Shown: positions 1 through 64,000 of the stretch, piece after piece
Layout of the letters: each line of letters opens with the position of its first letter
Position numbering within the stretch: the first letter of the stretch is position 1
DNA from: Patescibacteria group bacterium
Lineage (GTDB): Bacteria > Patescibacteriota > Minisyncoccia > Phycocordibacterales > UBA918
Direction: 5' to 3'
DNA: 64,000 nucleotides
Assembly: GCA_039188945.1 (NCBI GenBank)
Contig: JBCCYW010000003.1
Span: 8,573 to 72,572 of the forward strand
The notes under the pieces: model-generated
What the model was told of the DNA's origin: nothing
Seen by the model: only the letters and a program-made list of their open reading frames with translations
Database searches by the model: none
Translations under genes and position numbers: made by a program

Positions 1-3000
1 CGGTACTTTCAACATTCTTCACCAAAGAAATACGTTCGGTACCAAACAACTCAAGACAGACACCATAGTTATCATTATCTAATCCTGGTGTCTGTACACC
101 AAACATCGCACAGGCTTCATTTTCTGCTCCCGCTCCTGGTGTCGTATCAACATACTGCATGTAGCGAATGATTTCACCTTGAGAGACAACTGACGTTGTG
201 CTGAAAATGCCGTCTGGAGCTCGACTAGTTTCAAAACCTGACGTATCAAGCCCAAATCCTCCACCAAACGCGAATGTCGCATTGGTACTAAAGAGACCCT
301 TATCACCACCATATTCATCGAGATTATTATCCTCAAAGTCATCCACCACAATAAACACTTCACTACTGGAGCTGGTCGAAGAAGCCGACACGTTACCGTA
401 GTACATGTAAATCTCAGTCACTTTGTCAGCTCCAAGAGTTGGCACCTCGACCCACACATCTGCACTGACTCCGGTAGAGAAACGTTCCTGCCAGTGGTCA
501 ATCTCTGTCACACCAGAACTATCAGTGAAGCGAAGATCATCAAAGTCAGTTTGCATATCAGCGTCATATGGAACCACCATCTTTACGGCTGCATTAGTAG
601 TTGTCGAGAGATCATTGTTATCAATCCTGATTCGTTGTCGTGAACTCCAATTGTTGTCGTACCACGTTCCTGGAGGCGCCCCTTCTCCCCCATCATCGTT
701 GCGCCAGCGGTAATGCGCCTGCTCAGTCAAAAGACAATCGCTATCGTCCCAACGAATCGAACTACAAGCATCGGTTCCATCTTGGTCATATACCTCACCA
801 GAGAGATTGCCGGTGTGTCCAGTGAACGTCCAACTATTAGTGGTTGTCGCGTCCAAATTAACGTTGATCCCTCCCGTAAAACCTCCATCAGTAAACCTAC
901 TGCCGGTAATAATTAATCCAGCATTGGCATTTAAGGTTGTCGAAGCAAGTGTGATCAATGACGCTCCATTGAGTGCTTGTGTGAAGCCACCATTATCGAG
1001 TGAGGTGATGGTTGGTGTGCCACTGAATTGTAGACCGTTAGTATCAAGGTCTTCAAAGTCAAAGTACTCAGCGTTGAAGACGCCCGCCAACACCTGAATG
1101 CTGTACTGGCCACTGCCCGGAGTCGAGATGGTAGTTGTACTATTAGCAATACCAATAATTTCAAGCGTACCGCTCACTAAGGTGGTAGTGGCGCCACTAG
1201 CGATGAACACATCGACCGCACGAGAAGACCCGCCAAGAGCCGCTCCATCAAAGTCAGTTGCGTAACTCCAGTACTCGGTTCCTGAAGTAATGTTGTAGTC
1301 ACCAAAGATCGCGAGATCACCATCATTATTTGCATGATCTTGTGAGTAGAGTGAAGAAGTTACCGGTACCGTGAGATTAGTAGATGAAGCATTCCAGGTG
1401 CTGACGTCAGTATTTTCACCAAGTATCACGGTGTCGTAGAGTTCAGCCGGAGTAGACTTGCTGTTGGTCTCATAGATTGAGCCACTATCCAAAACCAGAG
1501 TCGAGCCAAGCCAGGTTGTGGCTGCACCAATGTTGTTGGTAAATACGCCACCTACATAGAGCGTCGTACCACTAGACTGAATATAGGTAGTGGCTGCACT
1601 AAGCGAGAGATTGTTGGTAACCGTCGCGTTTGCTCCCACTGTCCAGCCACCAAGCGCACCACCGAACACCACATCGTAGAAGACGTTATTGCCAGGATAA
1701 ATTAATTCTCCAGTATCACCTGAATTAAAGAGAATTGAACTTGAAGCTGTAGCAAGCGTACCAGTTGCAGCAAGTGATCCACCGATAGAGAAGGTGCCGT
1801 CACCGATAGCAAGACTAGCTCCGGTAGTGATATCCAGGTCACCAAGCAATGAGGCGGAGACGTCTGAGAAGGTGTACGAGCCAAAGTTGTCGATAAACAA
1901 GTTGTTGAGGTCATTGCCGGAGAGTGTCACAGTGTAGGCTCCACTTGATGTAGCGAGCCTAACTGTTCCGCTGTTGTTCGTAATAGTGTCGTTCACGATA
2001 AAGTCGGCTCCTACCGCAAGAACTCCGCTCGGCAAGGTTACCGAACCAGTTGCCACCCGGAAGTAATCAGTAGTAGTGGCATTTGTGTCTGCCATTGTCC
2101 AACCACCACCAGTTCCAGCAAAGAGTACTGACCGAGTATCTGAGCCACCAAAGGTTACGGTATTACCACTACTGGTGGCATCAAAGACAATCCGACCACC
2201 ATTACTATCAAAGCTGCCGCCACTATTGACGAAGGATGCACCAATTGTAGTAGTGCCACTTGGCAGGGTGACCGCTCCGTTTTGAATTAAGAAGTTACTG
2301 CCCGTAGTAAGTGTTGTATCAGTGACTGTCCAACTTCCCGTACCATTAAAGACAAGGTTATAGAAATCGTCATCATTGATGTTGATAGTGCGAGCAGCTC
2401 CGGTGGTGGTAAAGGTAGTAGTTGCGGTACTTGCATCAAACACAGCGCCTGCAGCCGTGATCAAACTGCCACCAATCGAGTGTTCTTCTCCAGCAGCCAT
2501 TTGGAATGTTGCATTCGAAAGGAGTTCAACCGTACCGTCAAAGTCAGCCCCGGCGCCACCGCCAGAGACCGTCACATCTCCATCTGGCGCAAATGTTTTA
2601 CTCTCCCATACTACCAACTTGTGATTAGATGGCAAAACGAGCGTATCTGGTGAACCACCAGTAGCAGTGAACGGAATATCTGCGTCATCATCACTGTCCC
2701 AGGTATCCATATCATCGATAGTCAGCGGGTCGCCACTTTCGTGTCGCACAATCACTCGATTCTCATAGATATCCATATTTCCAATCGAAGACAGTGGATC
2801 TTGTGAGACAACGACACCAGAACCAGCACCATTACCAATATACACAGTGATAACATCTGAGAGTCCATAACTAATGCCGCTAAAGGTGTAATCGGCACTA
2901 CCAATAGCACATGAAGTACTCGCAAATGTAAGGCCGTCCATACTCAGGAAAATATTTGCCGTCGCGCCATCACAGATGCCAATACCTGATTCAGTCACAC

Positions 3001-6000
3001 CGTCGTCACTGTATACAGTACCCTCGATATTAATGATCGCCGCAGAGTCTTCCCACACTAAGAGACCCGGATCATCACCTGGATCATTATCAAAGTCTTC
3101 ACCCGCCAGATTGCCAGGCACATTAACAAACCGCCATGAGCTAGCAGCTGATCCAGTTGCGGTAACGTTAAACGCACTGATCGCAGTGGTGGTAGCAAAC
3201 CGGATATTGGTATAGTTAGGGGCTGGATTAGCACTAATCACTGAACCACCTACCGTCATACCAGAACCGCCCGCAATGGCGATTTCAAAGTCACCATGCG
3301 ACAAGTCAGTCACGTCAGGTGAACCCGAGAAAGTCAGACCATCAGCCGTAGTATCACGGAATTGGTAGTAGTTCATGTTGACGTCAGTCGAACCTCCCAG
3401 TCGGAAGTCATACGTACCTACGGTTAGCGCATCAATACTGGTAGTGGCGGTTGAAGATCCCAGGACAGTCAATGAACCTCCGGTATAGAGTACTGAGCCA
3501 CCTGCTTCAACGAGCACCGCCGCTTGACGTGCTCCTCCGCCAAGTGCCGCGCCATCAAAATCTTCGTTATAACTCCAGTAATCGTCAAAGCCGCTGTTCC
3601 TGTATTCACCATAGATATTTAGTGCCCCATCAACTCCCGCGTGATTTCGAGAGTAGACCGAGCTTGCATCGTTGGTGGTAATACTGGTTGATGTCGCATT
3701 CCAAAATCGTGGCTGTGTGCTAGAGGCAGTTACAATCGCTCCGTAGGTTTGCGAGGTTGTTTTTGCATTTACATCGTACGCCTGATCACCGTAGAGACGG
3801 AGCGTTGAACCAGTCCAATTGGTGGCTCCTCCAAGCATTGAGTTCGTGAAGGTATTGCCAACAGACAGCACCTGACCACCACTCATCGTAAAGTTGCCAG
3901 CACCTAACACCATATCCCCCGTCACTGTTGCGTGCTCGGTCATGGTAAAGGTACCAAGCCCATCAATAGTGAGGTCAGCAAACGGTGAACTGCCGGCGGC
4001 AATCGCCTCATTACTAACCACCTCACCAAACCGGACCGTTCCACCGTTAGCAGCAAATACCCCGTCGTTATCCCAGCTGCCGAAGGCTTCTAGAGTAGCT
4101 GTATCACTCGCTTCAATCGTACCAAGTTGCCCAATATAGATAAGTTCTGCTACCGCTAGAGCTGGATCGTTGGTATTAAGGTCAAGCGTTGACGTACCTT
4201 GATTACCGACCGTCAGACTATTGAAGACTTGGAGGTTGGTACTAGGACCAGTCGCCACAACATCTCCCCCAGCGTCAGTATCGATACGCAGATTGTAATA
4301 CGGTGTACGATCGATATTTGGTGTGGCGCCACTATAACGAACCGTACTGGTTCCTTGCTGGAAGGTACCGTTCGTGGCAAAGACATTACCTGAACCGGTG
4401 AGGTCGAAGGTCGCTTCTCCACCATCGAGGAGATGGTTAGTGGAGATGGTGAGGACGCTTCTTACGGTAGTTGTCGCATCACTCGCCATGGTGGTGCTGT
4501 CAGAATCTGTCACATTACCAAGCGTTAGGTTATTGAAGGTCCAACCTTGTGTTCCACCAAGCGTGTTATTACGCTCTATCGCAACCGTTCCTCCCGTCAT
4601 ATTAACCAGACCATTACCAGAGAACGAACCACTCTCGACAGTGACGTCTGAGACTCCTGATACGGTTCCGGTTGCTAAGTTAATTCCAGTTTGGGAGATA
4701 ATTGGTGTTTGTACTGCCCAGCCGCCGCCTACACCAGTAAAGTCAATATCGTAGAACGTAAATGTCGAGCTGGCGCGCGAATCGATAGTTTGACCAGTAT
4801 TGGTTGCCGTAAAGGTTACTGTTGAAGAAGCACCGCTAAACACGGCACCATTTTCGCCATAGAAGCCTCCACCAATCGTCACTGGGTCAGTACCGGCCAT
4901 GGTCAACGTACCTCCATTACCAATTGAAAGCGTTCCATCTTGTTCGGTCGTACCATACCCTGAGAGATTAATTTCACCACCCGGAATAAATTGCTTACTA
5001 TCCCAAACATAGAGGCCACTACCCGGCAGAACAGTGAGTAGATCTGGTGACGTGCTCGTAGAAGCAGTAAATGGAATGTCACTATCGTTATCGTTATCAA
5101 AGCGAGTCATATCAGCAATTGTCAGTGCTGCGATGTCTTCGTGACGAACAATCACTTGATTAGCGTAGATATCAAACCCTTCAATGCGACTCGGTACAGC
5201 CTGTTCTTGTGGTCGCATAGCAAACTGAATCGTCATGCTGTCCTGGTTGCCAAGCGATGTAATTTCAGCATCACCAGTAGCACCAAACTCTTCTTGTAGC
5301 TTGGTTGATACTGCGAATAGTCTGTCAGTGTTACCGGCTGGTGAGAGCGAGTCTTCGACCAACGTCTCCCAGTCTAGTGGCATGTCAACATTAGTGTCAC
5401 CAATCACCATCCACGCGGCAAACACTTGGGCTTTATCAGTGACTGTGGTGATTGATTCTGCTGCTGGCGAGTTATCGTTTAACTGATAATCCCACGTTGT
5501 TGCTACATCCAGTGGACTAGTGACATCTACTCCAGAGAGTGAGCCGATCCAGTACGCAATCTCGTCAGTACCATCGTTATTAGTAAAGGTATGAGTAGCG
5601 GGTTCAGTCGTCGCGTCAGTAACTACCCGATACCAAGCACCACCAAACACATCGGCTTCAGCATTCTCACCACGGGTTGCTATCTCAGTCCAGCCAGCCG
5701 GAGCACTAACGGTCGGATCATCATCCTTACCAATAATTACCACGAGGACATCATTGGTTACCACTGATGGAGTAGTGAGCACTACCGTTGCACCAGTAGC
5801 AAATTGTTGCTGATCAAATGATGAATCACGGACAGCAATATCTTCGTACACCGGATCAGTTGGGGTACCAAGTGGTGTCTGAGTTACCACCGCAGCTGAA
5901 ACTGACGTGGTTGCGGTCGGCGGTGTGGCAGCTGGCTGCAACGCGAATGTGCCAACATGAGGATCGCGAGTACCTGGCACCCCAACCATCTCAATTGATT

Positions 6001-9000
6001 GAGTAGTGCTCGGGGTAGCAAACTGTCGTGAAATAACACTGAGGTTCACATTGTTAGTGCCAACAATATTGTAGGCCCGAGTGTCCCAACCTTCATCACT
6101 AGCAACCTGAACTGCAACGTCGTTATCGACAAACCATGAACTAAGGACGTACGTATTGTTGACCGTTGTCACGACACTTGGAGTTTCCGGAGTTCCGTCA
6201 TCAAGCAGCTCTGTCCAGCCACTACTAACATCAATTGGTGTGGTCGTGTCGACATTCAAGAATGAACCAATCCAATACGAGTATCCTTGATTGTTATTAA
6301 GAGCGTTAAAGTCGTACGAAGTTGGTTCACTGCTAGCATCAGAAACCACCCTATACCAAATACCAGTATAAATATCATCATTGGCTGCGTCCCCAAATTC
6401 ATTAATAAGTGTCCAACCAGCTGGTGGCGTGATACCTGGATCATCATTCTTTCCAATAATGGCAACCAGAACTGAGTTATCTTCAATGGTGGTTGGTCGG
6501 GTGACTGTGGTGACTCCAGCCCCTGTTCCGACTCCACTGCCAGTCAGCTCATCCAAAAGGAAGATATCCATTGCTCCATTGGTGGCTTCAGAATTGAGAT
6601 ACGCAGTCACTTTCGGCTCGCCAACATACACAATGCCGGTCACTTCAAAACTTCCATCAGTCGGGTCACAAGCCGCTGTGTATGATGGACCACTATCGAG
6701 TACTACGGTCACATTTTGTGTGACACCATTACAGACACTGGCTGACGCGGTGGTTGAGCCATTATCGGCATAGACCGTACCGCGAATTGAGATTGCATAA
6801 TTACTATCGTCCCACTGAATTGTACCGGGATCTCCATCATCATCGTCAAATGATTCACCATAGCGATCACCAACCCCACCGCTAAAGAGCCAGAATGCAC
6901 TCGCCGTACCACTCGCCGTAACGTTTACTGAAGGACCTGAGACTGAGGCGAAATTAAGATCCGGATACTCTGTTGATGGTTGCGCATTGATGGTGCTTGC
7001 ATCAACGGTAACCGCTGTAGTGCCGCTCGCGATAGAGAAATCACCGTTGGTGAAATTAGTAACTGAAACAGAATCAAGGAGCTCAAAACCATTTACACCA
7101 GTACCGGTCATCGTAAAGTACTGCGCATTCAATGTTGCTCCCGAGAGCGACAAATCGAAGGTACCAGTGATCGCATCGACCGTTGTCGATGCCGTACTAC
7201 TACCAAGCATATTGAGAATGGCACTGCCAGAAAGACGAACTGACGTACCACTCGCAATCCGCACATCAACCTGACGAGGGCTACCGGAGATATCCGTGCC
7301 ATCAAAGTCAGTCGCACTACTCCAGTATTCTGCCCCAGTCGTTCTCGTGTAGTCACCAAAGATTCTAAGTTCACCATTATTGCCACCAAAATCTGGCATA
7401 TAGATTGATGACGTATCGAGAATGGTTGAGGTACTGATGGTTGAATTCCAGATCGTAATATCACTATCACCTGACACCTCGATCGTCGCATAGTCATCAC
7501 CTGAATCGAGTCGATCAGTGACAACATAATCGCCACCCGTAAGCACAAGGGTTGAATCAGTCCAGGTAGTTGAGGCCGCGGTGAAGCTGTTGCGGAAAAT
7601 GTTTTGTACCGACAAGGTAGTGTTTGGTGCCTGCACAAAACTATCACCCGTGACTAAGGTCGCATTATTTTCTACGGTCGTCGTACTTAGCGTCCAGCCA
7701 CCGCCAACGCCATTAAAGGAGAGGTTGTAGAAAATTCCCGTACCAAAGTCTATTGTCTCACCGAGATCGTTACTATCGAATGTAGTAGTGGCGTTATTGG
7801 CATCATAGGTACCGCTGTTGTTGAGCGCTGAACCACCAATTGTGAAGGTATCGCTCGGTGCGATGAGAAGCGCTCCAGAGACTGTTACGTCTCCATCGGC
7901 GTCTGCGTTGGCCTCGTTGAGTGTAAAGACCGGCGCTGCTTCGGTAAAGAGTTCTGAGCTAGTGGCGTAGAAACTCGTTGGTGCAAATTGATTATCGTAC
8001 TCAGTTGTAATCCATCCAGCGTCTCGCACGACTGATGAGAAACGGAGTTCATCGAGAAAACCATCAAGCTCTTCCCCGCCATCAAAGCCACCGAGAATTG
8101 AATCTTGGTCTTGCCCAATGATAAGTGCACCATCGTTAATATCGATTGCATCAAGTGTTTCGAGAGTTGGACTTTGATCATCTTCTTCAGCGTTAATGTA
8201 GAAGCGAACAATATTATTATCAGTATCACGCACTGTGTGGTAGGCTCGCCACGCACCATCGTTAATGAGTGAAATATCGACAAAATCAACCGTCCCTTCA
8301 TCAAACCATTCAAACTCATCACTATTATCAAGACGAATGAGAACCTCATTAAACTGTCCTGAGTTAGCACCTGATACAACAGCATGATCGTTCAATTCTG
8401 TTGTTTGGTACCACCACGACACAGTGACATCAGTTTGACCATCGAGAGTAGACGTAGCGATTTGAATGTAATCAGCATTCGCTTCGTCCCATTCTTGACC
8501 CTGGCCAATGAACCCAGTAGTTCCAGTAGCATCGACAAAGTCGTCACCATCTCGGCCATTGCCAGTACTGTCGGTGTAGACACCAATGTTACCGGTACCG
8601 GCGACTTCTTCTCCTAAGTGGTATACCGCCAAGTAATCATTAGTCCAAACATTATTTCGGCCGTACGTGTCAGTAGGGCTATAGGCAGTGGCGTTTACAT
8701 TGTTGTAATAGAGATAGAAGCGATTATCAGTACCGCTCGTCAGCATCGGTGCTTTAAAGTGTAGTTCTCCAGTCTGGGTATTCGTGTCGATGCTCACCAA
8801 CTCATAGGCGAGTTCGGTTGTTCCGTTACTACTTGTCATTCGAATATCAGCTCCATCGGCAGCAACGTTCGCCCAGAACACCGACCCAAGATCCGCTAGG
8901 TTTATATAGACCGGGAAGTCAATCATCGCTCCCGTAACTGAGGTTGAGGCAATATCAATCACCACCCGATCACTCCAGGCGGCTGCGTACCAACTATCAA

Positions 9001-12000
9001 GAACACCACTACCAAAGATTACGTTGTTAAAGGCAGCGTTATTAGTAGTAACATCAACACTACTGGCACTCGTAAAGACAACCGTGCCACCATTAGCAGT
9101 AAAGTCACCACTTCCGGAAACATCAAGCGTGTTCCCAATCGCTAACGCTCCTGACGGGAACGTCACTGTACCATCTTCAATAGCAAAGAGATTAGTAGTG
9201 GTCGCATTAGCATCAGTAAAGGTCCAGTCACCAGAGCCCGAGAACGTGACATCATAGAACTGATTCAGGAATTCTGTCCCGTTGAGGGTAATCACTTCAC
9301 TGCCAGAGCCATCAAACTCAACCTCGTTGTTGTTGTGCATGAACACTCCGTTGTTAATGAAGGAACCACCAACATTCAACTTACTTGTCGGCAATGCCAC
9401 CGTACCAGTCGCTACGGTAAAGTCACCGCTCACCACAACTGATGGTTCGGTGAAGGCTGGTGAAGTGGTGGCGTCGGCAAACGTGATATCGAAGAAACTC
9501 GAACCGCCTGAGGAAATATTGTGTGTTGCCTCGTCAGTCGTGGTCGCTGGGGTATATGCTTCGACACTGCTCGTAGCGTAGAAGTCAGTTGGCGTGAATT
9601 GGTTGCTGTATTCTGCCTCGACCCAGGAAGCGTCGCGGCTTGAGGTAGCGATACGGAGCTCGTCAATGTAACCCAAGAACGCACCACCACCAGCATTACC
9701 AGCCACCCGCAAACCACCTGTGTTTGAAGGGTTCTCATCAGCACCGCCTCCCTGCTGCACACTCTCAACTTGCACCCCGTCTTCATACACCAAGTTAAAC
9801 TGCGTCGTTGAAGTGACACCAATCGTAGTAAAGTGTCGCCAAATCGAAGGTGTTCTTGGGTTTATTGTATAAGCCGCCTGACCGTCATCACGACCAAAGT
9901 AGTGTAGGCCCGACGTACCGCCGGTCCAAGGCCTGAATTCAATATCATTTGGACCATCACCAGTTCCCCACTCCCAGACCGTCTCATTGTCAAAGTCATC
10001 CAAGAAGTACCATCCCGACGTCGTGAGACGATCACCAGATGTCCATGAGAAGTCGGTATCAATTAAATATCCAGCACTACCACTTGCATTAAGCGCTACA
10101 CCCACCTGACCACTGGTGGTTGCCATGGCTCCACCCAAAAGCAAGAGGTCGCGTCCTCGGCCAGAATCATCTGGAATAATAGTTCCAACGGTGCTGAAAT
10201 CATCATTAAAGTGATAGACCGCTTCATAATCTCGCCATACGGCGTAAGAACCATAGGTGTCAGTAGCTAGATAACCGTCGGCAGCAGGGTTATCAAAGTA
10301 GATATAGAAGGTTGTAGTAGCGGAGCTACTAATTGCATCTGCTAAGAAGTGAAGCTCACCAGTTTCTGCGCTGGCATCAAATTCAACCAGATCATATGGT
10401 AGTTCCGTCATACCATCATTAGTAGTAATTCTGATATCGTCACCGTCAGTTTGCACACTACCCCAGAAATCGCTACCTAAGGTAGAGAGGTCAACAAAAG
10501 TCGGGAAATTAGTCAGGGCACCACTAACTTCAGAATCTTGTACCACTATTGGTAATCGGCTTGCAAACGAGATGTCTGCGTACCAGTCTGCCGAACCTGG
10601 AATAGCGGCAGGATAAGACCGGTCGTCCGGAATAAATTCAACGTTACTCGAGCCAGCTAAGAAGGTGCCAGTGTTTGTCCAGTCACCGCCCACATAGAAG
10701 GCATACGTCGCACCAGACAATGTATCGTTCGCACCAATCGTAATATCATATGCTTTCACATCACTGGTAAGCGCTACAAACTTGCTCACGCCATCAATTA
10801 CCACATTACCGATATTTTGTAATGTTGTGCTCGATACATGATCATCGTTCCACGTTGCCGCAGCGTTTCCATCGAAGGTGGTAGTCGCCACTCCAAGCCA
10901 AGTAGCATTGGCACCAGTTGAGAGGTTACCCTGCAACGAAATATCATTTACACCTCGATCAAAGGTGCCACTCGCTACGGTTAGTGATCCGGACAGATCA
11001 AGAGCTGTTGCAATGGTATACGTCGCCGTACCCGCTCCAGCTCCCATTGAAAGGTTATGGAAATCAAGTGGCGATTCGGTACTAATGATGGTCTCACTTG
11101 AGCTGGTAGCCACCAAGTTGATGGTTGAGGTATCAGTAGAAGACGTGGCATTATTTTCCCACGAGCCACTCACAGTAAAGGTGTTGCCATCGAGCTCAAC
11201 GATACCGTCATTGACAAAATCATGCGTTGTCACGCTCACCGTCTGGGAACTACTAGCTGTGTATGTGGTACGAGGACCAATGTAGAGATTGGCATTGCCA
11301 CAACTACCGACCGCACACACATTGAGATTACCAGAGAGATCTACATCAAAGAAGATATCTTCATTACCTGAAATACTATTATCGTACGCGGCCAAATTAT
11401 TATTAAAGACCGTACTATCTTCATCGGCCTGGAGTGAAAGATGTTGTTCATAGAGTGTCACACCAGTAATATCACCAACCCCATCATACTCAAAGACCGC
11501 TACTGCCTCATCAGGATCAGCTGCTCCATCAACCCAGACAGTAATAATATCGCCAGCAAATGCGGTCACATTCGCAAGCGTCCAGGTGCCATCACCGGCA
11601 ATCGTACCGGTATTTAAGAGCGCTGGTCCGTTATTCACGGCTGCCATAATGGTACCGCTAGTAACTGGAGTCACTCGGTCATATTCATAGACAATGCCAG
11701 ACATATTGACACCTTCGCTCCATTCAAGTTGCCAATTATCAATTGATGGACACGAACCACCACCACAGGATAGGGTCGCAAATGGACGAATAATGCCATA
11801 GGTATTAATGTCGACATTGGTGAGATCTATTGGGCTGGTTGTGGTGCCAGTACTGTTGCCTGGAATTGCGCTATCTGGGATAAGTGCATACACTCCATCA
11901 CTTACTTGGTATTGCAGCTGATACAAAATATCACTGGTAGCTGGTGTACTATCTACCCAGGAGAAATTATCGAATTTTGGTCCTGCACCATCAGTGAAGA

Positions 12001-15000
12001 TAATATCCTCACCAGCAATCGTACCGGTCAAATCACCAGCATTAAGACGAGTCAGGTTACCAGCAGTATTTTCAAAGGCCACGATCGAAACAATTTCCTG
12101 AGTATGACCGTCAGCCAGTGAACCTTGTTCAGAGATACTGACAAAAATGTTTGAAGCATTGCTTGTGCCACCAAGATCCTTCTGAGCAAAACCACCCTGA
12201 CCACCATCTTCAGCATTATTTTGAATCAACGTAATTGCCGGTGTCGTTGAGAAGCCAGAAATACTTACTTGCGCCCCACCGTCATCAACATCACCATCGG
12301 GTGAGTTGAGGGATTGGAACACACTACCGCCCACATCAGTAGACGTCGTTGCATCTAACACTATGTAGTCGATATCTTCTGACCCAGAGCGACCACTTGT
12401 AGTATGACGACTTAACGCTAATGCGACCCTCATCTGACTACTAGTGACTTCAGTCTGGAAGGTTCCCCCACCATCTACGTGAGAAGATACCCACTCTGAG
12501 TCATTGTTTGTAGATACGGTAGTAATCGGTACTGGTATTCCTGAAAAAGCTGGTGTAAAGGTAATCACCTCACCAACAGTATTTGAGTATCCGTCTACTT
12601 GTGTGGCACTCACACTCTCTTGCGTACCAGCCAATAACCGAAAACCACTGCCACCATCATCAATCGTCCAGTCACCTGTTTCGGCTACCACATAATCTAC
12701 GTCGGTTGAGCCGGTAAAGTTGTTTTGGTAGTTATCTACTTTAATTTCAAATGAATTACTGGTCTTGTTACGAACCCGCACCGTTCGACCCGAAGCTTGT
12801 CCACCCGCTTGGAAGTCAAATTCAGGAGTACTCACCACCACCATATCGTTGTAAATATTTTGTGTATTGACCGTCGTCCAATTGTTGTTGGTGAGGGAAA
12901 TCGTTCCAAATTCACCGACAACATCAGTAATTTCTACTGAGTCAGAACTCGAGGCAATCACTCCAGCCAGTTCACCTTGATCAAATTGTTCCTGAGTCGT
13001 CTGGAACCAGGTTGATACTGAGACTGACGTTGAGGCGGTAAATGAATCTGGTTCTGACCACGGACTAAAGCTGTCGTTACCATTAGGGTCCTTGGCCCGC
13101 ACTCGCCACCAATAGGTAGTGTTGTTGGTGAGTGGCGTCTGGGTTGTGTAGGTGACAGTTGCTCCAGAAGCATACGGATTACCAGCACTGAAACCAGGAC
13201 TCGTGCTTGAGTTAAAGGTAGATGAGCTGGTGAGGAAATCAATGTCAGTACTGATTGATAGCTCATACTCAAGATTGTCGCCTTGTGGATCAGTTGTCGT
13301 GAAGTCGAATACCGGACTCAAGCCTGCGAACTTCTCGTTATCAAACGAATCACCGAGTGTCGGTGTGTTTACCCGAAGCCCCCACTTCACCGACCACTCC
13401 TGCAGTGAGACGGTTGTTCCTTCGAAGGTAGCTACTAAACGAATTTCGTTATAGACACTCGTATCAAGTTCAGAAATACTAATTGGTGAGGAAGTCGCGC
13501 CAATACTATTATTTGGAATCTGTGAATCAGGAATCAAGGTCCAGGTACCGCTATCGTTAAACTGCACCTGGACCGAACTGGTACCACTCGTAACCGTATC
13601 ACTCCAAGAGACTTCACCCCAGGCGTTGCCAAAGGTTGCATCATCAAAATCGATCGCCGTTGACGTCATGGTGGCAGGCGATGAAGCGAGTGCGACTTCC
13701 CCACTTGAAGTCGACATATTGCTAAGTTCGTTGGTTGAAAATTGGTCACCAGTTGTTTGGTACCACTCAGTAACTTCAATCAGGTCCTCGACGGTGAAAC
13801 TATACGGTGATGACCACTCGCTGGTCGTGGCTGAACCATTTGGATCATCAGCCCGCACTCGCCACCAGTACGTTGTACCCGTTGCTAAGCTTGTACCTGA
13901 TGTAAACCGAACCTGATTACCTGACGAGAATGGAGCCTTATCACCATTATTGTTGATGTTTTCAAATTCGAGGAAATTATCGTCAGAATTACGATCAATC
14001 AGTGGGCTAGCAAAATCTACGGTGTTCGCAACTTGCACCTGATAATCAATATCATCACCAGCAATGTCAGAAGACACAAACTCAAGCATCGGGGTTCTGG
14101 TAGCAGTCCGCTCGTTATCAAAGAACGCAAGCAAAGTTGGCACATTTGGTGGACCAACCGTCTCGAGTTGTGGGTATAAGGTATAGGTTGTCAGTGGCGC
14201 ACCACCACTTCGGGTCATGCGGAAACAATAGTTGATATTAATATCAACATTGGTCGCCTGAAGAACCCAGTCAAACTCAGCCACTTGACCAACGCCAATT
14301 TCATTTTGAATAAGGTTAGAAAGATTTCGCTCCTCGTACGTTCCAAACACCGTTGAGGATGCCAGGGTGGTAGAAGATAGAATGCGTCCATCTTGAATGA
14401 GCGGAATATCAAAACCTGAGAAGGCTGCGGTCGTACTACCCGGTTGCCCAACTTCAAACCAATTACTTTCAGCAATCAAAGAACATTGATCAGCCGCCGT
14501 CGCAGCACCATATTCAAGTCGGAATGCAGCAGAATTTTCAGTACCAGTAGCGGTACTGGCTTCAATATTCATTCGTAAGCGGATAACATCGCCATCCTGG
14601 AGTGCACCAGACCCAGTAATTGATTCTCCTTCAGTCACATTTGAATCACTAATTGGCCAGGTGGAAGTTGGAGTTTCGGTATTACCATTTTGATACCACA
14701 AGAATGAGAGTTGTTCATAGTCAGCGTCATTGGCCATTTCCTGTTGACCAAACGCAATAGTAAAGGCATCTGCTCCAAACTTACGTGCCTGCACGGTACC
14801 AACCAAGTTCTTCTCGTCACCAACGTTAGTACCGCTGTTCTGGATTGAACGATCTTCATAAATAGCATAAAACGGCACACCATTAGTCGACACGACCTGA
14901 TAGCCAGCTGGGTAGTTGAGCGTATCTCCATCAGTTCCTCCATTAAAGAGCACTTTGCCCGGATCTGTTGTATTAGGGGAACAAGTTGCACTCTCAATAA

Positions 15001-18000
15001 AACCACCCGTACTATCTTGGATCTCAAGCGAGACACTGCCAAAGCGAGGTGAACACACAACTGCTACATACGCCGCATCATTAGTCATGGCGTAACGAGT
15101 ACCAAACTCCATTTGTGGCCAGAACATTGTTGACTCATTACCGTCAGCGTCAGCTTGTTGAAGAGCCGTAACCGGTACCGTACTGCCGGTATAGCGAGCA
15201 GCCGGACCGGCTCCTTCAGAGTCAGCTCCGGTATCACATGTCACCTCAGCTTCATGATCACCCCGACTGACTGCAATACCGGTAGCACTTGAGCCGTCTG
15301 AACAAAACACATCAACTGTTGTACCCTGGACAGCAGAAAGATGAATGTTTTGTGTGTAGACACCGAAGAGGTCGCGAGTAGTTGGCGGATACGAAACAAT
15401 ACCATCGCCAGGAGTTGAGTTCTTATGTGTTACCACTGCTGGTAAGGTTGAGGTAATAATTGCACCAGCCCCATCAACTCCTTGACCAGAATCAGTAATA
15501 TCCAGATTAGCAGTGCCAGCCGAAGATGTCGCTACATTGAAAGTAGCACCAGCCGAGGCTGAAGCCGCTTCAAACACCCGTACAGTCGTGCTACCGAATG
15601 GAGAGAATGCGTACCAATCATTAACAGCCCGGTTCGTACCGATAGCATGGGTGGTGGTAGCAAAGCTAATTGGTGCGATCGAGTCAGTACTATCTTGCGT
15701 GTTTCCAGTTTGACCAGAGACAGTACCAGAAATAGGACCGAGAGCGCGAATGATGGTGTTTTCATCGACTGTCGTCGTACTAATCGACTCACCCTGGTTT
15801 AACGTTGTGGTCGCCAGACCATCAAAAGAGACCTGATTGTTATCGATGAGGCTCTGAATCGAAACTGAAGACACATCATCATCGACAATGTAGAACAGTT
15901 CAGTCAATCGACTATACGTAAAAGTGTCCACTTCATTACTGGTCGAAGTCACTCCAGAAGCACCGTAGTACAACCAAATAAGGGCTGTGCCACCGGCTGG
16001 AATCTCATCTACTTGCACCCATATATCGGCCTCTTGGGTTGATGAGCTGAAGTGCTGGATCCAGTAATCGAGCTCAACAAAATCAACCTCCTGAAGGGTT
16101 TCGGCGGTAGATGTACTTATGAATGTCGTCGGATTAGCGAGCGTTTCATATTCAAGATCAGCCCAATTGTCATCTCGAGTCGTGCTGGCAATACGCAATT
16201 CATCCATAAGACCGATAAATTGGTTTGAGGTATCAAAACTACCGACGGTCGTTTGTTCCTGACCGATAACCAACCCACCGTTCGCGACCAAAATTGCATC
16301 AATCGGTACCTCATCTTGAGTGCCGTTACCATTCTCACCATCAGGCACTCCGTTAAGGTAGAACGCCACCGTATCCTCAGAATCATCACCAGACAGGAGG
16401 AAGTGATCCCATTGATCATCACCCCAGTTTTGCCCATTGTCATAGCCTGTACTTTCGTTGTTAGCACTATGGACGAAGAAAATTTCATCGTCACCCGAGC
16501 CATCAAACTCAAGAGCAACTCGAAACTCATCATCTTCAACGACATTCGCAGCACTCAAGATAGTTCGCTCATCGGTCGCAGCTGCAACCGGCACTTTATA
16601 GAAACCAGAGACAGCGATATCAGTCACACCGGTAAGTGCCTCATCTGGCAGGTCAATATGGTCACCACTCGAATCACCAAGCTCGAGACCGCGACCAACA
16701 ATACCAGTCGTGTCATCAGAGGAGTTCTCATCATCACCATGGTACTCATTACTGGTTGAATCAAGATACACCTCATCATTACCAACCCCAGCTGCATCTT
16801 GGTCAAAGTGGTATACCGCAATAAAGTTATTGGTCCAGACATTGTGTGCCCCGTACACATCATCATCGGCATACGCTAAGGCATCTGGGTTGTCAAAGTA
16901 AATATAGAACTCATTATCCTCAGTACTCGAGAGGTCAGTTTTGAAATGTACTTCACCAAGACCACTTCCCGTATCTACTCGGACCACTTCACGTGGCAAC
17001 TCAACTCCGGCTCGAGTCGTGATGCGAATATCTCGTCCATCACTCGCTACCCCGGAGAAGAAGGTACTACCGAGGGTTCCAAGATCAAGATATACCGGGA
17101 AATTCGTAATATCGGCATCCACATTATCCCGTGAGATAGTGAAGAGCTGGCGCTGATTCCAGCTCGTGCTGTACCACACATCACCACCCGCTGGTACCGC
17201 AATCAGATCAGTACTCGTACTATAGAAACTAGTTGGATTCGCTTGCGTCGTGTACTCAGCGGCAATCCAGCCATCAGTTCGTACCCCATCAGCAAAGCGC
17301 GCTTCATCAACAAACCCATCGAGCAGTTGGTTGCCGCCGTTATTTTGTTCCACATTAGTGTCCTGCTCACTACCAATATTCAACCCATTGATATCAAAGG
17401 TCTGATCTGCATTATCAATATTAGTGTCAGCATAGAGCAGTGCGCCATCGACATACTGCCTCGTCTCATCGTCAAATTCATCACTAGATCTTGTATATAC
17501 ATACTGACGCCACGCACCATCACCAATATTAGACAGCAATACCTGATTGCCGTTTTCCTGACTATTATCGATGAATTGTTCCATCTGAGTAGCGTTTTCA
17601 ATCCAAGCAATCCACTCGTTGTTTTGGGACGTATTAAATCCAGAAAGAAGGGTGTGGTCTAACGAACTCAGTGAGTTGGACGTTTGATACCAGACCGAAT
17701 AGGTCATCTCAAGTTTGCTATCAGCCACTGCAACCGGAATATTAATATGGTCGACCAGGTCAACGCCGGAGGTCGTAGCAATATCAAACTCAACCCCGTC
17801 ACCAAGGCGCCCGGTCGTGCCAGTAGCTGATGTGTCATCTTCAGCGTTAAAGCCATTGCTCGTGCTATCAAGATACTCTCCGATATTATTCTGTCCCGGT
17901 TGGCCTTGATCTTGGAAGTGATACACCGCTGCATAGTTATTGGTCCACACGTTCTGAGAACCAAATTCAGACGTACTCGCGTAGGCGGTGGCATCAGGAT

Positions 18001-20971
18001 TATCGAAGTAAAGGTGAAAGGTACTATCGTCAGCCGTGTTAAGAACCGGCGCCCTAAAGTGCAACTCACCCTGATCACTACCAGTATCAATCCAAACTAA
18101 ATCAGTTGGTACTTCAGTAGCACCATCACTTCGCGTTACTCTGATATCACGACCGTCATTCGTAACGCCACTCCAAAAATCGTCACCAAGTGTCGACAGG
18201 TCAACGTACACTGGGAAATCAACCAAGGTCTCAGTAACTGATGTCGAAGCGATGTTAATTGCCACTCTTCCCTCCCAATTGAGATTGTAGTTGTTCTCAA
18301 CTACCGGACCATTCTCCGGGAAGAGGTTGTTTTCTACCCGCTCTTGAATAAACCGAATATCACTACCATCGTCAGCAACGTTCGTCCAGAAGTCACCAAG
18401 AGCACTGTCAATCTCAAAGAATATCTGCTGCTCAGTCAGTGTCTCGGTGCTGTTTGTGTTATCAATTTGAATTGGGATTCTGTACTGCCACTGACTTGAC
18501 CAGAATGGATCCAAGAGACCGTACTCACTACCGCCCACTGCTTCGATCCAATACTCACCACTGGAGAAAGCTGGGAAACTAACTTCCATCTTGAAGTACT
18601 TAGTTTCTCCAGGACGAATCGCAAACGTGTCAGGGGTGTGTCCATCTACCCTAAAGCTGTTCGGCACAAATTTTCGGTCAGGGCCAAAACCAAAGAACTC
18701 GCCTACTTGTTCAATAAAGCCAGGTTCTGGGAGTGTGCCTACAGCATATGTGGCAGCTTGCCAACCACCTGCATACTTAACCACTTCGTGTTCTCGTACT
18801 TTTACATTATCAACGTGACAAGCTGTGTTATCGCCATCAATTGAATTACAGGCCCGAACAATATTAGTGTTGCGACAGACATATGTCTGGGGTGTTTCGA
18901 TCGCTTCAGTTGTAGTAGCTTGTTCGCTAGTTCCAGTTGCAAGTGCTGTCGCTTGCGTGAACAAACGAGCATCTGTCAGAAGTTGAGAGGTTGTCGTCGT
19001 AGCAGTTGTGCTGGCTGATTCAGTATCTAGCGAAGCTGCTTCGGTCGAAGTAGCTTGGCTACCTTCGGACGGCTCAGATGAAGTAGCAGTTGCTTCTGGT
19101 AGCACTACAGACTCAGCACTAGTTGTTGCTTCAGTTTCGTCCGCCTCAAGTGGATCAACCAACGCCTCAGGAGTGAATGCCCGAGACATATCAAACAGTG
19201 AGTCAGAGATCGGCTCGCCAGAGTACTCCCATCCATCAGCGCAGTGATAGACAAATGGTCTGTATTCAGGAATTGTGACTTGTGTTGGTTTATTCTGATT
19301 CCATTCTTCTAGTGAGACAACCTCTCCCTTGGCATGCGGGAAGTAGGTTTGCAGTGAAAACGTATCTGTATTATTTGAGGTGTTGGTGACATTGAAGTAG
19401 GTCGTGATTTCGGTAAGACCGTTATACGTCAGCTCATCTGATTTGATGATCAAGGTTTCATCGCTATTTTCGTCGGTATTGTCAAACGTAATTTCACGCC
19501 CATCAGGTAGCACCAACACATCTCCTACCAGCGGATCAGGATTAAAGCCATCATCTTCGAGCAAAGTTGCAATGTCAATTGGTTCACCAGTATTTTCGAG
19601 TGTAAACAATTCTAACCACGCACTTTCGACAAAGAGATACTCGACGTGTTCTGGATTATTAGTGAAGCGAAGTTGGAACGTCAGATCTTTGAGAACAGCT
19701 GGGTCTTCAATTGTTGGTAGCGCAAAGAGATAGTATCCGCCATTAATACCATTTGACTGCTCTTCATCAAGTAGAATTTGACCATTTTCTACCCACGACT
19801 CTCCACCATCAAATGAGTAGCGAAGCTCTAATGACGTTACCTCATCACGAGTCTCTTTAGGGGCGCCAGCAAATGACAACCTGAATTGAGCACCGGTAAG
19901 TTCCAGCCCGTCTTCAAAAATTGGCATTGCAAAACCGGACAGAGTAAGTGTGTGGAGTGAACAGTTTTCGACACAGTCGCTCGTGCTCGTCGCCAGACTG
20001 CTGTCGTCAACCGTTTCACTGGTTGTAGCTGAAGACGGAACCTCGTCTATAACTACCTCACCCAGCAGCTCCTCAACCTCGTCTGTAAATTCATTTTCAG
20101 AACTTGTTGTTGTCGCCACCTCTTCCTCCTCAGGCACCTCTTCAACTAAATTTTCTTGTGCACTCAGTGTCTCAGTCGGTAGTATCTCAGTTACTGTTGT
20201 AGTACTTGCTGCTGCTTCTGATTCAGACACAATCTCTTCTGTATCTGTCTCAATGTCTTCACTACTAACAACCGTTTCAGTAGTGGTAGCAGCAGTAGTA
20301 AAGCCAAACACCCGAGTAACAGCACCGAAAGCAAAACTGAACAACGAATCGACTGTCTGGAGCACAGTAGTTGTTGAGGCCGCTTCTTCAGCATCTAGCT
20401 CGTTTGAGGACGTGGTCGCAGCTGAATCTGACTCAACAACATCCGGTACCTCAGGAGTTACCTCGTCTGCCTCAGAAATAGTAGGTTCGGTTGTTGTTGC
20501 AACCACCTCCACTGTTGTCGTTCCATTTTTTACCTCTGGCTCTGCGGGTACGTCAGGGGTGCTCGTGGCAACCACCTCAGTCGTCGTACTAACTTCAGTG
20601 GTAGTAGTAGCTGAAGAAGTAGCACTACCTAAAGAAATTACCGGCTCCTCTACAAGCATCACTTCTTCGTTTTCAAATTCATCTCGAAGCTCGCGCAACG
20701 TTTGATCACCAGTACTTAAGTACGCAGAATTAATTTCATTAAACTCTTGTGATAGGGCATATTGGTCGAGATTTTGGAAGGTCACCGTATCAGCATTCAC
20801 CCAGCCAACAGATTCAATTGACTCAGGGAAAACATTGACGCTACTAACCACAATCTGGCTTTCAGAAAACTGAGCAAACACTGCATATCCTGCAAAACTA
20901 GTTACCACCAGTGCTGTAAGAACAGAAACTTTCTTAATTCCAAACAAAGAAGCACTATTAAACCGCCTCAA
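1..20971 (-). CDS. Giant secreted surface protein, 3'-truncated by the window edge (>6,900 codons in window). N-terminal signal peptide; repeated DUF2341-like (FPxYxDLxxLGxxFWxxVxxDGxDIRxT...GELHFKA...YFDNPDAxAY) and LamG/concanavalin-like modules
   Basis: Own translation of the minus strand in frame with codon first bases at positions =1 mod 3. Open at the N-terminus (TTG at 20971 giving MRRFNSASLFGIKKVSVLTALVVTSFAGYAVFA-QFSE; in-frame GTG alternatives at 21043 and 21055; in-frame TGA at about 21149). Open for about 7.5 kb read codon-by-codon, and open again at positions 1-250. The ORF track lists no complete ORF in this frame over 21 kb: all 24 listed minus-strand ORFs here share one other frame (end =0 mod 3) and the plus-strand ORFs are low-complexity shadows. 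The track finder appears to need ATG plus an in-window stop, so it would miss this gene. Confidence 0.72.
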   Translation of the reverse strand, partial: MRRFNSASLFGIKKVSVLTALVVTSFAGYAVFAQFSESQIVVSSVNVFPESIESVGWVNADTVTFQNLDQYALSQEFNEINSAYLSTGDQTLRELRDEFENEEVMLVEEPVISLGSATSSATTTTEVSTTTEVVATSTPDVPAEPEVKNGTTTVEVVATTTEPTISEADEVTPEVPDVVESDSAATTSSNELDAEEAASTTTVLQTVDSLFSFAFGAVTRVFGFTTAATTTETVVSSEDIETDTEEIVSESEAAASTTTVTEILPTETLSAQENLVEEVPEEEEVATTTSSENEFTDEVEELLGEVVIDEVPSSATTSETVDDSSLATSTSDCVENCSLHTLTLSGFAMPIFEDGLELTGAQFRLSFAGAPKETRDEVTSLELRYSFDGGESWVENGQILLDEEQSNGINGGYYLFALPTIEDPAVLKDLTFQLRFTNNPEHVEYLFVESAWLELFTLENTGEPIDIATLLEDDGFNPDPLVGDVLVLPDGREITFDNTDENSDETLIIKSDELTYNGLTEITTYFNVTNTSNNTDTFSLQTYFPHAKGEVVSLEEWNQNKPTQVTIPEYRPFVYHCADGWEYSGEPISDSLFDMSRAFTPEALVDPLEADETEATTSAESVVLPEATATSSEPSEGSQATSTEAASLDTESASTTATTTTSQLLTDARLFTQATALATGTSEQATTTEAIETPQTYVCRNTNIVRACNSIDGDNTACHVDNVKVREHEVVKYAGGWQAATYAVGTLPEPGFIEQVGEFFGFGPDRKFVPNSFRVDGHTPDTFAIRPGETKYFKMEVSFPAFSSGEYWIEAVGGSEYGLLDPFWSSQWQYRIPIQIDNTNSTETLTEQQIFFEIDSALGDFWTNVADDGSDIRFIQERVENNLFPENGPVVENNYNLNWEGRVAINIASTSVTETLVDFPVYVDLSTLGDDFWSGVTNDGRDIRVTRSDGATEVPTDLVWIDTGSDQGELHFRAPVLNTADDSTFHLYFDNPDATAYASTSEFGSQNVWTNNYAAVYHFQDQGQPGQNNIGEYLDSTSNGFNAEDDTSATGTTGRLGDGVEFDIATTSGVDLVDHINIPVAVADSKLEMTYSVWYQTSNSLSSLDHTLLSGFNTSQNNEWIAWIENATQMEQFIDNSQENGNQVLLSNIGDGAWRQYVYTRSSDEFDDETRQYVDGALLYADTNIDNADQTFDINGLNIGSEQDTNVEQNNGGNQLLDGFVDEARFADGVRTDGWIAAEYTTQANPTSFYSTSTDLIAVPAGGDVWYSTSWNQRQLFTISRDNVDADITNFPVYLDLGTLGSTFFSGVASDGRDIRITTRAGVELPREVVRVDTGSGLGEVHFKTDLSSTEDNEFYIYFDNPDALAYADDDVYGAHNVWTNNFIAVYHFDQDAAGVGNDEVYLDSTSNEYHGDDENSSDDTTGIVGRGLELGDSSGDHIDLPDEALTGVTDIAVSGFYKVPVAAATDERTILSAANVVEDDEFRVALEFDGSGDDEIFFVHSANNESTGYDNGQNWGDDQWDHFLLSGDDSEDTVAFYLNGVPDGENGNGTQDEVPIDAILVANGGLVIGQEQTTVGSFDTSNQFIGLMDELRIASTTRDDNWADLEYETLANPTTFISTSTAETLQEVDFVELDYWIQHFSSSTQEADIWVQVDEIPAGGTALIWLYYGASGVTSTSNEVDTFTYSRLTELFYIVDDDVSSVSIQSLIDNNQVSFDGLATTTLNQGESISTTTVDENTIIRALGPISGTVSGQTGNTQDSTDSIAPISFATTTHAIGTNRAVNDWYAFSPFGSTTVRVFEAASASAGATFNVATSSAGTANLDITDSGQGVDGAGAIITSTLPAVVTHKNSTPGDGIVSYPPTTRDLFGVYTQNIHLSAVQGTTVDVFCSDGSSATGIAVSRGDHEAEVTCDTGADSEGAGPAARYTGSTVPVTALQQADADGNESTMFWPQMEFGTRYAMTNDAAYVAVVCSPRFGSVSLEIQDSTGGFIESATCSPNTTDPGKVLFNGGTDGDTLNYPAGYQVVSTNGVPFYAIYEDRSIQNSGTNVGDEKNLVGTVQARKFGADAFTIAFGQQEMANDADYEQLSFLWYQNGNTETPTSTWPISDSNVTEGESITGSGALQDGDVIRLRMNIEASTATGTENSAAFRLEYGAATAADQCSLIAESNWFEVGQPGSTTAAFSGFDIPLIQDGRILSSTTLASSTVFGTYEERNLSNLIQNEIGVGQVAEFDWVLQATNVDININYCFRMTRSGGAPLTTYTLYPQLETVGPPNVPTLLAFFDNERTATRTPMLEFVSSDIAGDDIDYQVQVANTVDFASPLIDRNSDDNFLEFENINNNGDKAPFSSGNQVRFTSGTSLATGTTYWWRVRADDPNGSATTSEWSSPYSFTVEDLIEVTEWYQTTGDQFSTNELSNMSTSSGEVALASSPATMTSTAIDFDDATFGNAWGEVSWSDTVTSGTSSVQVQFNDSGTWTLIPDSQIPNNSIGATSSPISISELDTSVYNEIRLVATFEGTTVSLQEWSVKWGLRVNTPTLGDSFDNEKFAGLSPVFDFTTTDPQGDNLEYELSISTDIDFLTSSSTFNSSTSPGFSAGNPYASGATVTYTTQTPLTNNTTYWWRVRAKDPNGNDSFSPWSEPDSFTASTSVSVSTWFQTTQEQFDQGELAGVIASSSDSVEITDVVGEFGTISLTNNNWTTVNTQNIYNDMVVVSTPEFDFQAGGQASGRTVRVRNKTSNSFEIKVDNYQNNFTGSTDVDYVVAETGDWTIDDGGSGFRLLAGTQESVSATQVDGYSNTVGEVITFTPAFSGIPVPITTVSTNNDSEWVSSHVDGGGTFQTEVTSSQMRVALALSRHTTSGRSGSEDIDYIVLDATTSTDVGGSVFQSLNSPDGDVDDGGAQVSISGFSTTPAITLIQNNAEDGGQGGFAQKDLGGTSNASNIFVSISEQGSLADGHTQEIVSIVAFENTAGNLTRLNAGDLTGTIAGEDIIFTDGAGPKFDNFSWVDSTPATSDILYQLQYQVSDGVYALIPDSAIPGNSTGTTTSPIDLTNVDINTYGIIRPFATLSCGGGSCPSIDNWQLEWSEGVNMSGIVYEYDRVTPVTSGTIMAAVNNGPALLNTGTIAGDGTWTLANVTAFAGDIITVWVDGAADPDEAVAVFEYDGVGDITGVTLYEQHLSLQADEDSTVFNNNLAAYDNSISGNEDIFFDVDLSGNLNVCAVGSCGNANLYIGPRTTYTASSSQTVSVTTHDFVNDGIVELDGNTFTVSGSWENNATSSTDTSTINLVATSSSETIISTESPLDFHNLSMGAGAGTATYTIATALDLSGSLTVASGTFDRGVNDISLQGNLSTGANATWLGVATTTFDGNAAATWNDDHVSSTTLQNIGNVVIDGVSKFVALTSDVKAYDITIGANDTLSGATYAFYVGGDWTNTGTFLAGSSNVEFIPDDRSYPAAIPGSADWYADISFASRLPIVVQDSEVSGALTNFPTFVDLSTLGSDFWGSVQTDGDDIRITTNDGMTELPYDLVEFDASAETGELHFLADAISSSATTTFYIYFDNPAADGYLATDTYGSYAVWRDYEAVYHFNDDFSTVGTIIPDDSGRGRDLLLLGGAMATTSGQVGVALNASGSAGYLIDTDFSWTSGDRLTTSGWYFLDDFDNETVWEWGTGDGPNDIEFRPWTGGTSGLHYFGRDDGQAAYTINPRTPSIWRHFTTIGVTSTTQFNLVYEDGVQVESVQQGGGADENPSNTGGLRVAGNAGGGAFLGYIDELRIATSSRDASWVEAEYSNQFTPTDFYATSSVEAYTPATTTDEATHNISSGGSSFFDITFADATTSPAFTEPSVVVSGDFTVATGTVALPTSKLNVGGSFINNGVFMHNNNEVEFDGSGSEVITLNGTEFLNQFYDVTFSGSGDWTFTDANATTTNLFAIEDGTVTFPSGALAIGNTLDVSGSGDFTANGGTVVFTSASSVDVTTNNAAFNNVIFGSGVLDSWYAAAWSDRVVIDIASTSVTGAMIDFPVYINLADLGSVFWANVAADGADIRMTSSNGTTELAYELVSIDTNTQTGELHFKAPMLTSGTDNRFYLYYNNVNATAYSPTDTYGRNNVWTNDYLAVYHLGEEVAGTGNIGVYTDSTGNGRDGDDFVDATGTTGFIGQGQEWDEANADYIQIATSTLDGQTDVTVSWWYQTTELNDHAVVSGANSGQFNEVLIRLDNSDEFEWFDEGTVDFVDISLINDGAWRAYHTVRDTDNNIVRFYINAEEDDQSPTLETLDAIDINDGALIIGQDQDSILGGFDGGEELDGFLDELRFSSVVRDAGWITTEYDNQFAPTSFYATSSELFTEAAPVFTLNEANADADGDVTVSGALLIAPSDTFTIGGSALNNSGTYDANNATTTFDSNDLGETIDFGTGIFYNLSFNGVGGGWTLSTTTVENNATLVTGDSFVQAPNTTLSVQNIFRNSFTAASTTWTDSTLVLTGGDYVVTDRLDSGDDYATIEVSGDSDITIWNSTISTSTILDTSSIYMPDFGGNNGELRIFGDYTRTTGAEYWSSATDFDGTDISGSPRQVDVRIASGTSVRLSGSAILNMLGSSTASTTVDAITGTFDLSLSGATLNAQYFTMTGTGVNGFELLDSVSVTNFTNGDFSIASGTTAVTVDASTINAQPSTEYPDLNFASVSGPSVNVTASGTASAFWLFSGGVGDRYGESFDDDDGDPGTIQWDDSNYAISIRGTVYADNGSTTASASVCNGVTQNVTVVLDSGPSYTAACDPTDGSFEVTGIVYVGEPKVTAYLNSEATNGAMDIFLLDELTGSGVGTGAGVTTVTRPTTIEDNSVLVAIIGKNDDPGITPPAGWTLINEFGDAANDDIYTGIWYRVVSDASSEPTSYDFNALNNNQGYSYWIGSFLNVDTTTPIDVSSGWTELLDDGTPETPSVVTTVNNTYVLSSWFVDNDVAVQVASDEGWDTRAYNIVGTNNVNLSVISRQFATPSTTQSIEMVGVPGTRDPHVGTFALQPAATPPTATTSVSAAVVTQTPLGTPTDPVYEDIAVRDSSFDQQQFATGATVVLTTPSVVTNDVLVVIIGKDDDPTVSAPAGWTEIATRGENAEADVFGGAWYRVVTDATTEPATHTFTNNDGTDEIAYWIGSLSGVDVTSPLDVATTWDYQLNDNSPAAESITTVTDKAQVFAAWMVIGDTNVDMPLDWETLVEDSLSPAGNTDRLFAVSTKLQEEFGATGDAEITSLGNQDSMTIQFAMRPQEQAVPSRIEGFDIYANQVIVRHEDIAALTIADMTRFDNDNDSDIPFTASTSTSPDLLTVLPGSGLYVWDSKQFIPGGEINLSGYGTTEQDGTLSIGNGGTLTMAGTDPVTIGGGFYGENGAVFSGASSTVTFTATNTGQTIDSRASSTFTFYDIDFTGVGGGWAVQTPIISQTGINLATGTVSGVSDVTVESGSFSGNGLVNMTGGTVAIERNNTLGGTQGWTFNNLTLGNVTDSDSTTMASDATTTVRSVLTISTNHLLDGGEATFDLTGSGNVFATNGTFQQGTSTVRYSGATPNIDRTPYYNLRIDTDAGGDVVATGPSTNLQVFNSLTVGNQGTSTLDLNTNDPALAVAELIYIGQLGTIEASDTATLEAFGSWDNDGVFAANGGTVRFGEVVSNEAIAAGSSPFADLTIDGLGTFTMTEHATVTGDMVLGAGNFTMSGGQVLSVGNTFTNSMLGGATNWTGSTLRLYGDQAYDVNAKTTSQTYGAIVTASSTQPRFWNATSTSITTNDASSVYSRNHAGVDGALNIYGEYRNSGFDDYWSYNEDFDGAALGGGARQAAVLVEAGGSVLYTGGSLTVLGSSTATTSIDALTVGTYDFRLGGSTDVNMNYYQFRDTTADGLTFSGSPDVTDLSHGDFEIAIAGGSGMTVGGSVISANPAPNYTNIRFATTTAISAFNVTATGSAASSWRFVNVPGNLAGEDFDNDPGDDPGLLVWEDSAAIINIEGTVYSDDGVTESGIGICDGATANIFLSMDGLTFASTSCAIGSADYTFSGISYGLSDVITVYIGNGAGSGVVVSQDPLSSIGNMDIYENRVIVRHESGDPLTIDDMDTWDSDDDADIPFTATGGSPDTLVLPSNHKLVVWESKTFAPDGDVTVSGGGAGADFDGTVELLSNATFQMAAGEEHSIGGSLITAAGAVFDASTATTTFTTTGAARTININDDDFYNLVFNGTGSWTVTDTTLTTGSNFLIQNGAVTLPSGTTTIGASFVNSGGSFDSNGGRIVFDATSSGNTVTFGGSDTRSVLFAGTGGGWTMADTNATTTDYFRVATGSVTLPSGVLAVGADFIVNDTITNNSGTVRLATSSGAYTVTLSGNDLNNLFIDNFGSYTFSDVSASLLGDLDITTGASLAIGDGTFSIGGSLAATGTLATASSSILFNSGDTGELIYPGNNVFYDVVFGGALGGWTVGANATVTNNLSLSAATTYIQSSGTTLYVGGVFTNNIGAATTWLGSTLVLDSGSIYETNSKSTPAELYDTVILGENTDVSTWNASSTNLTVPVTSSLYSQDHANNDGDLAIFGDYNITSGTEYWSYATDFDGAALGGSSRAVDVFIASGATTTLVSGTLEIIGIANSTTTISTPGSGQYSIQVLAGVFNAEYFDFEDLDTNGLQFSGTPTITSLDNGGFTQALNGASLITLASTTLNANAGLIITGSRFTDGGFTGGINVNLDATTTNSWTFTGHTGNLSGEVYDQDGTDACSSIRWDDSDCLLTEQAHYRWRNDDGGEGAPPGTWYDNNWSSRQRIRIDNNDLSTTTNAAVKMVVPYDADMQTDFDDLRFTDSSGVTEIDHWQERFSTGVSADVWVEVPTLGADKVTEIYMYYGNVSASSTSSSSEVFIVVDDFEDNNLDEYGGDKGLFSTNATFAFGGGFGLDTSGFETSRAPDGIFSTTSVVSQGEIIRYMQYVDTTPGAGAENEACAMFGVQTPGLDNDNYGVCLELFGTERISLVKNVEST

Positions 20972-21086
20972 TTGGTCTTTGAGCGCTGTAAATATCGATA
21001 TATTGAATTTTTGTCTTGTTTTGTGAGACTCTTTTTTGTTCACACCACAAGCCACCCAAGATTCTGCGCAGGCAGAAATTGGGCTA

Positions 21087-21098
21087 ATTATAATTATA
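21087..21098 (-). promoter_or_regulatory. Two overlapping TATAAT -10-like hexamers upstream of the giant gene
   Basis: Minus-strand reading gives GATATAATTATAATTAGCCC just downstream of the 21101-21123 hairpin and upstream of candidate start codons. No clear -35 box. Confidence 0.35.
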
Positions 21099-21100
21099 TC

Positions 21101-21123
21101 GCGCAGTCCTAGATGGACTGCGC
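21101..21123. terminator. Perfect 9-bp inverted repeat gcgcagtcc-tagat-ggactgcgc. Probable terminator of the 21159..22739 gene, or an operator
   Basis: Seen directly. Lies 36 bp downstream of the stop of the upstream minus-strand gene and is followed on the minus strand by an A/T-rich tract. Confidence 0.5.
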
Positions 21124-21158
21124 GATACGCCTCAAATATGTGGATTGGTCAGTGTTTT

Positions 21159-22739
21159 TTACTTCAGAATCGACTTTACATCATTGATTTCTTTTTCTAT
21201 CAAGGTCTCTGATACTTCGAGTGCCTGGTTAAGTCCTTCGACCGCTTCTTTTTCACCTTTTGAGAGTCGTTTTCGTTTGGTGATACTGTTTACTTGGTCA
21301 TAAATTTCATCACGCAGGGCTGAGAATATCTTCTCCATTTGATCCTGAATTTCACGAGTTTCTTTTCTCAGTTTTTCTTCCCGAAGATGATTCTGTTTCT
21401 TCTCGTACCAGATGAATGCAATCAACATGATGATAATGAGCACGAGCACCATGATCAGGATGTTTACTGCGCTGAAGAATGCCCAGAAACTTGACTCTTC
21501 GTCCACCTCTTGCGGTGGCAGCCAGCCAGCTGTGATGAGCACTGGTACCGAACTCTCTGTCTCGTTACCAGCCTTGTCAGAAGCAACTACTCGTACCGTG
21601 TATGTACCATCTTCAAGTTCACCAAGCAGGTACCCGAGGCGTGCTTCGTCAGGAGTGATTTCAAAAGGTTCCTGGTCAGCAATTGTCATCTCATACACCT
21701 CGATACCTGATGTTTCATCGTTTGCCTCGAAGGTCAGAAGCGGGAATGACGAGGCAGTAGTACCGGCCTGTACATTGATCTCAAAGTCTTCTGGCGGTGT
21801 TGTGTCAATCTGAATCTTTCGATTAAGGACCGTTCCCCATCCAACTTGGTTGCGGAATTTGATACTCAAGTATTGAACTCCATCAGAGACCACATCACTG
21901 TTAATGATGAACTCTTCGATCGGCGGATCATAAACGGCATCCTCGTTCTCTTCGGGCTGATTTTCCGAAGACGTGGCAATTTCAACCGCAACTACATTTA
22001 CATCAAATGGTAGTGTCCAGCTGAAAATACCATCGGTTGTACTGTACCAAGTATCTGGATCAAGGAATTCTTGCGAACCAATTTCTGGTGCACGAGGCGG
22101 ATCACCAAAGGCGATGGCTGCGTTGTCTGCATCTGGCTCAGGTTCTGGTTCCGGAGTAGGAGTTGGGGTCGGGTCAGGTGTTGGTATCGGCGCACCACCA
22201 ACCGTAAACGTGGCGCCACTAGCATTCTCAAATACATCAGTACCAAGACCATCTGCTGCTAAAACTGACGCTGAGTTGAAGGTTACCGCGCCATCACCTT
22301 CACCAACCGCTCGCCACGTTACCGTGACTAGTGTGGAATCTGCGGTGAAAGGAGTTGGACTACCTCCCCCGAAGGTAATGGTCCCGGCTGAGTTTGAGAA
22401 TTCAGGTTCAGTTGTCCAAAGCGAGAACACCGAGCCATCTCGAGAGACACTCACTACCTGCAAAACAGCTGTATCAAATGAGAGATTTGCTTCAACAGCG
22501 TTCACGTTATCACCGCTTGGTAACACTCGAACGGTAGACGTAAATGTTTGACCATTATTGTACGTTCCGCTAGCAGGTGACACTGAGAGATCTGCCGCCT
22601 TGGCGGTAGTAGCACCAAGCACGAAAAAGGCTACGGCAACAACCGCTCCTAAGAACAAGGTATTCCGAATTAAACTGAAAAGTACAGACTGAAGAACAAA
22701 CATAGCTTCCCTCGGTGGATTACTCCGCTGCCGATACAT
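21159..22739 (-). CDS. Membrane-anchored surface protein with an N-terminal cohesin-like domain, Pro/Thr/Glu linker, Ig-like region, C-terminal TM helix and charged coiled-coil tail
   Basis: ORF track 526 aa. Segment LSVSPASGTYNNGQTFTSTVRVLPSGDNVNAVEANLSFDTAVLQVVSV...GTITFGG...TVTWRAVGEGDGAVTFNSASV matches cohesin-domain architecture. PTPDPTPTPTPEPEPEP linker. TM helix VNILIMVLVLIIIMLIAFIWY. Start may be the internal Met (MFVLQSV...). Confidence 0.55.
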   Translation of the reverse strand: MYRQRSNPPREAMFVLQSVLFSLIRNTLFLGAVVAVAFFVLGATTAKAADLSVSPASGTYNNGQTFTSTVRVLPSGDNVNAVEANLSFDTAVLQVVSVSRDGSVFSLWTTEPEFSNSAGTITFGGGSPTPFTADSTLVTVTWRAVGEGDGAVTFNSASVLAADGLGTDVFENASGATFTVGGAPIPTPDPTPTPTPEPEPEPDADNAAIAFGDPPRAPEIGSQEFLDPDTWYSTTDGIFSWTLPFDVNVVAVEIATSSENQPEENEDAVYDPPIEEFIINSDVVSDGVQYLSIKFRNQVGWGTVLNRKIQIDTTPPEDFEINVQAGTTASSFPLLTFEANDETSGIEVYEMTIADQEPFEITPDEARLGYLLGELEDGTYTVRVVASDKAGNETESSVPVLITAGWLPPQEVDEESSFWAFFSAVNILIMVLVLIIIMLIAFIWYEKKQNHLREEKLRKETREIQDQMEKIFSALRDEIYDQVNSITKRKRLSKGEKEAVEGLNQALEVSETLIEKEINDVKSILK

Positions 22740-22742
22740 CTA

Positions 22743-23210
22743 TTATGACATACGTCGGCGGCGTTTATCTTGAGTAATCTTCAGTTTTACTTTTTCTTTT
22801 TCTTCAGGTTTTAGAAGTGGTAGAACAAGGATCAAAACTCCATTTTTAATTTTTGCTTCAGCTTTCTCGATTTCAACACTCTCAGGCAAAATAATTCGTC
22901 GATAGAATTCTCCCCAAACACACTCTTCAGTAAAGAAAGCCCCGGCCGGCTTCTTTTTAGGAAACACGAGATACTCAGGGCGCAGACGCCGTCCTTCAAT
23001 CAGCACAATGTCCGCATCACCCTCAATTGAGACATGCACATCGTTTAGGTCGGCCCCAGCTGCTTGCGCGTAAATCACAATCATCTGTTCGGTTTGGTAG
23101 ACGTCAACATCAAGCTGCGCGATTTTATCAACCGCTGTTTCTTCTTCACTTGATTGCAGTGACGCGCCAGCGCGGACACCCCGACCTTTTAGTCTTTGCA
23201 GAAAGGACAT
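22743..23210 (-). CDS. Hsp20/alpha-crystallin family small heat-shock protein
   Basis: ORF track 155 aa. LDVDVYQTEQMIVIYAQAAGADLNDVHVSIEGD..LVIEG....GEFYRRIILPESVEIEKAEAKIKNGVLILVLPL is the alpha-crystallin domain signature. Gaps of 4 and 56 nt to neighbours. Confidence 0.85.
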   Translation of the reverse strand: MSFLQRLKGRGVRAGASLQSSEEETAVDKIAQLDVDVYQTEQMIVIYAQAAGADLNDVHVSIEGDADIVLIEGRRLRPEYLVFPKKKPAGAFFTEECVWGEFYRRIILPESVEIEKAEAKIKNGVLILVLPLLKPEEKEKVKLKITQDKRRRRMS

Positions 23211-23265
23211 AGATAGCTAAATAATACCTTGTTGCTGTATAAATAAGGTGCGTTTTACCCACATC

Positions 23266-25245
23266 TTACCCAGTCCAATTAAAGAGCAGGATTGAGAAGT
23301 CGGTCAGTGTGACATTGCCATCACGATTGATGTCTGCCGGGGGATCAGAAGCACCACCATCAGTTCCCCACCAAAAAAGTAAAATTGAGAAGTCGATGAG
23401 ATTCACACTTCCGTCTCGGTTCAGGTCTGCATCCAGAGCGATTTCTGCTTCCTGACCAACTCCATAAAATGTGTAGCCTGAGAAGTCAGTTTCAATTGGG
23501 TCGTCATTAACGTCTGTTCCGTTGGCTCGAGCTCGTACTTTATACGTACCTCGTGCAAAGCCAGTGGTATCAACTTCAACCGACCAGCGGCCGCGGTTGT
23601 CAGATTCAGTGACCAGTGTTTCAAGTGACGCAGACGAACCGTCTTGTTCATTCTCGATTGTTACCGTAGCGTCAGGCAGGGTGTAACCACTGATCACAAC
23701 CAGATCACCAATCTCAGCTGGATCAGGTTCAACCAAAATAGATGGCATAACATTCACATTAGACAAACTCGAAGTTCGTGAACCAGTGACTGTAAATGAA
23801 GTACTGAAGGTTGATGAGCGAACATTCTCATCGTCAACACCATATACACCAAACGTATAAACACCCCGCGCAATTTCATCGATTGTCACACTGTACCGAC
23901 CATCGCTATCAGAGGTATCTGTTTCTGCGATATTGCCATCAACCAAGGCAACAATCGTACTAAACGGGAAAGCATACCCATTGATAATCACCCGTCCATC
24001 ACCACTTTCAAACGGTGCATCGGTACTTTCAAAACCACCACCTGATTCATCATCATCGTCGTCACCAGAGCTACCGCCACCACCGCCACCAGAACCGCCA
24101 GTACCAGCATCACCACCTTCTGCGGGAGTTTCACCGCTGGAGTTACCGGTTGTACCGCCTGAGCCGCTACCGTCTCCTGTGCCTTCATTGCCTGAGCCGC
24201 TACCGTCTCCCGAAACATCTCCTTCTTCGTTCGCCGTACCCGTTGGAATATCGTTTACCGTGAACTGAATCACATAATCGTCAGTATTGAAGTTACCTTC
24301 ATCATCGATACATCGTACGTAGAAGGTGTTCACACTATTTGGCACAATTGCCACCACTTCTGAATGAAAAATTAAACCGGTTGTATCAAAGACATTCGCA
24401 GCTGACGATCCATACGCCACACCAGAGCTGGCAGAAAATTGACACACCGCCAACTCGTCAGTTTCTAAACTGATTTCTACGTTGAGTGTTGTACCACCCA
24501 CAGTTGTGGTCGGGGCACCATTAAAGCGGAACGGTGGCACTGTCTCAGTAGTATCAAGAGACGGCACATTTACCTCTTCAATGAGATACAGAACTGGATT
24601 TGCATTAGCGACTAATCCCCCGTCATAGATTTCAAGGGTCATATCATTGCGACCTAGTGACGGGCCATTTTCAATTGGCTCAATATCTGCGGCAGTCGTG
24701 GTGGTTCCGGTTGAGCTACTGAAATTAATGCTGAAAACATTAGATTTCGATGTGTGATTACCAATTAAAATCTGCACCTGATCCCCTTGACTAAGGCCGG
24801 TAGACGAATTGAGTGTGTATTCAATTAATCCGGGACTACCAGTAGTTATGGTCACACCGTCAAAGGTTGCGTCTGGAGATGATGAAGAGAGGCGAGGTGT
24901 ACCATTGACCACCATCTCGACATTTCTCACGTCACTAAATGTCGACGTTGCTAGAATAGTGAAACCAGTTGGTGGTGTAATATCAATTCTGGCCCCCGGA
25001 GACACAGCAATGTTTGTGGTAAAACCAATCGTATGGTTTGCAGGATCACCAGGCGTCGAGTCAGACAACGTATCGCTATACGTCAAGATATTGTTGTTGG
25101 TCGCACTTGCACTCTGTGGCGCAATAACAAACAAACTCAGTACAAAAAAACTGATCAGCACAAAATGTTCTAGCTGAGCTAGTTTGCTATACATATATAT
25201 GTATAGTTTACCGTGTGCAACTAGTACAAATGACGCTTCGTACAC
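23266..25245 (-). CDS. Secreted protein with a C-terminal type-I dockerin domain (two Ca-binding repeats), Gly/Ser-rich linker and Ig-like domains
   Basis: ORF track 659 aa. C-terminus LDADLNRDGSVNLIDFSILLFWWG...ADINRDGNVTLTDFSILLFNW has two canonical DxNxDGxxxxxD dockerin loops. N-terminal signal peptide (likely start MYSKLAQLEHFVLISFFVLSLFVIAPQSASA at about 25194). G/S/D low-complexity linker around 24040-24240. Confidence 0.7.
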   Translation of the reverse strand: MYEASFVLVAHGKLYIYMYSKLAQLEHFVLISFFVLSLFVIAPQSASATNNNILTYSDTLSDSTPGDPANHTIGFTTNIAVSPGARIDITPPTGFTILATSTFSDVRNVEMVVNGTPRLSSSSPDATFDGVTITTGSPGLIEYTLNSSTGLSQGDQVQILIGNHTSKSNVFSINFSSSTGTTTTAADIEPIENGPSLGRNDMTLEIYDGGLVANANPVLYLIEEVNVPSLDTTETVPPFRFNGAPTTTVGGTTLNVEISLETDELAVCQFSASSGVAYGSSAANVFDTTGLIFHSEVVAIVPNSVNTFYVRCIDDEGNFNTDDYVIQFTVNDIPTGTANEEGDVSGDGSGSGNEGTGDGSGSGGTTGNSSGETPAEGGDAGTGGSGGGGGGSSGDDDDDESGGGFESTDAPFESGDGRVIINGYAFPFSTIVALVDGNIAETDTSDSDGRYSVTIDEIARGVYTFGVYGVDDENVRSSTFSTSFTVTGSRTSSLSNVNVMPSILVEPDPAEIGDLVVISGYTLPDATVTIENEQDGSSASLETLVTESDNRGRWSVEVDTTGFARGTYKVRARANGTDVNDDPIETDFSGYTFYGVGQEAEIALDADLNRDGSVNLIDFSILLFWWGTDGGASDPPADINRDGNVTLTDFSILLFNWTG

Positions 25246-25248
25246 AGG

Positions 25249-26052
25249 CTACTGCACGCAGCGAAAACCAACTGCTGTACCCGAGAAACTCGCCTTTGTC
25301 TGCATATGTGAGGTATAGATACCGGCGTCTCGCTGACTGCCATAAAATCCTCCTTTCATAATTCCGTACGTACCCGTGTTGTCAGACCAAAAGTAGTCTC
25401 CAGCAAACAGCTCACCAGGAGTTTCTGTAGTAGCTACAGCAATTCCTTCACTATCAACCTCACTAACATAGCCCTCTTCAGGTAAAGCTCTATTTTTATA
25501 TTGTCCAGCGATCACATCACCGCTGACCCACTCCCAGACATTTCCAACCATATCTGACACACCGCTGGGAGTTCGACAGTTTTCATACTCTCCAGTCTCA
25601 CGAAGTTCTCGACTACCCACATTACACTCTTGATCTGAGTTTATGAGGGCTTGTGCTACTACGTACCATTCAGACGCAGCTGGCAAGCGAGCTTCGCGAC
25701 GAGCACAGATAGCACTGGCTTGATCTCGGGTGACGTGGCGCCAGGGTAAAACACCCGGCTCAGATCGTCCGGAGCAAGTCTGCATTTGGAGATTCTGTTG
25801 TGTCTCATTGCTTGTGGCTGGATGAGCATATAAACAATCTCCTCCAGCACTTACCTCAAATTGATCGATACACGAAAAAGTAATCCCTGCTGCGACAGCG
25901 ACCATACCATCTGGACAAGCTGTTGCGTCTGTCGCGATGAGTTGTCCAAGTAACGTAGACTTCGAACCTCGCAATGTATCGGTGGCATCAATACCAAAAG
26001 CCGTTATCACAACCGCTCCTACCACTACTGCTATACCTTTTACCCATTTCAT
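25249..26052 (-). CDS. FGE-sulfatase (SUMF1/formylglycine-generating-enzyme family) domain protein, N-terminal TM/signal. Paralog 1 of 3
   Basis: ORF track 267 aa. MVGNVWEWV...GGFYGS...GFRCV motifs of the FGE-sulfatase domain. TM/signal KGIAVVVGAVVITAFGI. Confidence 0.75.
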   Translation of the reverse strand: MKWVKGIAVVVGAVVITAFGIDATDTLRGSKSTLLGQLIATDATACPDGMVAVAAGITFSCIDQFEVSAGGDCLYAHPATSNETQQNLQMQTCSGRSEPGVLPWRHVTRDQASAICARREARLPAASEWYVVAQALINSDQECNVGSRELRETGEYENCRTPSGVSDMVGNVWEWVSGDVIAGQYKNRALPEEGYVSEVDSEGIAVATTETPGELFAGDYFWSDNTGTYGIMKGGFYGSQRDAGIYTSHMQTKASFSGTAVGFRCVQ

Positions 26053-26053
26053 A

Positions 26054-26878
26054 TTACTGACTTATCGCACAACGAAAACCAATCGCTTCTCCAGCAAAAC
26101 TAGGATCAATATGAGCGTGTGTAGTAAACACCCCAGCATCTTCCCGGCTGCCATAAAATCCACCGCGCATGACGACATATCTACCTGAATCATCAGGCGA
26201 CCAAAAATAATCATCACCAAATAATTCACTCGGTGATGCGCTGGTGGTGTCAGCCAAGCCATTGCCTGACACCGATGTCACATATCCTTCTTCTGGTAGC
26301 TCGCGCTGCGCAACTGAACCTTCGACAACCTCAGCATCGACCCACTCCCAGACATTGCCGACCATATCAAACGCCTCAACTCCAGATACGCATGCTGACC
26401 ATGTCCCAGTCTCGGTCTTCGTACCGGCGATGTTACATGCACCTCCGGTATCTGGCGTTGCCTGACTAGCCACATACCATTCACGTAAAGTAGGTAACCG
26501 TTTACCAGCTTTCCGGCACAAGGCTTCAGCTTGATGCTTTGCCACGTTAGTCCATGGTTGCACGTCTGGTTCTGATACCGGTTCACAACTGCCAGAGTTA
26601 AGGTTCTCGGTAGTTGCGGCAGCACTTCTTGGTAGCGAGGTTGGACAAGAACGATCTGGGCTCACTTCATACTGATCGATACAAAACGAAGCGGCACCAT
26701 CGTCAACAAATACCATACCTTCCGGGCAACTCTGGCGAGATGCGCGATCAGCTAGTATGCCAAGAGCCGACTGTGATCCGCGAAGCAGGTCTGTAGCGTC
26801 AATCGTAAAACTTGTGAGTGCAATAATACCCACACCAACAAAAATAAACCTCGCCCCTCCAATGACGAAACGCTTCAT
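26054..26878 (-). CDS. FGE-sulfatase domain protein, paralog 2 of 3
   Basis: ORF track 274 aa. MVGNVWEWVDAEV...RGGFYGS...GFRCA. 1-nt gap to paralog 1. Confidence 0.75.
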   Translation of the reverse strand: MKRFVIGGARFIFVGVGIIALTSFTIDATDLLRGSQSALGILADRASRQSCPEGMVFVDDGAASFCIDQYEVSPDRSCPTSLPRSAAATTENLNSGSCEPVSEPDVQPWTNVAKHQAEALCRKAGKRLPTLREWYVASQATPDTGGACNIAGTKTETGTWSACVSGVEAFDMVGNVWEWVDAEVVEGSVAQRELPEEGYVTSVSGNGLADTTSASPSELFGDDYFWSPDDSGRYVVMRGGFYGSREDAGVFTTHAHIDPSFAGEAIGFRCAISQ

Positions 26879-26905
26879 TCTCTACAGTATACGACCGGGC
26901 TAGGG

Positions 26906-27730
26906 TTACAGGACAATGTCTTGTACACACCGGAAGCCGATACCATTAGTCTTAAGCGTAGGCGCCACTGAGTAATTTTGAGAAAAAATACCAGCATCAC
27001 TACCCGCCCCATAAAAACCACCGCGTAACACCCCACGAACTCCTTCTCTGTTTACCCATGCATAATCATCGCCAAACTCAGGAACCGGCGTCGGTGAAGT
27101 AGAAGCAACCACTCCGTACTGATCAACCATTGCCACAAAGCCTGGTTCGGGAAGTGTTATCTCTTCACGAACGACACCCTCACGGACAGTCTCATTCGTC
27201 CACTCCCAAACATTTCCAACTAAGTCATAGACTCCTGACTGACTAGAGCAACGACCAGTTCCGGTCATTTCAGGATTAGAACCACTGTCAACCACACAAT
27301 CAGACTGCTCTGTAAGTCCAAGCGCTGTTCGATACCATTCTTCTGAGCTGGGCAAACGTTTGCCAACTCTGGCACATAACTGCTCTGCTTGGGTTTGACT
27401 CACAAACCGCCACGGCATAGCTTCGGCTTCTGAAACAGGCTCACAGCTTACTTCGTCAATATTCTGTCTACTCAATTGCTCATTACGGCTATCACGCTGA
27501 GGACAAGCTGACCCTGGAGAAGATTCATATTGATCAAAACAAACCGCGTGTGTACCGAACACCATACGCACGGTACCGACAGGACAAACGTTAACTCCCT
27601 CACTGACTAAGCCACGCAATAAACTTGAGTTGCCCTGAAACACATCTGCCGCTTGCAAACCAAGGGTTGAGATCACTACCGCTGCTCCACCAACCAGGAG
27701 GGTTTTAGGTAGCCTGCGAACGTTGCTCAT
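26906..27730 (-). CDS. FGE-sulfatase domain protein, paralog 3 of 3
   Basis: ORF track ORF 26906..27781. LVGNVWEWT...RGGFYGA...GFRCV. Start trimmed to the internal Met (MSNVRRLPKTLLVGGAAVVIS) to avoid a 77-nt overlap with the upstream gene. Confidence 0.7.
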   Translation of the reverse strand: MSNVRRLPKTLLVGGAAVVISTLGLQAADVFQGNSSLLRGLVSEGVNVCPVGTVRMVFGTHAVCFDQYESSPGSACPQRDSRNEQLSRQNIDEVSCEPVSEAEAMPWRFVSQTQAEQLCARVGKRLPSSEEWYRTALGLTEQSDCVVDSGSNPEMTGTGRCSSQSGVYDLVGNVWEWTNETVREGVVREEITLPEPGFVAMVDQYGVVASTSPTPVPEFGDDYAWVNREGVRGVLRGGFYGAGSDAGIFSQNYSVAPTLKTNGIGFRCVQDIVL

Positions 27731-28145
27731 ACCGAAGCTGTTCTCGACCACGTACGTAGTCGAGAATATAATTAAGCACAATTAGTACCAATAGGATAAA
27801 GAGGATGGTGCTTAGTACGTACGTTGAAATATCGATATCTTGAGTTGTACCAGTTTGCGTCGATAGATTTATGGCAATTTCTCGGTCGGCTACTGCTGCC
27901 TCGCGCTCATCCAGTTCGCGTTCTCGCTCAGTAATTGCAGCGGTCATTTGGTTAAGTTCAGTTGGCGCCACACCAACACTCACACCAACCGCGGCGCCTA
28001 AATAATTTTGGGTTGATTGTGACAACTGGCTAGTTGTTGTTGATAACAAGCCACTATCAAAGACAAGAATGAAAGCAGTAACAACAGCGGCTACCCGAAG
28101 TAAGACATGGTAAAACGGTACATTCATAGGTCCACTATAGCACAA
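27705..28145 (-). CDS. Small membrane protein with central coiled coil (hypothetical)
   Basis: ORF track 146 aa. N- and C-terminal hydrophobic segments flank ERERELDEREAAVADREIAINL. Confidence 0.45.
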   Translation of the reverse strand: MCYSGPMNVPFYHVLLRVAAVVTAFILVFDSGLLSTTTSQLSQSTQNYLGAAVGVSVGVAPTELNQMTAAITERERELDEREAAVADREIAINLSTQTGTTQDIDISTYVLSTILFILLVLIVLNYILDYVRGREQLRYEQRSQAT

Positions 28146-28157
28146 GCACGTACTGTG

Positions 28158-29228
28158 CTACGCAAAGAGCAGTAGCAAAACAATCAGGAAGAGAGCCGTG
28201 ACAACCAGCATCACAATCATGACCATAAAGAGTGTTGATGTGCCGCGAGACTGGCGACGCCGCACTAATCGGCGACCGCCACCATACGCAGCCAAGGTTC
28301 GGCGGATGTAGGCCCGAACTCCAAAGTACGTAGCGAGCAGTAACACCGCAAGCACCCCGAGAGCTGGACCAATAATATCCATTGGCAAAATCCAGAAAGA
28401 GACAGTACTGAATATCGTTGATTTTCGTCCGTCCGCTCCGTACGTCAGACTAACTACAGCATTGTACCGACCAAAACCAGGACCTTCATCTTCCCAACTA
28501 ACAACAAAATCTCGATCAGTTCCTGGGAATACTCCCCCTTCAGATTCATTTAGGGTTAGTAAGGCAACCCGTTCACCGAACATATTGAACACCTCAAGCG
28601 GACCAAATGGTCGAACCAGGACGTTTCCAGCATTCCTAATCGTAGCCGTAAATGCAACATCAGTTGAACCATAGATATAATTGTCAGTTGAGAACGAGCG
28701 TAGCTGAGCACTCTCAACCGCATCCCCCGCAACACGGATACTCACAATATTAGCCACTTCATACCCAACTGCAGCACCGACCGTTCGAAGTCGAGGTGGA
28801 TCAACCGAAACAAACACTCCACCGAAGTGACTTCCAGGAGAGGCGTCTTCAGGGACACGCAACGTAAACGAGACCTCTTGTTCACTACTGGCGCCAAGGG
28901 TTATTTCTTCAGTGGATAGTTCAATCCACTCGGACAGTTCAAAGCCAGTTTTTTCAGTATTTTCATTTGCGAACACTGGTACACCACCATCGCGAACACC
29001 AATGATATCACGCTTAAACAGGTAGATAGTTTGTTCGACGTCAGCCAAGTTACTCACCGTAACGGTATACTGCTTTTCTTCACCCGGCACTGCCGGTTCC
29101 TCAATCGTGGCGGGCTTAATACCAATACCTGCTGAACCCTGCGCCAATGCAGATTCTGCCGTAAATAACCCCATCACTGCTAGTGACAGAGCAATAAGAA
29201 AAGTCGTTCGCTTCATTCCGAGTAACAT
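28158..29228 (-). CDS. Cell-surface protein with signal peptide, beta-rich ectodomain, C-terminal TM anchor and Arg-rich tail. Possibly DUF916/DUF3324-like
   Basis: ORF track 356 aa. Signal peptide MKRTTFLIALSLAVMGLFTAESALA. GIGIKPATIEEPAVPGEEKQYTVTVSN. C-terminal WILPMDIIGPALGVLAVLLLATYF then RRTLAAYGGGRRLVRRRQSR. Family assignment is tentative. Confidence 0.5.
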   Translation of the reverse strand: MLLGMKRTTFLIALSLAVMGLFTAESALAQGSAGIGIKPATIEEPAVPGEEKQYTVTVSNLADVEQTIYLFKRDIIGVRDGGVPVFANENTEKTGFELSEWIELSTEEITLGASSEQEVSFTLRVPEDASPGSHFGGVFVSVDPPRLRTVGAAVGYEVANIVSIRVAGDAVESAQLRSFSTDNYIYGSTDVAFTATIRNAGNVLVRPFGPLEVFNMFGERVALLTLNESEGGVFPGTDRDFVVSWEDEGPGFGRYNAVVSLTYGADGRKSTIFSTVSFWILPMDIIGPALGVLAVLLLATYFGVRAYIRRTLAAYGGGRRLVRRRQSRGTSTLFMVMIVMLVVTALFLIVLLLLFA

Positions 29229-29365
29229 ATAGACTAACGAATATCCCTCTATGGTATCACTACTTGAGAGAACACTCTAAAGAATCTTTGTATAACTTAA
29301 AATCCATACATCTCAAGTGAGTTAACGCATAAAATACCCGCGAGCATACCTATATACGTATAAGA

Positions 29366-29396
29366 AAAACCTCCCAGGAGGAGGTTTTTCTTAGCT
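29366..29396. terminator. Rho-independent terminator: aaaaacctcc-cagga-ggaggttttt, perfect 10-bp stem with flanking A/T runs (bidirectional)
   Basis: Seen directly. Just downstream (lower coordinates) of the stop of the 29419..30549 minus-strand gene. Confidence 0.7.
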
Positions 29397-29418
29397 CTAC
29401 GTTTGCAGGGTTGATCAC

Positions 29419-30549
29419 CTAGAAGGTCGGGGTTGCAATGTAAGTGAGGGTAGCGTTGTAGTCATCACCCGCTTCCTGGAGACCAGTAATCTCGATCTGA
29501 TAGCCTACCGTGGTCGAACCAACACTGTTTGTTGTACCATCAGCCGGACCATCGTGTTCGAAGATCTGACGTGGCGTCGTGCTGGCCGCGACCCAACATC
29601 CTTCCGTAGCTGCTGCTGGACAACCTTGGAATTCCCCAGCGTTCAGGTCATCAGCTGATGTAAGACCCCAGTGACCATAGGTATCCTCTTGCAAGATAGT
29701 CTCTGCCGGGTCAGCCCAGTCACCTGGTGTATTAACGTATGTACCATCAGAGAAACCATCAATGTCAGCACCAGAAGCTGAACTCAACTGCTGATCAGTT
29801 TCAACGGTTACTACGAATCCGTTACGGGCGTTCGTTGAAACATTAAGTCGTTGAGCAAGTGTCTCAATAATATCTTGAGTTACGACACCGAATGGAATTG
29901 CGGTCGGTGTAGTTGATCCAGTAGTTGATGTACCGTTTACTGGCGTAGACGTAGCCAAGCCACTAACGGTGAAGTCGAACGAGGTAAGGACTTCTGCTGT
30001 AACAAGTACGGTATCAACAATTGCTACTCGTGTAGCACCAGTGTCTTGATCACCAGCGGTAAGGGTAATTTCGTACGAGGTGTTTGACGTAGATGGGTTA
30101 GTGATTTGGTCACCTGAACCACCTGCGTTAGCACCGATTCGAACAGTAGTAGTCGAACCAGCTGCAATTGGGTTTACCATAGTGATGGTAACGGTTGGAC
30201 TAGCTACTACTGCAGTGTAGTCTGTACCACCGCCGGTAAGAAGGACTCCGTCATCGAGGACGGCTACGTCATCAGCGCCTACGCCACCGAAAACGAATTC
30301 ACCACCCGCAACTGGGAACGTGAGGACGATAGTCTCCGCTGCCAAGACTGAGTCAACAACAGCGAACTCTAACTCATGGTCTGACCCGGCACTTGGTGCT
30401 GAGTCAGTTAGGGTGTCCTGAAACCCTACGACGTTTGCTGCTTCAGCACTATGTGTGTACACCCCTACTGAGAGAAGTAACAGTGCAGACGCAACGAGCA
30501 TCGCGACTACTCGGTGCGCAGAGCCAACGTAAGTTGGTAATGCGAACAT
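29419..30549 (-). CDS. Secreted Thr/Gly/Ala-rich surface protein (hypothetical). Its N-terminal domain is paralogous to the N-terminus of the dockerin protein
   Basis: ORF track 376 aa. Signal peptide VAMLVASALLLLSVGVYTHSAEA. VVGFQDTLTDSAPSAGSDHELEFAV resembles ILTYSDTLSDSTPGDPANHTIGFTT in 23266..25245. Confidence 0.55.
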   Translation of the reverse strand: MFALPTYVGSAHRVVAMLVASALLLLSVGVYTHSAEAANVVGFQDTLTDSAPSAGSDHELEFAVVDSVLAAETIVLTFPVAGGEFVFGGVGADDVAVLDDGVLLTGGGTDYTAVVASPTVTITMVNPIAAGSTTTVRIGANAGGSGDQITNPSTSNTSYEITLTAGDQDTGATRVAIVDTVLVTAEVLTSFDFTVSGLATSTPVNGTSTTGSTTPTAIPFGVVTQDIIETLAQRLNVSTNARNGFVVTVETDQQLSSASGADIDGFSDGTYVNTPGDWADPAETILQEDTYGHWGLTSADDLNAGEFQGCPAAATEGCWVAASTTPRQIFEHDGPADGTTNSVGSTTVGYQIEITGLQEAGDDYNATLTYIATPTF

Positions 30550-30859
30550 GTTCTTTGTATTAAATTAAATGCTAAATAACTTTTGTACTCATGCAGACAA
30601 TACATGCGTACGTCACGATGGAAATGTTTATGTGGAGAAGTGAAAGTTCGAAGCTTACGAGAAAATCTCAGCCTGCCTCGTATTCACCCATTTCTATCGC
30701 TCTGTCTATAAGTATAAAACGTTTGCGACACTTGTCTTTGTCCTACTGTTGATAACTTTCAAGTTTATTGTCTGCTATTTGAGGCTTGTTTTGCAACCTA
30801 TTGTAAATTCTATTGGTACAAGTCTTAGACACTACTATCAAGTACAGTTGTCTTTTCGC

Positions 30860-32113
30860 TCATTTGGCCGCTACGGTAGCGATGTCACTCCACCTGGTTG
30901 TATAGGCAGGTGAGACTAATTCTTTCTTAGTTTGCCACTTACTGCGCAGCTTCCGATCACCCGCTCGCAAGGTCTCCCGACCAAGCTTCGCGTTAACTGC
31001 ATCAATCACCTCCATCAACCCCTGACGTTCCTCGAGTTCTTGGTCAACAAACAATGGTTGTTGAGTCCCAGCAGTAGCGACAATCCCACTTATTATTACA
31101 CCAGCTTTTTTATAAGGGACCTTAGGTTCATATAATTGTTTCGTGAGCTTTATTGCTTCTTTTATATAGAGAATAGTATCGTCTGATGGGACATCGAGAA
31201 TAGCTTCGGCTGAACCACCGCGCAACATATAGTCTCCGTGTCGGCTCGGTCTAATCATGACTCTTATATGAGTCGCTTTCGCCCCCATTTCGCGCAAGTC
31301 TTCTAGTGCGTGCCGCACATGATATGCCACCGCGTCTTCCAACACCAAAAGGTCGTCTGTACTGGAAGCAAATGAGCGAGTACTCATAATACTTTTCTGG
31401 AGATCAAGCCGATTCTTAAGGCGCTCAACTGACGCCCCCGAAAGTTCTTGTTGTAAGCGCTTTCCAGCTATACCAAACAACTTTTGTACTCGCTCAGTAT
31501 CAGCATTGATTAAATCTTTAATGGTTACTAGACCATGTCCTTTCATTTCTCTGGCTCGACCTCCCCCAATTCCCCACACTTCGCCAAGAGGAATATCGTT
31601 AATTTCACTCATATTGGTGGGATCAAGTAAGTAAATACCGTCCCCTTTCTTAGCTTTACTATTAGCTAATTTAGCTAGGGTTTTAGTACTCGCCAAACCG
31701 ATCGAAACCGGCATCCCTACCTTTGTCTGAATAGCGTTTCTGATGCGCACGACTTTCTCTTGTGCTTCTTCAATTGAAACAGCACTTAGGGTAAAAAACG
31801 CCTCATCCACCGAATACTGCTCTACCGTATCAATTTCTTGCCGCATCACCGCAAATACCCGCCGGGACACCTCTCGATAGTGCGGAAAATTGCTTGAAAA
31901 TACCGCTGTCCTTTTGTCTTTTATAATGTCCTTTATCTTAAAAAACGGGATTCCCATCGGGATTCCCATATCTTTTATCTCCTGACTACGAGCCACCACA
32001 CATCCGTCGTTACTCGAGAGCACCATGGTCGGCACATCTCTCAAATCAGGCCGAAACAACCGTTCACACGAGACAAAAAAATTATTGCAATCAAGGAGAC
32101 CAATAAATGTCAT
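30860..32113 (-). CDS. umuC: Y-family translesion DNA polymerase, UmuC-like (Pol V catalytic subunit/DinB family)
   Basis: ORF track 417 aa. N-terminus LDCNNFFVSCERLFRPDLRDVPTMVLSSNDGCVVARSQEIKDMGIPMG closely parallels E. coli UmuC DVNAFYASCETVFRPDLWGKPVVVLSNNDGCVIARNAEAKALGVKMG. Confidence 0.85.
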   Translation of the reverse strand: MTFIGLLDCNNFFVSCERLFRPDLRDVPTMVLSSNDGCVVARSQEIKDMGIPMGIPFFKIKDIIKDKRTAVFSSNFPHYREVSRRVFAVMRQEIDTVEQYSVDEAFFTLSAVSIEEAQEKVVRIRNAIQTKVGMPVSIGLASTKTLAKLANSKAKKGDGIYLLDPTNMSEINDIPLGEVWGIGGGRAREMKGHGLVTIKDLINADTERVQKLFGIAGKRLQQELSGASVERLKNRLDLQKSIMSTRSFASSTDDLLVLEDAVAYHVRHALEDLREMGAKATHIRVMIRPSRHGDYMLRGGSAEAILDVPSDDTILYIKEAIKLTKQLYEPKVPYKKAGVIISGIVATAGTQQPLFVDQELEERQGLMEVIDAVNAKLGRETLRAGDRKLRSKWQTKKELVSPAYTTRWSDIATVAAK

Positions 32114-32275
32114 CTCTCAAATAGTACCTTAGTTTTTAATGATTTCGACTAACCAACAGAGTATAAGGTAAGTCTCTAGACAAAAATCTAAATATTTACT
32201 AGTGAGTGGCGAGAAGGTGAGAAGTTTATAAATAAAATAATAGTGTTATGGTGAATCTTGCTAACGATTTAAATA

Positions 32276-32303
32276 TTGACACAATGTTATTTTATTTTAT
32301 ACT
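32276..32303 (+). promoter_or_regulatory. Near-consensus sigma70-type promoter TTGACA-N16-TATACT
   Basis: Seen directly: ttgaca at 32276-32281 and tatact at 32298-32303, in an AT-rich 200-bp intergenic region 17 bp upstream of the 32320 ORF. Confidence 0.5.
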
Positions 32304-32319
32304 CTAGACCAGTAGTGTA

Positions 32320-32862
32320 TTGAAAAATACCGAAAATCACACGAAGGAGACTGAAGTGTCTACTGAAAGTACGAAATCAGCTCCAGAATCTGTTGATCAA
32401 GTTGGATTAGCTCTCGTCGATGGTCAAGAGCGCTCTATCCAGCTTAGAGAGATGATGGTTAAGCTGGGGGTCACGTGGACCGTTAGGCTTCATCCGGATG
32501 ACTTTCTGCAAGCACAGCAGATTCTTGACTCTGAGAAAACATTCACTCACTTCAACTTAGGAAAAACGATCCATAAAGTTGGTGAAGAGTATGCTCTTGT
32601 TAAAATCGTAAAGTCAGGCGCAAGTGATAGACCTCCACTTATTGACTATACACAAGCAGTCTCTGTGAAGTGTTCAAGGGTTCTGGATGAAGTTAGCTAT
32701 TTGGACATCTCTAGTAGTGACTACCGATTTTCGTTACCCAATATTCAGAGTAGATCTGAATTGGAACGAGCAATGTGTAACAGATACTGCTCCGTTAGAA
32801 ACTTGACTGAGACTGCAGTGCTAAATATGACAGTCACCCTCACAGAGTTCAAACTTTCCTGA
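32320..32862 (+). CDS. Hypothetical protein (orphan plus-strand gene between umuC and the GH18-like gene). Alternative GTG start at 32357 with AAGGAGA RBS
   Basis: ORF track 180 aa. Strong upstream promoter. No recognisable motif. Confidence 0.45.
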   Translation: MKNTENHTKETEVSTESTKSAPESVDQVGLALVDGQERSIQLREMMVKLGVTWTVRLHPDDFLQAQQILDSEKTFTHFNLGKTIHKVGEEYALVKIVKSGASDRPPLIDYTQAVSVKCSRVLDEVSYLDISSSDYRFSLPNIQSRSELERAMCNRYCSVRNLTETAVLNMTVTLTEFKLS

Positions 32863-32961
32863 ATTAATCTAAAACGAAGGAGTATCAGAGCCGCCAATTA
32901 ACTTCGAGAGAAAGTTGGTTGGACGGCTTTTTCCTATATAAAACTTGAATCAATTTGTAGA

Positions 32962-34206
32962 CTAAAACAAATCCCAAATATCTTGATCCTCTTCTCCGTC
33001 GATCTTAAAGAGGGCTATGCCACGTAAATCGTAGTCATCAGCGAGATCGAGCTTGTCTTCTACCGCCTTAGCATCACTCCAGGTAATCATCCGAACGGGA
33101 ATCTCGATATCAGCATAGGTTGCTACTAGCAAGGCTTTGGCGGCCGCCTCATAGCCTTTTGGGGTGCCCGCTGGGATTGGTAGCGCGTTAAAAATCTTCC
33201 AAATTGAGTCTTCTGGAAAGTAGGTGATCACGGCTTCCCCGCCCTCAGTGCGACCAATTGGTGCATCATAAATTTCCGCCAGCTCTTCGATTCGTGGTGG
33301 ATTAAGGGTTGCCACGAGCTCATAGTCTTTATACCACTCAGACGCCACGGTAACGTCCCAGGCGCGACCGTAGGTTGGAATACCGAGTACCACCTTGTCT
33401 TCATCGAAATCCTCGAGCGCAAACTCCAGCACATGCTCCACCCAGTCAACATCAGCGACTGGGTTATACGGTACTCCACGACGCTCGTTGTTAAACACAA
33501 TATCAGCCCGCTGCTGATCGTACGCCATAATTTCAATCCAATCACAGTGGCGATTCATCGCTCGATAATCATTGGCGTACTGGATGGTTTCTGGCATTTG
33601 GTCGTCTCGCCAGCGGTGCTCTGGGCGCATCCGAGCCTCTACCGTACAAGAAAGGTCGCGTCGCCCAAGCTCATCTTCAAGTTCTTCCAGGAAATCTGAG
33701 AAGTAATCAATAGTTTTGGCTAGCTTTTGTTCGTAATCAATATTTACACCATCGAAGCGATACTGACGTACCATATCGACAATTTCCTCGATATGATCTG
33801 CTCGCTTGTCTTCATCACTTAAAACTTCATGAATCGCTGGACCATCAAACCAAGCAATCGTCGGAATCACCTCGACCCGCTCATCATCAGCCTCATCAAA
33901 CAAATCGTCCCAGTGATCATCGCGAAAATTTACTTTATTGACCAAGCGACCACGATCATCTACCTCGAACACAAATGGGTAAATTACATCGAGCTCGTCA
34001 AGATTATCTAAGGCCACCTCAGCGCCAGCTTCTTCCGTCCACCAAGGAATCCAACCAGACATATCATAAGAAGCTGCAAAAATATTGCGCGGAAAGAGGA
34101 TTGATAACAAAAACAGCACCAAAACCAGCCATAGCAAACCATCGCCAGCTCGACGCCCAAATTCTCGTTTATTCATACTGTTTATGACGCCTCTATTCAC
34201 CATTTC
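32962..34206 (-). CDS. Membrane-anchored glycoside hydrolase family 18-like protein (chitinase/peptidoglycan-hydrolase-like). Variant catalytic motif DGVNIDYE
   Basis: ORF track ORF 32962..34281. FDGVNIDYEQ resembles the GH18 DGxDxDWE motif; GIALFKIDGEED is GH18-like. Start trimmed to an internal Met because the annotated N-terminus overlaps the NUDIX gene. TM helix LLWLVLVLFLLSILF. Confidence 0.5.
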   Translation of the reverse strand, partial: EMVNRGVINSMNKREFGRRAGDGLLWLVLVLFLLSILFPRNIFAASYDMSGWIPWWTEEAGAEVALDNLDELDVIYPFVFEVDDRGRLVNKVNFRDDHWDDLFDEADDERVEVIPTIAWFDGPAIHEVLSDEDKRADHIEEIVDMVRQYRFDGVNIDYEQKLAKTIDYFSDFLEELEDELGRRDLSCTVEARMRPEHRWRDDQMPETIQYANDYRAMNRHCDWIEIMAYDQQRADIVFNNERRGVPYNPVADVDWVEHVLEFALEDFDEDKVVLGIPTYGRAWDVTVASEWYKDYELVATLNPPRIEELAEIYDAPIGRTEGGEAVITYFPEDSIWKIFNALPIPAGTPKGYEAAAKALLVATYADIEIPVRMITWSDAKAVEDKLDLADDYDLRGIALFKIDGEEDQDIWDLF

Positions 34207-34612
34207 TTTCTTTGAGACAGTCTGACAATCGATGCTTGAGGAAGGGAACAACATCATCACGAGACAAGACTTCTTCCACACTCATCCACTGCCATCGCTG
34301 GCCTTCGTCACCAAACACAATACTTTCTGCAAGTTCGGCAGGAATTTCTACCCCGCAAGCAAAAGCCTGGAGATTGTGATCATGCATTGCTGGATAAGCT
34401 TTCTGCCAAAAAACCATTTCGGGTGTAATACTAATACCAAACTCTTCCTGCGTTTCTCTCTGCAGTGTCTCAAATACCGTCTCTTCTCCTTCTCTTCCAC
34501 CACCAGGAAAATCCCACATATTTGCAAAACGGAGACCGGGTTTGTCATCTCTCAAATAGACCAAAAGCTGGTTATTGTGAAATACCGCTGCTTTTACTCC
34601 GTTGAAATCCAT
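34193..34612 (-). CDS. NUDIX hydrolase
   Basis: ORF track ORF 34193..34648. Nudix box GGGREGEETVFETLQRETQEEFGI (GX5EX7REUXEEXGU). Start moved to MDFNGVKAAVF, giving an ATGA-type overlap with umuD. Confidence 0.75.
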   Translation of the reverse strand: MDFNGVKAAVFHNNQLLVYLRDDKPGLRFANMWDFPGGGREGEETVFETLQRETQEEFGISITPEMVFWQKAYPAMHDHNLQAFACGVEIPAELAESIVFGDEGQRWQWMSVEEVLSRDDVVPFLKHRLSDCLKERNGE

Positions 34613-35046
34613 TAAAAAATTCTTACCGAACCAACGACAGTGCCCCATAGATATACATCTTCACTCTCATTTACCATGATCGGAGCATAGGCTTCGTTTT
34701 CCGAAACCAGAGCTGGATCGTTACCGACTTTGGTGTAGCGTTTGACCACTAATTCACCATACACCGCCGCTACCACGATCTTACCTTCTTTGGCATCAAT
34801 AGCGCGGTCAATCACCAACACATCGCCGTCAAAAATACCTGCCCCCTCCATCGAATCACCCGACACCCGAACAAAGAAAGTGGAAGCCGGGTTTTCAACT
34901 ACCAAATCATTAATATCAAGCGCTTTTTCTACCAAATCATCACCCGGAGCTGGAAAACCAGCTGCTGGTTGACTGGCGTATAGTGGTGCCTCAACGGGGT
35001 TGCCTGGCTGCATTTTGGCCACATCGACCGCTTTCGTTTCACTCAT
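34612..35046 (-). CDS. umuD: UmuD-like S24 peptidase (translesion polymerase accessory/self-cleaving subunit). Not a full LexA: no N-terminal HTH domain
   Basis: ORF track ORF 34612..35115. QPAAGFPAPGDDLVEKALDINDLVVENPASTFFVRVSGDSMEGAGIFDGDVLVIDRA...VKRY aligns with E. coli UmuD [57 protein letters not shown]...VKK (Ser-Lys dyad). Probable start MSETKAV. Confidence 0.72.
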   Translation of the reverse strand: MSETKAVDVAKMQPGNPVEAPLYASQPAAGFPAPGDDLVEKALDINDLVVENPASTFFVRVSGDSMEGAGIFDGDVLVIDRAIDAKEGKIVVAAVYGELVVKRYTKVGNDPALVSENEAYAPIMVNESEDVYLWGTVVGSVRIF

Positions 35047-35114
35047 AGAGGCTAGTATAGCGGCAAACGAAACAGCCGGCCAGCACGTAGTGCTGGCCGG
35101 CTGTTTCTTCAGCA

Positions 35115-36233
35115 TTAGACTATCAGCGCCCCACTCGTGACAAAACTATGTAGATAGAAGAGTCCACTCATGAGGACCAATAGTCCAAAGCCATAGGCAA
35201 TCTGCACTGGCCGTTGGTGCTGCGCCTCAATCACAATAGACAACGCTAAAGCTAGTGCCACAAACAAGCCAATCAGAACGTACAGAGTTTGCAATACGAC
35301 ATTAGGTCGAGTGGCAACTGAACCAATAAATGTCCCGATATCTTCTGCAGCAATTTCGCTCACCGTCTCGGCTGGTGGCGCTGGCGCTAAGCCAGAGCTC
35401 GTTGCTACCGTTTCGGTAAACACCGAAACCGATTCATCCTCAATCTCAACTTCGGCAATAACCGGTTCTTCTGATTCAGCAACTTGAATTGGTTCTGATT
35501 CCACTTCAGTTGCCACTTCTTCTAGCACAACTGGTTCAGATTCTGGTTCCGGAAGCTCAATAATATCGATTGTTTCGGCCAACACTGCGCTTGGTTCAGG
35601 TGATTCGGTCGCTTGAGCCACCACCAGTTCACTGACTGGCTCTGGTCGAGCAATAGCTGGTGTTCCAAATAATTGAACAACGTAGACAGTATCAAAACCT
35701 TGGTAGCGTCCACGAGCGGTACCAACGCCTATTTCGGTAAATTTTTGATCAACAATATTGGCGCGGTGTGATGGAGAATCCATCCAGGCATCCACCACTT
35801 CATCTGAATCGCTAAAATGGATGGCGAGGTTTTCTCCAGCGTGCGCAAAATCATACGACACCTCACCAAACCAATGCCATGGCGATACACCATCTGGGCT
35901 GTAGTGTGAGAAATATTGACCTTCCGCCATGTGTTGTGCTTTAAGCTCAGCCGCCTCATCGAGTGTTAGACTCCGCTGCAGAGCACTCGCACCATTGTCA
36001 GCCCGCTCGTCGTTTGTTAATTCAACCACCACACTAGGCAAAATAGTCGAGACCAGCCAGTCTGAAGTCATCCAAAACTGCGAGTGGAGGTTAGCGGCGG
36101 TAAAGGTAAGCAATACCAAACCGAGCATCGCCAACATAGCGGCCCGTTGCAAAATATGCGGTGTATAATCATTCCCTTCGTGTGGAATAAAGTAATTATG
36201 GACGTGTTTTTTCACTTTTATATTATAACACAA
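35115..36233 (-). CDS. CAP/SCP (YkwD-like) domain extracellular protein with acidic linker and C-terminal TM anchor
   Basis: ORF track 372 aa. HYSPDG...NLAIHFSDSDEVVDAWMDSPSHRANIVDQKFTEIGVG is the CAP/SCP_bacterial signature. The start may be the internal Met before the first TM (MLAMLGLVLL). Confidence 0.65.
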   Translation of the reverse strand: MCYNIKVKKHVHNYFIPHEGNDYTPHILQRAAMLAMLGLVLLTFTAANLHSQFWMTSDWLVSTILPSVVVELTNDERADNGASALQRSLTLDEAAELKAQHMAEGQYFSHYSPDGVSPWHWFGEVSYDFAHAGENLAIHFSDSDEVVDAWMDSPSHRANIVDQKFTEIGVGTARGRYQGFDTVYVVQLFGTPAIARPEPVSELVVAQATESPEPSAVLAETIDIIELPEPESEPVVLEEVATEVESEPIQVAESEEPVIAEVEIEDESVSVFTETVATSSGLAPAPPAETVSEIAAEDIGTFIGSVATRPNVVLQTLYVLIGLFVALALALSIVIEAQHQRPVQIAYGFGLLVLMSGLFYLHSFVTSGALIV

Positions 36234-36360
36234 ATTGTACTAAAGATCAATTATATCCAGGTCCAGTAAGTCCAGGCTCAAGTCAGCGAACGTCCGCGAG
36301 GGTTACGTGCCTATCTCTTTCGTCAAGCATCCAAGCGTGTGAGCTGATTTGAGCTTGGAC

Positions 36361-37005
36361 TTATGTTTCTGTAATAAGCCTACCGTATACCACTAAATTA
36401 TGGCTATACCGCTGCTCCCCTTTGTCAAAGGTACCTGAGCAGGTAATTAATCGTAGCCCAGCGTGATCAATGTCTCCGTACACGAGCTGCGTTGGGAAAC
36501 CAGCCTGTTCATAACGGGCTAGCTCAGTAATTTCAAAAGTGGCCACACTCCCATCTTCTCGCTCAATATCTACCGTATCCCCTGGCTCAAGCTCTCCTAG
36601 CGACCAAAATATAGCTGGTCCATCCACTGAATCAACATGACCAAGAATGATCGAGGGACCAAGTTCACCGGGCGTAGGGCTATACTGATACCAACCAACT
36701 TCTTCATAACCGTCTGGAACTTCCACTTCCCCGTTGGTTTCAAGCCCAAGCGGAGCAGTGAACGGTGCTTCGAGGTTTAACTTCGGGATCGAGAGAATAA
36801 CTGGTGCTGACTCTGGAAGCAATTCGCCTTGTATAACCAGTGGCTTTGTTTCTTCGATACCATTTTCAAGGACTTTTTTCTCATACTGATGTAGGAAGTC
36901 ACCAATAAACAGTGCTCCCAGCAATCCACCCAGCACAAAAGCCACTACAAGTGTGTAGCGGCTTTTGTAGTTTAGGATAAATGCTTTCAGCTTACTCAGT
37001 CGCAT
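36361..37005 (-). CDS. Sortase (class E/F-like transpeptidase)
   Basis: ORF track ORF 36361..37053. Catalytic His in PSIILGHVD and Cys in LRLITCSG (TLXTC motif). N-terminal TM anchor. Start trimmed to MRLSKLK to limit overlap with the upstream giant gene. Confidence 0.8.
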   Translation of the reverse strand: MRLSKLKAFILNYKSRYTLVVAFVLGGLLGALFIGDFLHQYEKKVLENGIEETKPLVIQGELLPESAPVILSIPKLNLEAPFTAPLGLETNGEVEVPDGYEEVGWYQYSPTPGELGPSIILGHVDSVDGPAIFWSLGELEPGDTVDIEREDGSVATFEITELARYEQAGFPTQLVYGDIDHAGLRLITCSGTFDKGEQRYSHNLVVYGRLITET

Positions 37006-40000
37006 TACGACGAGTATAGAGAAGGAATCCGAAGAATACAACCAGGATTGCAAGATTGACTACTGAACCAGCGGCCTGAGCGCCACCAGCACCCGCATTT
37101 GGTGCCCCGAGTGGAACTATACTCACCTGCTCACCAGCTACAATTCCTTCAGGTGTAACCAGATCACCTCCCTGACCATCACCAGTTGGACTCACTTCGA
37201 CTTCACAGGTTCGAGTTCGACTACCTCGACTCACTTCCATCAAGAAGGTAGTGTCTTCGGTGATAGTAGTTTCAAATGAACCATCATCAACATCAGTCGG
37301 ATCGTCTGAGCTAAAGATCTCGGTTCCATTTGCAAACAACACAATATCAGTCGTTCGTCGTGTCTCCCAGGTAAGGGTTACTTCCCCATTATCCTCATCT
37401 GCTTCAAAGAGTGTACAACGTGGTGCGCTTGATCCACCAGAACCGCCGCCGCCACTTGGTGTGTCAGCTACTTCGATCAGACCAAAGTTGAATGGACCGA
37501 AGCTTGGCACCTGAGCGTGGGCCGTCGGAATAATGAATTCACGTACCGATTGCAAGAACGTAGTAGCCACAACTTCTGGTACGGTTACCACATGCTCACC
37601 GCTATCAGGGAAAACATTTTGCCAACCACCTTGCGTTACCTGAGTGATAGTCCAGGTTCCCGCTGGTACATTCAATTTGTAGTAGCCAGTTGAGTCTGTA
37701 GTAGTTGAGAAGGTTTGCTCGCCATCGGTTGCTTTGACGGTCCACCCACTCAAACGTGACTCCTCCTCATCAATTACATCATCTTCATCCTCATCATTCC
37801 ACACGAAGCCATCGAGCATGTAGAGTTGTTGCTGATTATCTTGGAATTGATTTCCGAAGTCACAGCGGTATTCACCTCCATTAGCGTACTCAAACACACA
37901 TACTCCCGGATCTTCTGGAGCGGTCTGCGTCCAGCCGATTTGGTTAGCTTCTGAGATAGTCCATTCGCCTTCTGGCAACCAGAAATAGTAGTACCCTTCG
38001 GTATCAGTCGTGGTTGATACTTCAGTTTCTCCATTAGATGCGAAGATAGTCCAGTTTGGCAGATACTGTTCTTGATCATCTTTCTCACCATTTCCATTCT
38101 CATCACTCCACTTGTAGCCATCGACATAGAATTCTTTCGGTTCTTCAGGATCAGGCATAGTAGTGACTGCACATTGAGCCAAACCATCGACAGTCAACTT
38201 GTAGAGCAGGCCAGCTGGATTCTGACGATTGTTGGCGTTCTGATTTCCAACATTAGTAACCTCGATTACCAATTCATTATTTCCTTCAACTAAGGCACTC
38301 GTCACGTCTTTTGAGGTCTGCGTGTGTGACTGGAAATTATTGTTTTGACCAGACCGGTCGATCACTAATTCACCATTAAGGTATGCTTTGTAACGATTAT
38401 CTGCGGCCACTTCAAGCAAGCCCGTGTGTGGACCAGATACCGTAAAGGTTTCCTTGAAGGTATAGGTCTCGTCTTGATCAGGGTTCTCAACAAACTCACT
38501 GTTCCAAATCCACGTTGCATCATCAATGTCTGCTGTCCAATTTGGGTGTACGTAGGTAGAAGTTGCGTAGGTATTACCCTCAACAACAACTGTCCCACTA
38601 TCACTCACCATTTCAATTGAACACTTCGGCGCTTCTTCACACACCAACGACACGTTGTCGAGGAACGTACCTGATGAATTTGGTACCCCAGCGTCTTGGA
38701 AAGAAATGTCTGTCACATAATTCTCAGCTGTGAAGCTATATGAATCACTCGCCCAAGCAACATCGCTTCCTCCAGCCATACCGTTAGTAACTTCTACATC
38801 ACCATCAACCAATACTTCGAGCTGATTCTGCGCCGCATTGGTGTCTGGTCGTGGTGAGAAGTCCCAACTCAGTACGTAATTCTCTCCCGGAATGGTTGGA
38901 ATTCCTTGCGTAATCTTCACGGAAGCTTCTTCGCTACCTCCACCACTCGGGCCTTCCCAGTCACCATCAAGCTCTGCGTACTGATCACCATCTGACGCTG
39001 CCCAACCCTGAACATCTCGTTGTAATTCAAGCGATGCCTCATCTGGTGCGCCGGCAAAATCGTCAACAAACTCAACTGTCCACGCGAGCGCAGGATAGGT
39101 AGTGAGATCAAAGATATCCCACGCACCATCGACTTCAGGTGCCTCGAATGACGGATTTGTGATGAGATTAACACCAGGCTCACAGGTCAGCTTTGGCTTT
39201 TCGACATTCCAAGCCACACAGTAGTATGTTTCACCATTCTTAAGATCATCAATTCGATCGTAGTTGTCGTAGTTCTTTACATCGATGTGACAGTACATTT
39301 CTGCGGTAACATCATCAGTATTCCTCTTACCTTCTGCTTCATGTGTAAATGGAATATATCCCTCCTGGAGTACCTCACGGAACCAGAGATGTTTTCCTTC
39401 CCGATAGTCATCAGCAGAAAGCGTGATTGAAGCCTTGCCGTCTTGATCAGTTGGACCGAAGGTGTTCCAAGGATCACCAGCTTCACCCATAAATTCATCT
39501 CCAGGATCAAAGGCGTTTTTAGGACCCCACTGGAATTCCCAATCTGGTTCAAGACGACAGCTGTCGTTATTAGCTACCCAATCAGCGGCAGTACTTTCGT
39601 CCATGTCTGGACCTCCCTTACCATAATTCGGCAACTGGGACTCATCCGTACATACGATCTTGTGTGCCACGATAGTAATTTGATCTTCCGGCACAGGACA
39701 AAATGATCCATCTCCCCAAGCAAATGGTCCGGTCTGCAAGAGTGGTGTATCAGCGACAAATGGACTGAGTGTGAATGGGTAGAAACCATCTTCACGTGTA
39801 TACGCATAGTACGTACCATCTTTACCAGCCGCACTGGTAATTCGTTGATTTCCAACCGCTAGAGTGCCGAGCAGTGTCTCAGCGTAGCTCATGCTGTCGA
39901 TGCTATACACTTGCCCTTTATTTCGTACATAGACAATCACATCATCTTCGTACACGACATCACCACCCGCTACATCTAGATCAAGATCATGAAGCTTCGT

Positions 40001-42421
40001 CGCAGCGCCAGAAACTGGATTGATTTTGTAGAGAGCATCGTTATTTTCTGTAAGAGCATACAGAGTCCCATCAGGAGCAAACTCCATAGCAACGGGCTTT
40101 TTGCTCTTTATACCGGTATTGCCAATCGTAGTAATAGCTCCCAGGTCGTTATCAAGTGTCACCAGCTCTCCAGTAGCTCTATTAATCGAATAGACTTGCT
40201 CATCTGACGACACAGCAAGCACTGGAAAGAGGTCAATGTCGTACGTGCCAAATAGTGTGGCCGCTCCAGTCATTTCATTAACGGTATGTAAGCTGCTTTG
40301 CGCTGGCGCATCAGTTTCAGTATCGAGATACAAAAGCCCGGCCTCACACTGATAGACCTCTGGTTCAGGCTCTTTCACGAAACACACCGCGGTGTTATCA
40401 ATCAATGACCCGAGACCATTAGCATCTCCCATGTCGGCGAACGAAATGTCAGTCTCTTCGCCAGTAGCTACAAATGTAGTGGTGTGAGTATCCCAAGACT
40501 TTTCACTAAGTCCATTACCCGAACCAGTAGCGCTAAGAACCTCAATATCATCTACAAGAGCTTGTACCTTGTTATCATTTTCACCAGTACGTGGACGCGG
40601 TGAAAAATCAAAACGAAGTTCATAGGTTGCTCCCGGAATAGTCTCAATAGTCTGTGTGATTTTACTTGGTGCGGTGGTATCAAGCTCAAGATTTTGCTCA
40701 CCATCTGAAGCGGGACCAAATAGTCCGCGCCAGATCTCACCAGTAATGCTACTGTCGTCAGACACCTTGGTTACTACCCAATCGGTGATCGAGCTGAGCG
40801 TCCAGCTCTGGCTGATTGCAGGATCTTCAAACGAAGGGTTTTCGAGAAGATTCTCACCAATCTGACACACCGGCGGAATGATAATCTCAGTCGGTTCAAA
40901 ATCGTAAGTTGTCTTATGAATGACATTATCAGCCAGTACGCCAATAACAAGTTCATCGACATGACTTTCAAGTCCAGCATTTGATGAACCACCCTTGAGG
41001 AAGAATTGTCCTAGTTCACCAACCTGAATACCCGCATGAGGCGCAATCGTGAGCACTTCAGCAGCGGTACAAGGACTACCTTGTGTACACGCACCACCAA
41101 GTGCGCTACCGCTAGATGCCCACCACTTGCCAGCCAGCGCATCCCAGGTTTTCCATTCATTCAATGCTTCGGTGTCACTACTTGGATTTGAGTGATAAGG
41201 CTCAAAAATGAGTCGGCCCTGCCAAGTCTCAACATCATCATCAAGGTTCTCATCGAAGTTAAACGCTAGCGCAATGTTTGTAACATTATCTTCTGCAATC
41301 TTGTACGTGCTGTACATAAGCATGGTGAGCGCGTCGAGTCGTGTGCCAGCGAAGTTATTGGTGGCGATACCATACTGGTCGCCAGCTTCTGGGAGTGTCA
41401 GCAGTACATTACCTTCACCAATTTTTTGGGTGTCAGGATCAAATGAGAATTCGTAACGACCAGCTTTGCTGGTAGTGGTTGGTACATTTGTGTCACCACT
41501 CTCAGCGTCACTGTCTACCCAAAAGTACCAGTCAGATGGCACTGACAGTGCAAGCTCATCTTCTTTAACGACAACCGTTTTTTCGCGAACTTCTGGTTCC
41601 GGTATAGGGCATTTGGTTCCAGCTAGTCCAGCCGTGTCAGTGCTGCCAAGTAAGTTCCAGACAATGTTTGAACCGTCCCAATTATCAATCTTAATGGGAG
41701 CACCTTGATTAAATGGAGTACGTCCTGGCCGTCCTGCAACCGTATCTGGTAGTCCAAACTCTTCAATGAATTTACTCTCGAATGAACTAGGAGTGACGTT
41801 ATTGTTCTCTCCGAATGGGATTGTTGTAGTTACACCAGTTTTGTTTTCGTAACCAAAGTACGCAATGTATTTACCATCATTATTGGGATCATCTTCCCAA
41901 CACTCAAAAATACCGTTGAGTTCCTTGGCGGTTGGCAGTGGATCAGATTGTTGGACAGCTGCTTCGCCAGAGTATGTCTGATCTAAATTCGCATTAGTGA
42001 AACTAACGTTAAGCACCTCGTTACCCTCATTATCTTCGAGAATAAACGATTCACTGCCGGAGTTATTCCATACATTTGAAGTACCCCAGATTGCATCGCA
42101 CGTACTGGTTGGAGCTACGTCCTGACAGACTTTATAGCTTTCTCCAGTCGCAAGTGTCACCGCCCCGAATGTATACGAGAAGCTTGCAGCGTCTTTGACC
42201 TCCCAATTAAATAGATCGAGAGCACCGGTGCCTGAATACGAAATAGTAAACGACTCAGGTCCTGATGACGGATTTGCTAATACGGCCCCCGTTACCAATC
42301 CATCTGCCGCTGCATGCGCGACAAAAAAAGACGCTGGAAAAGCGCTCAACATCATCGATACAGCAGTAACGACCGCAAGGAAGCGTGCTGTGGCACGGTT
42401 GGTTGATGTAAAAATATTCAT
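36992..42421 (-). CDS. 1,800-aa secreted multidomain surface protein: signal peptide, two CBM4/9-like modules (NLLENPSFEDP, NLITNPSFEAP), beta-propeller-like region, two CnaB/SdrD-B-like repeats, and a C-terminal Gly/Ala-rich segment followed by a hydrophobic anchor and basic tail (sortase-substrate-like)
   Basis: ORF track 1820-aa ORF 36992..42454. Probable start MNIFTSTNRATARFLAVVTAVSMMLSAFPASFFVAHAAA. C-terminus ...IVPLGAPNAGAGGAQAAGSVVNLAILVVFFGFLLYTRRNATE. Immediately followed by the sortase gene. Confidence 0.8.
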   Translation of the reverse strand: MNIFTSTNRATARFLAVVTAVSMMLSAFPASFFVAHAAADGLVTGAVLANPSSGPESFTISYSGTGALDLFNWEVKDAASFSYTFGAVTLATGESYKVCQDVAPTSTCDAIWGTSNVWNNSGSESFILEDNEGNEVLNVSFTNANLDQTYSGEAAVQQSDPLPTAKELNGIFECWEDDPNNDGKYIAYFGYENKTGVTTTIPFGENNNVTPSSFESKFIEEFGLPDTVAGRPGRTPFNQGAPIKIDNWDGSNIVWNLLGSTDTAGLAGTKCPIPEPEVREKTVVVKEDELALSVPSDWYFWVDSDAESGDTNVPTTTSKAGRYEFSFDPDTQKIGEGNVLLTLPEAGDQYGIATNNFAGTRLDALTMLMYSTYKIAEDNVTNIALAFNFDENLDDDVETWQGRLIFEPYHSNPSSDTEALNEWKTWDALAGKWWASSGSALGGACTQGSPCTAAEVLTIAPHAGIQVGELGQFFLKGGSSNAGLESHVDELVIGVLADNVIHKTTYDFEPTEIIIPPVCQIGENLLENPSFEDPAISQSWTLSSITDWVVTKVSDDSSITGEIWRGLFGPASDGEQNLELDTTAPSKITQTIETIPGATYELRFDFSPRPRTGENDNKVQALVDDIEVLSATGSGNGLSEKSWDTHTTTFVATGEETDISFADMGDANGLGSLIDNTAVCFVKEPEPEVYQCEAGLLYLDTETDAPAQSSLHTVNEMTGAATLFGTYDIDLFPVLAVSSDEQVYSINRATGELVTLDNDLGAITTIGNTGIKSKKPVAMEFAPDGTLYALTENNDALYKINPVSGAATKLHDLDLDVAGGDVVYEDDVIVYVRNKGQVYSIDSMSYAETLLGTLAVGNQRITSAAGKDGTYYAYTREDGFYPFTLSPFVADTPLLQTGPFAWGDGSFCPVPEDQITIVAHKIVCTDESQLPNYGKGGPDMDESTAADWVANNDSCRLEPDWEFQWGPKNAFDPGDEFMGEAGDPWNTFGPTDQDGKASITLSADDYREGKHLWFREVLQEGYIPFTHEAEGKRNTDDVTAEMYCHIDVKNYDNYDRIDDLKNGETYYCVAWNVEKPKLTCEPGVNLITNPSFEAPEVDGAWDIFDLTTYPALAWTVEFVDDFAGAPDEASLELQRDVQGWAASDGDQYAELDGDWEGPSGGGSEEASVKITQGIPTIPGENYVLSWDFSPRPDTNAAQNQLEVLVDGDVEVTNGMAGGSDVAWASDSYSFTAENYVTDISFQDAGVPNSSGTFLDNVSLVCEEAPKCSIEMVSDSGTVVVEGNTYATSTYVHPNWTADIDDATWIWNSEFVENPDQDETYTFKETFTVSGPHTGLLEVAADNRYKAYLNGELVIDRSGQNNNFQSHTQTSKDVTSALVEGNNELVIEVTNVGNQNANNRQNPAGLLYKLTVDGLAQCAVTTMPDPEEPKEFYVDGYKWSDENGNGEKDDQEQYLPNWTIFASNGETEVSTTTDTEGYYYFWLPEGEWTISEANQIGWTQTAPEDPGVCVFEYANGGEYRCDFGNQFQDNQQQLYMLDGFVWNDEDEDDVIDEEESRLSGWTVKATDGEQTFSTTTDSTGYYKLNVPAGTWTITQVTQGGWQNVFPDSGEHVVTVPEVVATTFLQSVREFIIPTAHAQVPSFGPFNFGLIEVADTPSGGGGSGGSSAPRCTLFEADEDNGEVTLTWETRRTTDIVLFANGTEIFSSDDPTDVDDGSFETTITEDTTFLMEVSRGSRTRTCEVEVSPTGDGQGGDLVTPEGIVAGEQVSIVPLGAPNAGAGGAQAAGSVVNLAILVVFFGFLLYTRRNATE

Positions 42422-42535
42422 AAAAATAGCCTCTAAACTACTAATCCCACACACAGAGAAAATGCGTGTACGCCCATCCTACACCTTTATTTCATTCCTG
42501 CAAAGTTTATGAAATGGGATTAGCTTTTAGTCAAG

Positions 42536-43438
42536 CTATTGCATTGACTCACCGATCCTGCGGACCGTATCCATGCCAGCACAAGCACCCATCATATTAG
42601 TGTCGATTACTTCAGCTTCGAGCTCTTGAGCTCGCAACTCAGCATCATCTTTATGAGCATACATACGCTCCACGAAGGCTCGTCGCTCTCCGGCCATCTC
42701 TTGCAAACTCACCGCGTTATCAAACATCCACGGGAAAACGCCACAAGCATGAAACGTTCGCTCCTCCTCACCCAATAAGCCGAGTACTCGCACCTGGTTA
42801 CCTGTCTTTAACGTAAAGATGTCTTGATCATACAGGTCAGCGATCTGCAGCTTCCATTCACTACCAGTGATATCGATAAAGCGGATAATGTTATCACCCT
42901 GCAAACCATGGACCTGACCAACCAAACGACCTTCCTCAGGCTGTTGCCAGAGCGCCAACTCACGATTTTCTTGCGAAGAATAATAAGGCATCATGTCGCC
43001 AATTTTGTTATCAATCAAGCCCCCAAGACCAGCCGCCTGAAGCCCTAAGCCCCCAAAGACACTGAGTGCGAGACTGCTTACTACAATTGTCGACAATGAG
43101 TAACGATAGCCCCGACCTGAGTTCTTAAAGTTGTAGTACGCAGCCACCACCATCAAAAACAACACCACCACCCACAGATACGGTAGTGCGCTGACAATAA
43201 AGGTAAATGAATTCTCATGAGTGGCTTCATAAAACGCGTAGCGTGTATGGAGAATAGAGAATACCGAGATTGCAACCGCTAAGGCCCCCACCACAATGGA
43301 GACAGCCCACAGCATGCGCATCAGGCACTGAGCACAGAAAAATACCACCCATGGAGTTGGTTTGATTTGCTCTTCGTTTATCTTATCCATCACGCTATTG
43401 GTGAGAGCTGATTCTGTTTTATGATTATCCATACTCAT
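42536..43438 (-). CDS. Multi-pass membrane protein, putative anti-sigma factor partnered with the upstream ECF sigma gene
   Basis: ORF track 300 aa. 3-nt gap after the sigma gene. Several TM helices. No recognisable catalytic motif. Role inferred from position only. Confidence 0.35.
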   Translation of the reverse strand: MSMDNHKTESALTNSVMDKINEEQIKPTPWVVFFCAQCLMRMLWAVSIVVGALAVAISVFSILHTRYAFYEATHENSFTFIVSALPYLWVVVLFLMVVAAYYNFKNSGRGYRYSLSTIVVSSLALSVFGGLGLQAAGLGGLIDNKIGDMMPYYSSQENRELALWQQPEEGRLVGQVHGLQGDNIIRFIDITGSEWKLQIADLYDQDIFTLKTGNQVRVLGLLGEEERTFHACGVFPWMFDNAVSLQEMAGERRAFVERMYAHKDDAELRAQELEAEVIDTNMMGACAGMDTVRRIGESMQ

Positions 43439-43440
43439 AC

Positions 43441-44028
43441 TTAAATACGCACTGATTCTATATTTATTTTGTCTCGCAACTGCTTCTTTCCGCGATGAAT
43501 CAAGGTACCCACCGAACCAACTGGGATCTTCAAAATGTCTGAAATTTCCTCATATTCTTTATGTTCAAAAAAGCGAAGAATGAGTACTTGTTTATATTTC
43601 TCGTCAACCAACATTAACGCTGACTCCAGCTCAACGGCATTGATTGCTTTATCAAACTGCACTTCAGATGAATCATTTTCGCTGGCGATAATACCTAAGA
43701 TCTCATCGCTATCACCAACCAAGTGACCCTCTGGGCGCACATTTCGCTTACGATACCAACTAATCGCTTCGTTATGAGCAATCCGGTAAATCCAAGATGA
43801 AAACGAGAGATCAGGGTTGAAGGCGTTCAGGTTTCGATAGACCTTAATAAAAATCTCTTGTAAGACATCTTGACGATCTTCAACCGTGCGGACCCCAAGA
43901 CGAGTCACGTATCGTCCTAATTTATCTTCGTATCGCTCAACAATATGCCCAAAAAAGGCATTTTCATTCAGGGCGAGACGAACAATTTCTTCGTCTGACA
44001 TAATTTCTTTTTCGTCCAGAAGACTCAT
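43441..44028 (-). CDS. ECF-type RNA polymerase sigma-70 family factor
   Basis: ORF track ORF 43441..44049. Region 2: DRQDVLQEIFIKVYRNLNAFNPDLSFSSWIYRIAHNEAISWYRKR. Region 4 HTH: EISDILKIPVGSVGTLIHRGKKQLR. Start probably MSLLDEKEIMSDEEI. Confidence 0.8.
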   Translation of the reverse strand: MSLLDEKEIMSDEEIVRLALNENAFFGHIVERYEDKLGRYVTRLGVRTVEDRQDVLQEIFIKVYRNLNAFNPDLSFSSWIYRIAHNEAISWYRKRNVRPEGHLVGDSDEILGIIASENDSSEVQFDKAINAVELESALMLVDEKYKQVLILRFFEHKEYEEISDILKIPVGSVGTLIHRGKKQLRDKINIESVRI

Positions 44029-44087
44029 ACGTACTACGGCAGCCACCATAATTTATTGCAGCGGTCCAAATGTAGTAGAATACTCGC

Positions 44088-44609
44088 ATGAAATTAGGAA
44101 AAATAAAACTCACACTCATGGTGCTTAGTGCTCTATTTGTGCTTCCCCAAGCAAGCCAAGCATACTTCACCACTGACCAATCAGCTTTTCTGATTAGTGA
44201 TAACGCTGCTCTACTAACCATTTCGTATAGTTTCGGTTTCTCTAGCCGAGAAGCACTTCTACCTATTGCTGCAGTACGTGGTGAAACTGAAAGTCAGGCT
44301 GTACTGGGTTATGAGTTGTTGGAAGATAGCCGAGCCAGTACCAGCGTTGGGACAGCCGCTGGAATCATTGTCAGCGACGCCGAAGTTCGTAACGGTCAGT
44401 ACTATATTCCAGCCGGACAGACCGCTGACTTTACGTTGGTAGTTGTCCTTACCACCGAACCAACTGACCCAGAGATTGACTACGCTCTCCAGGTTAGCCA
44501 CCTACCCTTTACTATGATCACAGCCGATGGCACGGTACTAGAAAATGGTCTGACTGACAGCGAGCTCTCCTACTACATCTCACCTGAAGTAGACCTCAAC
44601 GAAGAGTAA
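44088..44609 (+). CDS. Secreted hypothetical protein (signal peptide), divergent from the sigma gene
   Basis: ORF track 173 aa. Signal peptide MKLGKIKLTLMVLSALFVLPQASQA. Confidence 0.5.
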   Translation: MKLGKIKLTLMVLSALFVLPQASQAYFTTDQSAFLISDNAALLTISYSFGFSSREALLPIAAVRGETESQAVLGYELLEDSRASTSVGTAAGIIVSDAEVRNGQYYIPAGQTADFTLVVVLTTEPTDPEIDYALQVSHLPFTMITADGTVLENGLTDSELSYYISPEVDLNEE

Positions 44610-44613
44610 ATAT

Positions 44614-45330
44614 ATGTCTGACGAACCAGTCCGACTCAACAAATACCTCGCCCATGAAGGCATCGCTTCTCGACGAGAGGCTGATGCGCTGATTGCAGCC
44701 GGAAAAGTTTTCGTCAATGGCGAGAAGGCTGAACTTGGCACTAAAGTGACGAGTGCTGATGAGGTCACTCTCACCGGAACACAAAAAACAAAAAAGTACC
44801 TAGCCTACTACAAAGGTCGCGGTGTTATTACGCATTCACCAGGTGAAAACGAGACCGACATCATGGAAAAGCTGGCGGCTGATTATGGTATTACCGATGT
44901 TAATCCGATTGGTCGTTTAGACAAAGATTCTGAAGGCTTGATCCTTCTCTCCACTGACGGCCGTATCACTGGACCACTCTTAGATCCTGAAGCTAATCAC
45001 GAGAAAGAATATGATGTCACCGTTGATAAGCCAATCAACCAATGGTTTTTACGCCATATGGCTGAAGGTGTTGATATTGAAGGCTATCAAACCAAGCCTA
45101 CCGCCATTACCGCCAACGAGAAGAATAGGAAGCGGTTCAGACTCATTCTAACTGAAGGTAAGAAGCACCAAATTCGGCGGATGTGTGCCGCTCTTGGCTA
45201 CCAAGTGCAGGATCTCAAACGAGTTCGTATTGTGAATATTGAATTAGGTGACCTAAAACCAAATCAATTTCGAAACATCAAAGGTGGTGAGCTTGCAAAA
45301 CTACTGCATTCTCTTGCTATAAAAAAGTAG
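44614..45330 (+). CDS. rRNA pseudouridine synthase, RsuA/RluB family (S4 domain plus catalytic Asp motif)
   Basis: ORF track 238 aa. S4 domain RLNKYLAHEGIASRREADALIAAGKVFVNG. Catalytic GRLDKDSEGLILLSTDG. Confidence 0.85.
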   Translation: MSDEPVRLNKYLAHEGIASRREADALIAAGKVFVNGEKAELGTKVTSADEVTLTGTQKTKKYLAYYKGRGVITHSPGENETDIMEKLAADYGITDVNPIGRLDKDSEGLILLSTDGRITGPLLDPEANHEKEYDVTVDKPINQWFLRHMAEGVDIEGYQTKPTAITANEKNRKRFRLILTEGKKHQIRRMCAALGYQVQDLKRVRIVNIELGDLKPNQFRNIKGGELAKLLHSLAIKK

Positions 45331-45341
45331 ACGCCGCAATG

Positions 45342-45821
45342 TTAGCGACGCCATACTAGCGAGATGAGCAAGAAAAGACCAGCTGTAAGTGCGGCAGCAA
45401 GGCTACCAAGAGCTATTGCTAACTGACAGAGTGCCAAAATAGCCGGATACCCAAGCAAAGCAAAGATCAGCAGATCATGCGGCCACGAATCACCACCAAA
45501 TATAAACTTTAAGCAAACGAGCGTACACACCATGGGCAACAGTACGTGAGGTCTTAGATCGACCTCTTCCACTATTCCATGTTGAGCAGTATCAAATAGG
45601 CGTCTTCCTTCTTTGGCTGAGGAAATGATCGTCAGCACCAACAAGCAATGCAGCAAGTACCAATCGTAGAGTGTTGTGAGCACGATCTCGATTGGTCCAT
45701 TTTCTGTATTTTCGTGGTTAGCCACCATAACGAGCGCTAGGCTAAATACAGTGGCGATGAGTGTGACAAGAAATGGCAGCGGCAAATTCAGCAACCATCT
45801 TGCCAATTGCCGTACCATCAT
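45342..45821 (-). CDS. Hypothetical integral membrane protein
   Basis: ORF track 159 aa, 4-5 predicted TM helices. Confidence 0.4.
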   Translation of the reverse strand: MMVRQLARWLLNLPLPFLVTLIATVFSLALVMVANHENTENGPIEIVLTTLYDWYLLHCLLVLTIISSAKEGRRLFDTAQHGIVEEVDLRPHVLLPMVCTLVCLKFIFGGDSWPHDLLIFALLGYPAILALCQLAIALGSLAAALTAGLFLLISLVWRR

Positions 45822-45956
45822 CTCGTGTCCTTTCCGTTTTCTTATTTAGTTATCTATTGCTTTAGGAAAAAAGTCAATCACCACGGTGGGTTACCGGAAA
45901 ACGCAATGTGCGCAAAGTAGTATAGAATCAATCCAACTAAAGCAATCACTGTGTAT

Positions 45957-46607
45957 TTAATCAGCATGAAGCGGTCGATTACGATATCGCCACGTTGCGT
46001 ACATCAGTCCAAGTAATAGCAAGATACCCAGCGGTAGGTAGACTCTCGAAACGGTAAACAATTTGAAAATTGAATAACCGTGGAAGGCGTGGGCAGATCG
46101 AATGCTGGCTAGTGAGCTAAAGTAACCGACACCACTTTCCTCAGTACCCATCCAAAGGGCATATTGGCCGAGGTTCTCTGGATTACTAACTTCCAGTCGG
46201 TACACCCCAGGTTCAAGCTCACCTTCAAACACTTCTCCACTGAGATAATCAATCCGACTGTCAGGGTCAGTCACCTCAATCCATTCACCGTCTTCTCGTT
46301 TCAGACGCATGATTTCAGTCACCCCACCGCGATCTTTTTCACGCACTAAAATAACCGAAAAGGTTGGATCAATCTCACCGTCCTGATAAGCCAATATGTG
46401 CGCTTGAAATGGAGCAGGATCTCTCAAGACAAATTGGTAGGTGTCTGGAAAACCTACCAATTCTCCAAGATACTGGATTCGGTCAGTTGGTTGCTCAACA
46501 TCATAGACCGCGTATTGTTGTGGTAATTCGTTACGCTCAACCGAGAACGCTATGGCTACCACCGGTAAAAAGAAGAAGGTTAGAAAACAAACAAGGCGTT
46601 TCATCAT
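45957..46607 (-). CDS. Hypothetical exported protein with N-terminal signal and C-terminal TM anchor
   Basis: ORF track 216 aa. Confidence 0.4.
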   Translation of the reverse strand: MMKRLVCFLTFFFLPVVAIAFSVERNELPQQYAVYDVEQPTDRIQYLGELVGFPDTYQFVLRDPAPFQAHILAYQDGEIDPTFSVILVREKDRGGVTEIMRLKREDGEWIEVTDPDSRIDYLSGEVFEGELEPGVYRLEVSNPENLGQYALWMGTEESGVGYFSSLASIRSAHAFHGYSIFKLFTVSRVYLPLGILLLLGLMYATWRYRNRPLHAD

Positions 46608-46627
46608 GACAGTATACCAACCATTAC

Positions 46628-47128
46628 TTATTCTTCATCAAACACTTGCCAAATGCTCGACATTGCCTGAGCGAACGCACTTTCGGTTGAGAAACGGGTG
46701 CCACAGGTGTCTAGACTGAACTGCTGATCGCCAGCAGTAATCTCATACAGTAAGTCATTTCCAGCCCCAAACGAAGGACAGCTAACTGGCTCGACCAGCT
46801 CAGAGGCAGTAACAAAATTGGTTTCTCTGATGGCCGAGTTCACCTCTTCAAGCTGTGAAGGGGTGATTTCAGTTTCTAGTAATTCACTATTCCCACCCGC
46901 ACTAAATCGCAGCTGGCCATCACTACGCAGTTGAAACGCCGCGCAAGCACCGTCGGTCTCGCACCCACCGTACTCTTCGGCCACAATGACATAGTCAGGA
47001 TCAAGATTAGTCAGACTTTCTTCTAAAGTAACTGCCGTAGGCACAAACCCAATCACATATAGATATCCCCCGGTCACCATACCGATTACAAAGGTAGAAA
47101 TAATGAGTTGTTTGTCTTGCTTTTTCAC
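46628..47128 (-). CDS. Hypothetical membrane-anchored protein with 6 Cys in the ectodomain
   Basis: ORF track 166 aa. N-terminal TM helix IISTFVIGMVTGGYLYVIGFV. Confidence 0.4.
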   Translation of the reverse strand: MKKQDKQLIISTFVIGMVTGGYLYVIGFVPTAVTLEESLTNLDPDYVIVAEEYGGCETDGACAAFQLRSDGQLRFSAGGNSELLETEITPSQLEEVNSAIRETNFVTASELVEPVSCPSFGAGNDLLYEITAGDQQFSLDTCGTRFSTESAFAQAMSSIWQVFDEE

Positions 47129-47140
47129 ACTGTCATTATA

Positions 47141-47161
47141 CTGCGGAGAGAGGGGGATTCG
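47141..47161. repeat. 21-nt direct repeat tgcggagagagggggattcga. Duplicate of the tRNA-Ser 3' end (T-loop/acceptor); second copy at 47284-47304
   Basis: Seen directly. 21/21 identical, 143 bp apart, same orientation. The lower copy lacks the rest of the tRNA (no G-run for the T-stem). Confidence 0.8.
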
Positions 47162-47284
47162 ATTCTTACAGAATCAGTACAGGTTGTCGCTCGTTTTACA
47201 AACGAGCTGGCAACCTTTTCGAATCCTTCTCCTCACCCAATGATAATGCACTCACATGGTTCCCGTCCATGTTCGCACATCATT

Positions 47285-47371
47285 GCGGAGAGAGGGGGAT
47301 TCGAACCCCCGATACGGTTGCCCGTATACATCCTTTCCAAGGATGCGCGATCGACCACTCTGCCATCTCTC
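47285..47371 (-). tRNA. tRNA-Ser, anticodon GGA (long variable arm; CCA not encoded)
   Basis: Reverse complement reads GGAGAGATGGCAGAGTGGTCGATCGCGCATCCTTGGAAAGGATGTATACGGGCAACCGTATCGGGGGTTCGAATCCCCCTCTCTCCG. 7-bp acceptor. Anticodon stem CATCC/GGATG with loop TTGGAAA (anticodon GGA). Variable-arm hairpin ATACGG-GCAA-CCGTAT. T-arm GGGGG-TTCGAAT-CCCCC. Confidence 0.85.
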
Positions 47372-47560
47372 CATCTGTTTCGTCGCACCGTGCCTGCATA
47401 CTTATACACCACCCGGCCACTTCTGCGTAGCGGACAGTCTAACAAACTCTTTTTATTTATTCGAGATCAAGATCGTGAAAGGCTTTATCGACCGTATCGA
47501 CTCAAACAACTGATGAATAGTGTCTATCTCCTCAAACCTCCCCATAATAAAAATTTTATA

Positions 47561-48283
47561 TCACTCACTTTCATCATCACCTAGTTCTAATAACCGAGGC
47601 TCAGGATCAGTCACTTTGTAGAACAATTCAACGAAACTAGCGGATTCTTCTTTGTCTATTGGACCATCAAACTGTGCCTTAAAATGATCCACAAATAGCT
47701 CAAACCAGCTCTCTTGCAACTCTTGAGCGCAACGATCTCTATTACTGCGATCCTCAGCTACCTGATCAGCGTAACTAACTAAGTCTTCTCGGAGTCTAGT
47801 GTCTTGCAAAGCTATATTCACAACTTCCATAAACTTCAATGCGTATTGCTGCTGTTCTACTAGTTCCTTGTCAGGATATTTTTCCTCAAAAAACTCCATA
47901 ACTTCCGCAGTTCCAGTCAAAGCTACATCACAATGATAATCGAATACTGCATATGCACGCTCTCTTTTCTCTTCTTCATCCATAGTCGCTAGATTTTTTG
48001 CTTCAATCTGCCGGCCAGCATGAGCCGCCATCATATTTTTGTAAAAGATTTCTTTTGCACCACGTTCAGGACGCTGCGCCTCATTAAGTAGTTCTGATAC
48101 TGAAAAATCATGTTTAGTGCTTGTTTCCCGCAAAATGCTCTCCGCTCCCATTGAGCGGACTGATCCATAGGTTTGCGGAACCATAAGATTTGCTACTCGC
48201 AATGACTCAATTAAATTATCAGCACTTTGTTCTAAAGATTCTTTGCGCAAAGGATCTTCATTAGCTGGGAAACTCTCTGACAT
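47561..48283 (-). CDS. Hypothetical cytoplasmic acidic protein
   Basis: ORF track 240 aa. No recognisable motif. Confidence 0.45.
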   Translation of the reverse strand: MSESFPANEDPLRKESLEQSADNLIESLRVANLMVPQTYGSVRSMGAESILRETSTKHDFSVSELLNEAQRPERGAKEIFYKNMMAAHAGRQIEAKNLATMDEEEKRERAYAVFDYHCDVALTGTAEVMEFFEEKYPDKELVEQQQYALKFMEVVNIALQDTRLREDLVSYADQVAEDRSNRDRCAQELQESWFELFVDHFKAQFDGPIDKEESASFVELFYKVTDPEPRLLELGDDESE

Positions 48284-48300
48284 AAACCACGCTCTTTGGA

Positions 48301-49194
48301 TTAAATATTTTTACTTCGCAGACGAGCAATCCGCTCTGCTGCAGGAGGATGGGTTTGAAAAAGATTACTCAAGCGCTGCATCAGACCTTTACCATGCTTT
48401 CCAAATGGATCAGAGATAAACAAATGAGCGGTCGCGTGACTAGCTCGCTGCATTGGTCGACCTTGGTTAGAAATCTTTTCCAAGGCTGATGCCAGCCCCT
48501 CTGGATAACGAGTTAATAATGCGCCTGTAGCATCAGCCAAATACTCACGTTTGCGAGAGATCGCTAGCTGGATCATCTGAGCAGCGATTGGCGCCAAGAT
48601 AATGCCAACAATACCAATGATGAGAAACGCTGGGTGTCGATCTCGGTTGCCGCCGTCCCAGAATAGTGAGCGAGCAAACATATCAGCCACAATCGCTACA
48701 AATCCAGCCAGCACTACAGCTACTGTCATCACCAGCATGTCGCGGTTACCAACATGAGCGAGTTCGTGTGCCATCACTCCTTCAATTTCATTTCGATCAA
48801 GTATCGCCAACAGCCCAGTAGTTGCAGCCACCACCGCATGTTCAGGATTACGACCAGTCGCAAAAGCATTAGGGGCTGGGTCCTCAACGACATACACCTT
48901 GGGCATCGGTAATCCTGCCGTAATCGATAAGTTCTCAACGATATTAATAAGATCACGGTGTTGTGCTGGGTCGGCTGGCTTAGCATTGGTCATGCGCAGG
49001 ACAATTTTATCTGAGTACCAGTAACTCCAGATGTTCATGAGAAACGCAAAACCAACCGCTACATAGAGAATGAGTGGATTGCCAACATACCAGCTAATAC
49101 CATAACCAATCGCAATTACGAATACCAAAAAGCTACCCATCAAGAAATAGGTCTTCCAAATATTTCGTGACTGCTGCGTATAGAGAGTTGCCAT
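48301..49194 (-). CDS. htpX: HtpX-type M48 zinc metalloprotease (membrane)
   Basis: ORF track 297 aa. HEXXH in VMAHELAHVGNRDM. N-terminal TM helices. Typical HtpX length. Confidence 0.88.
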   Translation of the reverse strand: MATLYTQQSRNIWKTYFLMGSFLVFVIAIGYGISWYVGNPLILYVAVGFAFLMNIWSYWYSDKIVLRMTNAKPADPAQHRDLINIVENLSITAGLPMPKVYVVEDPAPNAFATGRNPEHAVVAATTGLLAILDRNEIEGVMAHELAHVGNRDMLVMTVAVVLAGFVAIVADMFARSLFWDGGNRDRHPAFLIIGIVGIILAPIAAQMIQLAISRKREYLADATGALLTRYPEGLASALEKISNQGRPMQRASHATAHLFISDPFGKHGKGLMQRLSNLFQTHPPAAERIARLRSKNI

Positions 49195-49224
49195 CGTGCT
49201 TAGTACGTTTGTGCTAATTCAATC

Positions 49225-49608
49225 TTACAGCGGAATACCCTGTGGAGTTTCTTCAGACTTGTATTGTACATCATCTGACCAGTGCAAGAAATGTCGGTGC
49301 TTGTAGCCTCCTTTATCATGATGATTGGCGTCTCGTGCAGCCTGCACAGTTGCCTCATCGATTTCAAGTTGTTCGAGAATAGCGTCCAATACTTCCATCA
49401 TGTCGCAATATTCTTCCAAGAAATCTTCTTTGGTACGCGTCATTGAAAGCGACGTAGCTTCTTCACGGATTTTCTTAAAGAGTTCTTGCTGAAATTCCTG
49501 AATGTCAGAGATCGGGCGAATATCACACTTATGACCTTTCTTTTCAATCTTCTCCTTCGTGTGATCACGTACGAGCTTGTTGTAATAAATACGAGTGAGT
49601 TGTGACAT
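49225..49608 (-). CDS. MazG-like nucleotide pyrophosphohydrolase domain protein (tentative)
   Basis: ORF track 127 aa. KLVRDHTKEKI...EEATSL...EEYCDMMEVLDAILEQL resembles the all-alpha MazG/house-cleaning NTP-PPase pattern. Confidence 0.4.
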   Translation of the reverse strand: MSQLTRIYYNKLVRDHTKEKIEKKGHKCDIRPISDIQEFQQELFKKIREEATSLSMTRTKEDFLEEYCDMMEVLDAILEQLEIDEATVQAARDANHHDKGGYKHRHFLHWSDDVQYKSEETPQGIPL

Positions 49609-49619
49609 AGTGTCAAAGA

Positions 49620-50234
49620 TTAGAAGTCAACCTTAACGTTCTCACGCTCTTCTGGAGCATCATCAAGGTCAAAGTATTGTTCTTCTTTGAAGTTGAACAT
49701 GTTACCAATAATGTTTGAAGGAAATGACTGCAACGCAATCGCGAGGTCGCGTACGTTGGTGTTGTAAAACCGTCGAGCGGCTTGGATTTTATTCTCTGTG
49801 TCAGAGAGTTCGGTCTGGAGTTGTGAGAAATTCTGATTTGCCTTGAGGTCTGGATACGCTTCAGCCACCGCCAACAGTTTGCCAAGCGCACCAGTTAGCG
49901 CATTCTCGGCTCCTGCCATGGCAGTAATCTGCTCTGGTGTAATGCCGGTAGGGTCAACATGAACCTTAGTGGCTTCAGCCCGAGCGTTCGTTACCGCGTC
50001 GAAGGTTTCGCGTTCATGAGCCGCGTAACCCTTCACGGTTTCTACCAGGTTTGGAATGAGGTCGTAGCGACGTTTAAGCTGCACATCAATATCAGCCCAG
50101 GCTTCTTTCGCCCGTTGTGTAAGTTTTACAAAATTATTGTAGGCGTAGATGACATACAACACTGCCACCACAACTACTCCAAGTACAATCCACGTAATCA
50201 TCATAAGTGTTTTTATCCCGTAATTGTAAGCCAT
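49620..50234 (-). CDS. lemA: LemA family membrane protein
   Basis: ORF track 204 aa. N-terminal TM helix, then AYNNFVKLTQRAKEAWADIDVQLKRRYDLIPNLVETVKGYAAHERETFDAVTNAR, characteristic of LemA. Adjacent to htpX as is commonly seen. Confidence 0.8.
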   Translation of the reverse strand: MAYNYGIKTLMMITWIVLGVVVVAVLYVIYAYNNFVKLTQRAKEAWADIDVQLKRRYDLIPNLVETVKGYAAHERETFDAVTNARAEATKVHVDPTGITPEQITAMAGAENALTGALGKLLAVAEAYPDLKANQNFSQLQTELSDTENKIQAARRFYNTNVRDLAIALQSFPSNIIGNMFNFKEEQYFDLDDAPEERENVKVDF

Positions 50235-50275
50235 TTTACCATGAGTTGTACTTGAAACAATCGATTAATGAGCTT

Positions 50276-51010
50276 ATGATGCGCAAAGAATCTGAACCGT
50301 TCAGGGAGCTTACAATGAGCAAGAGAGAAGTCTATGAGGGTCTGCTTGTCCCAGCATTAATGCAACTTGGTGCAAACGACGAAACAAATGCGAAAGAGGT
50401 TGCTGCAGAGGTCTATGATTTCTATGCCGAGCCGTTTCGAAACTACCACGGAGTTGATCATCCGCTAGATATGATAGATCAGTGGTTTAAATATAAAAAA
50501 GCCACAGAAACTGGCAGCGTGAATCTAAAATCTCGCAACCAAGATGAAGACCCTGTCTTGATCGCAATGATTTTCTTTCACGATGTCATCTATCGCATCG
50601 GGCGAGAACCTGGTTTCAGCGAGAAAGCTTCAGCTGCGTGGGCTGGTGAGAAATTGAGTGATCTTGGTATCAGCCAGGATCATATTGATTGGATCAAAGC
50701 TGGCATACTCGCGACCATCGATCATCGTGTGCCTGAAAGCACTAATGTTCCACATATCAGGACTATAGGACTTTTACTTGATCTAGATCTATGGATCTTG
50801 GCAGAGTCGTGGGATACATTTCAAGCAGCCGATGAGCAGCTCTGGCCAGAGTTTCAACCGATTGTCTTGCGTGAAGAATTTCTTGCTGGTAGGGCTCAAT
50901 GGGCAGCGAGTTTTGCTGAAGGACGTATCAGCATCTTCAACACCGATTACTTCAAACAAAGAGTAAGTGTTGCCCTGATGAACTTGACGCAACGAGCTGG
51001 CATGATCTGA
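50276..51010 (+). CDS. Hypothetical protein (possible HD-like phosphohydrolase; weak)
   Basis: ORF track ORF 50207..51010. Start moved to MMRKESEPF to avoid overlap with lemA. Only weak H...HD spacing (FFHDVIY). Confidence 0.4.
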   Translation: MMRKESEPFRELTMSKREVYEGLLVPALMQLGANDETNAKEVAAEVYDFYAEPFRNYHGVDHPLDMIDQWFKYKKATETGSVNLKSRNQDEDPVLIAMIFFHDVIYRIGREPGFSEKASAAWAGEKLSDLGISQDHIDWIKAGILATIDHRVPESTNVPHIRTIGLLLDLDLWILAESWDTFQAADEQLWPEFQPIVLREEFLAGRAQWAASFAEGRISIFNTDYFKQRVSVALMNLTQRAGMI

Positions 51011-51012
51011 CA

Positions 51013-51060
51013 AAAACAGCGCGGGATCCTAACGGAACCCGCGCTGTTTCTTTATGTTGA
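51013..51060 (+). terminator. Rho-independent terminator acagcgcggg...cccgcgctgt followed by TTTCTTTATGTT
   Basis: Seen directly, 3 nt after the stop of the 50276..51010 gene. Confidence 0.65.
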
Positions 51061-51151
51061 AAATTGGAGTCTACTACCAAGCGATACGAGTGAAATGAAA
51101 GCGGACGGTAGTCCATGTTCATTTCCGAGTGAGCGAAGGTAGAAAGAATGT

Positions 51152-51179
51152 AAAAAAGCTGACTTTCGTCAGCTTTTTT
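51152..51179. terminator. Perfect 12-bp hairpin aaaaaagctgac-tttc-gtcagctttttt, bidirectional terminator downstream of groEL
   Basis: Seen directly, 7 nt after the groEL stop on the minus strand. Confidence 0.75.
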
Positions 51180-51185
51180 ACATTC

Positions 51186-53164
<1,979 letters not shown>

Positions 53165-53342
53165 AAATATTTCAAATTTTAATTACGTACTATAAAGTGA
53201 ACATTACTACGCCTACCTCACCAAAAAAGTTACCGTCATTCCGGTAGCCGCGCCGCTATTATACGAAAGCTTGCGGTGGTGTCAAAACCTATACTCTATT
53301 GCGTCCCCCTCACCTTTCTGCTACTATCACTCGCGACATATG

Positions 53343-53579
53343 GGAATTATTCAATCAGTGCTCCCAGCACTGCCGTTTATCCAGATTATTCTCTCCATCC
53401 TCCTCGTCGCAGCCATTCTGCTGCAACAACGTGGATCGAGTCTCGGCGGTGCCTTTGGTGGCGACAACTTCCAAGCCTCATTTCATAAGCGCCGTGGCGC
53501 TGAGGAATTTCTATTCCGACTCTCAATCGGTTTAGCAGTGTTGTTTGTGCTCTCAGCCTTTTTGAACATCCTCGCGTAA
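53343..53579 (+). CDS. secG: Preprotein translocase subunit SecG
   Basis: ORF track ORF 53271..53579, trimmed to MGIIQSVLPALPFIQIILSILLVAAILLQQRGSSLGGAFGG...RRGAEEFLFRLSIGLAVLFVLSAFLNILA. Two TM helices with a Gly-rich loop, typical SecG. Confidence 0.7.
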   Translation, partial: GIIQSVLPALPFIQIILSILLVAAILLQQRGSSLGGAFGGDNFQASFHKRRGAEEFLFRLSIGLAVLFVLSAFLNILA

Positions 53580-53651
53580 GCGATTCCATAATACATACTG
53601 TCAGATAGAAGTATTTCTTTGCGTATATATACGTAGTATTGAACCAACTCT

Positions 53652-55364
53652 ATGGCTGATGATCGATCGGATAGACTCCTGAATCTTATTGAACGAAAAC
53701 CTACCAGTGACCGCCTGCTGTTGCGGATACTGTTTTTTACTGTGATTGCTAGCGGTCTTGTGTTTGCACTTAGTCTCAATAGTCAGTTTATCTCAGAAAC
53801 CCCAACCAGCGGCGGTGTCTTGGAAGAAGGAGTGATTGGTACCCCACGCTTTGTGAATCCTGTCCTGGCAGTCACCCGCGCTGACCAAGATATGACTGCC
53901 TTGGTATACAGCGGACTCTTAGAAGTATCTCCAGAAGGAGATTTGGTTCCTGACGTTGCCGAGTCAGTTACGGTTTCGGAAGACGGCAGGACCTACAATA
54001 TCGTGGTCCGTCAGGATGTGCGCTTCCACGATGGTGTTCAACTAACTGCTCGCGATGTCGCCTATACCATCGCCCTCATTCAAAATCCTGACCTCAAGAG
54101 TCCGCTGCGCGGTAATTGGAATGGTGTGCTAGTGGAAGAACTAGGAGAATACGAATTGAATGTCGTACTGGAAGAAGCCTACTCACCATTTATCGAAAAC
54201 TTCACCTTCGGAATCCTACCTCGTCATATTTGGGACGAACTACCAATTGAACAATTGCCATTTAGTCAACACAATACCGAACCAATCGGTTCTGGGCCAT
54301 TCCAAATTAGTGAGGTAGAGCGCAACCGCTCTGGTCTCATTAACACGTATACCCTCTCGCAGTTCCCCGATCTACCAGACCCAGCTCGCTTAGATCGTGT
54401 CGTCGTGCGGTTTTATGAAAATGAAGCTGACGTTGACGAAGCCCTCATGGCTGGTGAAATTACCAGCAGTGCAAATCTAACCAGCGGTACGGTTCGCACG
54501 CTTAATGAGAATGACTACACGGTCACACAGACCACCCTGCCACGAACCTTTGGTATTTTCTTCAACCAAAATCGTTCGATTGTAACTCGCGATCTTGATG
54601 TTCGTGAAGCCCTCAACGCTGCCATTGATCGTGAGATGCTAATAGAAGACGTACTACTCGGATACGGAGTACCCGCCACTGGCCCAGTACCCAATGGTTT
54701 CTTACGCGAAACTCTAGCCACATCATCAGCAACAGTGTCCACATCCTCACTCGAAGCAGCTCGTGCTATTCTTATCGCTGCTGGCTGGGAAGAGGCTGAA
54801 GATAGCACCTGGCAAACTGAGATTGACGATATAGAGTACACCCTGTCAGTTACCCTCCGTACCGCGAACACCCCATTGTTTGAAGCTACCGCCAACGCAG
54901 TAGCTGATCGGTGGCGTGAGCTTGGGGTCTTAGTAAATGTTGAGCAATTTGAGCAAGCTGACCTCTTGCAAGCAGTTATTCGTCCACGTGAGTTCGAAGC
55001 ATTACTCTTTGGCACTGACCTCAGTCGTGCCGTCGACCTCTTCCCTTTCTGGCATTCTTCACAAAAAGATGACCCTGGTCTTAACATTGCACAATATGCA
55101 AATATTGAGGCCGATGCCTTCTTAGAAACCGCTCGTGTGAGCCAAGATGAAGAGGAAGTAGAAGCAGCATTACAAGCAGTTGATGAATTGATTCAAGCAG
55201 AAGTTCCGGCTCTCTTTCTTTTCTCTCCAGTACTGACCTATGTCACGAGCAATGAATTTACACTACCAACACTATCAAAGTTAAGCCGTCCACACGAACG
55301 ATTTATGAATATTGAGAACTGGCACGCCAAAACTGGCGCCCTCTGGCCATTTTTTAATGAGTAA
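53652..55364 (+). CDS. ABC transporter substrate-binding protein, family 5 (peptide/nickel/oligopeptide type)
   Basis: ORF track 570 aa. N-terminal anchor/signal. Architecture and motifs of SBP_bac_5 (VRQDVRFHDGVQLTARDVAYTI..., RNRSGLINTYTL). Confidence 0.75.
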   Translation: MADDRSDRLLNLIERKPTSDRLLLRILFFTVIASGLVFALSLNSQFISETPTSGGVLEEGVIGTPRFVNPVLAVTRADQDMTALVYSGLLEVSPEGDLVPDVAESVTVSEDGRTYNIVVRQDVRFHDGVQLTARDVAYTIALIQNPDLKSPLRGNWNGVLVEELGEYELNVVLEEAYSPFIENFTFGILPRHIWDELPIEQLPFSQHNTEPIGSGPFQISEVERNRSGLINTYTLSQFPDLPDPARLDRVVVRFYENEADVDEALMAGEITSSANLTSGTVRTLNENDYTVTQTTLPRTFGIFFNQNRSIVTRDLDVREALNAAIDREMLIEDVLLGYGVPATGPVPNGFLRETLATSSATVSTSSLEAARAILIAAGWEEAEDSTWQTEIDDIEYTLSVTLRTANTPLFEATANAVADRWRELGVLVNVEQFEQADLLQAVIRPREFEALLFGTDLSRAVDLFPFWHSSQKDDPGLNIAQYANIEADAFLETARVSQDEEEVEAALQAVDELIQAEVPALFLFSPVLTYVTSNEFTLPTLSKLSRPHERFMNIENWHAKTGALWPFFNE

Positions 55365-55396
55365 TTAACAAGTAACAACGTAGTAATTAATATAAT

Positions 55397-57376
55397 ATGA
55401 ATAAACCATCTAATAACCGATCAACCAACCGAGGACCGCGACGGACACCAGGTAACCGAACTCGAACAACTCGACCGGGCACTGGTAGTACGTCTCGCAG
55501 CACCCAGAAGCCAACCGGCAACCGGCGCCCAGCCCGAGGTCGCTCTGGCGGCAACCCAAGTGGTGGCGGACAGCGTCGCCGTCCAGCCGGACGAGGCGGA
55601 CAACGGCGTAATCATCGTCGTCCGAGCAAAAACCCAGCTCTCCAACACCGCATGGAGGACGCCGAAAAGACATCACTTCATCTTCCCGAGATTACCGATG
55701 AAGATACAGTACGAATCATTCCTGTATCTGGCGTAGAGGAAGTTGGAAGAAACATGAATATTATTGAAACGATTGATGGCATCGTGCTTATTGACGCCGG
55801 ATTTCAATTTGTCTCAGAAGGAGGTGGTACGCCAGGGATTGATTACATCCTTCCTAACACCCAGTACCTGGAAGACCGCAAAGACAAAATTCTTGGCATG
55901 ATCGTTAGCCATGGTCACCTCGACCATATTGGTGGGATTCCTTTTATCATGGAACGAATTGGCTATCCTCCTATCTATACGCAATACCTGACATCTTTGA
56001 TGATCAAGAAGCGCCAAGAGGAGTTCCCTCACATGGAACCGCTTGAAATTGACGTCGTCAAAGAAGGTCAGTCGTTTATGCTTGGTAAAACTCGTATCAA
56101 GACCTTCCCTGTCACTCACTCTATTCCCGATTCAATGGGTATCTCAGTTGAAACCAAGCATGGTGACGTTGTATTTACCGGTGACATTCGCCTCACTCAT
56201 GACGGCGAGGATGTCGACCAAGAAGAGAAGAAATCATGGGAGGCAGTTGGAAAGAATAACAACCTTCTTCTGATGGCTGACTCGACTGGAGCACACCAGG
56301 AAGGTTTTTCAGCGCCAGAGTCAATTGTCTTTGAGAACCTGGAAAAGATCATTAAGGATGCTTCTGGACGTCTTATTATCGGTACCTTTGCATCTCAGTT
56401 TGAGCGGTTGATCCACGTCGTTAAGATGTGTGAAAAGTACGGCAAAGTTGTTATTCCTGAAGGACGTAGCATCAAGACTCATATTGATATCGCCATTACC
56501 GCTAAGATGATGGAAGTAAAGCCAGGTGTTATTGTGAGCGCTCAAGAAGCTGAAGACTACCCTCGTGACCGAGTGGTTGTACTTGCTACTGGTGCTCAAG
56601 GTGAAGAATTTGCTGCCCTCATGCGCATGGCTACCGATAAGCATAAAAGTATTACTCTGGACGAGCGAGACACTATCGTACTCTCTTCTTCAGTCATTCC
56701 TGGTAATGAAGTCGCGGTACAAATATTGAAAGACAACATCTACCGCAAGAACGTCCGGATCGTTAATTACAAAACCCAAGGTGGAGTTCACTCGTCTGGT
56801 CACGGAAACGCTGGTGAGCTGCGTTGGGTGCGACAAACGGTAAAACCAAAATTCCTGATGCCCGTACATGGTCATCACTTTATGTTGAAGAGTCATATGT
56901 ACGACGCGGTTGAACATGGCATGCCAAGAGAAAACGTGATTGTGCCAGACAATGGAACAATCCTTGATATCAGAAATGGCGAAGAACTGATCGTACATAA
57001 AGAAAAGGCTCCAACAGAAGATATTTTGGTAGACGGCTTTACGGTGGGTGCTAAACAAGAAGTGGTTTTGCGTGACCGGCTGTCACTCGCCCAAGACGGG
57101 ATGTTTGTGATTATTGCAACGGTGAATACCCGGACCGGTAAGTTACGTAAGTCTCCAGACATCATTTCGCGAGGTTTTGTGTACTTGCGTGAGAACCAGC
57201 AACTCCTCTCTGAGGCTCGGGTACTAATTAAGAAAACAGTTGAGAAGCAGACAGAAAAGATGCATCCGATTGATCTCGACTATGTGAAGGACAATCTCAC
57301 CGATGTCGTGAGTGGCTTCCTCATGCAGAAGACCCAAAAGACACCGATGGTGATTCCAGTGTTGATTGGAATTTAA
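55397..57376 (+). CDS. rnj: Ribonuclease J (metallo-beta-lactamase/beta-CASP RNase) with about 100-aa Arg/Gly/Pro-rich N-terminal extension
   Basis: ORF track 659 aa. HGHLDHIGG zinc motif. beta-CASP and C-terminal domain layout of RNase J. N-terminus NRSTNRGPRRTPGNRTRTTRPG...GGQRRRPAGRGGQRRNHRRP is low-complexity and basic. Confidence 0.88.
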   Translation: MNKPSNNRSTNRGPRRTPGNRTRTTRPGTGSTSRSTQKPTGNRRPARGRSGGNPSGGGQRRRPAGRGGQRRNHRRPSKNPALQHRMEDAEKTSLHLPEITDEDTVRIIPVSGVEEVGRNMNIIETIDGIVLIDAGFQFVSEGGGTPGIDYILPNTQYLEDRKDKILGMIVSHGHLDHIGGIPFIMERIGYPPIYTQYLTSLMIKKRQEEFPHMEPLEIDVVKEGQSFMLGKTRIKTFPVTHSIPDSMGISVETKHGDVVFTGDIRLTHDGEDVDQEEKKSWEAVGKNNNLLLMADSTGAHQEGFSAPESIVFENLEKIIKDASGRLIIGTFASQFERLIHVVKMCEKYGKVVIPEGRSIKTHIDIAITAKMMEVKPGVIVSAQEAEDYPRDRVVVLATGAQGEEFAALMRMATDKHKSITLDERDTIVLSSSVIPGNEVAVQILKDNIYRKNVRIVNYKTQGGVHSSGHGNAGELRWVRQTVKPKFLMPVHGHHFMLKSHMYDAVEHGMPRENVIVPDNGTILDIRNGEELIVHKEKAPTEDILVDGFTVGAKQEVVLRDRLSLAQDGMFVIIATVNTRTGKLRKSPDIISRGFVYLRENQQLLSEARVLIKKTVEKQTEKMHPIDLDYVKDNLTDVVSGFLMQKTQKTPMVIPVLIGI

Positions 57377-57613
57377 TTTGGTGTGCTACACTTCTCCAGA
57401 GTAGACAAAAGGAGACTCAGCATGGATGGAGTTACAGTCGAAGATTTTGCTAACCTGCCTGGAGATTTGGATTTTCCAGTACTGATCAGACCAACCTACC
57501 CTCTCGGTGGCTGCAGCAAACTTGAGGCGAAAGATCTCAATGAGCTGACTTCATTGTTGTGGGAGAAGTGTATGCCCCCAGTCGTGCTAAGCTGCAAGAC
57601 ATAAACAAGATGT

Positions 57614-57650
57614 GAGGTCCGTGGAAAATTACCACGGACCTCTCTTCTGT
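57614..57650 (+). terminator. Hairpin gaggtccgtgg-aaaatta-ccacggacctc (11-bp perfect stem) followed by a T-rich tract
   Basis: Seen directly, downstream of rnj and the small 57383..57604 ORF. Confidence 0.6.
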
Positions 57651-57667
57651 TTAGTACACTAGTACTA

Positions 57668-58870
57668 ATGCCAGTGCATGGCCGACACCCGCTACATCGT
57701 CGAAACCCAGCCCACATCGGGTTCTGGTTGATTTATGTGATCTCGGTCATTTTCACCTTTCACACCCTCCTGACCGCTTACAACAACTCCACTTATATGG
57801 AGCAGTTTGTGAATCCTGCCGTTATTGGCGCGCTTTACAGTATTGGCTCAGCGCTAGCGGTATTCTCATTCTTATTTATATCAAGGGTATTACGGAAGGT
57901 TGGCAACGTCCGTCTTACCTTGTGGCTAGCAATTATTGAACTCCTCTCACTTGTCGCTCTTGGCCTCGCCACCGATCCACGCACCGCCATTATTGCGTTT
58001 GTGGTCTTTCTCACCCTCAACCCGCTTCTTTATTTAAGTATTGATATCTTTTCCGAGAGCCTGATTGGCGACAACGAAGATTCAACTGGATCAAAGCGTG
58101 GTCTCACTCTGGGACTCATGAGCATGGCAGCGGTAATCGCTCCACTCACTATGGGCTATCTGGTCGGTGATGATAGCTCCAATCTACCCAATACGTACTT
58201 TGCTTCAGCAGCGGTGATGACACTCTTTGTACTGATTATTATTGCTCGCTTCGACTCCTTTAAAGATCCCGAGTACAAGGAAATTAAAGTCTTACAGGCA
58301 ATTCAATCCTTTTGGGACAATACCGATGTCCGTGGTGTATTCCTCGCTCACTTTCTCTTACAGTTCTTCTTTGCGTGGATGGTTATCTACTTCCCACTCT
58401 ATCTCGCTACTGAAATTATGTTGCCGTGGGATGAGATTGGTGCCATCATCGCAGTAGGACTCTTTGCATATGTATTATTTGAATATCCAATTGGCATTGT
58501 GGCTGACCGCTGGACCGGAGAAAAAGAAATGATGGCGATTGGATTTGTGATATTAGCCGTTGCCTCAGCCAGTATTTCGTATATGGGAGCCGCCACGGTT
58601 GCTGGATGGATGGCGCTCATGTTTGTGAGTCGGATTGGTGCCAGCTTAGTTGAAGCCACTACCGAAAGTTACTTCTTCAAACATGTAGATGGTAGCGATG
58701 CTAATGTCATGAGCTTCTTCCGTCTCACCCGCCCACTCGCCAACTTGATTGGTGCTCTCGCCGGCACCATTACCCTGCTCTACCTCCCTTTCAATCTTAT
58801 TTTTGTCATTCTTGGACTCCTGATGATTCCGGGTATTTTCATCACCCTAACCATCAAAGATACAAAATAA
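57668..58870 (+). CDS. MFS-type transporter (12 TM)
   Basis: ORF track 400 aa. Repeated hydrophobic helices. Loop motif LTLGLMSMAAVIAPLTMGYLVGD. Start may lie further downstream. Confidence 0.7.
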   Translation: MPVHGRHPLHRRNPAHIGFWLIYVISVIFTFHTLLTAYNNSTYMEQFVNPAVIGALYSIGSALAVFSFLFISRVLRKVGNVRLTLWLAIIELLSLVALGLATDPRTAIIAFVVFLTLNPLLYLSIDIFSESLIGDNEDSTGSKRGLTLGLMSMAAVIAPLTMGYLVGDDSSNLPNTYFASAAVMTLFVLIIIARFDSFKDPEYKEIKVLQAIQSFWDNTDVRGVFLAHFLLQFFFAWMVIYFPLYLATEIMLPWDEIGAIIAVGLFAYVLFEYPIGIVADRWTGEKEMMAIGFVILAVASASISYMGAATVAGWMALMFVSRIGASLVEATTESYFFKHVDGSDANVMSFFRLTRPLANLIGALAGTITLLYLPFNLIFVILGLLMIPGIFITLTIKDTK

Positions 58871-58900
58871 AAGATCAGCCCGTAAGCTGATCTTTATCTT
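58869..58900. terminator. Hairpin aaagatcagc-ccgtaa-gctgatcttt followed by ATCTTTTTCC
   Basis: Seen directly. Overlaps the MFS stop codon and is shared with the convergent small ORF. Confidence 0.65.
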
Positions 58901-59041
58901 TTTCCCGTGAACCCTCAGTTGATTTGTGGCCAGGCTTTAATTCATCTGGAACCTGGTAACCATCATCGATTTCTTCACCAGTAAGCAGATTCTGCATCAG
59001 TTCAGACACTTCTTCCGGACTCTTAAGATGATCGTTGTTCA
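58875..59041 (-). CDS. Small acidic hypothetical protein (55 aa; below the ORF-track size cutoff)
   Basis: Own translation MNNDHLKSPEEVSELMQNLLTGEEIDDGYQVPDELKPGHKSTEGSREKDKDQLTG*. AAGAGGA Shine-Dalgarno 4 nt upstream of the ATG. Sits between the MFS gene and the HhH-GPD gene. Confidence 0.3.
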
Positions 59042-59057
59042 TTTTCCTCTTAATCTC

Positions 59058-59873
59058 CTATGTAGGCAATTGAAATTTTGTTCTTTCTTTACTAACTATA
59101 CCCTCAGCTAGCAACTTCTCCAATTGCGCATCAACGCGTAACTCATCAAACGGAAGCTTATGTAATTGTTTTCTAGTACAGGATTCACTAGAAAGCAGAC
59201 GAATAATGGCACCGCGAATCTGACGGTCACTACCTTTGAAGGTCGATTGTTTCGCATATTGTTTGCTTTGCGTAGTGTTATTACCTTCTGTTTGTTTGAG
59301 GTGCGAGCCGTAGTCCATAAGTGCCCAGTACCATTCTCGCGCTCGGTCACGGTCGAGAGTCTTCTCTACTAGTTTTAGTATCTCCTTATCATCAACGTCA
59401 GTCTGGTTCTTAAAAAAATGATGGAGGTAAACCGTTCGGATGTTTGTTTCGATAATTGGGACGGCTTGATTGTACGCAAAGGCCATCACCGCTCCAGCGG
59501 TGTAAGGACCAACACCCGGAAGATCGAGTAGGCCATCGTAGGTTTTGGGAAATGTTCCCTTAAGATCATTCGTTACGACTTGCGCTGCTTCCCATAACCG
59601 CTTCGCTCGAGAGTTGTAGCCCAAGCCTTGCCACATTCGTAACACCTCACCAAGTGGCGCGGCAGCTAGCTGCCGTGCCATCCCCCATCGCATCATAAAA
59701 TCTCGATACTTCGGCTCCACCCGACTCACCTGCGTCTGCTGCAACATTACTTCTGACACCAAAATATCGTATGGCTTACAATGTTTCTTTTTGCGCCACT
59801 GCAAATCATGACGGGCTTTTTTACTGTAAAAATCCCAGACTGTCTTAACAAACCTTCTCTCCTTTTGATTCAT
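59058..59873 (-). CDS. HhH-GPD superfamily base-excision DNA glycosylase (endonuclease III/MutY-like; no 4Fe-4S Cys cluster visible)
   Basis: ORF track 271 aa. MLQQTQVSRV...W.GLGYNSRAKRLWEAAQVV...LLDLPGVGPYTAGAVMAFAY is the helix-hairpin-helix GPD signature. Confidence 0.75.
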   Translation of the reverse strand: MNQKERRFVKTVWDFYSKKARHDLQWRKKKHCKPYDILVSEVMLQQTQVSRVEPKYRDFMMRWGMARQLAAAPLGEVLRMWQGLGYNSRAKRLWEAAQVVTNDLKGTFPKTYDGLLDLPGVGPYTAGAVMAFAYNQAVPIIETNIRTVYLHHFFKNQTDVDDKEILKLVEKTLDRDRAREWYWALMDYGSHLKQTEGNNTTQSKQYAKQSTFKGSDRQIRGAIIRLLSSESCTRKQLHKLPFDELRVDAQLEKLLAEGIVSKERTKFQLPT

Positions 59874-60097
59874 TATTCAACTACCCGGTAGGTTGCTTGG
59901 GGACGCTCCGGGATAATCCACCACGCAATTCCATACACAATAGCAACCGGTACAATTGCTGTCATGAGAGCTAACAATATAATCCCCAGTCGCCATAGCA
60001 CTGGATCGCCACCAAAGTAGTCTGAGAGGCCGCTCATTACGCCACCAATCGCTTTATTGTCATCATTTCGATACAATCGTTTTTCCATGTCCAACAT
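59873..60097 (-). CDS. PspC-domain small membrane protein
   Basis: ORF track 74 aa. LYRNDDNKAIGGVMSGLSDYFGGDPVLWRLGIILLALMT is the PspC domain followed by a TM helix. Confidence 0.65.
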   Translation of the reverse strand: MLDMEKRLYRNDDNKAIGGVMSGLSDYFGGDPVLWRLGIILLALMTAIVPVAIVYGIAWWIIPERPQATYRVVE

Positions 60098-60783
60098 TAT
60101 AGCTCATAGATCACATCCTTGCGCTCAACCACGATCTCCCAATCACGTAATTTTGCATGGTCAAATAATTTCTGATTAGGGTTAAAACAAATTGGCCGCT
60201 CAACAGCTTCTAGCAGTGTGATGTCGCCTTCAGTATCACCAACTGCAATTGATCCCTCTTGCGTTACATCTTCTTTCTCGATCACCCGAGATACAATATT
60301 GGCCTTGTTCTCGATGAGGTGAATATCGATCATGTCACCCGTAAAGCGATCCTGGGGACCAATCTCATAAATTCGGCCATATACTTTGTCAAAACCATAC
60401 TGCGCACAGAACTCATCAAGAATGGTTTTTGGTGACTGCGAGATTGCTACCACATAATAATCACTAGCCTTAAGTGAGCTAATGAGATCGCGCGTGTAGC
60501 GATACACATGCTTGCTCTGCTCGGCCACCACTGCCCGACCAACATCAGCTAAGTCACCATAAAACACTCCTTTAATATGCTCCATATAACTCTGCACCAC
60601 GGCAGCAATATAGGCTTCGTAACTTCCCTCTCGATTGACCCACGCCACAAACTCTTTCTGGTACGACTGTCTTGCTTCAGGCGGAAAGACCTCTTGCTCC
60701 ACCAACGTCTCGACCAACTCAATTAAGAGGCTGGAGCGAAAGATAGTACCGTCTACATCAAAAAAGGCTGCTCGTTTACTCAT
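60097..60783 (-). CDS. HAD-superfamily hydrolase (subfamily IB-like)
   Basis: ORF track 228 aa. Motif I FFDVDGTIFRSS. Later motifs VVAISQSP, GDTEGD. Confidence 0.75.
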   Translation of the reverse strand: MSKRAAFFDVDGTIFRSSLLIELVETLVEQEVFPPEARQSYQKEFVAWVNREGSYEAYIAAVVQSYMEHIKGVFYGDLADVGRAVVAEQSKHVYRYTRDLISSLKASDYYVVAISQSPKTILDEFCAQYGFDKVYGRIYEIGPQDRFTGDMIDIHLIENKANIVSRVIEKEDVTQEGSIAVGDTEGDITLLEAVERPICFNPNQKLFDHAKLRDWEIVVERKDVIYEL

Positions 60784-60947
60784 GTCAATGTATTAACTCA
60801 CTTATTATCTTCTGCGTCCAGGAATCTACTTTAGGAAAGAAGTAGATTCGGACATATACCACGAGAGCATTTCCATTTTTATATTCCTGTCAGTCATTAA
60901 AAAATTAGGTCAATTCAGAATAATCGCTGCGCTCATTTCTTCATTTA

Positions 60948-60976
60948 ACATCAAAAAAGGCTGCTCGTTTACTCAT
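60948..60976 (-). repeat. 29-bp perfect direct duplicate of the HAD gene start (acatcaaaaaaggctgctcgtttactcat). Other copy at 60755-60783
   Basis: Seen directly. The duplicate encodes the micro-ORF MSKRAAFFDVK* starting 2 nt after the stop of the 60979..61854 gene. Confidence 0.8.
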
Positions 60977-60978
60977 AC

Positions 60979-61854
60979 TTATCGAATCTCTATAAAAGTT
61001 GGGCCAAACGAACGCCACACCTCTGGTGAGACTTTTTTCTTATCAAATCGACCCTCAATTTGTTCACCCACTGCCTCAACCTCAATCGACTCATCAGGAT
61101 AGACAGCGTCTACATATAATAATTGCCCCGAGCCGTCAGCTCGTGAATACTCCATTAAGCTACCCGTGGTAGGCCTCACGCTCATGTGAATACCCTTTTG
61201 ACCGCGCAATAACTGGTGCCAACGGCCGGATACTCGAGGACGTACGGTTGGCCAAGGGATCATCCGCTGCTTTACATGAAGACGATACGTTACATACTCA
61301 ATATCCTGCAGTGGCAAGGCCAGTTCTGCCGCCGCAAATTCATCATTGAGGATGGCTCTGATTTTAGTGGTGTCAGGGTGATACACATCATAAATACTAC
61401 CGACCTCAAGATCTGGAAGTACGTCAGTTTTTTCTGACACCAAACCATCTTTCTCAACCCAGGCTTTTTCTCCGGCTCGCTCAACGTGCGCCCAACGACC
61501 CTGGTAACCAATCACCTCCACTATCATGCCGTAACGGAGCGTTCCAATAATAGTATCGAGTGCTCGAACTGGTCGTTGATAGCAAAACAAACCTTCGATA
61601 GCCACGAAGGCCCGACCCTCGTCGAATCGATACTCTCCAACCGACACTCCCACTTTTTGAGGTTCACTGTTCGCTGACGCAGGAACTCGGACCGCAGCCG
61701 ACTGTACCTGTGAGGTATATAGCGCAAGAGCATCCTTTACTTCAGTAGCAACCTGAGTGACTGGAGATGAGCTAGGAGCAGCTTTTTTCTCAATTTCTTT
61801 GCCGGTTGCAAAATCAGTTAGTTCGACGAGTACTTCCTTGAGTGCAACAATCAT
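60979..61854 (-). CDS. Hypothetical protein with probable bacterial SH3-like domain
   Basis: ORF track 291 aa. GTLRYGMIVEVIGYQGRWAHVERAGEKAWVEKDGL resembles SH3b. Confidence 0.45.
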   Translation of the reverse strand: MIVALKEVLVELTDFATGKEIEKKAAPSSSPVTQVATEVKDALALYTSQVQSAAVRVPASANSEPQKVGVSVGEYRFDEGRAFVAIEGLFCYQRPVRALDTIIGTLRYGMIVEVIGYQGRWAHVERAGEKAWVEKDGLVSEKTDVLPDLEVGSIYDVYHPDTTKIRAILNDEFAAAELALPLQDIEYVTYRLHVKQRMIPWPTVRPRVSGRWHQLLRGQKGIHMSVRPTTGSLMEYSRADGSGQLLYVDAVYPDESIEVEAVGEQIEGRFDKKKVSPEVWRSFGPTFIEIR

Positions 61855-61862
61855 AGTTCTGG

Positions 61863-62981
61863 CTAGAGAGTATTAAGTTGACGATAGGCCTGAAGAACAA
61901 TAGTCCCAACAACAGTGCTGAGGAAAATGATAAATACCAGCACACCAACTACTGGAATGAAGAATGAGGTTTCAAGCGCTAATGCACCAACCACAATCCA
62001 AAGTGGCGAGACCACCATCTGTTTATGAGCTAGCTGAGAAAGCCAGGCACCGATAGTGATCGGTAGCATTGCTAGCGAGTACAACACAACACCAATCCAG
62101 AGCACCAGAAGCAAAAGACCGATCAGTATTCCAATCACCGTAGCCAAGAGAAGTGATACGACAAGTGGTGTGGCTAACATCACCATCAAACCAACGAGTG
62201 ACTTTAACCAAAACCGATTCATCGTAAACAGCACCACCTCCGTTACACGAGGGCGCAAAAATACGTACAGCGTCAATGCCGCGAAGAGCAATATAAAGAG
62301 CGGGATGAGAATAGCCTGCAACTGATCCCTCACATCAATTTCTTCCGCGACTTCTGTTAGAGCAACGTCTCCAACTACTATTGCATTAGGAGAACGTTGG
62401 ATATCTCTCGGACTCACGTAAAGTACATCGCCACCAATGTCTGCACGATCACCAAGCGTCAACTGTGTAGCTCGCACATCAACCGTGCCACCAACCCGGC
62501 TATCAATCCGTACTCGGTCAGCTGCCCCCATAATGTTGCCGCCAATTGGTCCGGCAATTTCAATATCGCCTCCGAAAAACAACACGTCTCCTTGTACTGA
62601 CGCAGTAGAGAGGACCTTTACTGACCCACCAATGATCATAAGGTCTCCGGTAATCGTTTCTGCTACCGTCACATCACCAGCAATAATTCTCACATCATCA
62701 CCAACCGTGGCATGGACTTGAGCTGAACCAGCTACCACAAAAATATCCTCGTTTACCGTTCCGTTAATGGTAATGTTTCCAGCCGCGGCGTACATGTCTG
62801 CAGTGACCGTCCCCGACATCGATGCGATTCCAGCTGTTACATAGAAGTCACCATCTACGAGCTGCTCTTCAGAAACACTAACGGTTTCTCCCGTACGGTA
62901 CACCGTATTCGCAGCAGCAACACTGCTGCTCAAGTATGCAATTCCGATAACGACAACTGCTAATGAAAAAATTCGTAACAT
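61863..62981 (-). CDS. Bactofilin-like beta-helical repeat protein with N-terminal signal and C-terminal multi-TM region
   Basis: ORF track 372 aa. Repeated G-x-V/I hexad-like repeats (ITINGTVNEDIFVVAGSAQVHATVGDDVRIIAGDVTVAETITGDLMIIGGSVKV...) then 4 TM helices. Confidence 0.5.
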   Translation of the reverse strand: MLRIFSLAVVVIGIAYLSSSVAAANTVYRTGETVSVSEEQLVDGDFYVTAGIASMSGTVTADMYAAAGNITINGTVNEDIFVVAGSAQVHATVGDDVRIIAGDVTVAETITGDLMIIGGSVKVLSTASVQGDVLFFGGDIEIAGPIGGNIMGAADRVRIDSRVGGTVDVRATQLTLGDRADIGGDVLYVSPRDIQRSPNAIVVGDVALTEVAEEIDVRDQLQAILIPLFILLFAALTLYVFLRPRVTEVVLFTMNRFWLKSLVGLMVMLATPLVVSLLLATVIGILIGLLLLVLWIGVVLYSLAMLPITIGAWLSQLAHKQMVVSPLWIVVGALALETSFFIPVVGVLVFIIFLSTVVGTIVLQAYRQLNTL

Positions 62982-62984
62982 ACA

Positions 62985-63731
62985 CTACTGATTAGCCTCT
63001 TCACTGAGCTCTTTAGCTACCTCTTCGATCGCCTGATTCTCTTCCTCCACCTTTTGCTCCTCACGCTTGATAGTAGAAACTGCAATATTTTGATTCTGCT
63101 GTTCAGATAGATTCATGAGGAGAAAGATAACTACTGCAGCAAAGATAATACCAAGAAAGTTCAGCCCAAGAATAAGCGATGCCCCTTTGATAATAATTGG
63201 GTCTAGAGCAGCAATCCCGACACCCACTGCGGCCAGTGGCGGAATGAGCGCAACTGCAATCGCTACTCCCGGCAAGGTTGCGCTCCACTCAGGTCGAGCC
63301 ATAACATACGCTACCGCTGCACCAGCCACCACTGCCACAAAAAAGTGCAGGAGATGTGGTTCAGTACGACTCATCACTTCAGCTGTAGCGTACATAGTAG
63401 CGTCACCAAAGAAAAAAGCCGCAATCACCGACAAGCCAAGTCCTGCTCCGACTGACTTTGTCAGAGTAGAAACAGAGCGCCCTAGCACGTTGTAATTGCT
63501 CATTACCAAACCTAAAGCAACTCCTAGAATCGGATACATCAGTGGAGCAATGAGCATACTCCCAATTACAATCGAACCACTATTTAAAAGCAGTCCCATT
63601 GTCGCCATTAACGTGGAGAGGCCAATTAGATAGAAATAATCAAAATCAGGCGTACTGTTCTCCATGAGTTGACGAACAAGAGCCGCTTTGTCTTTGTCTT
63701 GGATTGCCCGCAGTCGTGCAAATAAGGTCAT
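62985..63731 (-). CDS. DUF389-family integral membrane protein
   Basis: ORF track 248 aa. LLNSGSIVIGSMLIAPLMYPILGVALGL matches the DUF389/TIGR00341 signature. Confidence 0.6.
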   Translation of the reverse strand: MTLFARLRAIQDKDKAALVRQLMENSTPDFDYFYLIGLSTLMATMGLLLNSGSIVIGSMLIAPLMYPILGVALGLVMSNYNVLGRSVSTLTKSVGAGLGLSVIAAFFFGDATMYATAEVMSRTEPHLLHFFVAVVAGAAVAYVMARPEWSATLPGVAIAVALIPPLAAVGVGIAALDPIIIKGASLILGLNFLGIIFAAVVIFLLMNLSEQQNQNIAVSTIKREEQKVEEENQAIEEVAKELSEEANQ

Positions 63732-63791
63732 AGAATAAGGCTATTATTATCGATAGCGATAGTATACCTGGCTTCAATGGTGAATGAAAGT

Positions 63792-64000
63792 TAGATGCAG
63801 CTGGCCAGACTCAACCCTTCCAGAAAAGTCGGTTGCTCCCCACTTTTTATTTGGTTAAACCGTTCAAGGCTAACTTTGTCAACCGCACAATCAATCGAAT
63901 CTTGCTCGATAACGTAGGTCTCTACATCAATACCAGCAGTTTCAATCAAGCTGCGCTGTGATTCACTCAACGGTAGCTCGCGCAGGGGAATTGGGTCAAT
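63792..64000 (-). CDS. 3' end of a gene whose N-terminus lies beyond the window (hypothetical)
   Basis: Minus-strand translation ...LPLSESQRSLIETAGIDVETYVIEQDSIDCAVDKVSLERFNQIKSGEQPTFLEGLSLASCI* reaches a stop near 63792. Frame at the window edge not fully verified. Confidence 0.3.

Follow-up and report, generated by a model that had tools for sequence, protein, structure and literature searches.

Ultrasmall CPR bacteria depend on attachment to other cells, for which giant surface proteins are the main candidates. DUF2341 is stated in the literature to occur in PilY-type adhesins. It has also been counted among Patescibacteria proteins of more than 4,000 amino acids, for which the authors infer a role in adhesion or host interaction and speculate that domains are reshuffled (PMC11809585). 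In archaea, a role as the adhesin domain of pilus tips is predicted for DUF2341 (PMC4858521), and in M. maripaludis a screen for transformation defects hit a DUF2341 gene of the epd pilus locus (PMC10133366). For DPANN, surface proteins rich in LamG have been proposed to mediate host attachment, with the LamG domains of these giant proteins binding host glycans (PMC10266531). The DUF2341 and LamG families have already been described, as have their pairing and their occurrence in giant CPR proteins, and the cassette that joins them is common, not a new type of system.

Here, we describe a giant gene in a 64,000-nucleotide stretch of Patescibacteria DNA (the window, to which all coordinates refer). 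A first-pass annotation, made from the sequence alone, had flagged a region of tandem DUF2341-like and LamG-like modules. Our analysis maps one giant protein into four separable, well-modelled cassettes, a mapping that does not overturn current views.

The giant gene and its product

The flagged repeats occupy the middle of a single giant gene on the minus strand. Its stop-free frame spans window positions 2 to 21148 (7,049 codons) and is truncated at the window start; the start-codon candidates are GTG at 21043, TTG at 20971, and TTG at 20947. In 30 related loci (L001-L002 and L004-L031), the frame stops 741-766 amino acids past the point aligned to residue 6820, which puts the complete protein at about 7,500 amino acids; L003 was excluded from this estimate because its locus runs off the end of its contig. 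About 515 C-terminal residues, as estimated from these relatives, would thus lie outside the window. Judged by the relatives of its conserved end, the gene most likely belongs to an ultrasmall, Paceibacteria-like member of the Patescibacteria (CPR), in which it would encode a giant surface protein of about 7,500 residues. The product, with at least 7,049 residues in the window and so well above 4,000, contains six DUF2341-type domains, one of them split, and chunked self-BLASTP reveals many further repeated beta-rich modules besides the DUF2341-LamG cassettes. The features discussed below are as follows.

21159..22739, minus strand: upstream neighbour, a cohesin-domain protein of 526 aa (Pfam Cohesin, 31.1 bits); not part of the modules
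2..21043, minus strand: predicted giant surface-protein gene; 3' end beyond the window edge
20864..20947, minus strand: putative N-terminal signal/anchor segment (FGIKKVSVLTALVVTSFAGYAVFAQ), from a hydropathy scan
18344..18505, minus strand: N-terminal half of the split "host" DUF2341 domain, aa 882-935; profile match, ends in DGSDIRF
17216..18298, minus strand: module A, DUF2341-type beta-sandwich plus type I LamG, aa 951-1311; self-BLASTP, alignment, and profile
16112..17182, minus strand: module B, DUF2341-type beta-sandwich plus type I LamG, aa 1323-1679; self-BLASTP, alignment, and profile
15914..16078, minus strand: C-terminal half of the split host DUF2341 domain, aa 1691-1745; Pfam and profile, VELDYWIQHF...IWLYYG
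9572..10588, minus strand: module C, DUF2341-type beta-sandwich plus divergent type II LamG, aa 3521-3859; self-BLASTP, Pfam, and HHalign
7961..8998, minus strand: module D, DUF2341-type beta-sandwich plus type I LamG, aa 4051-4396; the copy chosen for the structure model
290..691, minus strand: canonical DUF2341 domain, aa 6820-6953; Pfam 66.5 bits, model positions 1-78

Like most of its full-length relatives, the protein begins with a basic stretch and one hydrophobic helix; in those relatives the basic stretch is short, and the helix is followed by a conserved VHVFP...GW.N..T.TFQN block. In the hydropathy scan, this helix is the sole strongly hydrophobic stretch 3' of the candidate starts, with one marginal other at residue ~5120. 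The composition is very acidic and Thr/Ser-rich (pI 4.05, 12.6% Thr, 0.7% Lys). With a single N-terminal signal/anchor helix, such a body, and no other clear membrane segment, the giant protein is probably Sec-exported and anchored at its N-terminus, from which it would extend over the cell surface as a long fibre.

The scanned neighbours encode cohesin, Hsp20, dockerin, FGE-sulfatase-like, WxLIP, DinB-like, GH18, CAP, GroEL, and RNase J proteins. At locus L079 in another genome, the related giant gene likewise has a cohesin-domain gene upstream of it on the same strand. The three tandem FGE-sulfatase-like genes (25249-27781) were considered as targets of a diversity-generating retroelement and rejected, as a search revealed neither a template/variable repeat pair nor, in the scanned ORFs, a reverse-transcriptase domain.

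Four DUF2341-LamG modules

Chunked self-BLASTP of the giant protein recovers four mutually similar modules (pairwise E values of 6e-33 to 7e-52), which bears out both the internal repeat structure and the number of copies proposed in the first-pass annotation; a fifth full module is absent from the part of the gene within the window. The four blocks recognized earlier fall on the FPVYVDL...DIRxT...GELHF cores to within ~20-30 nt. The alignment contains every motif quoted there, in the forms FP(V/T)Y/FVDL, DGxDIR, GE(L/V)HF, FY(L/I)Y(F/Y)(D/N)N, NVWTN(N/D)(Y/F)xAVYH, DST(S/G)N, and DE(L/A)R.

Pfam scores vary among the copies. Measured by hmmscan against gathering scores of 23.4 bits for DUF2341 (PF10102) and 27.6 bits for Laminin_G_3 (PF13385), module D is above threshold for both domains (33.8 and 56.8 bits), and module C is above it for DUF2341 (25.7 bits), with no Pfam match to its LamG half. 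Module A scores 35.7 bits for Laminin_G_3, above threshold, and a sub-threshold 18.5 bits for DUF2341; module B has sub-threshold matches to DUF2341 (17.1 bits) and Pentaxin (21.6 bits). Despite these sub-threshold DUF2341 scores, the self-BLASTP matches make modules A and B unambiguous paralogues of C and D, and DUF2341 can be assigned to all four, as had been anticipated. The anticipated LamG partner is found directly in A and D, in B as the sub-threshold Pentaxin match only, and in C through HHalign, which aligns the type II LamG with the type I LamG of A, B, and D at 99.1% probability (E = 1.5e-18). A further family named in the first-pass annotation, Beta_helix (PF13229), has no match at E <= 0.01 when the protein is scanned as two overlapping halves. 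NCBIfam likewise gave no match for modules A and D, the C-half of the split domain, or the C-terminal DUF2341 domain.

Each cassette is a DUF2341-type beta-sandwich packed on a LamG/pentraxin-like jelly roll, and structure modelling of module D predicts that the two form one rigid unit. Among PDB profiles, the cassette matches pentraxins and, as the best hit, the S-layer domain protein 4qvs (E = 2.8e-8). The AVYHF block, previously taken as the end of the DUF2341 part, is indeed present, but its assignment changes: it forms a strand in the two-domain model and a disordered coil in the DUF-only model, and it probably opens the LamG sandwich as its first strand.

A module pair nested in another DUF2341 domain

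Modules A and B are flanked by the two halves of a further DUF2341 domain. The N-half covers positions 10-57 of a profile built on the conserved C-terminal DUF2341 domain (and positions 3-56 of the module profile), while the C-half covers the complementary positions 62-115 and matches Pfam DUF2341 at 51.6 bits (model positions 14-66). When the two halves are joined, they align end to end with the profile at 54.5 bits. The N-half is conserved in P0119, P0120, P0160, P0143, P0168, and L079, and relatives retain both halves with one or two modules in between. As read from these profile alignments, the split domain carries modules A and B as an insertion in a hairpin loop.

The canonical DUF2341 domain near the other end of the protein opens the family's conserved C-terminal region of ~745 aa. 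Matches to this region in 31 loci (42-62% identity, 226-230 aa) come mostly from metagenome-assembled genomes of Patescibacteria, including Paceibacteria, Nomurabacteria, and Kaiserbacteria. In most relatives the protein terminates in a ...HTG.N.FTA..D-like tail. Nine relatives are collinear over their full length (5,310-7,696 aa) and have 2-5 modules each, so the comparison of copy number called for in the first-pass annotation indicates that it varies, but slowly. The LamG subtype at a given position varies between relatives. The nested module count is one in some relatives and two in this window.

Distribution of the cassette

How widely does the cassette occur? An exhaustive search with the cassette profile matches 30,571 protein-cluster representatives, often with multiple copies in giant proteins. 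A word-indexed protein search returned 109 matches, most of them 330-650 aa, and at least one of these (P0002) represents part of a giant gene broken by a frameshift. Giants are therefore under-represented in this list when it is taken alone, a bias that the exhaustive search corrects. We also scanned viral contigs, using the four-module alignment as the seed. The cassette occurs in phage loci with a capsid gene (L080) and with a portal/minor head gene (L081), in structural-locus proteins of ~340 aa, and the phage cassettes lie at the N-terminus of candidate fibre proteins. Viral DUF2341 folds are present in BFVD. Among cultivated relatives, Minisyncoccus archaeiphilus carries DUF2341 loci (L044 and L046). 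PHROGs gave no match for the window modules and matched one of the four small homologues scanned (P0074, to phrog_3545 and to the virion structural protein family phrog_701). In P0107 and P0109, the cassette is fused to ExbB.

The earlier description of the DUF2341-LamG pairing as typical of giant archaeal and CPR adhesins is supported by published giants (PMC11809585) and by the many multi-copy giants found here, but it is too narrow, given the small phage proteins and the ExbB fusions. What emerges is an apparently portable extracytoplasmic binding unit, which is also found in phage structural loci, archaeal virus proteins, archaeal type IV pilus loci, and ExbB-type fusions. Together, the nesting in a split domain and the phage and ExbB occurrences give some insight into how giant genes are built. 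It is tempting to go further and see a self-contained insertable unit that multiplied inside the surface loop of another DUF2341 domain, with phages and the giant adhesins of ultrasmall bacteria sharing one pool of exchangeable binding cassettes. We offer this only tentatively and consider it doubtful as it stands. If true, nested duplication would be an undescribed growth route for such giant genes, and host recognition by CPR symbionts and by phages would draw on one common cassette pool.

Divergence and function of the copies

The first-pass annotation had also raised the idea that near-identical DNA repeats drive recombination, a claim that does not hold for these copies. RecA-type homologous recombination needs far higher identity than they have. 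Codon-aligned, the modules share 44-51% nucleotide and 33-45% amino-acid identity, the longest exact DNA word common to any two is 14 nt, and a DNA repeat finder reports only stretches of 38-42 nt (76-87% identity) between copies; at such values they cannot drive homologous recombination today. The DUF half of module B is 56% identical to that of module 2 of L079, and the DUF half of module C is 63% identical to that of L079 module 3, both higher than for any pair within the gene (at most 51%). Modules B and C are thus closer to their positional counterparts in another genome than to their own paralogues, which indicates that there is no concerted evolution here. By these sequence comparisons, the modules are old, diverged duplicates. 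A contingency locus, in which near-identical repeats recombine frequently and the gene rapidly changes size, would find some encouragement in the range of module numbers across the full-length relatives, in the one or two modules at the nested site, and in the reshuffling speculated for such proteins (PMC11809585). It would also fit L079, where the 69% identity of two adjoining LamG halves points to a younger duplication in that lineage. However, the low identity of the window copies, without any long exact word, and the closer match of modules B and C to another genome refute this reading for the present sequence and make it highly improbable.

We consider it likely that the cassettes are old duplicates, with A and B nested, and that they form part of a fibre bearing lectin-like LamG halves on what we infer to be a surface protein. 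By analogy of fold and context, the LamG halves are probably lectin-like binding sites, which would recognize glycans or glycoproteins of the host cell. Several cassettes on one fibre would then most likely bind host-surface glycans multivalently, with the DUF2341 halves probably serving as a rigid pedestal. Identity between copies is lower in the LamG halves (24-42%) than in the DUF2341 halves (44-52%), and the LamG halves form two subtypes, a pattern suggestive of several binding specificities on one fibre. The cassettes might instead be structural spacers or surface-layer self-association units, with no specific ligand, that lengthen or stiffen the fibre. This fits the S-layer annotation of 4qvs, the residues invariant across the four-module alignment, which look mainly structural or core, and the many other repeated beta-rich modules of the protein. 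However, the faster divergence of the LamG halves and their two subtypes are better explained by diversifying binding surfaces, and in phages the cassette occupies the N-terminus of candidate fibre proteins encoded in structural-gene loci, which also weighs against mere spacing; we regard a spacer role as unlikely. Glycoside hydrolases and polysaccharide lyases also adopt the concanavalin-like fold, and the cassettes could on this ground be enzymes rather than lectins, with the giant protein degrading cell-wall or capsule polymers of the host, a role that we rate as quite unlikely.

Comparison with known systems

Domain 4 of AbnA (5ho0/5hon), CBM40, and the pentraxins resemble the LamG halves at the level of fold, with sequence identity of only 9-20%, and unlike the modules here they have no preceding DUF2341 domain. 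The DUF2341 proteins of archaeal type IV pilus loci (arCOG03508; PMC4858521, PMC10133366) resemble our protein in their DUF2341 domain and in being predicted to act as extracellular adhesins, whereas the organism here is a bacterium. Assignment to the type IV pilus tip adhesin class was rejected, as a prepilin-like class III signal was not found at the N-terminus of the giant protein and pilus genes were absent from the scanned neighbours (ORFs > ~260 aa, a size limit at which small pilins could be missed).

The giant LamG-rich proteins of DPANN (SPEARE-type and multi-LamG proteins of nanohaloarchaea; PMC10266531) are likewise giant, acidic, predicted to be Sec-exported and membrane-anchored, and encoded by ultrasmall symbionts. 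This likeness is at the domain level only: SPEARE-type proteins carry a VirB4/TraG-like ATPase domain, which was not found in the window-encoded part of our protein (Pfam scans, E <= 0.01). The Pfam architecture DUF2341 - Laminin_G_3 - MotA_ExbB, in which the cassette extends the N-terminus of ExbB/TolQ-like "generic ion transporter" A subunits (PMC12505986), has the identical two-domain order, and ExbB-type cassettes are detectable by sequence in P0095, P0107, and P0109 (E values of 2e-8 to 4e-6). There, one copy sits on a proton-channel subunit of ~415-650 aa; here, four copies occur in a giant, probably Sec-exported protein with no channel domain.

Closest are the giants of the Patescibacterium danicum paper (PMC11809585), which share with our protein the Patescibacteria origin, as far as its relatives indicate, a giant size (above 7,000 amino acids here), several DUF2341 domains, a proposed role in adhesion or host interaction, and domains whose number and position vary between relatives. 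Those giants carry DUF2341 and/or FhaB, whereas no FhaB-type domain is found here at the Pfam thresholds used. No full-length homologues were reported for them, whereas this protein has collinear relatives, and its modules pair DUF2341 with LamG as a fixed cassette, with one cassette pair nested in a further DUF2341 domain.

The giant gene and its ends

The region flagged by the first-pass annotation (8760-18220) lies within one stop-free minus-strand frame of 7,049 codons (window 2..21148). Because this frame runs off the start of the window, the C-terminus of the giant protein is missing. Across 226-230 aa, the last 230 window-encoded residues are 42-62% identical to sequences at 31 loci. 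These are mostly Patescibacteria MAGs (Paceibacteria, Nomurabacteria, Kaiserbacteria, Parcubacteria) or are labelled "uncultured Candidatus Saccharibacteria," and a few bear other or no phylum labels. In 30 of the 31, the frame ends 741-766 aa past the point aligned to window aa 6820 (the other locus is cut by a contig end), so by comparison the whole window protein should be about 7,500 aa. When we read two of these C-termini (loci L001 and L004) in full, there was no obvious C-terminal membrane segment.

At the other end, the frame has a single strongly hydrophobic segment, FGIKKVSVLTALVVTSFAGYAVFAQ, at aa ∼68-95. Most full-length relatives begin with a short basic stretch, followed by one hydrophobic helix and a conserved VHVFP...GW.N..T.TFQN block. 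The hydrophobic segment and these matching N-termini therefore place the start at GTG 21043, TTG 20971, or TTG 20947. With a calculated pI of 4.05, the protein contains 12.6% Thr, 0.7% Lys, and just 24 Cys residues. It is probably exported by Sec and then either remains anchored at its N-terminus or has its signal cleaved.

Four divergent modules

Chunked self-comparison of the giant protein gave four mutually similar modules, with pairwise E-values of 6e-33 to 7e-52:

aa 951-1311, minus strand, module A
aa 1323-1679, minus strand, module B
aa 3521-3859, minus strand, module C
aa 4051-4396, minus strand, module D

Their positions agree with the four copies first read from the translation, and all of the motifs quoted for those copies are found in the alignment. 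The repeat structure is therefore real, far beyond chance. The copies had also been described as near-identical DNA repeats that could drive recombination, but codon-aligned copies are only 44-51% identical in nucleotides (33-45% in amino acids), their longest common exact DNA word is 14 nt, and a DNA repeat finder returned only stretches of 38-42 nt at 76-87% identity. Such low DNA identities refute both the near-identity and the rapid recombination built on it. The LamG halves diverge faster (24-42% identity) than the DUF2341 halves (44-52%).

Against the Pfam gathering score of 23.4 bits, DUF2341 is above threshold in modules C (25.7 bits) and D (33.8 bits) and below it in A (18.5) and B (17.1). 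Laminin_G_3 (gathering score, 27.6 bits) exceeds its threshold in A (35.7 bits) and D (56.8 bits), but not in B, whose second half has only a sub-threshold Pentaxin match (21.6 bits), or C, for which the Pfam scan gave no LamG-type match. In searches of the PDB, the four-module profile matched the S-layer domain protein 4qvs (E = 2.8e-8) and pentraxins, always via the second half of the module. Two subtypes of second half can be told apart, type I (A, B, and D) and type II (C and most copies in relatives), and HHalign matched them to one another over 196 columns (99.1% probability, E = 1.5e-18). On this profile evidence, the second half of module C is thus a divergent LamG domain too.

An AlphaFold2 model of module D, from an 87-sequence alignment, has a pLDDT of 88.3 and a pTM of 0.89, the latter suggesting that its DUF2341 and LamG domains form one rigid body. 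The AVYHF block, originally read as closing the first domain, forms a strand only in models that include the LamG half and is most likely part of the LamG sandwich instead. Altogether, everything observed at first reading holds except the DNA identity, and the first-pass interpretation was largely right.

A cassette probably nested in a split domain

Three further DUF2341 pieces lie outside the modules:

aa 882-935 (window 18344-18505), minus strand, host DUF2341 N-half (C-terminal-domain profile, positions 10-57)
aa 1691-1745 (window 15914-16078), minus strand, DUF2341 fragment, host C-half (Pfam 51.6 bits, model positions 14-66)
aa 6820-6953, minus strand, canonical DUF2341 domain (Pfam 66.5 bits)

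We built a profile from the C-terminal DUF2341 domain of the window protein and 30 relatives. The aa 1691-1745 piece corresponds to positions 62-115 of this profile and is complementary to aa 882-935; joined, the two align to it end to end at 54.5 bits. Modules A and B sit exactly between these halves, at the hairpin that follows the DIRF strand. Both host halves recur with two modules between them in proteins P0119 and P0120 and in the frameshifted related gene of L079, a Paceibacterota MAG locus (GCA_041389005.1), and with one module in P0160, P0168, and P0143. This pattern looks like a cassette that entered a host DUF2341 domain at a loop, giving a domain within a domain, and was later duplicated in place.

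An exhaustive profile search found nine collinear full-length relatives (5,310-7,696 aa). Five of them have two modules, one has three, two have four, and one has five, so module copy number does vary between lineages. Compared with their positional equivalents in L079, the DUF2341 half of B is 56% identical and that of C 63%, whereas no pair within the window exceeds 51%. The duplications are therefore older than the split of the two lineages, with no concerted evolution here. Within L079, two neighbouring LamG halves share 69% identity, pointing to a more recent duplication or conversion in that lineage. This L079 relative of the giant gene (3943-17110) is split in its annotation into about eight successive ORFs on one strand, owing either to sequencing errors that shift the frame or to decay of the gene.

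Other repeats and genomic context

The giant protein contains more large internal repeats at window ∼700-7970 (aa ∼4393-6808): a ∼450-aa unit present three times (aa 4393-4860, 5379-6113, and 6416-6808), a ∼200-aa unit present twice (aa 4878-5072 and 5119-5313), and an additional pair (aa 5320-5474 and 6120-6271). These have no Pfam match, and Beta_helix (PF13229), suggested at first reading, was not detected in the Pfam scan of the giant protein. Two Ig-like copies at window 12941-14122 (aa 2343-2484 and 2602-2736; Pfam Ig_Rha78A_N, 46.1 bits) each end in a WWRVRA..DPNG motif, and aa 2492-2594 and 3042-3148 form another repeat pair.

Upstream on the same strand are genes for a cohesin-domain protein, Hsp20, a dockerin-domain protein, three FGE-sulfatase-like paralogues, a WxLIP-like protein, a DinB-like polymerase, GH18, CAP, and a multi-domain surface protein, including:

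21159-22739, minus strand, cohesin-domain protein, immediately upstream of the giant gene
23266-25245, minus strand, dockerin-domain protein, two genes beyond the cohesin gene
25249-27781, minus strand, three tandem FGE-sulfatase (C-type-lectin-like) paralogues (267, 274, and 291 aa)
36992-42454, minus strand, second large surface-type protein of 1,820 aa (DUF642, SdrD_B, CarboxypepD_reg, Lamin-tail; weaker PA14)

Roughly 40 kb, from the giant gene to the 1,820-aa gene, appears to be given over largely to cell-surface proteins; the remainder of the window is ordinary bacterial chromosome (GroEL, RNase J, M48 peptidase, one tRNA-Ser). The cohesin and dockerin proteins may form a pair for surface assembly that is connected with the giant protein, in whose window-encoded part neither domain was detected. 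In L079, too, the related giant gene has a cohesin-domain gene upstream. The FGE-sulfatase/C-type-lectin-like fold is often a target of diversity-generating retroelements in CPR genomes. A search of 21000-64000 for template/variable repeat pairs gave none, picking up just a 46-nt motif conserved among paralogues, and the scanned ORFs include no reverse-transcriptase domain.

Spread of the cassette

At E ≤ 1e-3 the four-module profile matched 30,571 cluster representatives; 18,403 of them remain at E ≤ 1e-10 and 3,613 at E ≤ 1e-30. Among the best 150 of the 30,571 matches, 28 are at least 4,000 aa and 15 at least 6,000 aa, and a single protein can have up to 21 matched stretches. Matches in a word-indexed protein search are mostly 330-650 aa. 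As the division of the L079 gene illustrates, small "DUF2341 domain-containing protein" entries can be giant-gene fragments. Among the word-search matches, P0002 is part of a frameshifted giant gene that follows a cohesin-domain gene, the order also seen in the window, and P0041 (340 aa) comes from a small but complete gene with a phage capsid gene 3.5 kb upstream.

Cassette genes in phage and viral loci (proteins of 340-1,714 aa) are:

L080, 6001-7023, phage/viral cassette gene
L081, 7992-9716, phage/viral cassette gene, with a portal/minor-head gene upstream
L082-L089, phage/viral cassette genes; the protein in L087 has three DUF2341-type copies

In an IMG/VR scan, nine viral contigs encode the cassette in frames of 362-1,714 codons, and in most the first copy begins within ∼40 residues of the N-terminus. 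BFVD contains DUF2341-fold proteins from archaeal viruses. Given the position downstream of capsid or portal genes in two loci, the viral proteins are candidate tail-fibre or receptor-binding proteins. Three word-search matches are fused to, or named as, MotA/ExbB channels, an architecture already noted with the cassette (PMC12505986).

Possible function and comparison with known systems

As judged from sequence, the N-terminus is of an export type and the composition of an extracellular type. The LamG fold is nearest to carbohydrate-binding domains, and the cassette is a two-domain unit, predicted to be rigid, that is reused in phage structural loci. We propose that the protein would be a cell-surface fibre displaying four lectin-like sites, possibly of differing specificity, for binding host-surface glycans, with DUF2341 serving as a pedestal. 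Alternatively, the cassettes could have a catalytic role or be purely structural.

A glycan-binding fibre can be set beside published proposals. Of 2.1 million NCBI Patescibacteria proteins, 149 exceed 4,000 aa, and 82 of these have FhaB and/or DUF2341; the authors inferred adhesion or host interaction and speculated on domain reshuffling (PMC11809585). DUF2341 proteins occur in archaeal type IV pilus loci, with a predicted tip-adhesin role (PMC4858521), and a transformation-defect screen recovered insertions in one DUF2341 gene of the epd pilus locus (PMC10133366). In nanohaloarchaea, giant and multi-LamG surface proteins are host-attachment candidates (PMC10266531). Both the DUF2341-LamG pairing and its presence in giant proteins from ultrasmall prokaryotes are thus on record, and the copy-variable, nested insertion and the link with phages add modestly to that picture.

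Follow-up and report, generated by a model that had tools for sequence, protein, structure and literature searches.

Does a patescibacterial locus that encodes a cohesin protein and a dockerin protein, with a small heat-shock gene between them, specify a cellulosome-style surface assembly or something else? We analysed a 64-kb stretch of DNA (the window) around these genes. Domain content, the fold of the cohesin, topology signals, linkage of the genes and paralogy, as described below, are observed or computed. We favor, at a probability of roughly 55%, the reading that the dockerin protein (DOC) and the cohesin protein (COH) are a cognate non-cellulosomal pair belonging to a Pam/WxL-type cassette for a pilus-like surface filament in Patescibacteria.

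Organization of the DOC-Hsp20-COH genes

The three open reading frames picked out by an earlier, sequence-only reading are present where it placed them, all on the minus strand: DOC (23266..25245), a secreted protein of 659 aa (642 aa in the NCBI call); an Hsp20/alpha-crystallin small heat-shock protein of 155 aa (22743..23210; Pfam PF00011, 42.1 bits); and COH (21159..22739), a type-I membrane protein of 526 aa, or 514 aa from its probable start at 22703. That reading had the dockerin gene two genes downstream on the same strand; the strand is correct, but the order is reversed, as DOC lies upstream of COH by transcription. The intergenic gaps, given as 4 and 56 nt, have to be corrected to 55 nt (DOC-Hsp20) and 3 nt (Hsp20-COH) with the longest ORFs. 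Since the second ATG of COH (22703, Met13) is preceded by a GAGG-type ribosome-binding site and the NCBI call is likewise 514 aa long, the Hsp20-COH gap is more likely ~39 nt. NCBI already names the two proteins 'cohesin domain-containing protein' (COH) and 'dockerin type I domain-containing protein' (DOC).

The placement of Hsp20 between the pair, which the earlier reading had pointed out, is conserved in the window's lineage: the gene lies directly upstream of COH in all 80 loci of the clade that have upstream sequence, with 72-87% identity among its products. Its linkage to DOC and COH is confined to some lineages. A sequence scan of the 155 residues found no signal peptide and no TM or hydrophobic segment, and by its sequence the protein is cytoplasmic.

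Cohesin and dockerin modules

COH runs from an N-terminal signal peptide (predicted cleavage between AKA and AD) through a cohesin, a Pro/Thr/Glu linker and two Ig/FnIII-like domains to a single C-terminal TM helix, predicted at ~residues 417-446, and a helical cytoplasmic tail of ~80 aa. The cohesin module, delimited by Pfam and by AlphaFold2 and Foldseek, spans residues 49-181 (22197..22595, minus strand); PF00963 scores 31.1 bits over residues 57-163, against a gathering cut-off of 24.1, and the AlphaFold2 model has a pLDDT of 83-95 over residues 51-180. The best PDB matches of the model are type-I cohesins (Foldseek; 6kgf_C, E 1.8e-10, target TM 0.78, rmsd 2.5 A), and the non-cellulosomal cohesins 2xdh (Archaeoglobus fulgidus) and 2vo8 (Clostridium perfringens) are also among the structural matches. 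The cohesin first proposed for the 526-aa protein is thus borne out by both the HMM and the type-I fold. Conservation within the cohesin peaks in model strands 3, 5 and 6, the 5-6 loop and the loop after strand 8; with strand numbering taken from the AlphaFold2 model, these stretches would lie mostly on the sheet that binds dockerin in solved complexes. The most conserved part of COH is its cytoplasmic tail (residues 450-526; 21162..21392, minus strand), which is predicted to be helical, has a mean identity to the window residue of 0.85 (0.96-0.98 in 20-residue blocks), is kept in 62 of 66 distant long relatives, and has no Pfam match and no PDB sequence match.

After its signal peptide, DOC has a pilin-like N-terminal region, then a conserved Gly-rich linker (~residues 334-415), two Ig-like domains and a C-terminal type-I dockerin of two EF-hand-like repeats (residues 607-659; 23269..23427, minus strand). 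PF00404 (Dockerin_1) scores 29.1 bits over residues 607-653, against a gathering cut-off of 22.9. The repeats, DLNRDGSVNLID at 23427..23392 and DINRDGNVTLTD at 23334..23299, are each followed by DFSILLF.W and are the sole dockerin-repeat motifs in the six frames of the 64-kb window. Across the DOC family both Ca-loops and the helices are nearly invariant, as are D607, N609, D611, N615 and D618 in the first repeat region and D638, N640, D642 and D649 in the second, and solved dockerins are the top PDB sequence matches (2y3n_B, E 8e-4). The AlphaFold2 model of DOC does not recover the dockerin fold (pLDDT ~30-40); the assignment, which agrees with the two-repeat type-I dockerin originally read at the end of the 659-aa protein, is therefore based on the HMM, the conserved Ca-loop positions and the matches to solved dockerins. 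Besides the dockerin, Pfam finds Ig-like domains only, and no catalytic or carbohydrate-binding module.

Conservation of the dockerin-cohesin gene pair

The linkage of the two genes holds well beyond the window. Among 66 loci taken from GTDB species representatives and close relatives, 65 have DOC upstream of COH, and a dockerin-ending ORF of the DOC family lies directly 5' of the cohesin gene or genes in ~44 of 46 distant metagenomic loci, in which identity falls to 33-42% and the flanking genes change; L087 and L088, two distant loci, keep the order as well. Where the cohesin is absent from COH (four relatives) or degenerate (one), no DOC gene appears in the available sequence. At one close locus, L010, COH retains an intact cohesin and DOC is missing from its usual place, and distant operons have two to three cohesin genes per dockerin gene. 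The window has one of each: a search of its 64 kb for further dockerin or cohesin ORFs, a search first suggested for the rest of the genome, found none besides DOC and COH. Across these comparisons, the DOC and COH genes stay linked even between deeply diverged loci.

From homology and gene linkage only, we infer that the DOC dockerin would bind the COH cohesin. Both modules score above Pfam gathering, and the cohesin fold, the linkage, the co-loss and the conserved cohesin sheet all argue for a cognate pair, while the missing dockerin fold in the AlphaFold2 model and the L010 locus argue against it. Alternatively, both modules may be genuine without being partners, each binding another ligand (for the dockerin, a cohesin elsewhere in the genome, a cell-wall polymer or a host surface), in which case the genes would be adjacent because envelope genes are regulated together. 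Partners are not known for many non-cellulosomal dockerins and cohesins, according to what PMC8542988 cites from Peer et al. (2009), and both L010 and the surplus of cohesin genes in distant operons fit this explanation. We nevertheless regard it as unlikely, given that adjacency persists across such divergence and such changing flanks, that cohesin and DOC are lost together, and that the window has a sole dockerin and a sole cohesin.

A proposed pilus-type cassette upstream

The conserved order of the cassette is a Pam-type pilin relative, a WxLIP-like protein, a small TM protein, DOC, Hsp20, COH and a giant gene. The sequence-only reading had passed over the two upstream genes for the Pam-pilin-like and WxLIP-like proteins, the downstream giant gene and the conserved cytoplasmic tail of COH. 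The first gene product, u376 (29419..30549, minus strand), is a secreted 376-aa protein with a signal peptide and a distant relative of CPR Pam-type pilins, scoring 18 bits against NCBIfam NF058581 (CPR_Pam_pilin_C), far under the cut-off of 55. The model is matched by 10 of 13 members of the u376 family (best E 2.4e-7); members from distant operons score 51 and 77 bits against the same cut-off, and DOC and COH are present in the operons with matches up to 77 bits. A WxL domain is not among the Pfam matches of u376.

The WxLIP-like protein (28158..29228, minus strand; 356 aa) begins with a signal peptide and has Ig-like domains, with TM segments predicted towards its C-terminus at 276-308 and 327-356; it scores 31.8 bits against Pfam WxLIP_PGBD (cut-off 27.3) and matches EfmWxLIP1 in the PDB (9i25_C, E 0.006), while DUF3324 was not detected by Pfam. 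By analogy to PamC/D and WxLIP, for which strand insertion into a partner has been described or predicted (10.64898/2026.03.03.709456; PMC10599100), it is a candidate membrane-anchored chaperone or partner of u376. Models of the Pam chaperones and of PamR gave no match to the WxLIP-like, DOC or COH proteins of the window or of the distant operons. The small two-TM protein, tm146 (27705..28145, minus strand; ~140 aa), is a conserved cassette member that is also present in L087 and L088. Three paralogous, N-terminally anchored FGE-sulfatase-like proteins (25249..27781, minus strand; 291, 274 and 267 aa; PF03781 at 41-57 bits), whose copy number varies from 0 to 4 among relatives, are an accessory insert outside the cassette core.

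The N-terminus of DOC ties it to this cassette. By hhalign, residues 23-267 of u376 align with residues 34-325 of DOC (probability 99.1%, E 7e-19), an alignment by which the DOC N-terminus is paralogous to the N-terminal two-domain region of u376. This homology, the CPR_Pam_pilin_C matches, the adjoining WxLIP-like TM protein and the PamR-like architecture of COH suggest that DOC may join a filament. Against a filament stand the 18 bits of u376 relative to the cut-off of 55, its lack of a WxL domain and the unmatched Pam chaperone and PamR models. The commonest distant DOC-like protein consists of two Ig domains and a dockerin without the pilin-like N-terminus, so that filament incorporation would not be a general property of the family.

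The same proteins could instead form a two-component S-layer without a pilus, with DOC as an Ig-domain lattice, COH as the membrane stalk (compare SlaB/SlaA of Sulfolobus) and the cohesin-dockerin contact as the joint. Foldseek ranks the Haloferax S-layer glycoprotein 7ptp_A first for the DOC model (E 1.8e-10), SlaA/SlaB (8qox_B) is also matched, and the COH model is stalk-like in build, with Ig domains, a TM helix and a long helix; Luef and colleagues reportedly saw an S-layer-like envelope on CPR cells by cryo-EM in 2015, which we count in favor. However, the TM-scores of the DOC matches, 0.1-0.16, denote a generic multi-Ig likeness, the N-terminus of DOC has a Pam-pilin-like paralogue in a cassette with WxLIP-like genes, and ~57% identity across species seems, by our own expectation, high for a lattice protein. 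We consider this S-layer improbable.

The giant gene downstream

COH is followed by a giant ORF (2..21055, minus strand), longer than 7,000 aa and extending past the edge of the window, which encodes an N-terminal hydrophobic anchor and DUF2341, LamG-pentraxin-like and Ig repeats. Between them lies a conserved element (21056..21145, minus strand) with a AATCCACA box, a perfect 14-17-bp hairpin and a TTATAAT motif. RNAalifold pairs 12 positions of the hairpin across 46 loci, 9 with compensatory changes; Rfam gave no match. The element is probably the terminator of the DOC-Hsp20-COH unit and/or a promoter or leader of the giant gene.

In another reading, COH and DOC would serve the DUF2341/LamG protein by tethering it, processing it or aiding its export, and Hsp20 would keep it competent for export in the cytoplasm. 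A giant ORF lies 3' of COH in all 74 close loci, Hsp20 is kept between DOC and COH in the window's clade, and the N-terminal anchor and adhesin-like repeats of the giant protein also count in favor. Yet neither a cohesin nor a dockerin was found in the giant protein of the window or in those of four relatives, the conserved covarying hairpin and TATAAT motif separate the giant gene from COH, and a large ORF lies downstream in only 2 of 26 distant DOC-COH loci and in neither L087 nor L088. The giant gene is a neighbor in the window's clade only, and we judge service to its product very unlikely.

A cellulosome-like complex, in which COH would be a scaffoldin gathering dockerin-bearing hydrolases at the surface, is hardly tenable, and the label 'cellulosome-style' originally given to the pair is not supported: the modules are type-I-like by HMM, their closest structures are cellulosomal and a GH18 gene lies ~8-9 kb upstream, but the window has a single cohesin, no multi-cohesin scaffoldin and no second dockerin, DOC has no enzyme or CBM module, the GH18 and other exported proteins of the window have no dockerin, and distant operons also pair cohesin with Ig-only dockerin proteins.

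Proposed assembly and comparison with known systems

Under the preferred reading, a cognate pair within a pilus-like cassette, Sec would export both DOC and COH, and COH would be held in the membrane by its single C-terminal TM helix, its two Ig/FnIII-like domains and Pro/Thr-rich linker holding one cohesin away from the membrane. DOC, which is non-enzymatic, would insert its C-terminal Ca-binding dockerin into this cohesin; so plugged in, it would be the proximal (base) or adaptor subunit tying a pilin-like polymer, or at least itself, to the membrane. Any role for Hsp20 or the cytoplasmic tail we infer.

That such a pair occurs outside the cellulolytic Firmicutes had been thought notable. 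It is not so in itself: the archaeal 2xdh is among the structural matches, both proteins carry domain names at NCBI, and non-cellulosomal cohesin and dockerin modules, as PMC8542988 cites Peer et al. (2009), are known in all three domains of life. What is new is the genomic context, a cohesin-dockerin pair fixed inside a conserved CPR cassette that is probably of pilus type, and we found no published description of a conserved DOC-COH surface-cassette arrangement. Like 2xdh, 2vo8 and the modules of that survey, as far as the citing source relates it, DOC and COH have single modules in proteins without cellulases. Unlike the known non-cellulosomal modules, they form a fixed gene pair in a putative surface-filament cassette, in which the cohesin belongs to a TM protein whose cytoplasmic tail is conserved and the partner is an Ig-domain, pilin-like protein.

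Clostridium thermocellum OlpA and OlpC likewise offer one surface type-I cohesin to one dockerin-bearing protein; COH matches their complexes 3ul4 and 4dh2 by structure, and the 3ul4 dockerin is a sequence match of the DOC dockerin. OlpA and OlpC are wall-anchored by SLH repeats and bind enzymes, whereas COH is TM-anchored with a cytoplasmic tail and DOC has no enzyme module. As in SlaA/SlaB S-layers, an Ig-rich exposed protein would sit on a separate membrane-anchored stalk protein; this likeness is generic (TM-score ~0.1-0.16), and the joint here would be cohesin-dockerin.

We know of no WxL cluster that includes a cohesin or dockerin. In the WxL/WxLIP (Csc) surface clusters of Firmicutes (Hassan et al. 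2023, PMC10599100), as here, secreted surface proteins are encoded beside an Ig-like protein of DUF916 type (WxLIP_PGBD) that has a TM segment at its C-terminus, and the Csc WxLIP proteins are predicted to complement neighboring surface proteins by strand insertion (PMC10599100); u376 differs in lacking the Pfam WxL domain, and DUF3324 is missing from the Pfam matches.

The Pam pilus of CPR consists of PamA/B pilins, PamC/D chaperones with a TM helix and a PamR anchor of two FnIII domains and a TM helix, its pilins occurring mainly in Saccharimonadia and Microgenomatia (Troman et al. 2026, 10.64898/2026.03.03.709456); the preprint describes no cohesin, dockerin or Hsp20. Its silence on cohesin and dockerin and the distribution it reports for the pilins count against the favored reading. 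The present cassette differs in its lineage, Paceibacteria, and in a u376 well under the NCBIfam cut-off. It is similarly CPR-specific and Sec-exported, with a pilin relative, u376, that has the conserved linker and C-terminal domain, and with a membrane-anchored two-Ig-domain partner, the WxLIP-like protein. COH resembles PamR in its FnIII/Ig-like domains and C-terminal TM helix, but the base protein, DOC, has a dockerin where PamR has its TM helix, and the DOC-COH joint would do the job that this helix does directly in the Pam pilus.

The cohesin and dockerin proteins

Three ORFs on the minus strand encode a 659-aa secreted protein that ends in a dockerin (DOC, 25245..23266), a 155-aa Hsp20 (23210..22743) and a 526-aa membrane protein that carries a cohesin (COH, 22739..21159). 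This arrangement, with the Hsp20 gene in the middle, agrees with the sequence-only reading, save that the dockerin gene, placed there two genes downstream of the cohesin gene, actually lies upstream of it. From N- to C-terminus, COH is comprised of a signal peptide, a cohesin (residues 49-181), a Pro/Thr/Glu linker, two Ig/FnIII-like domains, a TM segment (~417-446) and a helical cytoplasmic tail of ~80 aa. Its true start is probably the second ATG, at 22703, which has GAGG upstream and agrees with the 514-aa call of NCBI.

The N-terminal cohesin was borne out by both Pfam and structure prediction. PF00963 (Cohesin) matches residues 57-163 with 31.1 bits against a gathering score of 24.1, and residues 51-180 have a pLDDT of 83-95 in an AlphaFold2 (AF2) model built from 26 homologues. 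In Foldseek searches of the PDB, the nine-stranded β-sandwich of this model superposes on solved cohesins, with the type-I cohesin 6kgf_C as top match (E 1.8e-10, target TM 0.78, rmsd 2.5 Å). The leading type-I matches come from Clostridium acetobutylicum, C. cellulolyticum and C. thermocellum OlpA/OlpC, and the non-cellulosomal cohesins of Archaeoglobus fulgidus and C. perfringens are also among the matches. The best-conserved stretches of the domain are model strands 3, 5 and 6, the 5-6 loop and the loop after strand 8; under our inferred strand numbering, these would lie mostly on the sheet that binds dockerin in solved complexes.

The cytoplasmic tail of COH (residues 450-526; 21162-21392, minus strand) is the best-conserved part of the protein, above all extracellular parts, with 20-residue blocks at 0.96-0.98 identity among 82 sequences. 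Its motif, IFSALRDEIYDQ...LS..E...V.GL.QALEVSE.LIEKEI, is kept in relatives only ~35% identical overall. The tail matches no known family in Pfam, and a PDB sequence search returned nothing meaningful for it.

DOC consists of a signal peptide, an N-terminal β-rich region, a Gly-rich linker, two well-modelled Ig-like domains and the dockerin, which PF00404 (Dockerin_1) matches at the extreme C-terminus (residues 607-653, 29.1 bits against a gathering score of 22.9). The dockerin repeats, DLNRDGSVNLID-FSILLFWW and DINRDGNVTLTD-FSILLFNW, had been recognized by eye as a two-repeat type-I dockerin; they hold up as such and are the only motifs of their kind in any frame of the window. They make up a tandem of two ~22-residue segments, in each of which a putative helix follows an EF-hand-like Ca loop (D1, N3, D5, D12). 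Among 26 homologues, every loop position is either invariant or conserved to at least 90%. Both repeats align with solved dockerins in a PDB sequence search (2y3n_B, E 8e-4). In the AF2 model, which was computed from a shallow alignment and without Ca, residues 604-659 have a pLDDT of ~30-40 and no helices. Pfam and Foldseek found Ig-like domains only, with no catalytic or carbohydrate-binding module in DOC. The Gly/Ser/Asp-rich linker (residues ~334-415; 24001-24246, minus strand) has very low AF2 confidence, and many of its glycines are invariant in the 26 homologues; it is no free-drifting spacer and may be a glycosylation or flexible-spring region.

As domain annotation alone this finding is ordinary and already in databases. 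NCBI entries 100% identical to the two proteins are named 'cohesin domain-containing protein' and 'dockerin type I domain-containing protein', so the domain content itself is no novelty. That both modules also occur outside cellulosomes is established, according to the citation of Peer et al. 2009 in PMC8542988. The sequence-only reading had gone further and proposed a cellulosome-style surface assembly system. A surface assembly pair survives from that proposal; the likeness to a cellulosome does not, as its defining features are missing. The 64 kb hold a single cohesin and a single dockerin, with no CBM and no dockerin-bearing enzymes, and COH, with one cohesin and no CBM, is not a scaffoldin with several cohesins and a CBM.

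Conservation of the gene pair

Among scored candidates, 875 cluster representatives match the 526-aa protein and 675 the 659-aa protein at E ≤ 1e-5. The best 120 of each set are 56-74% identical to the COH or DOC query, most of the best 120 of the 875 COH homologues have Pfam Cohesin matches on record, and the named sources of homologues are Patescibacteria (Kaiserbacteria, Nomurabacteria, Paceibacterota and Parcubacteria). An exhaustive COH profile search returned 1,837 representatives of 50%-identity clusters at E ≤ 1e-30, in full-length, cohesin-less (~350 aa) and longer forms.

We assembled a set of 84 close-relative loci, 80 of which come from as many GTDB species representatives. Gene order in this set is almost invariant: a pilin-like protein (u376), a WxLIP-like protein, a small two-TM protein (tm146), zero to four FGE-sulfatase-like genes, DOC, Hsp20, COH and a giant ORF. 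DOC precedes Hsp20 in 65 of 66 loci. Where the cohesin is missing (four relatives) or degenerate (one relative), the sequence seen contains no DOC gene. Binding of the DOC dockerin by the COH cohesin is predicted from gene linkage and this co-loss; alternatively, the two modules may have partners other than each other. In one of the cohesin-less relatives, a 173-aa ORF with a weak Cohesin match (L091:8525-9046) closely follows the truncated COH gene, which suggests a gene split or rearrangement.

Two distant relatives still have the cohesin, and neither of their loci contains the giant gene. One (L087), set between different flanks, has three WxLIP-like genes alongside its pilin-like ones, and also tm146, Hsp20, COH and a DOC with a C-terminal dockerin; the other (L088) has the same gene set minus Hsp20, and its COH bears two cohesins. 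A metagenome scan with a distant COH subclass added 80 loci, 33-42% identical to the subclass's own reference. A DOC-family ORF ending in a dockerin lies directly upstream of the cohesin gene or genes in ~44 of the 46 distant loci with enough upstream sequence (37 by a strict script and 7 that missed a gap threshold only), and sampled members score 28.7 bits for Dockerin_1 and 39.3 bits for Cohesin in Pfam. Most of these operons lack Hsp20; they encode a long COH, one short cohesin-TM protein and a short DOC made of two Ig domains and the dockerin. A large ORF follows in just 2 of the 26 distant loci with at least 4 kb of downstream sequence. From these distant contexts, we conclude that the gene pair is a deeply conserved unit and that Hsp20 and the giant gene are lineage-specific.

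The short second cohesin proteins of distant operons (~310-aa ORFs, L093-L172) combine a cohesin, an Ig domain and a TM segment. At least one such ORF, L112:4726-5601, ends instead in a single dockerin-like repeat, GDGKVNLVDFSIVAFYWTG, and hints at adaptor-type, multi-tier cohesin-dockerin assemblies in CPR.

The Hsp20 gene

The 155-aa protein contains an alpha-crystallin domain (PF00011, 42.1 bits against 20.8 in Pfam), and neither a signal peptide nor a TM segment is predicted in it. Its gene is the most conserved of the block, at 72-87% identity among close-relative loci, and lies directly before COH in all 80 of these with upstream sequence. This place is strictly kept in Paceibacteria-type operons and persists after loss of DOC and the cohesin: Hsp20 is directly upstream of COH in three of the four cohesin-less relatives and in the relative with a degenerate cohesin. 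Such persistence suggests that Hsp20 is linked with the TM and tail portion of COH or that the genes share regulation. The case for Hsp20 as a dedicated partner of the tail is weakened by 54 long COH proteins of distant loci, which retain the tail although no Hsp20 gene lies upstream, and we hold such an interaction as a minority hypothesis. It is also possible that Hsp20 is a housekeeping sHSP held in place by operon history.

Upstream genes that resemble those of Pam pilins and WxL-interacting proteins

The minus-strand genes upstream encode u376 (376 aa, secreted), the WxLIP-like protein (356 aa), tm146 and three anchored FGE-sulfatase-like proteins. u376 and the N-terminus of DOC are homologous (hhalign 99.1%, E 7e-19). 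The window's u376 matches the NCBIfam model CPR_Pam_pilin_C (NF058581) with 18.1 bits (E 0.0023), far below the cut-off of 55; 10 of 13 u376-family members match the same model (best E 2.4e-7), and u376-family genes of distant DOC/COH operons score 77.3 and 51.1 bits over its whole length. No Pfam family, the WxL domain (PF13731) included, matches u376 even at E 10, and its profile found nothing meaningful among PDB sequences, in a copy that apparently lacks the PamA/B structures. By eye, u376 contains a W-G-L motif and a conserved C-terminal TLTYIATPTF.

The CPR_Pam_pilin_C model comes from the study that solved the Pam pili of the CPR parasite Mycosynbacter amalyticus. Those pilins pair a β-sandwich NTD with a truncated Ig-like CTD and have a donor linker strand; the linker and C-terminal end are reported as best conserved (Troman et al. 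2026, 10.64898/2026.03.03.709456). The linker and C-terminal end are also the best-conserved parts of u376, a hint that makes it a candidate for donor-strand exchange into a filament.

The 356-aa protein matches the Ig-like WxLIP_PGBD domain (DUF916) with 31.8 bits against 27.3 in Pfam, has predicted C-terminal TM segments and matches EfmWxLIP1 weakly. DUF3324 was not detected in it by Pfam, and the Pam chaperone models of NCBIfam do not match it. We read the cassette as a Pam/WxL-type surface-filament cluster because of the homology between u376 and DOC, the CPR_Pam_pilin_C matches and the build of the WxLIP-like protein.

Other genes of the region deserve mention in their own right. Between tm146 and DOC (25249-27781, minus strand) are three tandem FGE-sulfatase-like paralogues of SUMF1/EgtB fold with N-terminal anchors, whose copy number is 0 to 4 among relatives. 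Further upstream (30860-35115, minus strand), a GH18 gene is flanked by a Y-family polymerase (IMS/DUF4113), a NUDIX protein and an S24 LexA/UmuD-like peptidase; this syntenic block just upstream of the cassette is conserved, also in relatives without the pilus-like genes. At 36361-42454 (minus strand), a sortase gene overlaps the end of the gene for a 1,820-aa surface protein (DUF642, SdrD_B, PA14, LTD), and the two make up a second, separate surface-display system within the window. Relatives, too, have a comparable large protein and a CAP-domain gene on the upstream side of the cassette.

The giant ORF and the element that precedes it

Downstream of COH, a giant ORF (2-21148, minus strand) is open for 7,049 codons up to the left edge of the window, where it runs off. 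It occupies one third of the window; relatives' genomes are ~1 Mb. The encoded protein, with its high content of Thr, Ser, Gly and Asp, carries an anchor at its N-terminus and contains DUF2341, pentraxin/LamG-like and Ig_Rha78A_N repeats; its relatives have 6,645-7,839 aa. The giant protein was considered as a further cohesin or dockerin carrier and rejected, as neither module occurs in the window's 7,049 aa or in the Pfam lists of four full-length relatives.

The COH stop codon is separated from the giant ORF by a conserved intergenic element (21056-21145, minus strand) of an AATCCACA box, a perfect 14-17-bp hairpin, TATA[A/C/G]CGCGC...GCGCG[T/G/C]TATA, and a TTATAAT. Its inner stem is variable yet complementary, with compensatory changes at 9 of 12 pairs across 46 loci, and Rfam holds no match for it. 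A simple promoter/terminator scan gave counts not above shuffles and this single strong hairpin. The element probably terminates transcription and/or serves the giant gene as promoter or leader.

A giant ORF follows COH in 74 of 74 close-relative loci, and the role of the gene pair could centre on the giant protein. This explanation is weakened by the hairpin and promoter-like boundary between COH and the giant gene, and by the gene's absence from distant operons. An S-layer function of DOC and COH is suggested by the best Foldseek match of DOC, a Haloferax S-layer protein; the likeness is a generic multi-Ig one with TM-scores of ~0.1.

A proposed cohesin-dockerin anchor for a surface filament

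We propose that DOC would be the proximal or adaptor protein of a surface filament, and that its dockerin would plug into the cohesin of the TM anchor COH, so that DOC would be held at the membrane. In its full form, to which we give roughly one chance in five, the proposal is that in a large part of CPR a recruited cohesin-dockerin joint anchors a CPR-specific donor-strand-type pilus in the membrane, in place of the TM helix of a PamR-like base subunit, and that in Paceibacteria-type operons the highly conserved COH tail and Hsp20 would form a transmembrane link from the filament to a cytoplasmic partner. If true, cohesin-dockerin pairing would take part in building pili, and an sHSP would belong to a dedicated, membrane-associated module; we found neither described. 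Our searches for cohesin or dockerin together with Patescibacteria, CPR or Parcubacteria returned no description of the module, nor did we find one of a cohesin-dockerin joint set in CPR pilus-type operons together with a conserved cytoplasmic tail and, in one lineage, an Hsp20 between the two genes.

The attachment apparatus of Patescibacteria, which live as ultra-small episymbionts, is just beginning to be resolved, and their cells have no outer membrane and only a minimal wall. A conserved pair in Pam/WxL-like operons would show how filaments or base proteins are fixed to such cells, and would carry the cohesin-dockerin principle beyond enzyme scaffolding, into the anchoring of appendages. 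It would also provide a simple protein pair from uncultured organisms, with two small modules and a Ca2+/EDTA switch, and the conserved COH tail and tightly linked Hsp20 point to an unexplored connection between inside and outside.

Among the closest known systems is the Pam pilus, first described in a 2026 preprint that mentions neither cohesin, dockerin nor Hsp20 (Troman et al. 2026, 10.64898/2026.03.03.709456). Its PapD-like chaperones PamC/D have a C-terminal TM helix (10.64898/2026.03.03.709456), and Firmicute WxLIP is predicted to put a hairpin strand into its WxL partner (Hassan et al. 2023, PMC10599100); the WxLIP-like protein of the cassette seems to correspond in build to both. The Pam pilus and the proposed system would differ at the membrane. 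The anchor PamR joins two FnIII domains to a TM helix of its own (10.64898/2026.03.03.709456), whereas here the DOC dockerin would sit in the cohesin of COH.

Follow-up and report, generated by a model that had tools for sequence, protein, structure and literature searches.

The three tandem genes A, B and C of the window (the whole 64-kb stretch of DNA that was analysed, from an ultra-small bacterium of the CPR/Patescibacteria) encode proteins of the FGE fold which, to judge from their sequences, are pseudo-enzymes with respect to FGE chemistry because the metal-binding residues of FGE have been lost. Our preferred explanation, which we hold tentatively, is that they are non-catalytic binding modules with a C-type-lectin fold, accessory to a conserved surface apparatus. 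We regard surface binding modules as the most likely of the explanations considered because the catalytic cysteines are missing, the proteins most resemble the ligand-binding variable proteins of DGRs, and their genes lie in a widely conserved cluster encoding pilus-like proteins and a giant adhesin. A, B and C constitute a new variant within a known fold family.

Three exported FGE-like paralogs

The three genes are consecutive on the minus strand:

25249..26052, minus strand: FGE-like paralog C, 267 aa; PF03781 E 2.2e-10
26054..26878, minus strand: FGE-like paralog B, 274 aa
26906..27730, minus strand: FGE-like paralog A, 274 aa from ATG; PF03781 E 2.3e-15

A and B are separated by 27 nt and B and C by a single nucleotide. 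From its ATG, gene A overlaps the upstream gene for a small TM protein by 26 nt, and an alternative TTG start at 27781 would extend it to an ORF of 291 aa (26906-27781). Paralogs A, B and C match the Pfam FGE-sulfatase family PF03781 with 57.4, 48.4 and 41.1 bits, respectively (E 2e-15, 1e-12 and 2e-10), all above the gathering score of 23.3 bits, and the MVGNVWEW, RGGFYG and GFRC motifs are invariant among them. The ORFs therefore agree with the first-pass annotation, which had described three tandem FGE-domain paralogs of 267, 274 and about 274 aa with gaps of 1 and 27 nt and the motif series MVGNVWEW...GGFYG...GFRC, each protein having its own N-terminal TM or signal segment and a Cys-containing variable insert.

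Each protein begins with a single hydrophobic segment, followed by an ectodomain of the FGE-subtype C-type-lectin fold with eight cysteines; on the basis of this segment and the conserved cysteines, A, B and C are taken to be extracytoplasmic. The N-terminal segment may be either a signal-anchor or a cleavable signal peptide, prediction being compatible with both, and the conserved I-x-A-x-D that follows it (I26-x-A28-x-D30) matches the -3/-1 rule of signal peptidase cleavage. Only a small Cys-rich subdomain lies between the hydrophobic segment and the FGE-like core, and AlphaFold models the juxtamembrane segment with low to moderate confidence as a helix, with no strand. Neither a lipobox Cys of the PorK/GldK/GldJ type nor a T9SS/gliding context was found for these proteins. 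The eight Cys columns are kept at 98% or more among 51 family members, and in the family alignment they and the scaffold residues are 98-100% conserved. Two of the eight, C148 and C163, are both conserved and bracket a variable loop, which accounts for the insert noted at first pass.

Loss of the FGE catalytic residues

When the family profile is aligned with PDB structures, Ser333, Cys336 and Cys341 of human FGE (hFGE) correspond to Asp247, Gly249 and a gap, respectively, and the stretch from RGG to GFRC is free of Cys in the 12 triplet sequences and throughout the 51 family members. The proteins, at 267-274 aa, also lack the DinB-type iron domain with the 3-His site found in EgtB, OvoA and SenA. 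An enzyme of the EgtB/OvoA/SenA type was rejected on the grounds that the NCBIfam matches are partial and sub-threshold (22-32 bits against cut-offs of 360-420, covering about 75 residues) and fall in the shared FGE-like core; no FGE-specific NCBIfam model matched A, B or C. The first-pass annotation had proposed a protein-modification or metal-dependent oxidase role directed at neighbouring surface proteins, to be given up if the paralogs lacked all metal-binding residues, and had suggested a search of the neighbours for CxPxR-type target motifs. This proposal is not supported: the Cu-binding Cys pair and Ser of FGE are missing, which by that standard makes the paralogs pseudo-enzymes with respect to FGE chemistry, and the iron domain is absent. 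A search of the neighbouring surface proteins for [CS]xPxR returned a single SNPPR, in the part of the cohesin ORF that precedes the signal peptide.

The positions that line up with the FGE motif YNIVGNAWEW are retained (D171, G174 and E178), and we take their equivalents to be Ca2+ ligands in hFGE. Asp247, Gly249 and Tyr251/His254 are conserved among B and C orthologs. These positions could be read as a sign that A, B and C are extracytoplasmic enzymes with an active site unlike that of FGE, modifying pilin-like or other surface proteins. The superfamily is indeed rich in enzymes (FGE, EgtB, OvoA, SenA), the NCBI name for the protein is 'SUMF1/EgtB/PvdO family nonheme iron enzyme', and an unexplained modification of PamA Ser356 has been reported for Pam pili (bioRxiv 10.64898/2026.03.03.709456). 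However, outside the generic PF03781 scaffold motifs no polar residue is common to all 51 members, the segment that forms the canonical FGE active site ranks with the most poorly conserved of the ectodomain when lineages are compared, the fold is closest to the non-enzymatic DGR variable proteins and pFGE, and the nearest structural neighbours are non-enzymes. Taken with the loss of the Cys pair and Ser, the lack of an iron-binding domain and the near-absence of target motifs, these observations make a non-FGE enzyme unlikely.

A conserved module of putative surface-filament genes

The genes on either side of A, B and C are also on the minus strand:

2..21148, minus strand: giant surface protein, open frame of at least 7049 aa that continues beyond the left end of the window
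21159..22739, minus strand: cohesin-domain protein, 526 aa; PF00963 Cohesin E 3.1e-7
22743..23210, minus strand: Hsp20 small heat-shock protein; PF00011 E 1e-10; no signal segment
23266..25245, minus strand: secreted dockerin protein, 659 aa from GTG (ATG at 25194); PF00404 Dockerin_1 E 1.2e-6
27705..28145, minus strand: small two-TM protein, 146 aa from TTG, about 140 aa from ATG 28127
28158..29228, minus strand: WxLIP-like protein, 356 aa; PF06030 WxLIP_PGBD E 1.6e-7
29419..30549, minus strand: pilin-like secreted two-beta-sandwich protein, 376 aa; NF058581 CPR_Pam_pilin_C E 2.3e-3

The surface-protein setting recognised at first pass is evident here, with the dockerin, Hsp20, cohesin and giant proteins on one side and the two-TM, WxLIP-like and secreted two-domain proteins on the other. 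The same module (Pam-pilin-like, WxLIP-like two-Ig, small two-TM, 0-3 FGE-like, dockerin, Hsp20, cohesin and a protein of >7000 aa, in that order) is conserved in at least 25 loci from Kaiserbacteria, Paceibacteria, Parcubacteria and Falkowbacteria MAGs, and at every locus examined the FGE-like genes are syntenic with surface-filament genes. A scan of positions 20800-31000 for promoters and terminators gave the same counts as shuffled sequences, so no operon boundaries were drawn from it. A literature search returned nothing on cohesin/dockerin in Parcubacteria or on FGE-sulfatase in Patescibacteria.

The pilin-like protein may be a pilin, with a distant relationship to Pam pilins through their C-terminal domain. 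NF058581 is matched by 48 of 67 orthologs (best E 6.4e-8), the copy in the window scoring 18.1 bits against a cut-off of 55 bits. AlphaFold2 predicts two beta-sandwich domains (pLDDT 87.9), and a Foldseek search of a PDB copy with this model returned only generic two-Ig adhesins (TM at most 0.3) and no Pam entry, so that the relationship to Pam rests on the weak NCBIfam matches. There are at least 1805 homologs, every one of which is annotated as hypothetical. The N-terminal domain of the dockerin protein is homologous to that of the pilin-like protein (hhalign probability 99.7, E 1.3e-25, 220 columns), a relationship visible only with profiles, the pairwise BLASTP match being not significant (E 0.12). 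The WxLIP-like protein, with its signal peptide, Ig-like domains and C-terminal TM helices, is a candidate membrane-anchored strand-complementing chaperone: PF06030 is matched by 22 of 30 orthologs, and the ortholog profile matches EfmWxLIP1 in the PDB (9i25_C, 9i1y_A; E 1.6e-6). The cohesin protein has a signal peptide and a TM segment near its C-terminus (residues 425-443) followed by a charged tail, and is a candidate membrane anchor for the dockerin protein. The Hsp20 gene is conserved in place between the dockerin and cohesin genes. The giant protein contains DUF2341, Ig_Rha78A_N and Pentaxin domains, and its orthologs (5708-7578 aa) occupy the same position in relatives.

The small two-TM protein, whose hydrophobic segments (residues 11-29 and 110-128) lie on either side of a polar or coiled region, had no family match in profile searches. 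It always adjoins the FGE-like gene or genes, its orthologs lying beside them in 24 loci.

Paralog history and copy number

Positional orthologs of A in the related loci L001, L003, L005 and L007-L010 are 43-58% identical, and the C clade is monophyletic in an NJ tree. A, B and C arose by an old expansion specific to their lineage, within which the copies are orthologous by position; elsewhere there is a single FGE-like copy, or there are duplicates of independent origin. Per module, the FGE-like genes number between none and three, having been duplicated independently and repeatedly, and one genome retains the module without any. Adaptive accessory components, unlike essential enzymes, typically vary in this way. 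An inverse relation between the copy numbers of WxLIP and FGE-like genes was considered and dropped, being broken by L013 (1/1), L025 (3/3) and others.

Copy number also bears on a structural or assembly role, in which A, B and C together with the two-TM protein would form a membrane platform that anchors or terminates a Pam-like filament or holds the giant protein. This role would be analogous to that of the FGE-fold PorK ring of the T9SS or of the PamR anchor, and the conserved juxtamembrane segment (I26-x-A28-x-D30...) could serve as a donor strand or help the proteins to oligomerise. We nevertheless consider it improbable, given that an obligatory part is hard to square with the range of copy numbers and with the genome that has dispensed with the gene, that the lipobox and T9SS context of the PorK type are missing, and that the juxtamembrane segment is modelled as a helix rather than a strand.

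A scaffold shared with DGR targets

Outside the CPR locus, the closest relatives by sequence (L030, L040 and L042, with about 27-30% identity over the whole ectodomain) are DGR targets, their TR/VR mismatches falling at template adenines in 16 of 16, 16 of 17 and 15 of 15 cases, respectively, which indicates that the FGE-like scaffold serves elsewhere as a diversifiable binding site. CPR genomes are in general rich in DGRs. The possibility that A, B and C are themselves DGR targets within the window was rejected, as a repeat search of the whole window found no template-like repeat of their 3' ends and Pfam found no reverse transcriptase in any of its sizeable ORFs. The likeness of fold, the three DGR-target homologs and the general abundance of DGRs could still be accommodated by a DGR lying outside the window. 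This is very improbable, however: when the 3' 210 nt of 122 FGE-like ORFs were compared with their own loci by blastn, the only repeats in 25 related CPR loci were between paralogs and showed no adenine bias, and the segment equivalent to the DGR variable region (VR) is conserved within ortholog groups whose overall identity is 45-58%, which is not the pattern of ongoing hypermutation.

Across lineages, few stretches of the ectodomain are as poorly conserved as this VR-equivalent segment (residues 241-266), yet it is fixed inside each ortholog group. It holds three of the seven paralog-specific conserved positions, and A is set apart from B and C at positions 27, 225, 251, 254 and 265, all of them conserved. 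As read from the alignment, the conservation pattern matches that of a putative binding surface carried on a fixed scaffold.

No sulfatase in the window

The sulfatase domain PF00884 is absent from all sizeable ORFs of the window, as the first-pass annotation had stated, and the Pfam listings made for the genes called at eight loci likewise contain no sulfatase. With catalytic residues, sulfatase and (bar the one pre-signal SNPPR) substrate motif all missing, the classic FGE/sulfatase pathway was rejected, in line with the earlier view that this is not classic sulfatase maturation. That A, B and C might be canonical FGEs maturing a sulfatase encoded elsewhere in the genome, as the above-threshold PF03781 match and the automatic JGI names ('formylglycine-generating enzyme required for sulfatase activity') could suggest, can safely be set aside, being already contradicted by the missing catalytic Ser-Cys-Cys; the lack of sulfatases in the window and at these loci, the constant synteny with surface-filament genes and partial NCBIfam matches that are to EgtB/SenA models also speak against it.

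Proposed role of A, B and C

As non-catalytic binding modules, A, B and C would be C-type-lectin-fold ectodomains of the FGE subtype situated outside the cytoplasmic membrane, held by the N-terminal segment or exported through it. They would act as a copy-number-variable accessory of a Paceibacteria/Parcubacteria surface apparatus built from a Pam-pilin-like subunit, a WxLIP/PapD-like chaperone, the two-TM protein, a cohesin-dockerin pair, Hsp20 and the >7000-aa protein. Their task would be binding rather than chemistry, with a ligand, perhaps a molecule on the surface of the host cell or a part of the apparatus itself, recognised by the C-terminal surface equivalent to the DGR variable region. 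The specificities of A, B and C would be partly different, and the proteins would be physically associated with the filament.

A more ambitious version, which we think distinctly doubtful, makes A, B and C the target-recognition heads of a Paceibacteria surface machine in which a Pam-like donor-strand filament is joined by a cohesin-dockerin anchor and a giant adhesin. These heads would be 'germline-encoded' counterparts of DGR receptors, diversified by repeated gene duplication in place of retrohoming, and would hetero-oligomerise through the N-terminal TM/juxtamembrane segment (possibly as a donor strand) and the two-TM protein so as to select the host cell of the episymbiont. If this were true, the machine would be one previously undescribed in Paceibacteria.

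CPR/Patescibacteria are thought to live attached to hosts, and very little is known of the molecules with which they recognise these hosts. It was not until 2026 that a first CPR-specific pilus (Pam) was described, and that in other classes (bioRxiv 10.64898/2026.03.03.709456); the present locus suggests a related but richer apparatus in Paceibacteria/Parcubacteria, of which a lectin-fold family built on the scaffold of FGE and DGR variable proteins is a recurrent part that varies in copy number. Were A, B and C binding heads, they would be concrete candidates for determinants of host specificity and would lend themselves to a comparison of retroelement mutagenesis with gene duplication as ways of diversifying receptors. 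The analysis also corrects a misleading automatic annotation (FGE for sulfatase, or nonheme iron enzyme) carried by thousands of metagenomic proteins.

Comparison with known systems

The neighbouring genes look like a divergent version of the Pam pilus system (bioRxiv 10.64898/2026.03.03.709456), to which their matches are weak. The WxLIP-like neighbour, a candidate PapD/FimC-like two-domain chaperone, has an architecture that fits PamC/PamD (two Ig domains and a C-terminal TM helix). Reports of Pam pili come chiefly from Saccharimonadia and Microgenomatia; their listed components include no FGE-like, cohesin, dockerin, Hsp20 or giant protein, and the description does not mention FGE, sulfatase, formylglycine, SUMF or lectin, although an undescribed 'tail fibre-like protein' is present in the Pam neighbourhood network (bioRxiv 10.64898/2026.03.03.709456). 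The WxL/WxLIP (DUF916-DUF3324) clusters of Firmicutes have the same combination of WxLIP_PGBD and C-terminal TM helix as the 356-aa neighbour (PMC10599100; 9i25, 9i1y), and WxLIP is proposed to insert a beta-strand into its partner (PMC10599100). No FGE-like genes are described in those clusters (PMC10599100), and no WxL-domain protein was detected at the present locus.

PorK/GldK (9mzu, 9myj) is an FGE-fold lipoprotein that forms a ring in the T9SS of diderm Bacteroidota with PorN as its partner, whereas here there is no lipobox, no T9SS and a different (CPR) cell envelope. FGE itself (SUMF1; bacterial Cu-FGEs 6muj, 6s07, 2q17) shares with A, B and C the PF03781 fold, two cysteines (one in GFRC, the other following the LC.K.GKRLP helix) and the residues aligned to GNxWEW. 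In contrast to FGE, the three paralogs lack the Cu-binding Cys pair and Ser and have an additional N-terminal disulfide-rich subdomain and an N-terminal hydrophobic segment. The catalytically inactive paralogue of human FGE, pFGE/SUMF2 (1y4j), belongs to the sulfatase pathway of the eukaryotic ER lumen and, unlike A, B and C, has no membrane segment and is unrelated to filaments or adhesins. The DGR variable proteins (TaqVP 5vf4, Mtd 1yu0, TvpA 2y3c) are alike in their FGE-subtype C-type lectin fold, and the C-terminal region of A, B and C likewise ends in GFRC. The differences from these proteins are that A, B and C have no template repeat, reverse transcriptase or adenine-biased variation, that their VR-equivalent segment is fixed in each ortholog group, and that their genes, embedded in a pilus/adhesin locus, diversify through duplication (1-3 copies) and not through retrohoming.

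Three FGE-fold paralogs in tandem

The first-pass annotation described three consecutive, membrane-anchored paralogs with a formylglycine-generating enzyme (FGE) domain within a surface-protein operon.

The three FGE-like genes (A, B and C) of the window.
26906-27781 (-), FGE-like A, 291 aa from TTG, or 274 aa from ATG at 27730
26054-26878 (-), FGE-like B, 274 aa
25249-26052 (-), FGE-like C, 267 aa

All three match PF03781 (FGE-sulfatase) above the Pfam gathering score (E = 2e-15, 1e-12 and 2e-10 for A, B and C), are separated by 27 nt and 1 nt, and are 37-46% identical to one another within the window. The GNVWEW, RGGFYG and GFRC motifs and eight invariant cysteines are common to all three, and each has a single N-terminal hydrophobic segment, so the description is accurate as to domain, motifs and spacing. 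As to anchoring, the hydrophobic stretch is followed by a conserved I26-x-A28-x-D30 that is compatible with the -3/-1 rule; anchor and cleavable signal peptide are indistinguishable with the tools used.

Predicted fold and proposed role

An AlphaFold2 model of B built from the family alignment (pLDDT 94.2, pTM 0.83) predicts an N-terminal helix (residues 2-47) and, after it, a globular domain; the structures that the model matches best are variable proteins from diversity-generating retroelements (DGRs).

Structural matches to the B model, with score.
TaqVP, 19.1 (193 residues aligned)
Mtd, 16.8
pFGE, 16.6
TvpA, 16.4
CalU17, 16.4
ToxD, 16.1
PvdO, 15.5
EgtB, 15.4
PorK (T9SS ring protein), 15.4

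TaqVP, whose C-type lectin fold is of the FGE subtype, has no FGE catalytic triad and is regarded as a binding protein (PMC6328139). On the most economical reading, held at slightly less than an even chance, A, B and C would be non-catalytic lectin-fold modules displayed outside the membrane, binding through paralog-specific faces and accessory to an apparatus of Pam/WxL-like filament, cohesin-dockerin pair and giant adhesin. Domain identity, the loss of catalytic residues, fold neighbours, synteny, orthology and the absence of DGR and sulfatase come directly from tool results; the binding function, the ligand and any physical association are inferred. A structural or anchoring role shared with the neighbouring two-TM protein, as in PorK or PamR, is unlikely.

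Loss of the catalytic residues

When human FGE was aligned with a profile of the 122-sequence family, Ser333, Cys336 and Cys341 fell on Asp247, Gly249 and a gap, and no cysteine lies between RGG and GFRC in any member of the 51-sequence family set. The Cu-binding cysteines of FGE are thus not retained, and with no DinB-type N-terminal domain found in A, B or C by NCBIfam models, the metal-dependent oxidase role proposed earlier is not borne out. Enzymes of the EgtB, SenA or OvoA iron type were rejected as candidates on the same missing domain and on NCBIfam matches confined to the shared core (22-32 bits against cut-offs of 360-420). By sequence, the closest PDB entry is pFGE/SUMF2, the catalytically inactive paralogue.

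A protein-modification role had also been proposed. CxPxR-type targets were sought in the neighbouring surface proteins, where the only [CS]xPxR is one SNPPR in the pre-signal region of the cohesin ORF. Pfam detected neither a sulfatase, as the annotation had rightly stated, nor a reverse transcriptase in any sizeable ORF of the window, including an open frame of at least 7049 aa. That A, B and C are extracytoplasmic enzymes with an unrecognised activity on surface proteins is unlikely. Canonical FGEs, which the PF03781 matches might suggest, were rejected on the replaced Ser/Cys/Cys positions and can practically be dismissed.

Relation to diversity-generating retroelements

In a scan covering one genome per species, close full-length relatives came only from Patescibacteria-type MAGs (L006-L029) and weaker ones from many phyla; the family comprises ~108 clusters at 50% identity with E <=1e-30, inside a superfamily of ~18,000 clusters. 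For each of 122 FGE-like ORFs, a second copy of the 3'-terminal 210 nt was sought within the same locus. Three distant relatives carry a downstream repeat of ~115-126 nt in which the mismatches are almost all adenines in the second copy, and these are textbook template/variable repeat (TR/VR) pairs, marking DGR targets in FGE-like genes of MAGs.

VR/TR pairs in distant relatives, with mismatches at template adenines.
L030 (Babeliales), 4667-4781 / 5300-5414, 16/16
L040 (Woesearchaeota), 4464-4582 / 5093-5211, 16/17
L042 (Altiarchaeota), 2041-2166 / 3108-3233, 15/15

The alignment of their proteins with A, B and C spans the whole ectodomain and puts the variable-region equivalent at residues 238-270. 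In the window and the 25 related CPR loci, 3'-end repeats were found only between paralogs and without adenine bias. It follows that the window family is related to a DGR-target scaffold and is itself undiversified. That A, B and C are DGR targets served by a remote template, as the VR/TR pairs of these relatives might suggest, is very improbable.

In one related locus (L007), the 3' ends of B and C are 84% identical over 147 nt (2577-2723 vs 3445-3601), far above the rest of these genes, a pattern which suggests gene conversion between tandem paralogs.

History of the triplet

Same-position orthologs (A/A 43-58%, B/B 48-57%, C/C 44-58%) are closer to each other than are paralogs within one genome, identity between positions being 33-45%. 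A neighbour-joining tree (51 sequences, 25 loci) resolves A, B and C as one clade each within the window's lineage; two loci carry A and C without B, lineages further away have a single copy, and L014, L020 and L025 show independent duplications. Loci seeded on the neighbouring pilin-like protein contain 2, 1 and 0 copies. The FGE-like gene thus recurs and has been expanded repeatedly, yet is dispensable.

Conservation across the family is at least 98% in the scaffold and in all eight Cys columns, and is among the lowest of the ectodomain in the VR-equivalent segment. Only seven positions are conserved within A, B and C yet differ between them, three of them in this segment (A/B/C: 251 F/Y/Y, 254 N/H/H, 265 G/A/A).

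A conserved surface module

Locus look-ups and phmmer mapping revealed a module conserved in Kaiserbacteria, Paceibacteria, Parcubacteria and Falkowbacteria MAGs.

Gene order of the module, with window coordinates.
1. Pilin-like protein, 1-2 copies; 29419-30549 (-), at least 1805 homologs, all annotated hypothetical
2. WxLIP-like protein, 1-3 copies; 28158-29228 (-), PF06030 and C-terminal TM helices
3. Small two-TM protein
4. FGE-like gene(s), 0-3 copies
5. ABC exporter, in some loci; absent from window
6. Dockerin protein; 23266-25245 (-), N-terminal domain homologous to that of the pilin-like protein
7. Hsp20
8. Cohesin protein
9. Giant protein, 5700-7600 aa; open frame 2-21148 (-), at least 7049 aa, running off the left window end

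In many relatives (L001, L003, L005, L009, L087) the exporter (ABC_membrane+ABC_tran, ~590 aa) separates the last FGE-like gene from the dockerin gene; in the window only 3-54 nt lie between C and the dockerin gene. In L087, an MgtE gene is inserted before the single FGE-like gene. L086 (Parcubacteria bacterium OLB19, JZEL01000010.1) has the pilin-like, small TM, ABC, dockerin, Hsp20, cohesin and giant genes and no FGE-like gene within 10 kb; since several of its genes are split, this is either a poor assembly or a decaying locus.

The dockerin and pilin-like N-terminal domains are related by profile comparison (hhalign probability 99.7, E 1.3e-25), undetected by pairwise BLAST, and share the mature N-terminal motif SDTLSDSxP....NHTIxF. 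The cohesin protein has a C-terminal TM segment, which makes it plausible that a membrane-anchored cohesin holds the pilin-related dockerin protein; the searchable literature yielded no report of such a pair in Parcubacteria. A cytoplasmic-type Hsp20 lies between the two genes, and the trio (21159-25245 (-)) is kept in nearly all related loci. The giant frame contains DUF2341, Ig_Rha78A_N and Pentaxin/Laminin_G-type domains, and in relatives its orthologs (5708-7578 aa) likewise follow the cohesin gene. Between the cohesin stop and the probable giant-gene start, a strong hairpin (21096-21128 (-); 14 bp, 8 G-C pairs) may be an attenuator or mRNA-stability element. Upstream, a block at 30860-37053 (-), kept alongside the module in relatives, encodes a sortase, a CAP-domain protein, an S24 (LexA/UmuD-like) peptidase, NUDIX, GH18 and an IMS/UmuC-type polymerase; the peptidase and the polymerase together look like umuDC.

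Comparison with known systems

The fold family is already known, as are pseudo-FGE and CLec binding proteins. The searched literature held no report of the conserved, N-terminally anchored, eight-Cys subfamily or of its fixed place in the Paceibacteria surface-apparatus locus, and both therefore appear undescribed. Since Mtd is a phage tail-fibre CLec protein, the 'tail fibre-like protein' of the Pam pilus network could be a member of the same FGE/CLec family; this otherwise undescribed protein is at the centre of the pamA neighbourhood network (bioRxiv 10.64898/2026.03.03.709456).

The pilin-like protein is modelled as a signal peptide and two beta-sandwich domains. NCBIfam NF058581 ('Pam pilus system pilin subunit') weakly matches 48 of 67 orthologs (best E 6.4e-8) and scores 18.1 bits on the window copy against a 55-bit cut-off. 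The WxLIP-like ortholog profile matches the solved EfmWxLIP1 structure, and the architecture fits those of the strand-inserting partner described in WxL clusters (PMC10599100) and of PamC/D, the membrane-anchored PapD-like chaperones of the Pam pilus (bioRxiv 10.64898/2026.03.03.709456). Pam pilins were reported mainly in Saccharimonadia and Microgenomatia, and their description mentions no FGE-like, cohesin or dockerin component (bioRxiv 10.64898/2026.03.03.709456). The Paceibacteria surface-apparatus locus seems to extend this newly described system.
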